Below, piece after piece: positions 1 through 64,000 of a DNA stretch of 64,000 nucleotides. This DNA is from Yuukianura sp. NJ FZ-2021. Taxonomy: Eukaryota. The translations under genes and the position numbers were made by a program. Under the pieces are notes generated by a model. That model was not told the origin of the DNA. It searched no databases and saw nothing but the letters and a program-made list of their open reading frames with translations. The stretch is taken from contig CM102284.1 of NCBI GenBank assembly GCA_046563655.1, positions 5,270,001 to 5,334,000 of the forward strand, read 5' to 3'. Position 1 is the first letter of the stretch. Each line of letters starts with the position of its first letter.

Positions 1-736
1 CTTTCAGCATGCGCGGATTGGTAAGGTCAAGGTCAAAGGTCACAGTGTAAAAGAAACTTTGGCTCACATGAATTTTTTGTTTGTTCAGAACGATGACATT
101 GGTTTGATTATTCTGAATTCTCCAATTCCTGCAAATCATGCCAAAATCAAGCCCGTGACGCTTGCTACTCTTGGAGGAAGTGACAAGGAGGTGACAGTGG
201 CCGGTTGGGGTCAAACTAGTTGGACATCTAGCACTTCATCTAGACTTCTGGAAGCTACGATGGACTTGTGGAGTCATAGTAAATGCCAACTGAAGTACAG
301 TGGATTCCAAGTGCCCGTAAGAATCTCTCCGGACAAACAAATCTGCGCTGGGTCTCCCGGCAAGGATTCCTGTCGGTATGTGAATTCTGACATTTCTGAC
401 AATTCTGACATTTAGTGGGTTTGCTTTCACTGAACTTTCACTTTTACCTTTTTTCTTGTTCAGGGGCGATTCGGGAAGCTCTCTTCATGTAAATCGAAAT
501 GGAGTTTATCAACAAGTTGGTATTGTCAGTTTTGGTGGCAAATGTGGCGAATTCCCAGGTTTGAGATTGTTTTCACTACAAATCTTAGTTCAAGTATCAT
601 TTGGTGTTGTGCTAACAATTAATTAACGTTAGGATAAACTTAAACGTGGATTTAAACTTACTTTTCATTTCAATTAGGTGTTTACACCCAACCATCCGCC
701 TATAGCGCCTGGATTGAAAAGAACAAAAAAGACTGA
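1..736 (+). CDS. Trypsin-like serine protease, 3' part (5' end lies outside the window)
   Basis: Spliced exons give NDDIGLIILNSP...VAGWG...ICAGSPGKDSCR/GDSGSSL...VGIVSFGGKCGEFP/GVYTQPSAYSAWIEKNKKD*. Catalytic Asp and Ser and the S1 Asp (KDSC) are present; GT-AG introns; TGA at 734-736. Confidence 0.9.
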
Positions 737-1466
737 AAGTCTTTACTGAAACTGAATTCGCATTCTCTAACACCAAGCACGAATTTTTATCAAACTCCAA
801 ATCTCATGCAATTCAAGCAAATCAAGCAAAAAATTCTAAAGCAATTGTGTACTCAAAAAGTAGAATTTAATCAAAATTCTAAAAATAAAATTCTGAAAAG
901 ACTTAAGTTGCTTTCCTTTTGAAGTTGGTCAATTTGACCTCGTCAACTCTATCGTCGGCATCACAAGAGATTAGATCTTCAATAAATAGAGAAAATCAAT
1001 GAGAGTTAATTTCAGACAAGATTTTTTGGAGACTTTGTTTAGCTAGAGGCTGTAGGCGTGAGAAATTGATTTATTGGATGAGGTAGGATACAATTGATAC
1101 TGAAGTGATTAATCGACTAATTTCAACCTCCGGAACGGCCATTCAACTTCTGCTTCAACTCAACCATGAAAGTCTTTCACCTAAAGGTAGATCCTTAGGT
1201 TATGGACAGATCTTCCAAGAACTTTGGTAACAATGTCCATGTACCTCAGGATGATCATGACTTTTCATGACTTGACAATTGACCGCCCACAATTCCCAGA
1301 ACAGCAACTGCGACATTATCCATCGACCACGCCCCATTGTGACTGATCCATTTCCTTTAATTTCATCAATCCCTTCAGATTCCTGTCAGTTGCTGATCCA
1401 GAGAGACTGAAACCAGAACGGAATTGTAAAATTGCAAGCTCACAACGACAATAAGACCACAACAAC

Positions 1467-3447
1467 ATGAAGATTTTGACGGTCACTGTTTTTTGCCAAG
1501 TGACCTTGTACGTGACCTTGGCCTTTGGACTCACGTCTCAAGTCACGACTGGCCAAGATGACACAATAACAATTGAAGGCAAAAACATACGGACTTTCTC
1601 TTTACAACTTTTTTACACCGATTTTTTTTAATTATCAATTGCGTAATTCATTACTTTTAGCTTGCTCAAACTGCGCATCGGAAAACATTGCTGGAAAAAC
1701 CCGAGTCAAACGACAATCACATTTGCCGGGATCGATTTTTGCTGGATTTCCTGGATTTGATGGACAATTTGGAGCATTTCCTGGAAGCAACTTGGGTGGA
1801 ATTCCACAAAATCCTGGATTTCCACAGTTTCCGTCATTTCAACTTCAGCCGGTCACGCAGAAACCTGTTTCGCCTGTGGCTTCATCTGGGACATGCCGAA
1901 CAACCAATGGGAGTCCAGGGAAATGTGTTCCACTGCGCCAATGCTTTCCACTTTTGTTTTCATCTGCGCAGGATGAACTCGGATACTCAGGGTTAGCCAA
2001 CAGCCTATCCGAATCTGCTGGAACTTGTGCTACAATCAAGAGTCCATTTTTGTATGCCATCGGGGGTAAGTGCCTTAGAGTTGAAGAAATCAAGATTCAT
2101 CCTAGAAATGCCACACTTTTGTTAATTTAGGACCAACAGGGGGCAAAAACGGAATTTGCTGTGCTTCCGAGGGGTCAAACGCTGGAGGTCAACGTCCTGT
2201 TGTTGGCCCCACCACGGTGGCTCCAGCACCAACTTCTCCGCCTGCTTGGCACCAACCAATGCCAACCACCCCAGCAGCGGTAACCGAACTACCTCAGGCT
2301 GATCCGTACAACTGCGCAGGATACTGGAGGATCATTGGTGGATCGAATGTTGCTGGACGTCCGTACCCTTGGATTGTGTCAATCAAAGATGGAAGGACCA
2401 ATCGTCACGTCTGTGGCGGGTAGATCATGAAACCTAAATTATTTGAACCAAAACTGTGCTATTTGTATTTATACTTTTCAAAATTTTGAGAATTTTGAGA
2501 AAACTTATTCATTTTTGCAGAAGTTTAATTTCTCCTCGCTCGGTGTTGTCAGCAGCGGTAAGTTTTAGCTTCGAGTGACCCTGGGTCACGTTTCGTTTCA
2601 ATTGCAATTCTGAAATTTCGTTTTTCAATTTTCAAATTTCATTTCAATTTGTAATTAGCACTGCGTACAAACTCTGGATGGCCAAAGGGTAGCAAACATT
2701 CGAGTTTACTTGGGAGCCAATGACATCACTGCTGCTGGTCGCTGTACCGTCGTCAAAAAAGTCAAGAATATCAAGTACCACCGTGGATTTTCAATGAAAA
2801 CGCTGGTAATCACTAAAAATGAATGAAATCTTGAATATCAAATGAAACGTTACTTTTATTGAATTTCAGCACCACGATGTAGCCATTTTGACTTTGGATT
2901 CACCCGTGTCACTGAACAGCAACGTTCAAACGGTTCAGTTGGCTTCATCACCAGCGGCAGCAGGAACGCAAGCAACCGTGGCTGGGTGGGGCGGAGTTCA
3001 ATTTGGAGGTGGGACGGTGGGTCAATTGCGTCATGTCAATTTGGACATCATCAGCAACAATGTCTGCGCTGCTAAATATGTTGGACACGCTCCAGCTGGA
3101 ATCATTCAGCATCAACTCTGTGCTGGCAGTCCAGGTACAGCATTAGAGAAACGTCGATTATTTTTGATGCTGTCGCGCGTGATTTTGAATTTTCGAAAAC
3201 GTAGGGCGAGATTCTTGTGTGGGTGACAGTGGAGGACCGTTGATGCAAAACGGAGTGCAAATTGGAATTGTCTCGTACGGAGTCAATTGCGGAGTGCAGC
3301 CTGGAGTGTATGTTCTCTTTTCTAAAATTGTCTAATTCCATTTTTTGTTAAAAATTTTGAAAATTTTATGCAAAAATTTAATTTGTGATTGACAGCTACA
3401 CTCGTGTGACCAGTTATTTGTCATGGATTAACAAAAACAAGTCTTAA
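1467..3447 (+). CDS. Clip-domain serine protease (secreted)
   Basis: Signal peptide [21 protein letters not shown]; clip Cys pattern [17 protein letters not shown]...C...GICC; Pro/Thr linker; activation site R-IIGG; SAA/HC, HDVAIL and [11 protein letters not shown] triad motifs; ends [16 protein letters not shown] (TAA 3445-3447). Confidence 0.92.
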
Positions 3448-4113
3448 GAAGGCTTACTTTGCAAAATGCCTCACTCTTAATGAGTTTTAACACTCAAGGT
3501 AAGCAGCACAGCAGGAACTTTATCATAAACTTGTGCAAAACTTCGCAATAACTGTGCAATTATTTTGTTTTTCATGTTCACAATGTTGTTGTTTTTTGTT
3601 TCTTCATACTTTGTCCTCAAAATGTTCAACTTTTTTTGAATAAATGACATTGTTTATGGTGAATTCGATATGTACAAACATTTTTGTTGTTTTTAAACAA
3701 AATCAAGATTTCAAATTCTGAAAATTTGAGCTTTTTAAAAAACTGGTGCAGACAGACTTGACATACCGCGTTCCGCGTTTTGCTTCGTTTCGACTTTGTA
3801 CATGCATATTCCTCGTGCCCAATTCTCCTAATTTACCTTAATAACAGGTTCTTCCTTTTCTAAAATGCTTTAGGCTAAGAAGTTTTTGTTGTTTTTTATT
3901 TCTGCATGCACGTAGAATCGTTACAGAAAGTCTTTTTGGGCTGTAGTCATATGTTTTTGTCGAAAATCATCATCTTATGCCCAAATTACAATGAGAAAGT
4001 TGCATAACTTTTCGTCTGTGACTTCCGGCGAAGGCAGAAAACTTCCCACGATCATTCAGAGGCCATCAGTGGGTCAACTTATATCAGACTCTGTGGGATT
4101 CGTTGTAGATCAC

Positions 4114-6656
4114 ATGTGTACTTGTATTGTTCTCGGGGGCATTGCCCTCGCTGGACTCTCGTTCTTGTCAGTTCAGTTTTTGCATATCCCGATTTTTGGC
4201 TCTTTCCAGTACCCGCTTCTGTTGACAACATTACTAGGATGGGCAATCTTCGAACTGTTCAGAAGAGGCAAGGAATACTTGGTAAGTTGTGAAAATTAGG
4301 CAGAAATTGAACATTTGCACTTCTTTTTGCAAAATTGATGTTGAATTGCAGGAATACTTGCAACTACAAAGTATTACAAGGACGAAGCAGCTGGAACGTC
4401 AAGAGATGATGGATAGGTATAAACAGGAGTTTCCGATGACACCCGACCGTCTCCGGATTGTAAATCTTCCAGTGGAACAATTAGTAATTGAATTGCAGCA
4501 TCGACGCATTTCGGCAGCCGATGCCCTGGGAGCATTCATAGCCAAGACACTAGAAGCCACAAGTGCTTTCAACTGCGTCACGGAATTCATTCCAACAGCA
4601 ATGGATTTAGCTGATGAATTGGATGTTATGGATGATGTCAAAGGTCATCTGCATGGCTTACCTGTGTGTATCAAAGATGATACTAACGTTGTAGGGCTGG
4701 ACTCTACACTAGGTTATGCCAAAAATCTGTACAATCCTGCAGAACAATCGGCAGTTCTTGTGAAAGCACTGGAAGCTGCTGGGGCTATCCCATTTTGGTG
4801 AAAATTGAAGCTTTTTTAAAATCTGAAGAAAGCGTTTTTGATTTTTAACATTTTTTGGAATTTTGAAAAAATTTTGTTGCTTTTAGCAAAACGAATGTTC
4901 CGCAAACTCTGGTTTCGTATGCCTCAGACAATCCAATTTTCGGAAAAACTTTGAATCCTCTAAACCCAAAGTTGGCACCGGGAGGTAGCAGTTCAGGTGA
5001 ATTAAAATTTTTAAAAGTTTTCAAAAAATGTTTTCCAAAAAATTTTAGCAAAGTGAAAAATTTCCTGGTTTAGGCACAGGAGCATTGGTTGCTGCTGGTG
5101 GGTGTCCATTCGGTACTGGAACAGATGTAAGTACCGCTCATAAAATTTCGAAATTCATTTTTTCAAAATTCAACGGAAATCTTAGTTTCGGTTCGTCGAT
5201 GTTGGTTCTAGATTGGAGGTTCTGGAAGAATTCCAGGTTATTAGAGTCCACTTTTAGAACTTTTTTTGAAATTTTGAAAACTTTAGAAATTACAATTATT
5301 GTTTTGAACAGCTCATTTCAATGGTATCTCTTCGCTGAAACCATCATCGAATCGTATAAGTTCAAAAGGAATTTCGCAAGCCACTCCAAATTGCGTTGGC
5401 CGTAAGCTTAACTACGCTCTACAGTTGTATCAACTTTTTGAACATGGGGTCAAAATTCATTTTCGAAATTTTCAAAATTTTCAATTGTAGTTGTTGGAGT
5501 TCCAGCAATTCTGGCCAAAAAACCGAGAATGCTTGCTAGAGTTTTCAAATCTATTACAGAAGATGGTCTTCAAAACAAGTTGGATCCCCTTGCACTTCCC
5601 ATTCCATGGGATCAGAAAGTACAATTTAAAAAAAAGAAACTTGAAAATTTTCTTCAAATTTTGAAAATTGAATTCATCAAAGTATTTTTTCTAGACGTTC
5701 AGCTCCAAATCTAAATTGCGAATTGGCTACTTCACAGCGCTGAACTTCTTTCCACCAATGGGGGACACCGTTGCGACCGTGGAACGTGCTAAAGCGACTT
5801 TTGAATCCTTGGGTCACACTGTGGTGCCCTTTGACCTTCCAGTAGCGGATACCGTTTTGGCAAAATTGAGTGCCGACCTGTGCAACGCCGACACCGGAAA
5901 TCATTTGCGCAAAGAACTGCGTGGGGAGAAGATCTCTGCCGCTGCAAGAATGGTTCACCAACTGATCAACATGCCATTTTGGCTAAGAAAGGCACTTTCA
6001 GTCCTTGTGCGCTGGCAGTACATGCCTCTTGTACGATCTTTCCGAGCAGTCTATCCTCTACTGGCAGGACTTGATCTGCGAACGACCGTTAAACTGTGGG
6101 ATGCGATTGGAGACAAGTCAAAGGTCATCGCAGCAATTCTGGAGAAAATGGAGCAAGATCGGCTGGACTTGATTTTGTGTCCTGTTTTCCCGTTTTGTGC
6201 ACCACAAGTTGACGATGCTAAGGATCTAATAGGTTTGAAATGTCACATTACCTGACCTTTGACCTTTGGCTTTACTTTTTGAAATATGACTTCTATGAGC
6301 TTCTGCGCTTGTTTCAGTTGCTGTTTTGTATTGTATCATTTGGAATCTGGCGGATTTCCCAGCAGGCGTGGTTGAATTTGGAAGGGAAAGCGGAAGAAGA
6401 ATAAAAGATTTTAATGACGAAGGTGACGTGTTTCTCAAACTGGCTAAAAAGGTAGATTTTTCAAAATTCCTATTTTTGTAAAATTTATGGAAAGAAGACT
6501 TCAAATTAACCTTTGCAATTTTTGAAACAGAGTATTCGAAATTCCGTTAATATGCCAATCGGTGTCCAAATTGTGGCTAGACCTTACAAAGAAGAACTCG
6601 TTCTGCGTGCAATGATTGAATTAGATGAGGCTCCGAAAATTGGTGTTCAAAAATAA
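4114..6656 (+). CDS. Fatty-acid amide hydrolase-like amidase (paralog 1)
   Basis: N-terminal hydrophobic anchor; GHLHGLPVCIKDD (catalytic Lys); KTNVPQT; PGGSSSG; GTD/IGGSGRIP/AHFNG (nucleophile Ser); C-terminal WNLADFPAGVV and MPIGVQIVARPYKEELVLRAM. Confidence 0.9.
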
Positions 6657-6750
6657 TTTATTTTGTAAAAAGTAAAACTCAAAGTTTCAAAATTTTGGAA
6701 AGTTGGTATCGCGGATCTTCAGATAGTTAAATAGGCTTAAAGTTAGTTGA

Positions 6751-7217
6751 CTAAACTCTACCAATCTTCTTGCAAACTTTGTTACAACCTGTAAAGAAAT
6801 TTGGAAATTAAATCTTTGTATTTTTTCCAATTCAGACATTTTTAAAGTTATTTTGGATTGTTCAATTTCAAGTTTTGAAAGTACATTACCTTCAGGGCAA
6901 CACCTATATCGCCCAGCACCATGCCCAGTGCACTCAGAGTCTGACAAACAGTTGACCTTGGGGTCAAAGACGCAAGGAGTCACGTAGTGTGGGTTCGAAT
7001 TCTCTGGACATCTTGATCCATGCATTGACACTAAAAATCAATTCAGTTTCCCATTGGACTAAGCTTTTCAAAACTAAATTCTAGACGATTTGTCTAGCTT
7101 TTGATTAAATTGTGCTTCTTAAATTGTATATTCAACTAAATTAAGCTTACCGCAAGCAATAGAAGGTCCAATAATAGTACAAAAACTTAAAATTAAAAGT
7201 AAAGTGAAAACTCCCAT
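6751..7217 (-). CDS. Small secreted WAP (four-disulfide core) domain peptide, 3 exons
   Basis: MGVFTLLLILSFCTIIGPSIAC / ...RCPENSNPHYVTPCVFDPKVNCLSDSECTGHGAGRYRCCPEG / CNKVCKKIGRV*; 8-Cys WAP spacing; canonical splice sites. Confidence 0.82.
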
Positions 7218-8427
7218 TGTTCCTGCAGCGTCAAAAATTAGCTCAAACAAGAACAATTTTTCTAGAATTCTAGAAAGGAAGAAGGAATACTACTAAACGC
7301 TTACTGTACATTACGCTAACCACAAATATTTGTTGTAACCATAAGTTTTAAGTTAAATTGTCCGCAAGTGTTCCAAAAGTGTCGTAAATCATACAACTGT
7401 TCCATAGTTTGTCTATTTTTAGAAGGAACTTTTGAAAAATTCAGCCACCTTATGATGGTTAACATAGGAATTATCAATTTTGTGAAATTTTGCATACCAA
7501 CTAAATTGAGAAAGTGTTTTTGAAAAACTTTTGTCCATAAGCGTGGAACATAAAACACGACGAAATCAAAAGTTCTAAAAATAAACAAATTATAATTTTG
7601 CAGCATTTTAGTCTAGCTTCAACGTCGTCTAAAATTAAAATGATTATTTTCCAGACCTTGTTATCAGTAAAATAGCCTAAAAATAAATCTTTTCCACGGT
7701 GAATGGCGTGGAACTGGAACATAAAATTGCGAAAGAATTTTTGACATGAACAAAATTTATCTTGAAGTATAAAATTCAAATTCGTATGCAGATTCGACAC
7801 ATTTTGACATACACATAAGTTTTTCTTTGTATTTTTCAAAAGTTTTTCCCCGAAAATGCCTTCTATACAACCTTGAATAAAAGTTTTTTTATCCAAAGCG
7901 TCCTCTTTTTGGCACTCCCAGCTTGAAAATTTAAAAATTCGAAATTAGGAAATTGTATAATTTGTTTTCGTGTTGAAACTTTTTCTTCTGGAAAAATACA
8001 AGGATTTTCAAATACATCTACTACTACCTGTAATTATAATTTAGAGGAAAAGTTACTTTTGAATTGGCACAATTACAAAGACTACTACATTATCAAGTGT
8101 GAGTGACAGCAAAAAGTGTTCTGTATTGTTTTAAATTCGAAAAGATGGCATGACCGGAAATAATTATCGCCCAGAATTACTTTTTAGGAATTTTGATTCG
8201 TAAACTAGCAATTTACGGTACTCAGAATTTTAGTTGACGACAGTCGGGGTCAAACACAGCTTGCAACTACCAACTATGTTGTCCTGCGTCAATCACAATT
8301 CATGCGTCAATGTCGTTTTAGTCTTCCTTTTAGCGCATTCAGAAACTTATAAAATCATGCAACCCTGTCATTTCTCATTACAAAATTTGTTATCTGCTAA
8401 AATTACAACAGAAATCGTGCAGGAAAA

Positions 8428-8787
8428 ATGGGTGCCACAAAAATTTGTATTCCTTTGCTGTTATTTTTCATGTTTGGAATATTATTTCCAAATGTGCTAA
8501 TCGGTAAGCATTAAAACTATTAAATTCTAAACAATAATTGGTGAAGTAATAAAATTTCAAATATAAATGAAAAATATTTCAAATTTTTAATAATTTTAGA
8601 AGCGCAGAAAAAAAAAGAGAAGGAAGGCGAATGTCCATTGCCTTCTACAAAAGCTTCAATTTGTCGTGACGATCCTACACAGAATTGCAGAAACGATTCG
8701 CAATGTGCTGGAGAACTTAAGTGCTGTTCCGACGGTTGTGGAAAGACTTGCCAGACGCCAATAATTTTCAAAATTTTGAACAACTGA
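8428..8787 (+). CDS. Small secreted WAP-domain peptide, 2 exons
   Basis: Signal peptide MGATKICIPLLLFFMFGILFPNVLI, then KEGECPLPSTKASICRDDPTQNCRNDSQCAGELKCCSDGCGKTCQTP, a textbook WAP motif. Confidence 0.88.
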
Positions 8788-8909
8788 TTTTGAAAATCCA
8801 AACCAGAACGATTTCCTAAGCATTTCGAACTGAATCTTGACCAGCTTGGCTTTACTTTTGGTTTAATAAATTCTACAACATTTGTTTAGAAAAAAAATTG
8901 TAGCTGAAA

Positions 8910-10972
8910 TTAATATGGTTCGAGATCTGTAAGTACTAATTGTTGAGATGACACAATTGAAGCTGTTTCATGTCCACGATATTTAAGTAGAATATCTGCC
9001 TTGATCTCGGCAAAGGTCAAAGGTCGTTGAGACAGAAAAGTCCTATCTTCATCTTCTTCGTCATTGGCTCTACAATTCCACATAGCTTTAATCAGAAATT
9101 TAGTAAAGTTAATTAATTCGTTGAAATCGGTTTTTACCCGGCTAACTCCAGTCGCATAACGCTTTTCGGAGCAACGAATCCACCCATCGGTTTTCGTCCA
9201 ATTGTGGACGTTTGGTTTTGAAATTTGGACAGTTTCGAAATTGGAACACCATCAACTTCAACGGCTTTTCGAATTTCCAAAACTGCATCTTCGGATTGCA
9301 ATTCTTGAACTCTTCGTTCCAAAAGTTTCATGCACAAGTCAACATTTTCTGGAATGATTTGCTTTTCTGGATTACCTGAAATTTCAGCAAGAAATTCGAA
9401 AATTTAATTTTTCAGTTTTGAAATTCAATACATTTTAGATTAATGTGTCACCTAAAAGACGGATGATGGGCTGTTCGTCACATTTGGCCAATCTGAACGA
9501 CTCTTCGAGCGACTCCAGCATTCTGTCCAAATTGGTTGAACACTTTTTGACAAAATCTCTACGCTCATCTAAATGTTCCACCGTGGCTTCAAATTCAGCT
9601 TCAGCCTTTTTGAGTCCATTGAGTTGTTCAGATCGATGTTTCTTGTGTTCTGCCGCCTTTACCTCAACCACGGCCTTGAGCTCTGCCACTGCTCGCTCAA
9701 TAAAGTCCAATTCAGAATTGAGGGTACTCAGGTACTGGAAGCGTGTAAAATTCAGAGTTTCTTGAGCCAAGTACTGCTGTAAAAGAGTCTTGATGTCACG
9801 GCAGTTTGAAACAGCCAGAATTTCCCGGAAACTTTTTCGGTAAGAACGTAGCAGGTCATCGAAGTACTTCTCTTTCGCATTTTGCTTGCGTTCTGGCAGA
9901 AATTTGAAAAGGTCAAAGGTCACATTTTACATTAGGTTTAGGTTTTCTAACTCACTTAGCCTAACATCGTCTCCTTCAAGGAGGGCTCTTGATTTCCGTT
10001 TTGTTTCCATAAACGCTCGAGCTTTTTCGTCATTGTGCAAAAGTCGATGATATTCCTTCATTTCCAGAACATGACTTCGGGATTCCTTGTCGTTCCGTTC
10101 GCGCAGAGCTTTGATTTTGATCACGAATTCCTCTCTGGTGACACAAAAGATTTTGTAATGTGACTGGTTTAGACCAAAAATTTAGAAATTGTGAGTTTTC
10201 TAACCTTTGATCGTATGTACTTGTTGCAACGTCGACCAAATCCAGCATGTGACGTTTCATTCTTGCAATTCGGCGCTTAACTCCCCGGTATTTGTTGTGG
10301 AATTGGCCACGATCTGTCAAGTAATTCGTAATTTCTTGACGAACTACCCGATTTCTGGTGACTTGCGAGTCAAAATCAGTTGTGATCTAAATTCCGAAAA
10401 CGAAAATTTTCATTTCTGAAGAAACTGTAAAACTAATTTGGAATTTGTCAAAACCTATGCAACATAACCTAAAATATTAATTGACTTACACGATAAAGAC
10501 GATTTTCAAGAATACTTTGATGTCTTCGAGCTTGCGGAAGAGTCATCGAATGTCCAAAAATTGCCTGAACTTTAAGTTTTTGCTGAACAACACGTTTTGT
10601 AATTTTTGAAACTTGTTCATCCATTTCAGCAATTTGCATCAATTGAAATTCAATTTTTTCTTTGTAAGCAGCAAATTGATCAAGCATCTCCGAAATGATT
10701 CGAATAGTTTCTCTGTCCTGAGCCTGGTTTCTTTCTGACATTACGTTTGTGAGGTCTGTAACTATTTCGATTTGTTCTCTTTCGAAACAGGCCACAATTT
10801 TTAGTTGAGTTGCAACATTTGAGCCGGATTGGATCGTGTAGCCCTGGCGTTCTGCTTCCATCTTGCGATACTGTCGCTGGAGACGTAAGAGCTCCTCCTT
10901 GGCCAGCTTCTCGCTGTCAGAGTCGTCATCGTCAAGCTGACGACCATTTCGTTGCAATTGTTCGTCAGCCAT
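8910..10972 (-). CDS. CCDC63/CCDC114 (ODAD1)-like outer dynein arm docking complex coiled-coil protein
   Basis: ELLRLQRQYRKMEAERQGY, ILENRLYR, TSTYDQREE, YLAQETLNFTRFQYLSTLNSEL and C-terminal RPLTFAEIK match the ODA-DC2/CCDC114 family pattern. The last splice junction is uncertain. Confidence 0.8.
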
Positions 10973-11141
10973 AATGCTGACAACTGGGTTTTGTCAACGA
11001 ACAAAAATTGTTTTTGTCACTTCATTAAATTTTGAAACTTGCAGATTTTTTTTAGATATTGAATTCGATTTCGGTTTGATTTTGAACACGCATTTTGTAG
11101 AGCTTCTACTGCTTTAATTTGTCAAATTGTTTAGTTTTAAA

Positions 11142-11155
11142 ATCGCAATGACAAC
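11142..11155. promoter_or_regulatory. Candidate RFX X-box upstream of the CCDC114-like gene
   Basis: ATCGCAATGACAAC (GTTGTCATTGCGAT on -), one mismatch to RTHNYYWTRRNRAC, about 170 bp upstream of the ATG of a motile-cilium gene. Confidence 0.45.
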
Positions 11156-11310
11156 TAAAAATTAGAAACTAATCGGAAGTTTACAGCGAGTGACGAATGA
11201 GTCCGCGTGGCGACATCACTGACGACAGCTCAGTCGTGATGTCGTGATGTCGTGACGACGACGACGACAACGCGTTGGGCCGGCGGAGATTTCGATTTGA
11301 TTGACGGTTG

Positions 11311-12710
11311 ATGGAGGCGTATTTTGATGAACATGTAACTAAACTTGTGTTTAACACAACAGTAAATGGGTTCAGATGAGCTGTTGATTTAAATTTCACG
11401 TTTAGGTTCGAGAGAAAATATTTTTGGCAATGACTTACGAAGATCGTTTGAGAGCACGTCTCGTCTGTCGCAAATGGGACAAGGAAATTTGTTCTAAATT
11501 TTCGTTCAAAGTGACTCTGAGTGACCAAAGTACCGAATTTACTCGACTCCTGAAACTTCCAATTTATTCTATAAGGATTGGCAGTCTCAAAAGCGACTGG
11601 AAGCTTCGTCAATTACGTTACCCCACGATTCTAACTGAATTAATAATTTCTGGACCAATTGGATTGACTAATTTCGAAGAATTTTTGGCCGGTCACCATC
11701 AGTTGACAAGTCTTCAGCGACTGGTCGTCCATCCTGATCAAATTATTGATTGTGCAGAAAAGAAGATTAGCGATCAGGAGATACGCAAAATCATAGGAGT
11801 CAGTCGCCATTTTGGTTTTGGAATTCCGTTTCCAGTACTTGAGTCGTTGACGCTTCACAGTGCTAGTCATTCACACGCTGGTTTACCTCATCCTACGTTA
11901 TCGCAGCGCATCTTTAACTTATTTCTGCTGTCCCGCTTCCAGAATCTTCGGGAGTTCGTTTTCAATAAGCTCAGAAGTGAAAGAGCCACAGAGGAAACGA
12001 CCGAATTGAAGCGACTTTTCAAATTTCTCCGCCGACATAGCGTGACTCTACAAAGTTTGTCTATCATTGAAACCGAACTTGATCGAAAACGTTGGAATTC
12101 CGAAACTGGATTCAGTTTCGACCGCTTGGATTCAATTTCTGACCTTCTTCATCCAGATCTCCAAGTTAGCGTAATAATCCGTTAGTTTCAGAATTTTTAA
12201 TGTTTTGAGAAAGATCTTAAAGGATTCTGAACTCAGGTGAAGCGATTGCATCTAGCGCCGCTGCCAGCATCTGGATTGGAAGCACCGCTAGCTTCACTTC
12301 TTTACCAACAACGGAATCTCAAGCACCTAAGTTGCCATTTTCATTGTTGTCCATTTGCCTTCTACGAATCAATTCTGGTCAACAATGCGCAAAGTCTCAC
12401 AGAGGTCATCTTGTCCAACCTCAGTTGTGGTGATGGTGGCAGTAAAGAAGAAACTCTCCAGGAACTGGATTTGACCCCATTTCATTTGTGTACATTTCTG
12501 GAAGTGCTGTCTCTCTCAAGAGTTGTTTCGGAACGACGGCATCACGTTGATAGCGACCATCGTCCCGGACGCTTGATCAACATTCACCGTCTACCATCCA
12601 CGCTAACCAGTCTGGAAATTTGTGGATTTGGACTGTCTTCACAAGAAATCAGTAGAATTAAAACGATTTTGACAAAGTTGCGTCACTTTGAACTGGTGAA
12701 CGTTGAATAG
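11311..12710 (+). CDS. F-box / leucine-rich-repeat-like protein
   Basis: MEAYFDEH/VREKIFLAMTYEDRLRARLVCRKW is an F-box; downstream LxxLxL repeats (LQRLVV, LESLTL, LQSLSI, LKHLSC, LTSLEI). Confidence 0.78.
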
Positions 12711-13178
12711 ATTAAATACGACGCTGATTTTTTGATTTCAAAAAGAGAGAAAAGAAGAAGAAAGTTTAATTCCTAAACACTGGAAAATTTAAAAGTAATT
12801 AAGAAGTTTTCAATTTTAAGTGGAGAGTAGTGGTCAATTGATTGATTAAATTGTTCAAAACGCTATCCGGATATTCTGCGGAAGAAAAAGGTTCCTCACC
12901 CACCCCGCACCCTTGCTTTGGGTGGGGAGCCAGTGGCGGGAAAAAATGTGAATTTTTCAATTCACAATAAAAAACATCTGACATCAAATCTGATTTCCAA
13001 TTTGTTCTTGTTCAATGAAAGAAAACTGTTCAAAATGAAATTAACTTCTAATTAACAAGTTAACTTAATTAAAGTTAAAGTAACTGAAATTACTTCCTGG
13101 AGTACAATTTGGTAGCTACGTCACTACTATCATCAGACAGGTCAGCTGAGCTCTGATCGGAAGTCAGTCATCCTCATC

Positions 13179-15712
13179 ATGGGTAGTGTTGCCAATGTCG
13201 CCCGGTTGCAACAGAACTTAACATCAAAGAAGGCAGAGTTGGCTGAAATTACAGAAGAATTGAGTAAATTGAATGCTAGGAAGCGAAAAGTGGAGAAGGA
13301 AGTCAAGTTGCTAAAAGAAGAATTGGAGTTTCTAAATTCCAGTGATTCGGGTCATAGTCGTTTTGATGGAGACGACTTTCCGTGGTCCAAAGAAGCAACT
13401 GCAAAGCTGAAATCAGTGTTCAAGATTGATTCATTTAGATCTTATCAAAAAGCGGCCATAAATGCGACAATGAGCAAGATTGACTGTATTCTAATTATGC
13501 CGACAGGTGAGAAAACCAATAGTGCAATGACTCAACTGTTGGACATGGCTTTATTTTAACTGGCGTATTCTTGTATTATTGTTAGGTGGTGGTAAATCGC
13601 TTTGTTTTCAACTCCCAGCGATTCTTTCTGACGGAATTACGCTGGTCATCTCTCCATTACTGGCTTTGATGGAAGATCAAATTCAAGGACTTGCAGCATT
13701 GAATATACCGTCGGCCCAGCTAAATTCGCAAACCCACAAAGATGAAAATAAGAAAATCATGACGGCAATGATTGATCCTGCTTCAAAACTAAAATTGCTG
13801 TATGTGACACCGGAGCGTCTCGCAAAATCGAAACGTTTTATGTCACAGTTGGAAAAGATGTACAAAATGGGAAGGCTTGCCAGGCTGGTAATCGATGAAG
13901 TTCATTGTTGTTCCAGTTGGGGACACGATTTCAGGTAACCTCCAGTCACAGTGACATAGAATGTCGGGAGGAGTCCCGCTATTATAAAAAAAAAATTTCC
14001 AATTTCATCTTTATTTTCAGACCAGACTACAAGTTTCTTGGAATCTTGAAGCGACAATTCGGTGGAGTTCCCATCATAGGACTAACAGCTACGGCGACAT
14101 CAAAAGTGTCACTGGACATTCAAAAGATGTTGAATATGGAAGGGTGTCTCATCTACAAAGATAGCTTCTTCCGACCGAATCTCATATATGAAGTTTACGA
14201 TACTGTATCCACCAAGGACCGTGTGGAAGAGCTTGCAGAATTAATCAACGAACGCTTCAAGGGACAGTCGGGGATAATATACTGTCTAACCATTTCCGAT
14301 GTGGAAAACGTTACATCCAAACTACAGAGTCTGGATATCAGCTGTGATCGATACCATGCTCAGTTGGAACCTCATGATCGTTCCAGAATTCAATCGCTTT
14401 GGTACAAGAACGAAATTTCCATTATCGTCGCTACTGTTGCGTTTGGATTGGGGATAAACAAACTGGATGTCCGTTTTGTTCTTCATTTCTCTATTTCGAA
14501 GTCACTAGAAAATTTTTATCAGGTAAGGGATTGACGTTGATCTCAATTCTACAGTTGATTTTATTGGTCGTATGCTTAATGCCAAAGTTACCGTAACCTT
14601 GCCTTGACTCACAGGTCAAAGTAAGGTTTTCATATGTTTAAGAGGAAACCCATTTATTATTTTGTTGTCATTCTACAGGAAAGCGGACGTGGTGGTCGTG
14701 ATGGCTTGGAAGCCTACTGCATTTTGTTTTACCAACTAAACGACGTATTTCGTGCAACGTCGATGATGATGGCTGAGAAGAACGGAATTCAAAACGTGTA
14801 CAACATGCTCGAATACTGTTTGGATCGAGACACTTGCCGAAAGCAGCTGATTTCCCAACACTTTGGAGATGCTTCGGACAGTGACTCTTGTCAAGGAATG
14901 TGCGACAACTGCTTAGCCACGAAGTTAGCTGAAAATGGAAATCATTCCAAACCTGGTGTCGAGACACTAAATGTTGCTCCACTTCTGTCAGACATACTCA
15001 AGTTGTTAAACCATGGAGAAAACACGGAACAGCGAGTTACGATCATCAAACTAATGAATGCTTGGTTTTCGAAAGGAGAGAAGAAACTGCGGTTGGATGA
15101 GGTCAAGGTTCCGAAGTATTCAAGAACCCTTTGCGAATCCGTGGTAGCACGTTTGTTACTTGATCAGTACCTGAGTGAGGAGTTTCATTGTAAGTGGAAT
15201 ATAATCGAAACTTACTAAATACTTGGTGTAAATTAGTCTAATTTCTCAATTGATTTACAGTTACTCCATACGCTACAATCTCTCATCTTGTTCCTGGACC
15301 GAAGAAGCATCAAGCAGAAACCGCCTTAAATTATACTTTCCCTACAAGTGCTTCGACCTTTTCTGTCTCAAAAATGAAGCGATATTCTCTTCCTGTGAAA
15401 TCAGCCACTGTGACAGTACTCCCTGGAACCACCAAAGTTCCAGAGCAAAGTACTTCTTCCAGTATCAGTTCTTGTGGAGTTACCAACGGCTTTTCCCATT
15501 CTGAAGACGACGAAGAACGTGAGAGCAGTTACTTTGAAGCATCTCCTCTGAAAACATCCAATACCAACCCGACACCTAAAAAGTTTACGTTCAAACCACC
15601 GTCTCAGTTATCCTCTAAATTGGCAAACGGTTCGACACCGAAAAAAAGGAAGATGGTTATCGATTCAAGCAGTGACGAAGAGGATGCTGATGAAGTAGTC
15701 TGTATTAATTGA
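13179..15712 (+). CDS. RECQL: ATP-dependent DNA helicase Q1 (RECQ1)
   Basis: N-terminal coiled coil; MPTG/GGKSLCFQLP; DEVHCCSSWGHDFRPDY; QESGRGGRDG; RQC Zn motif CRK...CQGMCDNC; RECQ1-type FHFTPYATISHL; no HRDC domain seen. Confidence 0.95.
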
Positions 15713-16434
15713 CTTGGAAGTTGTTTAATTACAAACTACGATCTCAGTTTTTAAGTTTTTAATTTTAACAACCAAAAACTTCTTTTATACATAAGAAACG
15801 AGCCTTTGCACTATTTTCTATTCAATTTTTTTTCCGTAATTCGCAATTTGATTCCCAAACTAAAAATGATATCCAGGCACATCTTTGTAAGTTTTTGACT
15901 AAACAAATAAATGAAAGAAACTGAAGGTTATGAAGCTTATGTATCCAGTCCGTGACCTCCGTGATAATCACGCACTCTTCTTCCTGTTTGCGGTTAACAT
16001 GCTCAGATTCATCCTGAATTAACAAAAAATCACTCTTTCGGTTTCACACTTCATGAATTTATCACTGAATTCACAATAGGAACGGGAAGAAGAAGGTTAT
16101 ATTTAAAACTTTTTTAATTCTGTTGATTTTTTAAACATTTGGCAAAGCATCAAATTGAGTGGAATTTTTTAAAAATCAAACTTCTAATGCTGGATAGCAT
16201 AGACTTTTGAATTCTACTCTCTCTTTTTTTTTAGTTTTTAGTATTCATCACTTTTTTTTAGTTTATCAAGGTCAAAAGACGCTTTGTAAATCCAAATCTT
16301 TTGTAATATTTGCAATGATGATGGGATTTTGCAAATCTGCTATTCATATTCAAGTGACCACTTCAGTTTGACTTTGGATGAGCAGAAGAATTGTGGAAAT
16401 CCGCGTGACTTGAGGCACAAAAAACTGGATCAGA

Positions 16435-18895
16435 ATGTTGGCGTCCCTGCAGAATTTGGATATTCAGCGACCAGGTCATTTGGTGCTGGTGGGGTCATCA
16501 ATCGCTTTTGGCGGGGTCATAAGCGTCTACAGCTTCAAAAAGTTAATGTTCCTCAAGGTAAACGGGCTCTACGAATTAAATTCATTAAATTTTATGCTTA
16601 TTATGGTTTATGATTACCTTGCTTTGATGCAATTTGTTCTTGTTTTGGTAGGAACGACGACGCTTGAGGAAAGTGACAAAGCGGAAACAAGAAGAGAGGG
16701 CAGCAGCGTTTGCGGAACTGAGAGCCAAGTATAAGTTGACAAAAGAAGTCCGCAATATTCTGGAAACGCCAACAGACCAACTCATTGATAAACTTCAGGC
16801 GAGAGAGGTCACGGCCAAAGCCGTTCTGCAAGCATTCATTTACAAATCGCTTCAAGTAACTGATCAAACTAACTGCATAACGGAGTACATTCCACAAGCT
16901 GTGGTAAGATGTTGAAAGAAAATCTAGCATATTTTGAAATACTGTCCAAAGTTGCTTATTTTTCAAAGGAATGGGCTGAAAAATTGGACAGTTTGGGGTC
17001 AGTCAAGGGCCCCCTTCATGGAATCCCGTTCTGTGTCAAAGATGACACGGACATTAAGGGAATGGACTCTACGTTGGGATATGCCAAGTTTTTGTATGAC
17101 CCAGCAGCTGAATCTGCAGCGATCGTCAAAGTACTTCGAGATTTGGGTGACTTTAAAAAGCAAACGATGGATTCTGTTTTAAACTAAAAAGTTAAAAAGT
17201 TAATTCTGATTCGGGTTTGAAAAATACTTGCAGGCGGCGTGCCATTTTGTCGCACGAATGTTCCCATGTCCCTGATTAGCTTTGGAAGCTCCAACCCAAT
17301 ATTCGGGACAACATTTAGTTCCCAATTTCCAGAGAGGAAGTTAGGTCCTGGTGGCTCCAGCAGTGGAACTGGGTCTTTGGTGGGATCTGGTGGGGCCATT
17401 TTTGGCCTCGGCTCGGATATTGGTGGCTCTGTTCGAATTCCAGGTAAATTTTGATTTTATGCTTCAATTTTCTTTCAACCTACATTTTGCAACTCTTATT
17501 TTCATATTCTCAAATTGTTTAAATCACCTTTCAGCCCACTGTAACGGGATTTGCACCTTGCGACCAACAGTTGGAAGACTCTGCGTGAAAGGTGTTGGAG
17601 TCCGAATTCTGCCTGGTTTGGTGGGAAGTTAGTAAAAGCTTAATACAAAATACTAGTCAAAAGCAATGACACTGACAACTGCTAGGAATGTTTCATGCTA
17701 CGACGTTTTCTCCAATTTTAGTCCACGGCGTCTCTGGCATCTTAACTCCACAGCCGCGTTATTTAGCCCTCATCTTCAAATCAATCGTCGAAGGAGATTT
17801 GCAAAGAAAGTACGACGGAACTGTGGTTCCCGTTCCTTGGAATGCTAAGGTAAGCCACAAAATTGTACCAATTTTTGCAATTTACAATTCAATTAGTTTA
17901 AAGAACTTTTTCTACTGCTGATCTCTTTTTTTAAGATGTTCAACTCATCTAACAGTCTCAAAATCGGATACTACACGTCAATCCCTATGTTTCCAGCGAT
18001 TGGTTCAACAGAGAAAACTGTTTTAAATGCAAAACAGGCCTTGGAAAGCAGGGGTCACACCCTGATTCCCTTTGACCTCGGTCCTGAAAGCATCCCTCAA
18101 ATATGCGAGTTATTCGGGGACTTTGCATTTGCTGACCACGGGAAAAACCTCATAGACCTTCACTATGGCGAAGAAGACGGAGTTACCATGAGACATTTGT
18201 GGATGCTATGGATTCCTGTTTGGATTCGGCGCATAGGATCTGCCTTACTCAAATGGATTCCAGGATGTCAAGAATTGGCCCATGACCTCAGCACTGGATT
18301 CAACTCGGACACTTCCGTCAAGTTGTGGAAATGCATGAAACAACGAGATGCGCATGTTGAGCATGTTCTGTCCTGTATGGATCTATTGCAGTTGGACGCT
18401 ATCCTCGCCCCAGCATTTCCGTGTGCTGCTCTTCATGTCGACCAGTTTAATGACCCAAAGTTGTTCAGTAAGTTCGAAATTTGTGATTTTGAAGCTCGAA
18501 TTTTTCAAATGCAGAACTAAAAGTAAATTGTTCACTTTTTGTCCAATAGTAGCTGCATGCTATACAATGATTTGGAATCTGCTTGACATGCCGGCGGGTG
18601 TGGTCCGGTTTGGAACTGAAACTGGTAAAGATGGAAGAGAAAGTAGAAGCGATGACAGTCCTGCATGGAGGAGAGCAAATAAGGTGAAATTACAACTCTT
18701 TGCCACTAAATTTTTAAAAATCGTTCTAAAATTTTTGACCTTTTGACCTTTGGTAAATTTCAGGCAATTGCTCAATCCGTTGGAATGCCCATAGGAGTTC
18801 AAGTGGTTGGAAAAAAGTTTGAAGAAGAGATGGTTCTTAGGATTATGAATGAATTGGATGATATTTACCAAAATGAACTTTTGACCGAATCTTGA
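16435..18895 (+). CDS. Fatty-acid amide hydrolase-like amidase (paralog 2)
   Basis: GPLHGIPFCVKDD, RTNVPMS, PGGSSSGTG, GSDIGGSVRIPAHCNG, WNLLDMPAGVV, GMPIGVQVVGKKFEEEMVLRIM; TGA 18893-18895. Confidence 0.9.
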
Positions 18896-19049
18896 AGAGG
18901 TCACAGGTCAAAAGTGTAGCAAATAAAAGTTTGTCCAGCATTTTTGGGCAAAGCGTTAAATTTTTTTCATCGAATTTCGAAATTTCGAAGAAGGACGCTG
19001 GACACCGAAGAGCCTGTTGCGTTGCATGTTGCTGGTGAAAAGAGAGATC

Positions 19050-19062
19050 GTTGCCAAGAGAC
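19050..19062. promoter_or_regulatory. Candidate RFX X-box upstream of OFD1
   Basis: GTTGCCAAGAGAC (GTCTCTTGGCAAC on -), a 13-bp X-box form about 140 bp upstream of the predicted ATG. Confidence 0.55.
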
Positions 19063-19198
19063 GAGAAGTCTAAACATTGCAGCATTTCGAAAAGAAACAG
19101 TGCTAAAAACTTTTTTAAATCAGCTGTGTGGGGCTACACATTCAGTTTTTTTCGATTTTTAATTTTTGTGTTTTAGATTTTTAAAACTTCTTTTCACA

Positions 19199-22100
19199 AT
19201 GCATAAAGCTCTAAGCAATATTCTGCAGCAGTATCTCCGTCAAGAGACGCTTGTTACTGGAGAAAATGGAGGAGTAGATGAGGAGCTACTGGAATCCCTA
19301 CACAAATGGTGAGATTTTTGGTTCTGATGAACCAAATTTTGAAAAAAGTTCAACTTTTTTTTGCAATTTTCAGTTTTCTACCAAAGTTCTAAGAGCTGCT
19401 GTTGCAATACAACTGGAATGTCGTCTAAACTTTCATTTTGGCTTTCCATTTTTTCAGTTTGGAAGAGAAAGGTGTGTTGAAGGACGTCCACGCATTTCTT
19501 CGGAAGCGACTTGTTGCTGTCCTTAAGGGCACTTGGCCACAACTCTTCGATCACTTTCGATCAGACCGAGATCTAAATCCAATTGTTCTGAAACTAATAG
19601 AAGACTTCCTTTGTTCTCATAAACTTCTGTTCACTCTCTCCATCCTCACGACAGAACTGGGAGATGCCTTTTGTCCCAAAGGTAAATTCACTTTCACTTG
19701 TTAACTAACTTTCTCTAACCCAATTTAAACTAAAATTTTACTTTTAAAACTTAATTTGCCAGTGGGGTTTGGAAAGTTGTCTTCTCTGGATGCAGAAGCT
19801 CTTCTGTTCAACCTCGGAGTTCGACCTGACACTGTTCCTTCTCAGAAGATACTTGAGAATTATGCATCTACCAAAGGGAACAAGAGTCTCTTTGAATGTA
19901 TCATCAGTTTCTGTCCTGCTGGAATTTTTGGAAGTACTGAATATACTGGACCAGTAGTTTCCAAAGAAGTTCCTGAACAAGGACAAGGACAAAAGGAAAT
20001 TAGGTCACAACTACTTAAGAATATTTTGACACTTGATGAACGACTGAAGAAGGTTGATGACAAATTCCATAGGTCTCAACAACAGCAGCATCCAAGCAAG
20101 AAGAATACAAATCTCAAGAGAGTCGAAAACATGTCAGTTGATGAACGTTTCAGACACTTCGCACTCGATTTGGAACGTGACAAGCAAATTCAGCTACAAA
20201 TTGCAATTGACAAGTTAGTTCCATGAGATTCCCCAAAATCATCGCATTTCATGAAATTTTGATAACTTTTTTCCATTTCAGATTCAAAAGTGAAGAAATA
20301 AGTCGGATCAAAGAAGAAATTGAAACGGATCAAAAGTTTGAACTATTGAGGAAAGAGAAAGAACTTCTGGCAAATTACGAAGAGAAAGTGATTCACCTCA
20401 AAAATAATTTGGAACGAGAAAAGGAAGTCTGGGTGATTGAAAAGACACAAAAGGAGAGAGAAATTCTGGACAAGAGAGAGGAACTGTTAGAAGCGATTCA
20501 AAGTGCTCATGAAAAACGAAACGAGCAGAAACGCTTTTCAGAAGTAGCGACGCAAACTATTGACGCTGCAGAAGGATTGGTTCAGGTCGAAGCGATTGAC
20601 GCTTCGGGTGGGAAAGTTTCGGAAATTGATTCAATGTTTTTATTTGCCAAAACACCGGAACAAAGAGACATGGAAAGAACGTATCTTCTTAGAGAAGCCA
20701 AGCTAAAACTAACAATTGAAAAGTAAGTATTGAGTTTGACCTTGGCTGATTTTTTCAAAATATCAAAAATTTTAATTTTTCTTATGCTTATAGGCTCCAG
20801 AGGGAAATCCAATCCCTTAGAAAGGCTCCTTCTCCAACGAAAGCCAGGAAAACAATTTCCAGAAACAGGAGAAAGGATGAAGAGTCCAGTAAAGTCAGTG
20901 AAAGTGACAGCTTCAGTCAAGACACGCCACAACGTCACCGTACAGCAATTCGTGAATCTGTCATGCCAAAGTCAAGGCCAATAGAACCCGGAATTTCACC
21001 AAGCAGAAATTCTAAGGAGAAGTCAAAACGCTCGAGAGTGTTTTACAGATCGGAAACTCCCGGAAAAGATAATTGGACCAATCACTTCATTTCTCCAGCC
21101 ACTGCTGACAATACAGACACCGTGGCCTTTCTCCAGTATCAACTGGAGTGCCAAAGCGAAGAAATTGAAAAGCTACGAAAAGCCATGGAGCAAAGTAAGC
21201 AAGCAAAATTACCGCCAGTTGTACCTAAGGCAACATTCCAGAAACCTACGGCGCGGCATATTCCAGTACCATCACCGCCACAAATTCCCCAGTGTTTAGA
21301 AAGTTCCGATGTTGATGGTTTTCTTCGCGAGGCTAAACAACGTATTTCAGACATTGAAAAAGAAGCTACGCTAGTAGAACAAACCCTGAAGCGAATTCAC
21401 AGCAGCGATCCACTAACTTCCAATGGGTCATCGCTGCTACCAGATTTTCTGGAGAAAAAGTTTCTCTCATCCAAGCCGCCTCCGCCTCGTCCAGAAATTC
21501 CAGAACTGTTGCTCCAGCGTCTCAATTCCCTCCAGGAGCAATTCTCTCGTCCAAGGAATCTTCAGGTTCCAATTCGTCGAATACCAGATATTCCATCTAT
21601 TCCAGTAATTGAGAAGACGGTAAGCTTCGACCGACTGGACAACGATCCAGAGTTTGAAGCACTTTGTCTCCGATACCGGCAGTTTCTAGATTCTCAAGCC
21701 CTTCAGGCTCCAGCAGTGTCCAGAAATACCTCCAGTCGTCACAATTTATTTCCAGAAGAACATGATGCGTCACTTCTTCAGAAAAATCGCAGCGATAAGA
21801 TGATAGAAGCTGCTGACGACGGAACCTGTTCTCGTTCACTCCCATCTTCTCCTCCCCCTGCCAGAAAAACTGCCAGCATTTTCAAAAAAATCCAAGAAGA
21901 TGATGCTGAAACGAGTTCTCCTTCGTCCATTTCCTACTTAAGAAACGAAGGGAAAAATGACATTGACAAATCCTTGGACCGTGTCGCAGTGACTTCTGCT
22001 TCTCCTCCACTAAAAACCGTGGAAAAAGAAAGTGGTGGTGGTGAATTGAGTGAGGGAGTGTCATTGCACAGTTCGGCCACTCGATGTGGAGCTTTGGTGA

Positions 22101-22603
22101 AAAATAATGTGGGTGGGACAGGACACGGTGGCGGTGGGGAGGACGACAGGCGTCATGGCAGTAGTGACGAGAGTCTTAAGACTTCATCTGCTGGAACTAC
22201 GCTCGAATCATCCTCAACTTCCGTCTTTGTACCTAAGTCGCTGGATCTCCAGGAAAAAGCTGGAACAGGAACTGGAACTACTACTAAAGAAAATCTGGAA
22301 GTGAAAGGTAGCAGCGTTGTTCAGGGGAGCCGGAGTGGTGTAGAGAAAGGATTTGTGGAAGATTCAAAATCTAATCCGATCAATGCCACTTCCAATTCAA
22401 CTTTTCCAATGTCCTTCATGCCCTTTAACAACGAACAAAAAGTTGCTCCACCACATAAGTCCCACCTTAACACTAAATCTTTGGCCCCACCACCAGCCCC
22501 ACCCAATTTATTTGAAGACCTGGAAGAGGAACTGGAGGATCTCGGTCCGATAGAAACCAGCGAAGACTTGGCAATGGATGAAAATCTTTTTTGGCAAATG
22601 TAA
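19199..22603 (+). CDS. OFD1: OFD1-like centriole/basal body protein (LisH plus coiled coil)
   Basis: ELLESLHKWLEEKGVLKDVHAFLRKRLV; LisH LIEDFLCSHKLLFTLSILTTE; LDERLKKVDDKF...FKSEEISRIK coiled coil recall the OFD1 N-terminus; long disordered C-terminal exon. Start codon inferred. Confidence 0.75.
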
Positions 22604-23218
22604 TTAGTTCGTGGTTTAATTAGTTTAAGATTTCAGGAAAGTTCTTTTTTCAAATTCTGGCGAAAGGTCAGAGGTGAAATGTCAAAAACTTAAACTTCAA
22701 TCATGTGTTCATGTTTTTCGAGATTTTAGAATTTGGTTTTGAAAGAAATCGGTGACTCCGAAGCAGAAAGTAAAAATTTAGAGTACAAAATTGAATTTAC
22801 TTTCACTTTCAGTTCAATTTTAAGTTTTACAATGCTTTGCAATTTCATATTAAAGTTATTTTCTACGTGTTAGTTTCAGTTTAACCTCATGACGAGCGTC
22901 TTTGTTTAACAAAACCGGTTTTGATTTTCGCATTAGGAGTCCCTACAACCTATTATGTTATATATCAGTTCAGAGATTAACAATTCTGTGGGAAAACCAC
23001 TTGTGTTTTGAAGTGGGTTTCTATACTTTACAATACACTTTATAAAGTTACAATCATGTGTCAAACTCTATCATAAAACTGCATGTTTGCTTAACATAGT
23101 TTTAAAATTGAGCTGTTCTCAGCGTGCGAGGTGACAAAGCTCACTTTTAACTTTGCCTTCAAGCTGAACATTTGACAGTTAGTTATAGTACAGCACACAG
23201 GTCAATTTGACTCCAAAA

Positions 23219-26200
23219 ATGTTCGGATCTTGTTGCTGCCAACAATGGATTGGCGGAATACTGATGGCTCTGCTGACCTGGGTAATGTGGTTGGTGGCTC
23301 AACGGATTATCGTAAGTTTTTATGATTTTGGATTTCGGAAATTTCAAATTCGGCGATTTGAAGCTCATACTGAAGTCAAGGTCATGTTGTATTTTTTTAG
23401 GCTAAGAATGAACTTGCGCCTAAGCTGAAAAAGAAACAGAAACAACGAGAAGAGGCATTTAAGCAAGTTGAAAGAAAGTACGGAACTGTGACCCCAGAGG
23501 TCAAGAAAATCATTGACCTTTCGGATGACGAACTGCTGGATCAACTCCAGAGCCGGAAACTTACAGCAACTCAAGTGCTACAGGCTTTTATTACCCAGGT
23601 TAGTTTTTAATTCAGAAATTTTTGAATTTAATTTTAAACTTCAAACTAACACTTGAAAATGTGGTTTTTCCAGGCTTACCAAGTGCAGAAGGCACACAAT
23701 TGCGTGATTGAATTCCTTCCAGAGGCACATGATTTGGCTGAACAGTTAGATGAAATGAAAGAGGTCAAAGGTCCTCTCCATGGTTTGCCAGTTAGTATCA
23801 AGGATAACGTTGATTTCAAAGGACACGACAGGTAACTTTCACTTTTTCAAATTTTGGTTTTCTAAAATCTTAACAATTTTTTGGCTTTTTAGTACTCTGG
23901 GATTGGTCAAAAAGTGTTTTGACCCTAAAACCGAACATGCCGTGATTGTCAAAGTGTTGTTGGATCTTGGAGCAGTGCCTTTCTGGTAACTCTTTCTAAG
24001 ACTAAATTTTAATTCTTATTAATCTAAATAATTTTATTTAATCAAATTTTATTTAGATTTCATAAAAAAATTCAATTTAACAGTTGAATTTAAAAGGTGA
24101 TGTGGTTTTTTCAAAAATTGCAAGACCCGTAAAAGAAAATGAAAATTTTGATGCTACAACCAGACGCCATAAAAAAATTAATTAGTACTCTCTGCAGTAT
24201 CTGTGTGGGAGAAATCTCGATAGCGGAATGCGAGATAAGGGAATTCTCGATGGGGGAATGCGAGATAACGGAATTCGCTTTAAGTTATCGGCGATAACAT
24301 ACTAAGTGACATCACAAAGTCAGATTTAGTGACGTCACAAAGTTGAGAGAAAGCGGAACCTTTTTGTTGTGTAGAATATCCGGATAGTTGAGCCAAGCAA
24401 GTTTTTATGGCATGAACAGAATTATTGTAGAATTGCTATTTTATAGTACATACATGTACAATGATTTGACTTTAGTTTGTGATACTCCCTCTCCTTAATT
24501 AATTTAATTTAACATTAATTAATTAAAATTCTTGATTTTTTTTAGTAAGACGAACGTGCCACAAACACTGCTTAGGTAAGGAATCAGACGTTTTTGGAGA
24601 CGCAGGAAATGTGTTGACTAAAACTAAGCCAAATAAATATTTCATTTTCAGTATCTCATGTTCCAATCCCGTTTTCGGCGAAACCACCAACCCACTCAAT
24701 CCTAAACTCACATGTATGACATTACTAACAAAAAGTATTTAAATTTTGAAAATTTGGAATTTTAAGAAAATTTTATGAATAGCTGGCGGTTCCAGTGGTG
24801 GTGAAGCTGCTTTGATTGCTGGCGGTGGAAGTCGGTTGGGAATTGGCAGTGACATTGGTGGATCCGCTCGAATTCCGGCTCACTTTTGCGGTGTTTTCGG
24901 ATTCAAGCCGACGAGTTTCAGGCTCAGGTTTGTGCAAACATTCAAAATTTCAGATTTTCAGACTACGAATTCAACTCAAAATTTTGGAAATTGATCTTTT
25001 TAGCCCTCGTGGATTTTCAGCGTCCATTCCAAACGTCATCGGAAGTAAGTATCAAACTCAGAGTTTTTTTTTTTTGAAAAATTATATTAATTTTTTTTAA
25101 CCTTCCATAGTCTCTGGATGTCCAGGAATATTGTCCAAAAATCTTGATTTGATGATCAAAGCTACGAAAAGTTTGATTGAAAACAACAGGCAACACAACT
25201 ATGATCAATTAACATTGCCCATTCCATGGAACAACAAGGTTAGTCTCATTGCAACAAAAAATCGATTTATGAACATGCATTTTTGAACTCAGCAAAAATA
25301 TTGCATCTTTTGCTTTTTTAGCCATTTGAAGAGAATCGAAAACTGCGAATTGGATACTACACGTCATTTCCAACTTACTTCCAGCCTGGTAAGTGGGTCA
25401 TCCATTTCCAAAATGCTGAATTGACAGAACCCCATAATTTATCGATTCATGTCAAAACGGAAAAAATGCTTTCGAAATATAGTTTTCTAAAAATTCTATT
25501 TTCGTTTGAATAGCTGGAGACACTGAAAAAGTAGTTCTGGATGCCAAGAAAGCCCTGGAAAACCATGGACACACGCTAATTCCATTTCAGATGCCAGACG
25601 GATTCGAGATTATGCGGTTAGGTTCTGCCTTTACTTTTGCTGATCTGGGAGCCGCCTTTCGGAAATACTGGTAAGAAGGAAATGAAAATTGATTTTTTTT
25701 AAAATCTGGAATAGAATTTAGCGTTTCCCCTTAAAACATCCTTCTCAACTGAAGTTAGAAATAGAAATATTGAATTCCTTTCAATTCAATCTCTGGTGAA
25801 TGACCGGTTTGAGTTGTTGATCCGAGAAAAACGAAATTAGGGAAAGCGCTAATCAAATGACAGGAAATGCCAAGAACTTTGCCATTTCCTAAGTTCTAAA
25901 GAGTTACAACCCCAGATTATCTACGACCTTTGACCTTTTGAACATATTTCTTAAACTAACAAGGAGTCCAGCTTTCACTTTTCAAACTTGACTGAGCTGA
26001 GATTCCATGAAGTTCAATTGAGCAAAGGAAAGATAACAAACGAAGGAGAAATCAAAGAAAGTTTCAGTTTTTTTGGTAAAGGAAAAATCGACTCATCTTT
26101 TTGTAAACAAAAATCAGAGTCCCTTTGTTTTTATACAATTTACTACAAAATTGAGACTACAAATTTTGAAAGCTGCGGAAATTTCGTTTCTATCATACTG

Positions 26201-29200
26201 ATAAATATTTTGAATTTTCGGTGCTTTTGTTTTTGGAGAATTTACTACTCAGTAAGTTACCAAACAGGTAAGTTAATTAAGTTCTGAGTGATGTTTTTGG
26301 TAAGACTCAAAGGATTACGTTAGGTAGTTTTGGACTAAAGTTGGATCTGGTTTTATTTGGTCTTTCAAAGGAAAATTTTGAGAAATGACGAAATAGATTT
26401 TGGTTTCATGTTCTTGTCCTTTTGACTTATGCAGCTCTGCGAAAAATTTTTGTTAATGGCTTTTGTTGAATTTGGCAAAGTATTTCTGAAGTGACGTCTT
26501 GGTTTAGCAGCAGGTAGGATAATGTTGGGTGCAGCCGAGGATTTGAACTGGTTGAATGGTCGGACAAGGGTTGCAGCAAGGTCCACAGCATCGCGATGCA
26601 CATCGCTTCCGACGACATGGCACTGGACCCTGTGCAACAAATTTTGGAAAATCGATTAATTCCAAATCCAAGACAAAAGAATTCGAAAAATTTGAAAGTG
26701 CTTACGTAGCAAAGTGGTTGGCAAATCGTTGGTCGGCACCAGTCCTTCCATCGTGGCGGAGCTGGAGCAGGGCAGTAAGTCATCGTAGAGTACCGGCGCA
26801 CCTATTTCATACACAAATGTTGGAATGAAACTTTACAACCTTTAACCAAATGACTTACAACGCTGCAGTATGATGGATAAGGCCGATAGTCAGGGCAACA
26901 CATCTTCGGAACTCCTCGAATGGGATCTCGGTGACAATTGCGTGGAGGACAGCATCGATTTGGTGGCTAAAAATGAGAGAAATCTTCATTTCAGCTTTCT
27001 TATTATTTCTGCTTCTAGTTAGAACAGCACTTACACAGGTTGGAACGCATCCAACGGATTGGCAAGGACGGGCCTAAAAATTAAACAAACTTTTATGACA
27101 CTTACATTCTCAAAAACGCGTCTAAAAAGTAACACCTTACATTCATGGTGAAGTATGAAGTCAAAGTGGTCACTTCTCAAAAATGGCTGGAATTTGGAAA
27201 CAGATTTTGGAGAGTAATTTTGGAAGAAGTGACGTGCTGCCTCTATGCCTCTGCTCTACCGCAGTGAAGTTTTCAAGAAAAATAAAAACTTCCTTCTTAT
27301 ATGCCGGAATTTTTCATAACAAACTTTTTCAAACGTTACCGTGGTAACGTAATTTTTCACATTTTTCACCCACATTTTGTGGGTGTAAGTGTTGTTAAAT
27401 AAATAATTTATTACCGTGGTAACGTGTTGTATCGTGCCACTGTATTGTTTTTCTCATTATAATTTGAATTTCAATAAAATCGAATGTTACTCGTTTCATC
27501 GAAACTAGAATTAGAATCGACAGACCTCTATCCGGATACTGACAACGTAGTCAACAAAGCGACTTCAAGATGATGGGCAGTTGGACTAGAGGGGACTCAG
27601 ACCCGTCCCAAGTTCTATCCCTCCATCACAAAAGTCGAACTAGTTCTGGAAAGGCCGTGGACTTGGAAGGAGAACTCGGAGAAATTCTGCGCCGGCGTAG
27701 CGCGAATCGCAGCGCATCGGGAGCTGGAGAGCCGCAAGGCGGTCGAGCTTCTCGGGTTTCGTCTCTTAAGGATTTCAATATTTTCAAGAAAAGTATCACT
27801 TATGACTCACAGTACAAGGAATATGAAGAAGAAGTGGTCTTCGTTGAGCCAGTGTTCAATGTCAAGAGAATCGTTTCCCCTCAGGGGGAAATAATGCTGT
27901 CGGCTTTGGCCGGAGTTAGTCGGAAGATTGAGATCATGGCAATGTTGCCAGAAGTTATGGCTCGGCTCATCTATGGAGATATGGATTTGGAGCGTGTTCT
28001 GGGCGAGGAGGTCGTCGATGCCATTTTGCGTGTGTACTATACACAAGCGGTAAGAAAACTTTGAAATGGCTTCACTGCAGATTTTATTTCATGTTATTTT
28101 TTAAATTTTAGTACTGGATTGAATACAGAAACGAAGGCGAAGATCCGATCCTTCCGTCTGGTGTAACGCTAGAAGAGCTCAAAAAACGCTTGCAGAAAGG
28201 AGCCCGCTATCCTGCGCCACAATCCAAAGGTCACCACGTCATTCTGCAACAAGGTTCAGGAAACGACGAAGAAATGGCTGGGGAAGATGTTGCCCTTAGA
28301 CCAGCCGTAACGGCATCTTCAATCTACAGCAGCACTTTGCCCAGAACTGCTGCTCCGTCGAAAGTCAGCATTAGATCTCGTGGTTACGGAGATTGGGTGA
28401 CGCCTGGTGACCTCGGAATTCCAACAGAGCGCTACTTATCCGACGTAGTCAAAGCTGGCTATCGACAAGTCTTCCGACTCATCTCGTCAAACCCAGCCAT
28501 CATGACATACTTGGTAGCATTTATCCCACCAGAAGTGACTCAGGCTGTTAAAGTACTCTACAGCCAAATGCAATTACTGGAAGGACTCATGTACGTGAAG
28601 TTTCTGATGACCCCGGAAGAAGGTAAGCTACGCTCATCCTTCGAATTCCTTTCAATTACTCGCAACTTTTGACAATCGGCTTATATCCTAGAAATCCAGC
28701 GCCTTCAGCATCTCAAACACATTTGGATCAGAGAGCAGCGGCTGCTGAGAGAGTACCGCGCTCTAGAGGTATGCTTTCTTAACCGCAGAATTTTGAAGAA
28801 AAAAAGTTTCCAACAAGACGCTAATGTAATTTTTTTTTTCTAAATTTTGGTATGTCTTAACAGGAACAATACGAAGAGATTGGAAATAATAAAGAGCGAG
28901 TGATGTTCGAATTGAACCAAGGAATTAACGCGCTCATCGTCCAGATTGACTCCGTCAGCGACTACACTCGTTATGAAATCAACAAGCTGAGGTAATTTCT
29001 TAAATCCTTAAACATTTCGAAATCTGAGATTTCAAAAATTAATTTCTTGAATTATCCGGTTTCGAATTGTGTAGTGGCGAAGGAAAAAAGCAGGACTTGG
29101 TGAATACCAAAAAATTCGACCAAGACTTGCAGCAACTCGACGGAAACTTTCAAGCTGCACTGAAATTTGCTTTGAAATTGCGTGCCACATATGCTGAAAT

Positions 29201-32200
29201 TGAGAACGGATGGAGACAACAGCGGAATGCGTTGGAAGCAGATTTGCAGGAGACGATTGTGAAGTATGACATAGAGATGAAGGCCAGACAGCAAATACTG
29301 GACGAGTGCTTGGCAACGGAAGAGGCAAATAAAGTTGAAATTGCTCGACTCGAGGAGATCAACCGAAAGGTAGAAAAGAGATACGCTCAGTTCAAGGATG
29401 AAACGCGCGTCAAAAAACGTCGGAAGAAAAGCTCCAAAAAGAAAAAGGTACCAACGTTGTAAAACATGTAGTATTTTTAAAAAATATAAATTTTTAACCA
29501 AAAATTTTACATTTTAGAAGAGCAAGGGAAAGAAAGGAAAGAAGAAAGGACGTGGTCGAAGTAAAAAGAAAGGCGGGAAAAGCAAGAGCAAGAGTAAAAG
29601 CAAGTCGAAGAAAGGCAAGGGGAAGGGGTCAAAGGGCAAGAAGGGCAAAAAAGGCAAGAAAAATCGGAAGTCACCGCGCAGTGAAACTGAGTCCGAAGCA
29701 GAATTCGGTGGCGAAGACTCTCAATACGAAGATGAAATGGAGGGCGAGGGCTTGAGTCCGAAACGCGGTAATATTTAAAAATAAATTCGGTTTCTTCGAA
29801 TTGTCCATATTCGTTTTCCTTTTTTGCTGTAGCTGGAAAGAAGAGAGCTAAAAAGAGCAAGAACGGTAAGGACAAAAAGAGCAAGAAGGAAACTGATGCT
29901 GCGTATTCCGACAAAGATGGACCGAAGGACTTTGACCACAACCGCTGGTTATTGGGCGAAGATGATACTGGGCAAGAAGAAATGGAGGGTGAAGGAATGT
30001 GGCAAGAAATGGCTTTTGCAATGCAAGCGCAACAGAAAGTCAAGATGGCTGCAACTTCTGAACAGCGAAAACTTGGGAAGAAGAAATCGAAGAGCAAGAA
30101 GAAAAGCAAGAAACGAAAGGGCTCCAAAAAGAGCAAACGAAAGAAAAAGACTTAAGTCACGTTTTTTCAAAACTAAAATCAAAACGTTTTCTTAAATCCA
30201 AATACAAACGTGCCAAATATGGAACTTTGAACCTTAACCTAAGAGCAAAGGATCAGGGAGTGGAAGAAAAGTGCCGAACTCTGCTTAAACGCAGCCACAT
30301 ACACATTGCTCTTTATTACTTTAGTTCACAAATGAAATCTTTGAGAAGTTGTTGAGCATGTTGAAATTTATAGTTGAGATTAGTCTAACCGATACAGGCG
30401 TTCTTTTTTTCAAAATTCGAAAGAGAAAAACGAAAAAGAAAAACTTTGCTACTTGGTACTAAATTTTTGTTTAGTTTATAGCTGCACTCAAGCCGTGTCG
30501 TTGACACTTGGAAGAACTTTTTCCTCCCTGGAGAAAGTTTACATCGCCTTTCTCCCGCTTCGAAAAAGTGCTTCACGGTTACTTCCAGTGTCTCTTGCTA
30601 TCTTACACTGCGACGTGTGTTCTCTTGCTTGGCGTTTTACAAAGTTAACTAAGAGACTTTAGTTACTTCTGAGAGTGTTAATAGCCTTTCTTCCTGCTTC
30701 GTATTTCCCAAACCTAACCGTAGTTTCTAACATCTAACTTTGTTCATTTCAGGGCAGGAGAACCAATTCCACCATCTCTTAGGTTCAATGTCATCTCTTT
30801 CTATCCTCCACTTTGGGTCAAGAAGCTTATGGCTTTCATTCTCCGTCTGCCCATTCCATTTCTCCATTCGCCAAGAGCAGCTCAATTTGCCAGAGGTAAG
30901 ACAACCTAATTTAAGATATGCTGTGTCTCTATTCTAATAGTCTACGAATCTAGAATCTTGGCTAGAGGGAAAGCTAGAGATAGGAAATACCTTTTAGGAG
31001 TCTACTTTAGCCTAACTAATTTGGAGTTTGAAAGTATTTTCGGACGGAGGGAGTAACTATGTGGCTTTTACCCAACTCAAGCACTCTTTTCCATGCTGTG
31101 TTGATAAGATGTGATGGACATATTGTGGTGGCAGTTATTTGGAGTGAAGAGAAAGTCTTTCTCCTAAAACTAAAAGTAAATGAAGCGGGGAAAGGCATCA
31201 GGCAGTTGCCATTTCCCAACCGGAAACTACTAGCATAAACCTAAAAACCTAACCTGAAAATACGTAAAATCTAAAATCACAACCTAGAGAGAGGTTTGTT
31301 ACGGCTTTTTAGGTTTAATGGCAAATGGACAGGGCACATAAGGGCTTCGATGGATTTCGTATTACTTTCTCCGTACTAAAGAAATTCCATTTTCATTTTT
31401 CTGCTTTGAACTGGAAAAAATTTGGTTTTGATGTTCACTCACAATGCAAATTCAAAAATTAAACTTGGTTTTCGTAATGACTCAACCTAACTTTTTTTTC
31501 TCAAAATTTTGAAGGTGGGGATGGAATTACGAAAGACTTGATGGATTCTCTTGGAGTGAAGAAAGCTATACTTCAAGACTTGATTCAACGTTGGAAAGAC
31601 CAGAAGATCGACGTTCTCCTATGTCCCACCCTTGCATTTCCAGCCTTTCCAACTGACACGAAAATTAAAATGCAGGGTAAGTGCGGTTGAATGACTGTGG
31701 TTTTATGGCCCTCTTCCCCCTGAAACCCGGGTATTAGGATCCACCCTCCAGACTTTGGCAAGATTCCTCTTGTGAAAACTAAAACGGGACACGGAAACGT
31801 GCTCTTTTAGGTTTTGGGTGGATTTTGATGATGCCATGGGCGAAGGATCTAATTTTGTAATTATTCTCAATGTTGACTCAAAACCTTCTTCTGTTTGATT
31901 TTGTGTTCAAATTAGCCTCTGCTGTTTACACTTTGGTTTGGAACCTCTTCGACTTCCCTGCTGGAGTGGTTAAATTTGGAAAAGAGTCTGGCAAAAACAT
32001 TCTTCCTTATGAAAATTTTGGGGATTTGATGCTCAAAGCAGTTCCGGGGGTAAGCTAAAGTTCAAACTAAAAAACTAATTTTAGAATTTGCAAAGAATTG
32101 TTGGAGAAAGTCGCTGATCTTGCGTCGCTGATTTCCTTTTACCGTTTTTCGAAATTTTTAATTCAAAATCAGGGCAGCAGCGATTGATCCGTGACGTGTT

Positions 32201-32468
32201 GAGTTACTTATGACTTTCTTTTGAAAATAGCCTAAGCTAACGTTTATTTTTATGGAATCATGGTGTCCTTTTGTACACCACGATCCATAAACTTGTTTTT
32301 TTTTCTTGGTCTGAAAAGTAACTTTTGTATGTGGTATTTTTGTAGTCTGTAAAGGAAGCCATTGGGATGCCAATTTCCGTCCAAATCGTCGGTCTTCCCT
32401 ACGAGGATGAAATGGTTCTTTATGGAATGAAGTGTCTAAACAGCCTTTCACAACATGTCAACCCATAA
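23219..32468 (+). CDS. Fatty-acid amide hydrolase-like amidase (paralog 3), split by a 5.1 kb intron containing two nested genes
   Basis: 5' exons: [46 protein letters not shown], ending AFRKY-TG at 25670. It resumes in matching phase at 30753 (G-AGEPIPPS...PLWVKKL), then [40 protein letters not shown] 32466-32468. Colinear with paralogs 1 and 2. Confidence 0.85.
24211..24343. repeat. Intronic tandem repeats, probable small transposon remnant
   Basis: 30-bp unit x2 (24211-24240, 24241-24270) with internal TCTCG...CGAGA inverted repeat, then AGTGAC(A/G)TCACAAAGT x2 (24305-24320, 24328-24343), inside an unusually long 560-nt intron. Confidence 0.6.
26504..27146 (-). CDS. Unrecognised 124-aa Cys/Pro-rich protein, nested antisense in the FAAH-3 intron
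   Basis: Five exons (27146-27141, 27073-27035, 26966-26859, 26801-26706, 26629-26504); all four introns are GTAAG...AG and phase 0, giving one open frame [23 protein letters not shown]...[29 protein letters not shown]. Confidence 0.85.
27335..27423. promoter_or_regulatory. Twin RFX X-box motifs in a bidirectional promoter
   Basis: GTTACCGTGGTAAC at 27335-27348 (within near-palindrome ACGTTACCGTGGTAACGT) and ATTACCGTGGTAAC at 27410-27423, between divergent ATGs at 27146 and 27570. Confidence 0.75.
27570..30155 (+). CDS. IQCD: Dynein regulatory complex subunit 10 (IQCD)-like, with an extended Lys-rich tail; nested on the same strand in the FAAH-3 intron
   Basis: KIEIMAMLP...[36 protein letters not shown] and [21 protein letters not shown] parallel conserved IQCD blocks as I recall them (KVELVTLL...MLGEDV, VLRLLLSNP, FLFEKLLTSPME, VETEIENWIQKYDTEMGEKQ); the exons splice in frame. 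Confidence 0.78.
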
Positions 32469-35400
32469 ACCTCAAAATTCAAACTTCCTTCCTTCCATTT
32501 CCAGCACTTTCGGCTTCTTCTTGGCTTTATTTTTGAAAAAAGAAAAGCAACTCCAAAAAGTTGTTTAAAACGAAAAGCTGAAAATGCTTTTTCTGGAGAA
32601 AGTGAATTGAATAAAGGATCCATAAAACAGAAATGAAGTGATAGAAAATGTCATTTTTGAAAAAAAAGAGGAGCTTTCACTTTCGTTTTCTACCGCGAAA
32701 TGGAAAATGGTGAAAGCACATTTATGTTTTTCCGTGTTCTGGACAAAGTCCGTCGGGAGTTGACACAACTGTCATGAAAAATATACGCTAGAATGTGCTA
32801 TACAAAGTTTTTGATCTTTCACGTTATGTTAAGCTAGGTTAGTTTTTGATCTGTTTTTATACTTATGTTAGCTTTTGCAGTCTAATCTTATGTTTGCGAT
32901 GTTTTTGTCTCAAACTTTATTAGTTTAACAGTTTGAACAGGACACTAACCGAAATTTACCTTCAGGAAAGTGTACTAAAGCTCTTTTGGTTCCGTTTTTC
33001 AGAAAGTTTAAACACTGCAGGGGAAGTTCAGTCCGCAAAACAGCGCATCGCCGCGATTCTTCGTTTTCTAAAAAAGCTAGAACAGAATTTTTTCTCTCTC
33101 GACTTTGAAAAAGTTGAAGCATGCGAAACAGAGCCACTGCTTCACAGCTCCTCCACAAACGAAAGCATCGGGCCACGATGGATCTTGTTTCCATGTGAGC
33201 TTTCTCTAAGCACTTTCTCTTCCTTTTAGTTCTCATCTGACGCTTGAAAGCGAAACACTTGAATCAGCGCACGCTCTTCAGCATTCCTAATTCACACAAT
33301 TCAAACATTTCATTTTATTGGATAAGTGAAAAGTTTCAAGTGAAAATGAGACTAGAATATTTTGCGGCTTTTCCAAGTAAACACATTTGGTTAGGTTAGG
33401 GTTATAGGCTATTTTCGTCTAAAAGTTGACGTCGTGTGGTAACAACATATCCTAACTTTCCAATAGTTTTCGAACAAAATTTCAGTTTTCTCCCCTTGAG
33501 ACAAATTTTCAGACTAAAAGTGTCAAAACCATCTGCCACACTGTCTCGCTCTCTTCAAAAGCCAAAAGCTTTCTCCATTTGGTTGGAAATCCACGTTGTT
33601 TACGTAAAGTTTCATCAACAGCAGCAGTTCCTAGTTTCAGAACATTCAATTTTGGATTCTACCCGCTTCGGTTCACTCTTCTTCTTGACAAGGAAGCAAA
33701 CACTACCCGAGTATTTCGGAGAACGATTTCGGTGTAAACGAAAATAAAGTTGTTGTTCGTGAATCTTTGTTGTTCGGTTCGATGGATTTCGCAAGTGTCT
33801 TGAACTCCTTCCACTTCTAAAAGTTCACAGCAGTGGAATCGTCCATCTTCTGCGGCTGTTTTGCTCAGAAGTGAGTTTTTTTAGGTACTTTCTTTGAAAA
33901 TGGTAAACAAAAAAGAAAAGTGAAAGTTTGATCTTTCAAGAGACAAAATTTATTGAGCTGAAGTCTATTGTTTTTACCAACGCTTCCTGCAGTCAATTTC
34001 AAACTTTTAACGCTTTCTTTCTGAATCTTTTTTTTAAACTACCGTTTGATTCAAATTCTTCTGGATTCGGGATTTGCACTTCACAGGAATGAGGAACATT
34101 TATTAAAAACTTTTTCTTTCAACTTAGTACTCTAAAAGATTGGGCGAAAGTAGAAGTAATTTTGACAGCCTTAATCTGAATAGGAAGAAAGTTAAAAAGC
34201 GATTAAGTCCCGTCGCTTGAAGCTAAACTTTCACTTTTTAATTTCTTGTAATCTTAAGTTTCAAAATAAGTGTGGGCTTGTTCAAAGAAGAACTGAAAGC
34301 GAGCTTGACAAAAGTTGACTTTAGTTCGCTTTGGTCTAAGCACTTCTTAATTTCGGTAGCTCCATTTCTTAAGTTTATTGTTCAAAACATAAATAAATCG
34401 CTGTTTCAGCCTTCTTGGTCCAACAAGAGCCACCACGAGTCCAAAAGGCTCATATTTCTTAACTAAAAATGAAAATCTGAAGCTCCGAGAAAGTTATGAA
34501 ATAGGGTCGGAAGGTTTTTTGTTCTGGAGTAATAAAACCCGGGAGACTTTTGAAGCGGAAAAAGACAATTTCAAAGGAATTACTCTCGAAGAACGAAATT
34601 GTCACACTTTCTCTCAATTTTGTATTGCAAGCACTTTGTCACACATCTCGACATTAATTGCTTAGTTTCACACCTTGGAAATTAGAGCATCACAGACTAA
34701 CGATAAGCACACTGCTGTGAAAGCAGAGCACGCGTCGTAGCACATAATTACGATCTTGGGCGTGATAGAACATGTTGGTGTACTCTAAACCCATGTTGAC
34801 TGTGTAACTTTTAAGGCAGAAGTAATATGTTGACGCTCCTGAAGTGACTGGAGTGTCAACATAAAGTCGTGACTTTCTTCGCACTTTCACTAATTTATTA
34901 CCTACTTTCACTTGTCCATGAAATCACTCCATTTGGAACTAAAGGAGGCTTTTATGCGGAGGTGTAAGGCTTTAGCAAAATCTGGAGCAGTGACAAAGAC
35001 AGATTTTGTTAGGTTAGAGAGGTTAGGTTGTCTGAGAACATTATTAGAAATTTTAGTAAGGTTGGCCATAGGTTCGCACTTTGTAACAAATGACTTGAGG
35101 ATTCCACTAGGTTAATTATGCACAAAAGAACATCGATCTGGATTCCAAAACGTGTCAAAGGTGTCTCTAACCACAAAGTTTCCATTAGGTTTAACACCGA
35201 TTTTGCATTTGGATCAATTAAAATTCGGAGGAGACTAACCTAACATTGTCCTAATGAAAATTTTCAAGAATTGGAAATTTAAATTTTGGAAACGGTATTC
35301 AGTTCTAGTGAAAATATCCATCGATTTCGATTTTGAAATGAAAGCGGGTATCGCGTTCAAATCGAATCAAATCAAAATCAAATTCAGTTTTTTTAATGAA

Positions 35401-38400
35401 TTTGTAGCCAAAAAATGGAAACTTGTAGTTTCTTTGTTCTTGACCTTTTTGTTCACTCAAGTCAAAAACCGTTAATCATTAACTTTCTTTGTTATGCTGA
35501 AGTGAAAATGTTACTTCGTAGTAGTTAAATTTGATTTGGGGAGTAGTCGATACTTGAAAAGAAGAAAGTGATTTAGAAATTTGTTGGCACTATTTCAACT
35601 TTCTTTTGAACAAGAAGGATTTAACGACTTTTGAGAAAATTTTGAAGAGTTTTCTCTGTTCCTTGTTAGTAATTTCCAAAACACTAAAAACTGAGTCTTA
35701 GGTATCCTTTAGCTAGGGCTTTAATTAAAAGTTTCTGGAATGATGGATGGCTTGTTTATTTTAACGCTTCGTTGATCTCCACCATTCTGCTTAAGTTTCT
35801 TAATTACTTGTTACAAGAAACAGAAGAAAGTTTGTAAAGTTAAGACAATAACCTAACCTTATGCGAAGGTTATTGTTCCAAGTTTGTAACTTCTGGAATT
35901 GTCTTTGTTGGAATTGGTCCTTCCTCCATAAACTTCTGCATCGCTTAGTTCATTAATCATTCATTCGGGATAGGCAACTGTCATGGGGAAAGTGTATATC
36001 AGGACATAAAGGAATAGGCTGAGCACTTTCTCTGGCTTTGTTCTTCGTGCGGGAAAGTTTAAGAGCTTAGGAGACGGAAAACTGCAGAACTGGAAGTAAG
36101 CATGGAACACTGGAAGCTGGAAAATAGACGCTGGAAGCAAAAAATGGTCACTGGAAGCAGAAAAATAAGCGCTGGAATTTTGCAGACGTCGCGAAAAACA
36201 TGTTGGAAGCATCTCAGCTGTTAAGGTTAGGCTAGGATTTGGGGTTGAGCTAAAGGGCACTTGGGTTTCTAGGTTCCACGGGATATCATCATCATCTTAT
36301 CGCATATTGCAAAGTAATAGGACTCGGCCAAAACGGTTTTGGCAGCCTAATCCGGAAGAAGAGCTGGAGCTGACGCTGGAACTAGCACTGGAGCAGTTGC
36401 GCTGGAACATATACGCTGGAATACTAGACTAACCTTTAGCACAAACACGACCAGTCTATGGTTAGAGTGCTAAATGGAGTACAGAAATATGAGGATGGTT
36501 GCTACGGGAGATTGTGAAGATCCTAGACAGAGAAGCTTTTTTTGCTGCATACTTTTGGCCATTAAGACTTTTGGTTCTGATGAAGTGAAAGTTTTCGAAT
36601 AGAATTGGTCCACGAAGATGAAAGTCCAGCGTAAGAGGCAAAGCAAACACAAAACTCGATTCGTCGGACCAAGGGAATGGAACTGTAAAACTTTTTTACG
36701 ATAAATTTCAACAAAGTTTCCAAATTTTGGGAGGGACACGAAAGGAACACATTTTGTATTCTGGACTTTCACCTCCGTCTCCTTTTTTCTTTCGTTTTGT
36801 TTCTGCGTACCGAAGCGAACTTTACAAAAAGTGTACAATTGAATAAAAACTTTCATTGGATTACGATTGTCAACAAAAGAACTTGACACGTTCCAAAATT
36901 TTGAAACTGCGAGAATGAAAAATTGAGCATTTAGAAGTGTCCGTGACTTTTGCTGGAGTCATGTTCAAGTTTATTTTCATAAAACGAAAAACTTTCTAAA
37001 TTTAAATGCTAAATGAAAGCTGTCAAAAGGAGGGGAAAGGCAGTTTTGACGGCTGTCTCTGTGATTCACAAAGTTCAAAACTTTTACAACTCACAATTTA
37101 ATTCCACAATAAAATTGAGCCGAGAACAGTGAATTGTTCATTCTTTTCTCAAAACTGAAATTAGAATTTTCAAAAAAATGTTTGAAAAGATTTTTTTTTA
37201 AATCAGAATCGAAATCGACAAGGTTCAGAACATCAAAAAATGAGTGAAAGTCCAGATTTTTGTGTGCAAGTTGGGAAAGCGAAATGGATTTCAGTGACCA
37301 TGGAACGCTTTGTTTGAAACCCGGAATCAGTTGACCTTTGACCTCCGCTTGTTACGCTCGTGACTGCAGAAATAGCCTTTAATGCTTCAGTAAACAAAAG
37401 CACTGCGTTTAGTTTGGATTAAAATCACTTCCCAGCCTTTCTTTGTTCCTCTGGCGTACTTCATCTCAAATTACGCTTCCCTCATCCTTTCTCCTCCGCT
37501 TAACTGAAAGTCCTCATTTGAGCATGTTTGAACAACCTCTTTCAAATCCCTTGCTCTTGAATTAATAACAATGCTCCAAAATTTAAATCCAGAAACCGTT
37601 GCGTGTGGTCTTTCTTCTTTTTTAAAAAAAATCAAAGCTCCCCAGGACCTACTTTCTCCCGGAGAGAACACATTAGGTGCAATTTTTTTTTGCTTTCTGA
37701 AAAGCTCTATTTTGAGATCGATCGTTTTTGGAACCAAAACTACCGAAATTATGGCATTTCCATTGAAATTAAAGTAATAGAAAGCAAGCAATTCTAGAAA
37801 AAAAATAACAAAAATCAATACAGCCTGCAGTGAAAGTCGAATGTGGCTATGTCCTATTTTGTGACAAAGAAGAAGGACGAAGCACAAGCACTTTCTGTCT
37901 AGTTTACAACGCCAATTTTTTGTTGGCAAATTGACTTTGGTCATTACATTAAAGTTGGAGTTTGGGCGGAGGCGGACGAATTCAAAAAAAATTTCACCCA
38001 AAAAAGTTGAAGTTTCTTTTTTTCTTGGTCAATTCCAAATCCTAATAGACTTTTCTCACGAGATGAAGAAGAAACTAAGGTGAAAGCGATTCCTGCCATT
38101 AATTACAGTCGTGTTGAACCACATCGGCCTCAGGCTGACGCTTCCTTCCAATACAACTGTAGCAGAAAATAAAGCCTGTTGTGTTTTAGGTGAGTTTCTT
38201 TTAGATTAGGCTATCTACAGCTATAGTCGAAGGTTAGGCTATGTTAGATTAGGGTGTGATAGAAGAAGCTTTAGAATCTCTGGGAAGCTCTAATTGACAG
38301 AAGAATAAATGGGGATGGGAAAGTGGGAGCCTTAGGATCCCTTTCACGGCTCATAACTTTCACTTGGAAGTCCTAAATTTTCTGTTCCTTTCCTTCTAAG

Positions 38401-41400
38401 ACTGATTTTCTAAAGCCAATCTTTCAGGAAATGGCCAATTTAATCACAGACTTTTCTTCTAAAAGGAAATAAATGGACAACATAACCTAACCGAAAAAGC
38501 TAAACCTAACCAAATTACAAAAGAAAAATGCAGACGTGTAGTAAAGTTATAAATCCTAAGTGTAACCAAACATTAACCAAACTGATTGTTACGAATTGGT
38601 TTTCTTAACTTGCGGGGGAAAGTAAAAGAGAAAGGACAGCATCACTTTCACTAAATTTTGCTTTTAATTTTGTCCGTAGAAACTCTAAAACTGCTTGAAA
38701 AACTGGAAGATTTAAAATTGGGAATCCAACTTTTCACATCTTTCTTCTCAAAGTTTTGAATCTCCTCCGGGTTTCAAAGTTTGGTTGATTGGAACGGATT
38801 TTCTTGGAATCAAAATTTTGTCGTCTAAAATTTCAGTTTTTGAACCCTGTCGAACATGATTCTCAATTTCGTCTATGAAAAGAAAAAATTGCTGTACTAT
38901 TTTCGATTTTCTCCTAAAAATTTCTGAAAAACAATTTTCTTTCCATTTTTTTTCTGCGAAAAAAGTTCGTTCACTTCAATCTCATTTCATCTCATCCATT
39001 TTTCATTTCCTGAGCCAGCAGAAGACAAATGGTGAAGAGAGTCTTAAATTAAAATTATGTAGGAGCAGCTTAGGACTTTGAATTCTAGAGCTTCTCGAAT
39101 GCCAAGAACACCAACATCTTCTTATACAACGTACAAAATCCGGAAAAAATTGCGAAACACTTCGTACTTTCAGTATTGTTACAATGTACTAAAGACGTCC
39201 TGGAGCGTCAGAAATGCTCATAAGTTAGACAGTTCCGTAGCTAACATGAGAATTTCCTTTAAAACTTTAATTTGAACAAAAGCTTTCTAGTCTAACTCCA
39301 GCAGCAGCATCATCGTAAAAGCAGATTTAAAAAAATTCTGGTTCTATTACACTAAATGAATTTTGGAAAGGAAAATCACAAATTCCGAACAGGTAGAACT
39401 TTGTAATTTTTGGAAGCAAAAATTCTGTGTAAACAACTGTGAGAAACTGTGTCATATTTTGACTTCCTTTTGGAAAAGTAGCTCTCGTTTTGTTGTTTCT
39501 TTGAAGTTCCAGTGTTTATTTGGCTGAAGTTGCAGAGACATAAGTCATTTAAGGAATGAGAACAAGGAGGCGTTTGGTTTCAAACTTTTTCTTTTTCAAT
39601 AACTCAAATATGGCACAAAATAAAGCGAAACTGAAAAGAAACCAAAATTTTTGGAAGCAGCACAAAAAAGAGAGACAATAATTTCTTTACCAAGTCGTAA
39701 ATGTTTAGACTTTTTGAAAATCAACAACTTTTCATAAGAATTTTGACTAAAACTTTCGAACAAATCCACAACAGTTTGGTTGTTTTCAAAATTTCTGCGG
39801 CGAGAAATGAACGATATTGATGACTGGGGTGGAACGAGTGGATCTTCTAGCATTTTGTACCTAAAAAATGTGCGAGTTTTGAACGAATTGGCATTCCATT
39901 TTGAAAATTTCAAAACTCAAACATGGGCCCTGAGACTTCGTGATAAAAAACGAAATTTGGAGGCTTTAGGTTAAGCTAGGGTCATTTTGGTTGTTCTCAA
40001 ACTAAATTTTGGCTTTACTTCTAATCTGAGGCGATAAGAGCCAAGTGCCAAAGTTTGTATTTCGAAATAATTCAAGTCCATAATCTTCCAGGAACTGTTC
40101 GCTCGTTCACTAGGACAGAATGGCATTGACAGTCAGAGAAAGCTCAGATTTTGGAACGAGATACGGTGACTATAGAACTTAACCTTTAGAATTTAGAAAC
40201 TAGAGAGTCGTAGCCAAATAAACGTGAAGGTTTCCTTGCTTTCACTTCCAGGTTTCAATTGTTAAGAATCAGCGACAAGGACAACACAGCAAACCACGCA
40301 GCCACGAAAATTTTGGTTCGTTGAAGCTAAAATGAAATGACATTGATAGAAGATCCAAAGCATTCAGTATACTAAAGAAATCTAAGAATAAATTTCAGTT
40401 CAGCATTTTCCTCCTCCTCCTTTACCACGAAAACAGAAATCGATTTAATCTTCAATTTCTAAGTTCATGTCAAGGTGAAAGTTTGTTTCTTAGATGCAAA
40501 ATAAAATTTCTACTTTCCCCTTCTCCTTTTGTGGTTTAGAAGAAAAAGTTTAATGAAAAAAGATTCATTTTAAGTCCCAGGTCAAAACTTGGAGAGACTA
40601 TAACTATAACATAAGGGAAAAGTGAAATGGAGAAAGTTGAAATGGAGGATGCCCCTTTCTAAGGAAAATTGGAGAAAGCAGGAGGGAATTAGAACAAAGG
40701 AAAAGTGACTTGAAAGGAGCAAAAAGGCGGTTTCATTTGAAAATGAAGAAAGAGGTGATTTCAATGGAGAAAGTGAAAACTAAATGGAAAGAACTCTTAC
40801 TGCTGCTGCGTTTTCACCATTAAGAAACAAAGAAGAAAGGGAGAGGGATACGATTTCATTTGTTCTCGGTGTCCAATTCCATTGTCTTCCAAATGACTTG
40901 GTTCCAACCTAAACTGAACTCATTCCGATCTTAACTTCTTCCAGACTATGCACAATTTTCAGTATTTTTCATTTCTTTTTTAACTAAACATTAGGCTAAT
41001 GTAAAACATAAAGTTAAACTTAGCATAAGCCTGACCAATCCAATGGTGAAGTTTGTAAGTGACGCCCGCCGCAGAATTGAAACCAACTTTCACTCAAAAC
41101 TGAAAAAAAAACCTTTCTTAAAATTTTGAAATGCGAAAAAAATCGTAGATCGCAATTTTGTAAAGCGTCGGAGCGGAGTGTTAGCTTCTAAACACAAACA
41201 TATGAAGTGTTTCAATTCCTGTTTTTGACTCAAACTTTCAAAATTCGTTAATCGAATTTCGAAAATGAAAACAAAACAAACGCTGCGCCTTATTTGAGTG
41301 TAGTCTCCATTATAATTATTGGTTCAAATTCACAAAAAGCCTCTACGTTATTAAAATTTCAAGAAAAATTGTCACCTTGTCATTGCCATTGTAATTTCGA

Positions 41401-44336
41401 GCACTTTGATGAGAGAAAGTCCTCTGCATTTGGTCTCATTAAAATTGTGAATTATTCATAACAAGCATTATGCTGAATATTAGGTTTTCAGCTTATGAAA
41501 CATGTATGCATACTTGGTCATCCGCAAGGTGTTTTCAGTTGATGCATGTTAGAGATCTGTGTGGTGTGTCTCTGCAGAAATGTCATTCCCAGGGAAAGTA
41601 ACTTTGCATAATGCCAACATGCTCCCTTGAAACGCTTTTTTTATGCAAGTTCTTCTACGACACGAACCTAACACATTTTCCTCTGCAGGAGCTGCTGATC
41701 TTGCAACATTTTCACATTTCCTGTTTGTGGTTACACGGAACGAGCACAAGTATTTTTTCCTTTCAGTTCGCAAGTTGTAGAATATGCTTTCTCTAACAGC
41801 TCCAGTTGGACACTTTCACTTGAATTTCCAAAAAGGACAATTCCATGTTCATTTCCCGGGGAAGTAGAATTTCTTTGTTGGTTTTCTTCTTTTTGGCTTC
41901 TTTTGTACGTTTTCTAGGAGAATACTTTTTTTTTCTCTGCGCAGAAAGCATCCTAGTTGACTATTCCAGAAGTGACATCTTGATGAGATTCTTCATTTGA
42001 ATTGTTCTTTTGTTTGGTGAAGATGAGGATGACACGAACAGCTCGTTCCACTCTACAAAGCAAAAGACAGTTCCAGAAACGTAGCCATTTTTAGAAAATG
42101 GAGAGAGATTTTTTTGTTAGAAGAAAATGGAATCTTTCAAAATAAGAATTTCAGAAAATTGGTTAAAATTAGATGAGCTCCAAAAGAATTTTGGACGAGC
42201 CAAGTGAAAGTTCGGTGAAATTTGTTAATAGGTGAAAGTGGAGCTGCGAGACGGATCCTCTTGCATTATAAATTGAGAACAAGTCCAATTACTTTGTAAA
42301 GAGTGTTGAACCGCGGCCTAGGTTAGGTTACAGTTAGGTGAGCCAGACCCATTATTCTCGAAACGAGCATCAAAAGGTCAAAGGTCATCACCTCAATTTG
42401 GAAATTGGCCAGCAGAATAGATCTTATGTAAAATTACTTTCCCCTTTCATCTTCTAGAGAGACTCTCTTTTGCATACAGACTCAAATCAAAAGCTGTTTC
42501 TGTTAACTTCAACATGAGGAAACTAAGCTCTGGTTTCCTGAAAATGATTGCTTCTGAACAAGGCCTAAAGTTAACCAAATCCAAACACGCACAGATTCAA
42601 ACAGACCATCGAGATCCAATCTCCATTCTTGATTGCTTTTCCTTCAGGAATAAAAAGAAAGCAAACAGTTTGACCAAATGGGTTTGATAGGAGAACATGG
42701 GAAATGGGCATGTTCAAAATTTAACAAAAGAGTAAAAATAAATAAAAATAGAAACGAAAAGAGAAAGTACCTATTGACACGTTATGCACGAACAATATTA
42801 AAAAACAAGTGCAATAAAACGTAACGAAATTTTGCACTTGACCTTTGACCTTCCTAGTAAAAGTCGGGGCCATACTAGCTTTTTCTATACTAATCGTGGA
42901 ACGAAATCTTTAGCAAAGGTTAAAAGTTGAGATAAGAGTAAACTCTTGAGTGAAGAAAAATCTTAATTAAAAAAAAATGCGAAAAATATCGGTTTCGCTC
43001 GAAAAGCCAATCTTTTTGAAAAAAAAAGCAACAAAAAAAATGTTTTAGGTTTTCGCAGTGCTGCTGTGAAAAGCGTATTTTAATCAGAAAATTTCAACCA
43101 TGCGATGCTCCTCTACTAAAAACGTTTGAAAAGACAACAAAATCACTTGGGAAAACCCTAAAACTGAACAGATTTGGAACAAAAAGAAAGCCCCAGTGAG
43201 TTGATGTCCTGATTTTGATCAGTGCGAACTAGTTAGAAGGTTCATTTTAGAATACAAATTTTGTTTTGTTTGAAAATGGAGGGGATGCAAGCATAGATAT
43301 TAGTCCATTGTTTTTCATCCCAACCTCCCAAGAGTACAATTGAATAGAAATCCTTGGCAAATGCTTTCTAAATTCTCCTCCTACTGCGTAACTCTGCCGT
43401 AGTAACTGAGTCGAGAACATAAAAGTCCAGAGATGGATCCCTAAGTGTTGAATTGTGAAGTGAACAAAAGAAATGGGTTTTGGCAAGTCCTTCATGCGTT
43501 TTTTACTTTCTAAAAAAGTTGTATTTTTAAAAAAGTGAAAAATGTAGCGAATCCATGCAGGCGACTTGGAATCATCTTCTCCGAACACTGTTTCCGGATC
43601 CTCCCTTGTCTTTGTCTCTCATAAAATACGAAGAATCTTCAACTGTCTCAATCGATCTGACACAAAAAAATTCTTCCTCTTATACAAAATCCGCCATTGT
43701 TATGTAACGTATTCAAGTTAATATATAAAAATGTCACTTGGGTATATGTATTTTACGTTATAATCTTAGGATTATAATGTCATGTGGTTTGTAGGGAACC
43801 GGAGAAAGTCGAAGCCTGAGAACTCCTTCAGGAACAGTGACTGTGACAGACGTAGAAATCCATTTGTTTGTTGAAGAAAGCACGGAAGGCCACTACTGGT
43901 ACACGAACCATAATGGATTAAAATCCACAAAAAGAAAGAAAACACCGTGAAAGAAAAGGCACCGTGGCAGAACCGTGGCAAAGCACTGTGAAAGTACCCA
44001 TCTTATACAAATATAAGAAAGCATCTTCAAAAAAGAATACCTTCATTGTGAGGAACGTGTGATGGACTCATCACACTAAAAGAAAATTTTGCCAAATATA
44101 TCCAGGGTTCGCCCACTTCAAAACATCAATTCTTTTTGGAGAAAGTTGACATTTCTGGCGAGATTCACAAAGAAAGAAGAAGAAAATCTCATTATCATCA
44201 TCGTTCAAAATTTAACAAGAAAAAGTTTTGTAAACGAGTCACTTTGACCTGCATCGTCCTTTAGAAAATCTAAAAACCGGAAAATCGTATTCATTCAACT
44301 TCCATCCTTCAAAATTTTGCACCAAAGGAAAAAAAG

Positions 44337-47300
44337 ATGGACTACATTCGTGAATTTGATATTCGACTGGAGAAAGAAATGTACTATGCTGGTGAAGTTC
44401 TCATGGGACATGTCATACTCAACACTGTAGAGAATTTTAAGTTACGAGGTAAGCCAAGCTGAGTCTGCAAGATGCAGTTTTACATTCGTAATTTCAAAAT
44501 TCGAAAAAAAAAAACTCCTGACCTCTGAAAAATTTTTGTGGTTGAGGCAAAAAAAGCACTTTCAAAATTTAATTAGGCTCAAAGCGGTGCTTCTTTTTTA
44601 AAAGTCACTCCCAGCTTAATATTAAAAAACTTCCGTTTCTAAAATGCAAAACCCGTGCAGTTCTTTTGACCTAAAAAATTTGAATTAGCAACTTCCTTCT
44701 AAGATTTGCGTGTTTTGTAAACAAATTTTGAAACAAATTGGCTATTCAGAGCACAGACGACTTTCTCCAAATGTTTTCCCTTTTTTAACGATGCCACTTT
44801 TTCTCTCTGCTTAGAAAAGTCAAATTAAAGCCACAACTTTTATTTTTAAATTAAAAAAAAACATAACTTAGAGAAAGTTTTTTTTAAACCTGCTGTTGGT
44901 GTGGCTGATGCTGACATCAGTTTAAAAAAACCAAGCGAGAGCTCTTGTGATACGATATTCTGCTTTTTCCACAAAAAGTTCCAGCATTCGCTTGATTTTC
45001 GTCTTTCTCAAAAACTTTTAAGATTCAAGTCATGATTTTTCGACTTTCTCTTTTTTTCAAAGCCTGTCTTTGTTAGTTCCCTAGTTCTTTTTTTTCAAGA
45101 GCGAGTCATTACCATGCTTATCAGCCAAAGCACAGAGTGTTGGTTCTAATGCTAATAGACCCTGTCAGGAGAAATGGAAAACATGCTTACTCCGTGACCG
45201 TAAATTTAAAAAAAAACGTAGGACAAGCAGAACTGATTACCAGAGAAAGTAGTCTGGAGAGACCTCATAATGTGCCTTTGTCCTTGACTTTCTCAAATTC
45301 CTGCTTTTTTTTTATGTTAAACAAGAAACACCAAAAAATGTTTTCAATTTGCCTAATCCACTTTTTTGACAAACAACCTCTGAACTTTCAAAATTTGAGA
45401 AATGTCACGCATTTGTACATTTCACCCAGAAAATTCGCTGATTTTATTTTTTTAACTTCTGCAGCCATCAGGGTTGTTGTTCGTGGAAAAGCTCATACGG
45501 AATGGAAAGTAATTGTGGGCGGAGAAAGACGCACTGTGAGAGATGACCAATTTCTTGTAGATGACCGAGCTATAATCTGGGGCAAAGGTGAGTACAAGTA
45601 GAATGAAAAGTGGAAAGAAAAACATGATCTCCAAATGTGCCTGTTTACACGTACTTTCACTCAGAATGAGTTTTGTATTGTAGAGAAAGCAGAAGGAACC
45701 GTGCCAATCCTACCACGCGGCGTCCATCAATTTCCGTTCCGATTCCAGCTTCCAGAAAGTTCACTTCCGTGTTCCTTTGAGTCCAGACCAGGAACAATCC
45801 GCTACTACGTCAAAGTTAGTGCAAAGTACTTTTCCAAAAACCAAAATTTAAGTGAAAGTGAGACCTTGACCTTTTGACCTCAAAACGAACTTTTATGTCT
45901 ATAGGTTACTATTGACATTCCCTACGCCTCTCCTCCACAAGGAATGAAATATTTCACAATTATTGGACCTCATATTGACTGCATGGACATGGAATACATG
46001 GTAAGCGTTTAGTCTTCATTTCCAAAAGTCACATTAAATTCATTTGGGTTGACTTGAAATAAATCGTTGGCAACTGAAACCTAAATCTTCCTACGGAGAC
46101 ACAACTTGTTCGTGCAGTAGCGTTGTAACTTCCGATTCCAGCTTCCTTGGAATCAATGTTATTGGAGTCTTAACTGATTGCTTTCATTCCAGAAACCAAT
46201 TATTGGTCAAGCGAAGAGAACAACTTGCTGCTTCTGTTGTGAACGTCGTCCACTAGTTCTCAAGACTCAGCTTGAACGGTCCGCTTATGTCTGTGGAGAA
46301 AGTTTGAGAGTGAAAGCAGAAATTGACAATCAGACGGATGATGAGGCTCGCCTGAAACTCAAGCTAGTTCAAGTAAGGATTCAAAATCACAGGGTTGCTA
46401 GAGACCTGGAAATAAAAGACGGCTTACAGAGAATAATAGAGGAGTCTGATTGGTAATTTTCAGTATATTGAGTATTACATTGATCGTGGAGTCCTTGGTG
46501 TATCGAAAGAAGTCAACCACACGATTCTAGGTAAGAAAGTAAACATGACAACATACTTTACTTGAACCTTTAGAAATCAATTGTTACCAAGTAGCCAAAA
46601 ACTAATCTTGTCACGAACTGGACACAGAATATCGAGGAGCTCCAGTCCAACCTCATACACGATCCAAATGGGATTCAGCCCAGACCTTGGTTGTGTCCAC
46701 GATGCCACCGACGCTGATAGGCGTTTGTCGCCTCATGCAGATCTACTATGTGCTCAAAGTACTAAAAAAATCAAAATTTTTCAGTCTTTTGAACTAAATT
46801 CTAAAGCTGCTAATGAAATTTACGGTGTAGGTTAATGTCGAGTTGGAGAAAGCAGGGGAAGATTTGTTCATGAGCTTTCCAATTACAGTTGCAACAGTTC
46901 CTTTCAGAATTCCAAATTCCACTAAACAACCCGTGATACACTACGGTAAGCCTGTCGTAAACTCTGCAAATCCATGAAATTGATACTGGATTTTGCAAGT
47001 ATCTCCAATCTGTAAACGAAAACACCATCAATGTTATTTGTTCCGATAAAACCAATTGAAACGATTGATTTGAAATTTCGTTACCGCAGAAGTTGCATCC
47101 GACCACGTCGAAGGAGGGATGTACATCGGTCCAGAATTTCAGTTAGGTCAAGTTTACGACGGAGGTCAGGATCCGGGTGAAGCCGTTGTTCTCTATCGTC
47201 CAGTCTACATATGCGTAAAACCACCACAGAGAGCTCTCACGACCGCCTCCAGTATTGATACCAAGTCTCCTTCAATGTCATCCCGAGCCAATGACACACC

Positions 47301-47394
47301 AACATCCACAAGCCGAACAAGAGTCAACACCAATCAAGAGACTAATCTAATTACAACAGCTACGTCCAGTGGTGGAGGTGGAACCACAACTTAA
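44337..47394 (+). CDS. Alpha-arrestin (arrestin domain-containing protein)
   Basis: MDYIREFDIRLEKEMYYAGEVLMGHV; RGKAHTEW; GVHQFPFRFQLPESSLPCSFESRPGTIRYYVK; TCCFCCE; YVCGESL; FPITVATVPF; 9 coding exons with GT-AG sites. Confidence 0.92.
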
Positions 47395-47578
47395 AATCAC
47401 TTTCACAACACCACCACAGACAAAAACCTGCCAAAATACTTAGAAAAACGGAAGGAGAGGTTAATGAAACAAGCCAAGAACAAAATCAAATTATACTGAC
47501 GTTATTAAAAGTTAAATTAAGGTTGAGAGGTGCACATACCTTACTTCATTTTCGTTTTGTCTAAAATAACTTCATGCA

Positions 47579-49157
47579 TTAGTCTGAATTTGAGTCTGAA
47601 GTGTTGTAGTCACAGGAAATGAGAGACAAACTTCCGATTGGATTAACACTACTGGGATGTGATGCTGATGAGGAAGCAGCCGAATTCGGTGTTTCGGGAC
47701 TGGATTTACGTTGGTCTTGATTTATGGAAGGTTCTGGCATTGTCGGTGTTGTGACGCTTATCACGTTTGTTTCTGGTAGTAGAACTTTAGTACTAGAGGA
47801 AGATGAACTAGTTTCTGTGGAAGAAGGTAAGGATTTAGGTCGTATTCCAATGCTGAACTGCTTCTTCATTTTCTCATCCTCTGAGGAAATCTTGGAAGTG
47901 AAAGTAGTTGGAAAGATAGATCTTTTTTCAATTTCTTTTCTAGCTTCATTCTGCCTGTACTCGGAACCTGATCAAAAATAAAATGTGAACAACGGTAATA
48001 AAAATTCGTCCATAAAACTAGATCATACTCTGCGAAGGTTGAAGTCTCAAGAGCGAAGCAATTTGCTGGTCCTCGTCAGATTCTTTCAGAAGCGGAATAT
48101 CGAGAGAAAATTTTTTGAGTACTGCGTTGTCCTTGTCTTCTGCTCTTTTCAATTCCTTTTTCCTTGCCTGTTGAAGGTTATATAACAATTGGAGAACTTA
48201 AAATAACGAAAGCGTATGCAAATTTGTAATTTGAAACCAATGGGATATTGTTTTTTGCTTACACGAAATTGGTCTCTCAGTAGCCTGTTGGCCATGTAAT
48301 CGTCTTTTTTCCGTTCTTGCAAATCAGCTAAAAGTGCTAAGGTTGGAGTGACGTTTGACGATTTTTTCTTGTCATCGACCACATGAGCCAATCTACGGAT
48401 AAAAGGCAAACCAAGTTAAAATCAAGCATGATATCCAGTTTGCCAGGAAGAATATGCAGACGTACTTGAACATAGGATCTGAATTCAATTGCTTAGACAC
48501 TCGTTTGTCTTCCGGCACAACCTGTTCGTTTTGAGTTGGATCCCATCTTCTTTCTTGTCTTCTAGCACCGCTAACTATGATGTAATCCAAGTTCTATTTA
48601 AAGAGAAAGTTTCAAGTGAATGATTGATTTGATTCGAACTCATTCGGATTAAGTTTTGTACTTTTCTCTGGTTTGATGACGACATACCCCCGGATCTGTT
48701 TTCATCTCAATATGATTATCACAGAGATGACATTTCATGCGAAATTGATACACAGGCGTTGAGTAATACATTCCCACCTTCGTCTTTTCTGCATTGTATC
48801 TAAATATTATAACATAGACTTTGAGCAACAGAATTTCATAAGGAATTCCATAAATAAGGTTTCCGTCTCATTTACCTAACACCCATGCCAATATGGTTGC
48901 CACATCCATCACACCAGATGTTATAGGGCATCTCAAATCGGATAATAAGGATTCCAAGATGGAGTTTCCTGGCTCTTTCTCGGAGTGCATGGGTGCCCAA
49001 GAATTTGTTGAGTCCACCGACCTTGGGATCATAGTCCGGCGGATAGTACTTGTTCTGTCCTTTGCGTTCACCCTAGAATATGAAAATCGGCAGTTTAGTT
49101 TAAACTCGACGATGTATTGGACATGATTTCTCTTGATTAATGAATTTCCGTTACCAT
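47579..49157 (-). CDS. CCDC130: Splicing factor CCDC130 (YJU2B / Cwf16 family)
   Basis: M/GERKGQNKYYPPDYDP...IIRFEMPYNIWCDGCGNHIGMGVR/YNAEK...FRMKCHLCDNHIEMKTDP, DDYMANRLLRDQFR; ends SLISCDYNTSDSNSD*. Confidence 0.93.
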
Positions 49158-50145
49158 TTTGAGGTTAAAAAATTGACGAGTTCAGTAAGCTTCGGTTCCA
49201 CGTAAGTATCAATGTCCTTACACCAGTGACTGTAGGCTCGGTTTTCTAGAGCAACAGAATCCGCCCACTAGGTCAACGATGATGAGCTCTAAAAAAAAGG
49301 ACAGTCGATTAATATTCTTTAAAAACTTTGCTAAATAAGACGAAATACGTTTATGTAGTAAAAGTAAACAAATCAATCCACAAAAAACAGCTGATTTCCT
49401 GACAAACCTTTTTTCTCCTAAATCCACTTCCTCACAGTCGCATTTGCAGTGCCCGTATCATCCTCCTATGAAAAACACCGACTAAATCACGCAAGACAAA
49501 ACAAAACGATAATTAATTAACTAATTAATCACACTTCTGGCAAGCAAAGGACAAATTGACACTTCTTGAAGTGAAACAGTGAATTGTGATTTGTTTGTGA
49601 ATTCGAATAAGATTTTGAATTGAGCAAATTCAAAAATTTTTCCCGCTACCAGCTCCCCACCCAAAGAAAAGTAAAGTTGAGGAGTGGGGGAAAGTGAGGA
49701 ACCTTTTCGATTCGTATAATCTCCGCATAAGCTCCGGCCAAAATCGAGGTTGCACTTTTCCGATAGCAGTCTGCACGGCACGCAAAAATCAACGCAAATC
49801 CCACTGTGACTTCCACCCAACCGACACTCACTGTTCTCTAAACGCTGATTTCATTTGTTATTTTCACCGCCCACGATCTATTTACGTTAATTATAATTAT
49901 TTTATAAAATAATTAACAGTTATAAAGTAATTAATAATTGCAAGGTAATTAAAATTGAGATAGGTAATGCAAATCAGTTAGTCACTCATCCGTCAGCCAT
50001 CGAACGAAATCCGAATCGGATTTATTCTTTAGAGAAACGAAGCACTGCCTATTTCCTCTTATCGTTTGAAATCTTTATTTTATTTTATAAATAGAAATAA
50101 ATAAATGTTCATTAAAAAGTAAAGGTAGTAATTTTTTGAAATGTT

Positions 50146-52623
50146 TCAAGACACAGAGTAATGGAGACAAAATCCCTTTCTTTCCATAAGGTCAGGCCGC
50201 ATTTTCGGTTTTTCCGGAAGATCAATTCCTTCCTTCTTGGAACAAACGCAGAGGTCATACATGACTACGCCCAATTTATGTTTTGTCAAAATTTTGCAAG
50301 GTTCAAATCCTTGGGTCGACGGTATCATACTAGGCATCGTAGAATTGTCCATAGAACTGTACTCACAGTCATTCTCTGGAATTTGTTCCGGAAATCCTCC
50401 AACTGCTGACGATCTGCGAATGCCCGGGATTTGGTACATGGCGAAATCCGGTAAATTCTCGGCCGAGTCTTCAACAATATTGACTGAAAGCATGTACGGC
50501 CGTGCTTCACCTAAGCAGTTACAAAATCACAAATTCATCAGAAAAAATTAGCGTTTTCGACACTAAAATTTCTTAAAAGTGTATTTTTGTTTTACTTTTC
50601 AAGCTCTTAGCGCGTGCCAAAAATCGTGCTCCACAGTGCTTATCTTGACCATGGACTTCGACGTAACTCGTTTTGGAACAAGTAAATCCTTCTGATGGTA
50701 TAAATAATTGGGAATGTTGCGAGTTATAGTAATTGTAAAAAGTGTAGTAATCAGTTGCATTGGTAGATTCTGGTGGAGCTTCAAACGCAAAGTATTCCGA
50801 CATCAAAAAATTTACGGACGAGTCACTTCCGGCTTCTTGACTTGAACATTCACGCCACTGCAAACGAATACATTTTCCAAGACAAAATTTAAAAAATTTC
50901 AAAAAAGTTAACAATTTCCTCGGGCATGTAGATTTAGAATCCGATTACCGTAATTTTTCCAATATCTGTAACGGATTTGGCGTTTATGCAAATCGTGTAT
51001 TTCTGGTTGTTGATCATGTACTGCGGAAAGCCAAAGCTTTTTACCAGTCCTGTATATCCTTCATGATTTTGAAGACACTGGTCCGGTACTGTCAATATTT
51101 AAAAAAAAACTCAAATTCTACAAAATTTTGAAAATGGAAACACTTGTTGAAATATTTTTCTGCTGTGTTACTTCTTTCTGCTGAAGTGCATTCAATTTGT
51201 CTGATTCGAATTCGGTAAGCGTCTTTCGGCGACCGCACAAACGCTAGCGTAATTCTGCTGGATCTACCATAGGCCAAGTACACTAAAAAATTGTCAATTT
51301 CAATTGGAATTTTTTTTTTTTTTAAATCAAAATTTCATTTCATTTTTAGGCTAACTTTTTGTTCCATTGTGCTTTCCACAAAGTGGAAATCCATTTCTGA
51401 CAGTAACTGAATCTGTTACAGTCATTACAGATTCTGTGGGACAATCTTCCCCCCATAATGGAGTTTCCATTTCGAAAGTTTCGAAATTCAGTTCGAGTTG
51501 ACAAATATTTGTGTCCTGAAATAAAAATTTCAAAAGTGTTTTCCTGTTGAAAAATATTTTCGAAAAAATATTTTTCCCTAAACATTTTAATTTTTTAAAA
51601 AGCAGAAGCTCTCACCGCTTTATAAATTTCAAATTGGCAGGATCGGTCGATATCGTTGTTGGAAATGGTGCTGACTTTGTCCTTGATCGATACTAAATTA
51701 TTCGTGGCAGAGCATGTATACGGGATCTCTTGACGTTCTGGTCAAAAATTTTGAAAATTTGAGACACGAATTTTTTCAAATTTCAGATTTTGTTTAAAAA
51801 AAAGCACTTAAATGCTACTTTAGTTCTTACGTGTACAACATACGAGGAGACCCATCGCACAATTTCCAATTGAAACGCCTCCGGCTAAAAGACATTGAGC
51901 ACTTTCCCGCAAATAAACAACATAAAATTTTAATTCTTGGAGGAAATTGAAAAGCTCGAAGTTGAAATCTGTAAATTATTTACAGCAAAATTTTAAAATT
52001 GTATAACTTTCACTTACGCTGGAGCACAAACGGACATGTTATGGGCTGGACATGTTCTCAAATTCAGGAGTTGTTGGGCGGGTGACATCGCAGTGATGAT
52101 GGGCCTTGGAGGGCTATCTTGACCTTGAGCAGTTGCTTGCTGATTGGCTGCAGCAGCCGCTGCTGCTGCACCAATCAGAGTTCCAGCTGCCTGGAAAATG
52201 TTTGTCGTGGCTCCTCCAAGCAGGCCACCAAGAGTTCCAGCTCCGGCTTGCCCCACCAAGTTTCCAGCAGCAGCAGCTCCTGCTCCGCTCAAAACTGTAA
52301 AATACACAATGCCCCTTTACATTTTGACCTTGCATGACCCAAGGTCAAGATATGTTAACCTTACAAGCTCTTCCGCCTTCCCGACGCGATTCCACTTCTA
52401 AACTGTTTTCATGTTGAGATTTCGGTTGTTGCTTGTCAAATGCTGGAAGTTTAGAACTGACGTGTTTAAAAAATGCTTTAATTTCTTCAACATCCGTCAG
52501 AATCAGTTCTTGGTTGAGGTCAAGGTGATCAAATTTTACTGCGGTTGGAACTGCTTGGTTTTCACTAATAAGAACGAAAGCAATGGCTAAGATTAAATTG
52601 TACTTTTTTACAAATTCCAACAT
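50146..52623 (-). CDS. Secreted CUB-domain protein (arthropod extracellular family)
   Basis: Signal peptide; Cys motif CLLAGGVSIGNCAMGLLVCC; CUB strands ICQLELNFETF, LCGKHNG/MYL, YRIRIRQIEC; PDQCLQ...GLVKSFGF; HCGARF; terminal KGFCLHYS. Confidence 0.8.
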
Positions 52624-53100
52624 TTTGAAAAGTTTGTTTCAAAATGTTTCAATTCACAAATTTTTTTATTTAGGTTTTGGCACCATCGACGATGTTAAAG
52701 TTTTAACGGTTCAAGGCTCCGCGCAAAAATAAACGCAACGAAAGGCTGTGACACAAAGTTTTATTCATAAATCTAGGTCATGTTCCACAAAGTGCGTTGA
52801 CCTGGAGTTGACCTCCATCATAGCATTGTGTATTGCGAGTCATTGGTCTTGAAATTGAAATGTACAGTGCTGCTCAAGTATGTGCATGTGCTTAAAATGT
52901 ATTGAAAAGTTGACAAAGAGCTACGCAAAGTGGATTTCGCTTAAAACTAACGGCGTTTCTTCTGCTCTTACCTAAATCTACTTTCTCCAAGTAATCGAAG
53001 ATTAAATTACCGTGAACTCTACAGACGAAAGCCAGGTTTGAATGGCTAAATGTGTAGTTTGTTTTAGACTTAACTACAAGTGCTTGTTGACCTCAAAAAG

Positions 53101-54954
53101 TTACTCGAGTGGCATTTCCACTTCCCACATCGGGGTGCTGCCCACCCTGGGGCGCATGATCATCAGGAATTTGGTTGTGTAGAAAATGATTTTTCCAACA
53201 ATCCGAATACTTGTTGGTTTTTGAAAGTAGCCCACAGATCCCATTTCAATTCGATTGAATCTGCAGGACTTGAAATGCTTGACCATCAGCATCTTCTGCC
53301 CTGGACTATCATACTTTCTACCAACTCTCCATGAACGAACAAATCCTTTTGAGAAATGATTTAGTTCACCTAGTTTTACGTACATAACTAACAAGCACAT
53401 GGCAGATGTAGCTGAATATGTTCCAAAAACACAGAATCCTGACCAAGGCAGTTGAGCATGAAAAACTATGATTGAATTATTTGACACGACGATTAAAGCC
53501 ATGACTAAATTTACAAGGTGAAGGAGCGAAGATTGAATGATGTTGTTGGCTTGAGTACAAATGAGTTGGAGGCATCGGTAAGTTATAAATGCTGTCTGAG
53601 GATGACGGGCAGAGTCATTGATTTGATTGTTTGGACATGATGCGCTGGAAAGTACAAAATGCTGGATTAAGAAACACCAAGGAACGAATCGCTTAGAAAG
53701 GTTTCTTACGATGTGGTTTTTGTTATGAAAAGAATGCTGTAGAAGAAGTGGAGCGTTATTGTGCCCGTCAACATGCAAGATCCCCATCTAGAAATAGAAG
53801 TTTCAAACTTTTAGTAAAAACTGAAAACTAAAAAGTGAACCCAATTTTATGTTTATTGAGTTCTACCGAAAAACCTCAAATATAGTGCATCTTTTTTTTT
53901 CTCGGCGGGGTACCGTAAAACCGAAGTTTTTGGAGGGCTCTTAACTTGATATACTTCGCCTAAACCAATTCTTTTTTTTTTATTGCCGATGCTTTACAGA
54001 GTCGCAGTCGGGTACATCGTATGCGATGTATTTACCGTAACGGACAGAGTTGCTATACTACAAGTTTTAAAAAAAAACTTACCCAATCAGGCAGCACCAG
54101 AGACTTGGCAGTGCTGCTAAGCTGATTAAAATTAGGGATGAATCTTTGTCTAAAAATGTTGAACTGACAAAGAAAGCTTTTGAGAGTGGAAAAGCAAAAT
54201 AGAAAATGTGAATGAAGTAAGGTTGAGTAATTGACGCTGCAATTAAAAGGCCCATAAGAACAGCAACAAATTGCCCAAATGGAACTGCACCCTTCCTCCA
54301 GTGTTTTTCTATAAGAAAAATTAATATATTATTATAATTATTGATTATTTAAAATAACAACGAAAAAAATTAATCATCAGCAGCCACATTTAAAACGAAG
54401 AATTCCTTGCGGAAATTGCGTTGCAAAGCGATGAACGAGTTGATGACAGCCCATGTATCTCCAATAGGTTTTAATGTGGCTGTTATTTAGAAATCTGAGC
54501 CTATTTGAACTTATACGGTACTTTTTAGTTAATTACCTTCAAAATCCTTGTAAAAGTTGATGGTACAGTTGAAGAATCCCATGAATTGTTGAAGATGAGT
54601 TCGAATTAAAAATTGAGCCACGGTTGGTACAGAATATGCTGCAGCACCGAAGAAAACAAAGACTTTGAAATGAAACGCATCTTGAGGGTCAGCAAGTGAC
54701 CTTACAAAATTGATCCAAATTAGGCCACAATGGGTGATAAAAATCGTTGAGACACACTGCCAGAGGACATGGGCAGTACTGTGACGCCTGAATTCCAGTT
54801 GACCTTTGACCGGATCCCAGTAATAGGGCATCAGTCTCAGAGCAGAGGCATAGCGCATGGTAACATCTATTTCCAGTTTCAGCAACGGTGTCAACAACTG
54901 TCCAGAATTGACGTACTTTTGTATGGAATCCACAAGGTTTTCGATGGACTCCAT
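53101..54954 (-). CDS. Putative 7-transmembrane chemoreceptor (GR/OR superfamily-like), 4 exons
   Basis: Multiple hydrophobic helices; N-terminal PYYWD; C-terminal FKSCRFNRIEMGSVGYFQKPTSIRIVGKIIFYTTKFLM resembles the hexapod chemoreceptor TM7 region; the exons splice in frame. Confidence 0.68.
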
Positions 54955-56056
54955 TTTGTTGAATTCTTGTTTTAGAAAGTTATGGAAAGGAAAATAGAAA
55001 TGTGCTTTTTGTTTGGATTTCAGTTTTAAAATGCCAGACAAAGTATATGGTTAAGTATGATTAGGCTTGATGGTCAATTTTCGCAATAAAATGCTGGAAA
55101 GTTGTTTGGTCACTCCCACAGGATATGAATTCGGTTTGGAAATTGAAGCTTTTTAGAAAAAATGAAAAATTCAAATTGACTTCATAAGCTTTGAAGGACG
55201 AGGGAGTGCAAATAATTCATAACAATTTTCAGCATTGCCTTGCTCAAATTCGTTTTCAATATTGCAAGGTTATTTAGAAAAAATAAACAAAATTTCAATT
55301 TAAAACAACATTGGCTGTACTTGTTGGAAAATAACAAATGTCTTTTTTTTTCGACCTTATTGGATTTAAAAAAAATTACTAATTCGAAAATACTTGAAAT
55401 AGTTCAAAACGATTTTGTTTCACGCTCCAGAAAAAAAAATTTGAAAAGGAAAGTGGGAATTCAAGAGGCAATTCAAGCTCTTAATTTTTAAAAAAGAAAA
55501 TAAAAATACTATTAAAATGAACGAAATTTTTTCTAGATCATTTATTTTAGAGTTTTCATTTAATCTTTTGATAATAATTGTTTCGACTCTTTGGTAATTT
55601 ATCCAATAATCCTTCCATTAAAATTGTTTCAGTATTCTGGAAAATTTGTTTTCAAAAGTTGTTACAAATCCGTTCTTTTGCATTTTACGTCAATAGACCA
55701 AGTGGTAAATTATTGAAGTTTTTCGTCGTGTTTTGGGGGTTATCCGTAAACGACCAGGTCAGTCGACCCTTGTTAACGTACCGGGCCTTGTTACTAAATT
55801 GAAAACGCTGATGCCCGGCTTACTAGTTACATAGGGATCAACGTGACAGGAGATAGGAGAGTATATACGACACATACACTTCAATCAGTTGGTTATTTCG
55901 ATTTTTGTGTTTTGGCTAGAACTTTTAGGTATGTACTTAATATTTTAGGTAATATTTTTGAATAATTTAATTTACATAATATTTTTGAGGTTTTTATGAA
56001 AAGAACGAGAAAATTTGGATTGTTTACGGGACAACCGTTACTTTGACTTCTAGATC

Positions 56057-58302
56057 ATGCCTGAGAGCGAGGTGGACATAGTAGAAGGGAAAGACGAAAA
56101 CCTACTAATACTGCCCAAGACGTGTCAAGGTCTTCAGAACAATGAAGAACAAGACGACATTCATGATAACACCTCGGGCGATGACCTTGCTCTTGACGAC
56201 TTTGAAGATGATGATGACATACTACTAGGTGCTGTAGAGTCCTCTGATAATGGCGCTGAAGTTCCAGCGCGTAAGTCAACCAATACTTCACGTGTTACAT
56301 GTTACAGTTAGAATGTAACTTCTACTTTTTAGCATTAATCCAATGAAAAATTCGTTTTTAGCTGCACCAAGAACTCGAACAGTTGGGTACTATTTATCGA
56401 AGGACAAGAAAATCAAGTGGAGTAAAGCCAGGCCGCATACCCTGCCGAAAGTCCAAAGTAGGGTGGAAAACCTAAAATTCGGTCCAGTTAATGGTGGAAC
56501 ATGCGCGATGACCCCTTCGGAAGTTTTTAAACTGTTCGTATCGTCTGAGATGGTTCGTACTACCCTCTACTACACCAATAAGGAAGCCTTGAGACAAATT
56601 CCTCAATGGAAATTGATAACAGAAAATGAACTGTACGCGTTCATTGGAATTTTGCTTTACGCTGGAGTCGAAAAGAAAAAGTGAGTTTGTTTTCAGTGGT
56701 CTTTCGAATTTGAAAAAAGGATGATTGTTTTTTTTAAGAACCGAATAATTCGAGTTCTATTCGTATTTGCAGGGGGGAGCCCATTAAGGAGATTTGGAAT
56801 GCCGATTGGAAGTTTTTATGCATTCCACCCGTTGCAACTATGCCCCGGGATCGGTTTGAATCAATACGACGCTTTTTACGATTTGATGACAAAGAAAAAC
56901 GGGAAGATGCAGTTGCGGCTGGAACACCTCTTTCTGCGGAGTCTCTCGTCTCCCAGATTTTCGAACCGTTCACGCTCAACCTTCGAAATTATTTTACTCC
57001 TAGCCGGAATTTGACCATTGATGAAATGCTCCTGAAGTTCAGAGGCCGTACCAAATTTCGTGTTTACATGAAATCCAAACCTGGGAAGTATGGAATCAAA
57101 GTATGGGTTGTAGCTGACAGCGAAAGCCAGTAAATTCTCTTGTCAACAACGTAATGTTTTAATTTAATAATTAAGGTACTTAAATGTTTTAACCATTTTT
57201 TTACAGCTACGTATTGGGAATGAGCATTTACCAAGGAAAGCAAGGAGACACAATAGAGAAAGGCCTTGGAAAGAAAGTTGTACTGGGCTTGGTTGCACCA
57301 TATTTTGGATCCGGAAGATCGGTCACCACCGATAACTTCTTTACGTCAAAGTCACTGGCAGACGAGCTTCTAAACAAGAATTTATCGCTTCTAGGCACTA
57401 TCAAACCCAATCGCAAGGAAATTCCACATGAATTTTCTGAATACAAGAATCGGGATCTGTACTCCACCATATTTGGTTTCTCACGGGATTGTACGCTTGC
57501 TTCTTATGTACCGCGGAAAAATAGGATAGTGACCGTTCTTTCTACCCGTCACACCAAACCTAGTACTGTCGTCATAGGGAAACATCGCACCACCGGCATT
57601 GAAATTCTCAAGCCACAAATGATTCTTGACTATAATTCTACCAAGGGCGGGGTAGACACCGTAGACCAAATGGTTGCTAGATTCTCTTGCCAGCGAGGAA
57701 GTACAAGGTAATAATCTATTTATCGTTATCATATTACAATAATTAGTACTCAAACACTGAAGTCGTACTTTTGTTGTTAGGTGGCCCTTCAAAGTGTTTT
57801 GCATGATGCTGGATGTAGCGGCTCTCAACGCTTACGTATGTCAGAACTATAATCTGGGCAAGAAGACGTGTCGCCGAGAATTCTTGCGTAATCTAGCCAT
57901 GGAGTTAATGGTTCCAGTAATTGCTGAACGTCGTGACTCCGGGCTTGCCCATCAGCTACCAATTCATATACAATACGCTATGATGAGGATGGGCTTTGCA
58001 GTGGAAAAACCATTACCGCCTAAACATCCAGCAGATTACACAATGAAAAGGTAAAATACAAAAATACACATTGCAAAATTGCCGAAGAAAAATTGAAATT
58101 GTTTTTCAGGTGTGAAGTGTGTGATGGCCCGTCAAAGAAGAAGAAAAAATGTAGAATCCATTGCGACGGATGCAATCGATTTTTATGCAAAAACCATTAC
58201 CAGACAATTCACCACTGTGAGGACTGCAAGTATGTCCAAATATTAATCTCCGCGGAACCACCACCAGAAGGCATTTTAATTGGCATTGACCAGAGGTGGT
58301 AG
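56057..58302 (+). CDS. piggyBac-family (PGBD-like) transposase, 6 coding exons, about 617 aa
   Basis: Exons 56057-56270, 56362-56680, 56773-57129, 57207-57707, 57781-58050, 58110-58302 splice in frame; MPRDRF, TIDEML, KPGKYGIK, VTTDNFFTS, YNSTKGGVDTVDQM (DDD triad intact); C-terminal Cys-rich RCEVC...CDGCNRFLCKNH...CEDC. Confidence 0.93.
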
Positions 58303-59140
58303 CCTGCAGGTAAACCTGCGCAGGTTGCAGGCCAACCTGCAGCCCGTGCAGGCGGGCTCAACCTGCGGTGGATTTTTGCAGGCTGCAGGCGTGCAGGTTT
58401 TGATTTGGAAATGTTGCAGGCGGGCGGGTTCAGCCTGCAATGCTCTGCAGGCGCCTGCAGTTGGGCTGCAGGCTGCGGGTTGTGATTTTTTGAGAGTTTT
58501 ATTCTCAGAAACTTCAAGAAAAGATAGAAACGAATAGAAAAATTACTTTGAAATGTTGAAGAATTAAAGTCAATGGAACTATGCAAACTTTTTGCTGCAC
58601 ATTAGTTGCACTATAGGGCCTTTAAACAATAAATAATAAATCCGGAGGCAGAAATATGGTTAAGTAAAGTTGGCGTTACACTTGCCCGTGTAGACAACGC
58701 AAGATTTGACAGTATAACTTTTGCGGATTTTTTTATGTGCAAGGATCAAGAATTTTTAAAAGTTAAACAAACCAAAAGTAAGGTAGCAGTGTCGTAAAAC
58801 AATATATTACTAGGAATTTTTCTCTCTACGTGTTTGGAAAGGATTTGGAATCCTTTCCAAATCCTTTGGAAAGGATTCTTGGAAAGGATTGGAATCCTGA
58901 AATGGAGATTTTCTCTCTACGTGTTGGAATTTTCGTACATTATAGTTCGTATAAAAAAATTGCAGGCTAACTGCAGGCAGCCTGCGCAGGCTGCAGGCTG
59001 GCCTGCCGAAGACCCTTGCAGGTGCAGGCGTGCAGGCTGCCGATTTTCGATAATTTTGCGGGCTGCAGGCGTGCAGGCTAAAAATTCCTGCAGTGCAGGC
59101 GGGGCGGGTTGGGGAAAATAGTTGCAGGCTACCACCTCTG
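58291..59140. mobile_element. Non-autonomous hAT-type DNA transposon (MITE), 850 bp
   Basis: Perfect 18-bp TIR CAGAGGTGGTAGCCTGCA (58291-58308, 59123-59140); exact 8-bp TSD GCATTGAC (58283-58290, 59141-59148); dense subterminal CTGCA/TGCAG repeats; no transposase inside. Confidence 0.93.
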
Positions 59141-59816
59141 GCATTGACTCTTCCAATGAACAAGACTGAAGCCCGAAGTTGTTGGCCCTCGATTCAATAA
59201 ATTATACTTTTTAAGAGATTTGTGCAATTTTGTGAACGATAATTGATGTTTCCGCCAATCAATTTTCGACACCTTAAAAATGCAATCTCACTAAATCTAA
59301 TATTCTAATGTAATCAAAGTATAGTTTAATGAGATTTGAAGGTAAATTATAATACTTTGTGAACTGTATCTAGTTTGGATAAGTTAAGTGTAATTTTGTA
59401 ACTTTGTAATTATCATCGCATTACACCCCTGCACGCCTTCAGCAAGGGTTTTCTTAGACAAGATAAAATTCATAAATCAGTCTAAAAACTAGTCACAAGT
59501 TAACGTTGCAATTTTACTTAATTCCTGTGTTCTAAATTCTTATCGTAAAGTAAAGTGAGTTGCTGAAGTAAGAGTGCTGCTAATCAACAAAATATTGGGC
59601 ACCATTTTCAGTAAGAAGCGACTGATTTGATCTTGAATTCGAAAGTAAATGATGTGGGTAATTCGCAATTTAAAGTGTGACTGAAGATGGAGAAGTATGG
59701 CACAACATTATTATCTAACACAAAATCACGGATTAGACGTTTTCCAAAATCGGTTTTCTAAAATCTAAAATGAAAATCATTTTTGCAAAAGTCAACTTAC
59801 CTCGACGTCTGATTGG

Positions 59817-62800
59817 TTAGGTGAAAAAATCATCATCAGCAAACGGATCCTTGTCTCGATCGAAGATATTGAATGAATCAGACTTCTTCATTTCAGTATC
59901 CGGAAGTTCATGGATTGTATCACTAATGATCGGTTTTCGTACAACTTGAATCATGTGATTTTCCTTCTGCTGTTGATGATTTTGAACTCGATTCTCTCCG
60001 TTAGTATTTCTTTCTTCCATTCCAGTGATTTCTGGTGACGATAGTTCTTCGTTCTCATCTGATTTGTCCAGACTTCCAGTAGAAGAATTGGATCCAGCAC
60101 CAGGCTCCATTTGGTTACTAGAATTAGAATTCCTGTTGGTGCCAGTGATAACTGTGTTTGAATTGATTATCTTCGGAGTTTCTTCCATTCCAGAACTGTT
60201 GACAATATTGTTCGTGGTAGTTCCAGCAGCAGTTGAGAAATCGGCTGGAAAGAAAATGTTTTCTGTTAAAAAGTTATCTTCAAAAGGAGACTCGGCTGGA
60301 GGTAATTTCTGTTGAATATTTTGTTCCATAGTGCTGGAAATCTTCTTAGCAGTAGCATTATTACTTGAATTACTAGAATTATGTTGAGGGTGGGTTTTAT
60401 TGCTATTTGATTCCGAGTGGGACGAAGGGCGTGAAGGCTCAGACTGGTTATGGTTGGACCGATGTAGCTCTAGCGTATGAGACTGCTGGTGGTGACTAGG
60501 TGGTAGAAAATTATCCTCTTCAAAACCGAATTCAGTGACACTTAACTTAGGGGCGGGTTTATTTGCATTGAGACTGAGGTCACTTTGATAACGAGAGGCC
60601 TTTCGGCAACTTCCGTCAAGTCTATCTCCATGGTAGGAAGACGACGATGGACGTTCGTGATCCCTGTCACTCCGACGATCGCGGTCTCTTGGTCGATCCA
60701 AATCGGATTTTCTCAAGCGTGTTCCTCTCGTCATTTCACTTCCAGCATCTCCGTCAAGTTCGTCATCATCTTTGCAAGACGGTGGAGTTTCACTTTCCCA
60801 AGAAGGTGAATTGTTATAGTAGCGATGGTCCCTTGGTCGTTCTCTGTCTCTCTCCGTTCGTCGTCTTCCACGGATCCGACGACTCCTGTGACCTTCTTCC
60901 TCCGAGTATTCCGAAATTTCACGTCCTTCATTTTCGTATTCGTCGTCAACGTTTCTACTGTGATGGTACGGGACGTGATAAGTTCTGTCACGACTGTGTC
61001 GACGATCACGGTGATGATGATGGTAGTATTCCCGGGAACTGTCTCGGTAGCGTTGTTTTCGTTGAGGATGATGTGGATGTCTTCCTCCAGATCCACTTCC
61101 CCCACCACTTTGTGGACGAGACATGCGATAGTCCCTGTCAGATCGAGAATATCCAGATCCCGATCCTCGTCCACTGCGTCGTCGTTCATCTTCATAAGAA
61201 TCATCAAAGTCACTTTCATGGTCCGAATACTTTTCACTTTCCGATGGTCGTCTTCCAGAATGGGCCAACCTTCCCTCTCTATCTTTTCGATGAAGACTTT
61301 GACTGTAGTATTTTCCGGTATGACCGTGACGAGACGACCCTGATCCTCTGTGACTGTGCCGACTTGAAGCATTGGAGTAACATTCGTCGTCATCTTGTCG
61401 TCGACGATGTCGCCTTCTCTCTACAGGTGAAGCAGAACCAGCATCTTCTTCATCATCATAGTAATACTGCTGCCGACGCCATTTTCTTCGGGCAGAATCT
61501 TCATCTGATTCCTCGCGGGAGTAACGCCTACCACTGCCACTGTTTCGTGAGTCAGTCCTTCGTCTTCCTTCTGTTTTCCAGTTTTCCGGTGGATTCCTAT
61601 GAGACCGCTCTTTTTCTTTTCCAGAATCAGAGTAATCCGAAGTTGTAGTGATGTTGCGTGAAGAGGCTGGTCGTGGCCCAAGACTTCGTTCGCTATGTTT
61701 TGAAGAACCGGAACTTTGGCGCTGAAAATGTAACGGTTCCGTAGAGATTGCATGACCTCTGAGTTCATTTCCTCGACTGTTTTTTCTTCCGCCTGGATCC
61801 ACTGAAACCAGTGGTTTCTCAAACAATTGAAAATCAAACTGAGAAGATTGTTCCAGGGGATCCACTTTAGGTGATTTGATTTTCTGGACTTGCTGAAGTT
61901 GGTGAAGTTCTTCAGTGACTGTGGCTGTTGGACCAAATTTTGCCATAGTATTGTCAGCATCAGAATCCCAAGGACTTTCAGCACTTTTACTAAATGTTGC
62001 AGCCAATGGAACAAATTGTTCATCAAAATTTGATTCAAATGTTGCCCACTCCGTTTTCAAATTCAAATCAACCACTTCATCTAGCAAAACTGATTTCGCT
62101 TCTTCATCTTCACCGTCTGAAAAATTGGCGTCCGTGATGTCATCCATTGTTGACAATCCATTTCCAGCAGCATCCACGTCTGCTTGAAGTGTTTTTTCGC
62201 TTGACGAACCACGAGATGTAAGTGTCCTCGACCGTTGACCATCCTCTATTTCCTCTTCTTCCGGTGGAAGTGTTTCTTGGGAGTCACAAATACTAAATCC
62301 ACTTGCAGCTTCTGATTCCAGTTCACGAAACACTGCGTACTTGTCATACTGTGTTTCAGTTTTAGTTTGAATCTCTTCCTTTTTATGAATTTGGCTCAGA
62401 GGGGCTGGAGGCGGTGCACTTGTGAATACAGTTGCTGGAGCAGAAACTGTTGAAAAATCATCATTGTCTGCAAAATTTGACTCAAATGACATTGGCAGCG
62501 TTTTTAGACTTCTGACAGGTTCGCGTTCTTTCACTTCATCTTTCTTCAGATTCATCATTGTCAATTTGATCGCCAATTCTTGAATTGTGTATGAACTGAG
62601 GCGATCTACTGGCATTTCAAGCTTTCCAGCCAATTGACTTAGACTTAACGAGGCCACTTGATTTAGAGCAGCTTCCATTGTGAGTCCCGGTAAAGTATGC
62701 TTTGTTGGCACAGTACTTGATGCAACTTTTGCATCCGTTTCATCAAATGAACTCCTGTTGCTTCCAAATCCACCAGTATGAGATGCTGACGGAGAGTCTT

Positions 62801-64000
62801 CAACTGGATAAGCATATCTTGGTTGCTGCTGTCCACCGCTACTTCCGTTCTGTTGACTTCCTTTACGAAGAGGCAGAGGAAGTGGCAGGTCATTGAAATT
62901 GCAAATTGCATCTCCAGTTGATCTTGTTTTGAGACTCTTGTCATAGTTTACTCTACCCAGCGTAGTTGACATGATGGGTCCAATTGTTTGTTTCTTTGGT
63001 GGAAGTGGAGGTGGTGGAAGAACAGGCTCAATCGAAGGTACAAATGGTCTTGGAGGTGGTTCTGGTGGCACCGTTGCCCCACCAATCACTGGCGGTTGAC
63101 TGGAAACGACAGTATTTAAATTTCGCTTGCCTTCTCCAGAATGTGGACGTGGAAGGGCGGTAGTGGACAATGTAAATGCTCTGTCCAACTTTATAGTACC
63201 TCCTAAAGGATTCAATAAAGTGTGGGGTGGACGTGGCGGCGGAGTAATATTTGGTATCTCATCGGTTCCACAAGTAGGAAGAGATTCCATCCTGTCCAAA
63301 CGCATTGATGACCTCGGAAGTGTTTTCGGACTTGGAGTTTGACCTGTGATAGGTACAACATGAGTGGAAGAAGCGATTGTCATGTTGCGAAGCAACTGTG
63401 GGGATTTTTTGGCCGAAGTATTTTTAGGTGGTGCTCTAACGAAGTAAACTGAAGGTGTGTCTGACGTCGTGCTACTGGTGGTAATCGGTGCAGGATTGTG
63501 CGGAAGCGGTGGAGGGCTGTAGTTTGGTGGTGTGTCACTTCCAGGAAGTTGAGCTCGTATTGACGAAGTGCGAAGGTGGGCATCCACTTTACTCGGTGGG
63601 GGGATCTTAGCTGAAGCTTCAAGGTCATTCAAATTAGTGGGATTAAAGTTGGTTGAAAATGAATTCGGAAGGGGAGATGAGGATGGTTCTGGTTGACTGG
63701 GCTTCAATGTGTTTTCTTGTGGTTGTGTCGTACTAGTTGTAATGACTCCGGAACTTTGTGAAAGCTCGCTAAGTGCTTTCTTCGGTGGATTTTTAAGATC
63801 TTGAAAGAAATCTTTTCGGTCCACAAAAGGTTTCACTCTGCCGGTTCCTAATGGATCTAATTCAGTAAATAAATCTCCAAGTCCGCTACTCGCATTTTTA
63901 CTTTCATCTCCACTTGTGGAAGCAAAGTTCTGAAATAAGAAACAAATGAAAATTAGTCTCGGTTTTTCTTAGTTAAAAACAAAACACTTACGTCGTCAAA
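59817..64000 (-). CDS. Dab: Disabled (Dab) endocytic adaptor, 3' part (PTB-containing 5' exons lie outside the window)
   Basis: DLFTELDPLGTGRVKPFVDRKDFFQDLKNPPKK, YDKYAVFREL and terminal KKSDSFNIFDRDKDPFADDDFF are motifs I recognise from arthropod Disabled; large exon with acceptor at 63929. Confidence 0.85.

Follow-up and report, generated by a model that had tools for sequence, protein, structure and literature searches.

The question raised by this locus of an arthropod-like animal is whether a fatty-acid amide hydrolase (FAAH)-type gene that breaks off at position 25670 and resumes at 30753 is a single gene with two others lodged in one of its introns, or the remains of a gene that has been cut in two. 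The first reading is considered the probable one: FAAH-3 is one intact amidase gene, and its intron 11 houses two independent, divergent, cilia-linked genes with RFX-type X-boxes.

Spliced models were built for five genes of the window (the whole stretch of DNA analysed, 64,000 nucleotides), with a total of 41 modelled introns; the frames of all five models are open with 0 internal stops, and the introns are exclusively GT-AG. FAAH-3 (23219..32468, plus strand), an amidase-signature/fatty-acid amide hydrolase paralog and the last gene in a tandem array of three FAAH-type amidase genes, encompasses 15 exons encoding 577 aa, all in frame, with 14 of 14 introns GT-AG. Exon 11 (25514..25670), the last before the long intron, ends at the donor CTG|GTAAGA, and exon 12 (30753..30895) is preceded by the acceptor TTCATTTCAG|. 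The join is in phase 2 and yields a Trp codon (TG|G); when exon 11 is read unspliced into the intron, a stop follows directly after this codon. Intron 11 (25671..30752, 5082 nt) is the longest of the modelled introns, 35 of which are shorter than 100 nt, and is one of 8 introns private to FAAH-3. Another of these, intron 12 (30896..31514, 619 nt), follows exon 12 and leaves it as an 'island' exon between two long introns. In paralog 1 (about 4114-6656) and paralog 2 (16435-18895) a single unbroken exon spans the equivalent of the intron 11 site, and exon 12 was colinear with these continuous exons on alignment. The break, the in-phase resumption, the length of the intron, the typical intron size below 100 nt and the lack of an intron at this site in the paralogs, all claimed in a preliminary description of the locus, were therefore reproduced. 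Host mRNA would accordingly be expected to splice across 25670-30753.

FAAH-3 has 40-41% identity with each of the paralogs upstream of it, and pairwise identity among the three is 40-43%. The Pfam Amidase family (PF01425) was matched by exon 7 (E 2.6e-21) and by exon 11, and the spliced protein carries an amidase signature with a Gly/Ser-rich motif, in the blocks SIKDN, GGSSGGE and DIGGSARIP, which, by analogy with rat FAAH, would hold the catalytic triad (Ser-Ser-Lys). These catalytic-type motifs lie in the 5' part of the gene, and well-conserved C-terminal blocks, including MPISVQIVG, in the 3' part. In a PDB search the continuous exon of paralog 2 aligned to residues 283-439 of rat FAAH (E 2.6e-12), and all 8 chains matched at E<=1e-3 were FAAH-1. 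By these matches the FAAH-3 group is nearer to FAAH-1 than to other amidases, FAAH-3 itself being linked through its 40% full-length identity to paralog 2.

Both nested coding sequences (26504-27146 and 27570-30155) lie wholly inside 25671-30752 and have no overlap with host exons. The minus-strand gene (CDS 27146-26504) was modelled in frame with five coding exons (27146-27141, 27073-27035, 26966-26859, 26801-26706 and 26629-26504) separated by GT-AG introns of 57-76 nt. It encodes a protein of 124 aa with 18.5% Cys and 19.4% Pro, for which no Pfam family was found, and its poly(A) hexamer AATAAA is located on the minus strand at 26352..26357, about 150 nt past the stop. Least secure in this model is its first coding exon, of 6 nt. 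The DRC10-like gene, on the host strand (CDS 27570-30155), has seven exons (27570-28049, 28112-28622, 28692-28768, 28864-28991, 29075-29447, 29518-29767 and 29833-30155) encoding 713 aa, laid out as conserved N-terminal helices, then a coiled coil, then a 200-aa Lys-rich tail (65 Lys).

The metagenome contig L001 carries an ortholog of the DRC10-like gene with 56.4% identity (399/707 aligned positions), in which 5 of the 6 introns of the window gene are matched in position and phase, as judged by eye; on this sequence comparison, the plus-strand gene is real and conserved. Exon 1 gave 4 HMMER matches (best 57% identity), with unnamed homolog fragments including P0001-P0003. Word-index searches found no annotated homolog for the DRC10-like protein or FAAH-3, and therefore no conclusion here rests on curated annotation. 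The gene on L001 also adjoins a Cys/Pro-rich gene, in an orientation different from that of the window. Synteny of FAAH with the ortholog had been put forward as a check in the preliminary description; neither an amidase exon nor any FAAH around the DRC10-like gene was found on this one related contig, and therefore the nesting in a FAAH intron looks lineage-specific.

The start codons of the nested pair are separated by a head-to-head spacer of 423 bp, ATG to ATG (27147..27569). It contains X-box 1, GTTACCGTGGTAAC (27335..27348), the half-sites of which are perfectly palindromic, and, 75 bp away, X-box 2, ATTACCGTGGTAAC (27410..27423); the two boxes have an exact 15-nt repeat in common, TTACCGTGGTAACGT, and precede the two start codons by 147-222 bp. 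Statistically, the X-boxes stand out: when up to 2 mismatches were allowed, 3 matches were observed against 0.13 expected, and at least 3 were obtained in 0 of 100 shuffles. The strictest Drosophila consensus, RTNRCC N1-3 RGYAAC in the cited part of Laurencon et al. (2007, PMC2375033), matched only these two sites in 64 kb, both within the spacer; 11 of 100 shuffles of the whole 64 kb yielded at least 2 sites somewhere. The spacer shows no enrichment of forkhead-type motifs (n=2; 261 of 500 shuffles gave as many or more). No strict X-box occurs within the 940 nt that precede the L001 ortholog, where the one resemblance is a weak, half-site-like GTTGCTCAGGGAT (770-782), and the sole strict match in that contig falls within coding sequence (3493-3506). 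According to the same part of that study (PMC2375033), the motif became predictive in Drosophila through its conservation in orthologous promoters. RFX dependence of the nested pair would be the expectation from the two boxes. The anatomy given in the preliminary description (one host, a nested head-to-head pair, a 423-bp spacer and two X-boxes) was recovered in all its sequence-level statements. Its 'sperm' label was a guess from amino-acid composition, Rfx/X-box control in Drosophila acting in ciliated sensory neurons, with Rfx mutant sperm motile, in the section consulted of PMC4168999.

Downstream of the DRC10-like stop, the only near-consensus hexamer is AATACA (30201..30206, plus strand), 46 nt past the stop. 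No AATAAA or ATTAAA was found in the 597 nt between this stop and FAAH-3 exon 12; in the Cys/Pro-rich gene, FAAH-3 and the L001 ortholog an AATAAA lies 42-150 nt past each stop, the shortest distance (42 nt) being that of the L001 ortholog. Six host-strand AATAAA hexamers occur elsewhere within intron 11, and therefore the missing hexamer after the guest stop is weak evidence for read-through adaptation.

It is unlikely that the plus-strand gene encodes a lineage-specific coiled-coil protein rather than a DRC10 ortholog, with a PDB similarity that merely reflects generic coiled-coil composition. A profile of exon 5, the largest coiled-coil exon, made from two sequences from two species, was searched against the PDB (177,635 distinct sequences), and 3 of 3 chains at E<=10 were named Dynein regulatory complex protein 10 (8j07, 8.2e-4; 8glv, 0.074; 9fqr, 0.24). 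A generic coiled coil would retrieve myosins and kinesins, whereas only DRC10 was retrieved, from three PDB entries, with colinear alignments near the C-terminal third (residues 308-393 in the human chain, which has 449 aa, and 193-272 in that of Chlamydomonas, which has 356 aa); the X-boxes also suit a ciliary gene. However, exon 5 alone matches, the exon-1 and exon-2 profiles retrieved no DRC10 chain from the PDB, and the 713 aa of the protein far exceed the 356-449 aa of the solved chains. A control profile of the 42-aa exon 4 gave 7 PDB matches, 0 of them DRC10, single-sequence searches gave no matches, and a Foldseek search with the predicted model of exon 1 (pLDDT 62) found nothing (best E 2.7). 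The IQ motif was absent by Pfam from every exon (E<=1 or E<=10), and strict and relaxed regular expressions found no instance in the protein (713 aa) or in the L001 gene read in three frames. This calmodulin-binding motif gives IQCD its name and lies C-terminal of the coiled coil, a position partly visible in the Chlamydomonas DRC10 alignment. As no IQ motif was found, 'DRC10-like' fits the gene better than 'IQCD'; of the two names used in the preliminary description, 'DRC10' has support and 'IQCD' is not apt.

It is judged quite unlikely that the DRC10/Cys-Pro segment, by insertion or rearrangement, broke FAAH-3 in two, leaving exons 1-11 and 12-15 as relics that are no longer joined by splicing and do not make up one working gene. 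Such an event would account for an intron ~50x the typical local size that paralogs 1 and 2 do not have, for the immediate stop on reading through exon 11, and for the 3' part being the most diverged region of FAAH-3 (identity with the paralogs is 28-34% there and 45-46% in the 5' part). However, the frame stays open through all four 3' exons (186 codons), their splice sites are canonical, the C-terminal blocks with the strongest conservation are retained, the donor and acceptor are consensus-like, and on alignment to both paralogs the halves meet exactly, with no gap and no overlap. With an identity of only about 40%, the paralogs must have diverged long ago, yet the 3' exons are intact. Identity between paralogs 1 and 2 is likewise lower in the 3' part (36.8%), and therefore faster 3' divergence is a trait of the family. 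No FAAH-like remnant was found in intron 11 or its flanks (best E 0.81), and the two halves, being exactly complementary, are unlikely to come from separate truncated FAAH copies, as the preliminary description had envisaged they might; its suggestion of a FAAH paralog assembled around a pre-existing cassette is unsupported on the same two grounds. An assembly artefact that misplaced a 5-kb gene-pair segment into the locus is barely credible: the two ends of the segment fall exactly on a donor and an acceptor that fit the consensus and have the right phase, which a random misjoin would not give, and no Ns or repeats were found at its edges. Apart from one 24-nt match, the intron has no repeats common to the rest of the window, and no Rfam family was found in it. 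It is highly improbable that the X-box promoter also serves FAAH-3, with DRC10-like transcripts running into exons 12-15 as chimeric or regulatory read-through RNAs. The lack of AATAAA or ATTAAA before exon 12 would favour this, as would the donor of DRC10-like exon 4, which has the phase (2) of the exon 12 acceptor; however, the case is purely structural, the presence or absence of a hexamer predicts poly(A) use poorly, and AATACA lies about as far past its stop as AATAAA in the L001 ortholog. Very doubtful, too, is a bolder proposal, in which the nested unit is a cell-type switch: the RFX-driven guest, without a canonical hexamer, would block FAAH-3 by transcriptional interference or run into exons 12-15, ciliated cells would lose or alter a lipid-amide hydrolase, and the recurrent Cys/Pro-rich neighbour (two species) would be an undescribed axoneme or sperm-tail partner.

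For an intact FAAH-3 with two nested genes, the following organisation is proposed. The pair would form a self-contained divergent transcription unit with a 423-bp promoter region common to both genes, from which the two strong RFX-type X-boxes would drive two proteins, the axonemal DRC10-like one from the host strand and the small Cys/Pro-rich one from the opposite strand. Expression would most likely take place in cells building motile-type cilia or flagella, such as chordotonal-type sensory neurons and possibly spermatids; expression of Drosophila DRC10 (CG13168) is listed for chordotonal neurons and testis in the relevant part of PMC6367277. The organism has kept genes for axonemal motility, as the ODAD1 gene also present in the window shows. 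A DRC10 protein would be expected in the axonemal N-DRC linker, paired with DRC9, and the ODAD1 gene is the one piece of context that supports such a location here. The host would have a promoter of its own, near 23.2 kb, and would remove the entire 5.08-kb unit as an intron, the splice sites for which are consensus-like. The host and the guest on its strand would probably conflict only to a limited extent, since the two are likely to be expressed in different cells, a tissue exclusivity that we infer, and the weak, non-AATAAA poly(A) signal of the guest may have a limiting role as well.

The locus opens no long-standing question, and its value is chiefly for annotation, as automated gene prediction may break FAAH-3 into two models or overlook the pair inside it. 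It also offers a clear case from nature of a guest with several introns on the strand of its host, which could be used to test how host and guest avoid interference, and the IQ-less, Lys-tailed DRC10-like protein with its recurring Cys/Pro-rich neighbour provides minor starting points for work on the cilia and sperm of arthropods.

FAAH-3 has the amidase signature domain and hydrophobic N-terminus of rat and human FAAH 1 (e.g. PDB 1mt5), but stands here among three diverged tandem paralogs and is compared with the solved enzyme via these paralogs only. The nested plus-strand gene resembles DRC10 (IQCD / Chlamydomonas FAP84; 8j07_10, 8glv_Ey, 9fqr_Oj) in its exon-5 coiled coil and in having the X-boxes expected of a ciliary motility gene, but differs in its length, its 200-residue Lys tail, the absence of a detected IQ motif and its conserved N-terminal helices, which have no detectable match to the solved chains. 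As in RFX/X-box ciliary promoters, both window sites agree with the strictest published consensus, and their 75-bp spacing is within the 15-162 bp found among orthologs for the paired, nearby X-boxes in promoters of the motile-cilia gene HEATR2 (PMC4168999, in part); the boxes differ in lying in a bidirectional spacer within another gene's intron, in being absent upstream of the L001 ortholog and in showing no Fox enrichment. In the portion of Lee and Chang (2013, PMC3814207) used here, 71.27% of Drosophila nested genes are on the opposite strand; with about 29% on the same strand, same-strand nesting is rarer, as the preliminary description stated, but 'much rarer' was an overstatement. The same-strand genes in that portion are single-exon in 72.53% of cases, with a median of one intron in the remainder, and show narrow, testis-biased expression; the data suggest selection against multi-intron same-strand guests via mis-splicing. 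Because most such genes are single-exon, the six-intron guest is, by this analogy, at the uncommon end of nested genes. It also differs from the Drosophila cases in belonging to a divergent pair with a common promoter, instead of being a single young duplicate. Like those host/nested pairs, the two guests are complete genes in one intron with no exon overlap and may be expressed narrowly, in a testis- or cilia-type pattern, and the host, which codes for a metabolic enzyme, contains a long intron; the locus is a well-described, fairly ordinary kind of nested-gene arrangement.

Exon peptides of FAAH-3, the third of three tandem FAAH-type amidase genes, were searched against the window using tblastn, which located three paralogs on the plus strand, and spliced models were built by hand and then checked by script. 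Paralog 1 (4114-6656, +) comprises 10 exons encoding 605 aa with introns of 70-89 nt, paralog 2 (16435-18895, +) comprises 9 exons encoding 593 aa with introns of 65-94 nt, and FAAH-3 (23219-32468, +) comprises 15 exons encoding 577 aa with introns of 89, 75, 61, 560, 76, 69, 76, 66, 83, 125, 5082, 619, 239 and 296 nt. Every one of these models is in frame, with exclusively GT-AG introns. The preliminary description had FAAH-3 interrupted at 25670/30753 by the 5082-nt intron (25671-30752), and this break was recovered exactly, with CTG/GTAAGA at the end of exon 11 and TTCATTTCAG/GG at the start of exon 12 (slashes mark the boundaries). The junction is in phase 2 and completes a Trp codon.

Two truncated FAAH copies lying on either side of the intron would offer another explanation of this arrangement. 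One intact FAAH-3 gene is favoured by the predicted exon structure because the two halves meet without gap or overlap in a three-way alignment of the paralogs (40-43% identical to each other); because the amidase signature (Pfam E 2.6e-21, exon 7) and the conserved C-terminal blocks are kept; because one continuous exon spans the positions of FAAH-3 introns 11 and 12 in paralogs 1 and 2, which, as had been claimed, have no intron here; and because a sensitive tblastn search of the long intron, intron 12 and both flanks found no FAAH remnants (best E 0.81). The junction-spanning exon of paralog 2 aligns with residues 283-439 of rat FAAH, all eight of its eight PDB matches being FAAH-1, and a word-index protein search with FAAH-3 exon 11 gave no scoring match. 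Five of the 14 FAAH-3 introns are common to both paralogs, one is shared with paralog 1 only and eight are private, so that the long intron is one of many rather than a lone anomaly.

Intron positions differ widely among the three paralogs, and paralogs 1 and 2 also have a few private ones, a pattern of intron turnover in a tandem family. The motif GGSSSGT is present in paralogs 1 and 2, whereas FAAH-3 carries the canonical GGSSGGE. Intron 4 of FAAH-3 (23986-24545, 560 nt), the next-largest upstream intron, contains a direct repeat within it (...GAATGCGAGATAA...) as well as a stretch of 33 nt that matches 12863-12895 at 88% in reverse orientation, possibly a small mobile-element remnant. A repeat and transposon search of the non-coding parts turned up only two matches to other parts of the window, of 24 nt and 33 nt, and no Rfam families were found within 23000-33000.

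The long intron holds two guest genes arranged head-to-head. The minus-strand guest (CDS 27146-26504) has five exons encoding 124 residues, of which 18.5% are Cys and 19.4% Pro, and no Pfam family matched its protein. The plus-strand guest (27570-30155) has seven exons encoding 713 residues, laid out as a disordered N-terminus followed by conserved helices, a coiled coil of approximately 330 residues and a tail in which 65 of the 200 residues are lysines. Exon 1 of this guest, used in an exhaustive HMMER search, returned four proteins, three of them short unnamed pieces of raw assemblies (57%, 49% and 50% identity); the remaining one was rejected as an unrelated repeat protein. Alignment of the exon-1 matches led to L001, a 7237-nt metagenome contig carrying a full ortholog, which was modelled with six exons and 762 aa, shares the Lys-rich tail and shows 56.4% identity across 707 aligned positions. 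Its introns match five of the six window-gene positions and phases as judged by eye, the last two lying in low-complexity, loosely aligned sequence.

This plus-strand gene had been called DRC10, and to judge from its sequence it is very probably a DRC10 ortholog. A two-species profile of exon 5 (window and L001) searched against 177,635 distinct PDB sequences matched exactly three chains at E<=10, all of them Dynein regulatory complex protein 10: 8j07_10 (E 8.2e-4, aligned over residues 308-393 of 449), 8glv_Ey (0.074) and 9fqr_Oj (0.24). Generic coiled-coil similarity is probably not what these matches reflect, since DRC10 chains alone were retrieved from that search space, and a control profile of exon 4 (A5) gave seven unrelated PDB matches, none of them DRC10. 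Single-sequence methods were silent: Pfam gave no match to the gene, word-index protein searches with exons 2 and 5 gave no scoring match, the best ESM Atlas values (0.77 for exon 2 and 0.76 for exon 1 residues 66-160) were below a useful level, and PDB searches with exons 1, 2 and 5 and with L001 exon 2/3 gave no DRC10 match. Weighed against the exon-5 result were the PDB profiles of exon 1 (A1) and exon 2 (A3), which retrieved no DRC10 chain; the uninformative AlphaFold model of exon 1 (mean pLDDT 62.2, pTM 0.29, confident solely at residues ~110-160), for which Foldseek against the PDB returned no match at E<=0.001 (best E 2.7); and the absence of an IQ motif from the gene in both window and L001, as assessed with Pfam and regular expressions. 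The name DRC10-like was adopted on this balance, and the alternative name IQCD is not apt, the motif having been found in neither species.

On L001, a second Cys/Pro-rich gene (4000-4738, +; four exons, 155 residues, 16.8% Cys, 19.4% Pro) starts 355 nt after the DRC10-like stop on the same strand, and an SMP-30/gluconolactonase-type gene (5366-5923, -) lies beyond it. Homology of the two Cys/Pro-rich proteins was rejected, as their local alignment score of 86 was reached by 129 of 500 shuffles and a CCPxR...PK.CC likeness seen by eye is not significant; the recurrence of the pair is one of neighbourhood and composition only. No amidase exon was detected anywhere on L001, which covers 940 nt upstream and 3.6 kb downstream of the DRC10-like gene. 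The synteny check proposed in the preliminary description thus found neither the FAAH nesting nor the divergent orientation of the pair in L001, the single relative compared, and the nested arrangement therefore appears to be specific to one lineage, produced either by rearrangement into an FAAH-3 intron or by growth of such an intron.

The 423-bp spacer between the guest start codons (27147-27569) contains two X-boxes, GTTACCGTGGTAAC (27335-27348) and ATTACCGTGGTAAC (27410-27423), both embedded in an exact 15-nt repeat whose copies are 75 bp apart. Allowing two mismatches or fewer, the exact X-box motif was observed three times against 0.13 expected, a count reached in 0 of 100 shuffles. Under the strictest Drosophila consensus, RTNRCC N1-3 RGYAAC, as given in PMC2375033, these two are the only sites in the 64 kb, and at least two sites occurred somewhere in the window in 11 of 100 shuffles; the X-box signal proper is the co-location of the sites in one spacer together with their mutual repeat. 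Fox-type motifs (RYMAAYA) were not enriched beside the X-boxes (two found; at least two in 261 of 500 shuffles), and no strong X-box was found upstream of the L001 ortholog. A near-perfect palindrome with 7-nt arms, CACCCACATTTTGTGGGTG, lies between the X-boxes (27367-27387) and could be the binding site of another factor. By analogy with flies, the X-boxes suggest ciliated sensory neurons no less than sperm, since PMC4168999 describes motility genes of chordotonal neurons as controlled by Rfx and Fd3F and the sperm of Rfx mutants as motile. Both chordotonal neuron and testis expression are listed for Drosophila DRC10 (CG13168) in PMC6367277. On the proposed model the two guests would be expressed together, in ciliated sensory neurons, spermatids or both, and FAAH-3 in other cells.

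An AATAAA hexamer follows the stop codon by ~150 nt in the Cys/Pro-rich gene of the window, by ~140 nt in FAAH-3 and by 42 nt in the L001 DRC10-like gene. The window's DRC10-like gene has AATACA 46 nt after its stop, and also AATGAA, but neither AATAAA nor ATTAAA occurs in the 597 nt from that stop to FAAH-3 exon 12; its mRNA is predicted to end at about 30220-30240. A weak guest poly(A) signal would ease read-through of the host; this is kept as a lead only, because six AATAAA hexamers occur elsewhere in the long intron on the host strand.

The surrounding DNA is eukaryotic, with ~40% G+C and mostly short GT-AG introns, and its domain content was assessed by a Pfam scan of 93 stop-to-stop frames. 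Exons with CLIP and trypsin domains (1-3223, +) suggest that one or two clip-domain serine protease genes lie here, and the CLIP domain is the main indication of an arthropod. Three exon-sized frames (9438-10386, -) match ODAD1_CC (E 1.5e-20, 9.5e-12 and 1.4e-11), which shows that axonemal motility genes are retained by the organism; no strict X-box was found near this gene. ODAD1_CC is an outer dynein arm docking complex family, and this second axonemal motility gene lies ~17 kb from the DRC10-like gene. Pfam further identified a RecQ-type helicase (13531-15215), an arrestin (45602-46453), amidase exons in three places and a piggyBac-type transposase (56319-57708, +; three consecutive frames, DDE_Tnp_1_7, E 2e-6 to 1.3e-26), whose broken frame indicates a probably decayed or intron-containing copy. 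Two very long open frames gave no Pfam match: 59820-63968 (-, 1383 aa) and the Ser/Pro-rich 20750-22600 (+, 617 aa), directly upstream of FAAH-3.

The nested anatomy is thus confirmed at the DNA level, the preliminary interpretation is supported in part, for the anatomy and the DRC10 assignment, and the locus is a further case of nested genes with a predicted ciliary promoter. Two small oddities stand out: a DRC10-like protein that has a Lys-rich tail but no IQ motif, and a Cys/Pro-rich gene that recurs next to it. According to the figures in PMC3814207, nested structures include nearly 10% of Drosophila genes, and 71.27% of the nested genes lie on the opposite strand. The preliminary description, which held same-strand nesting to be much rarer, therefore overstated the case, same-strand guests being a known minority class. 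Testis is the site of highest expression for 58.46% of these Drosophila same-strand guests and 72.53% of them are single-exon (PMC3814207), a comparison that places the window's six-intron guest at the uncommon end of the class.
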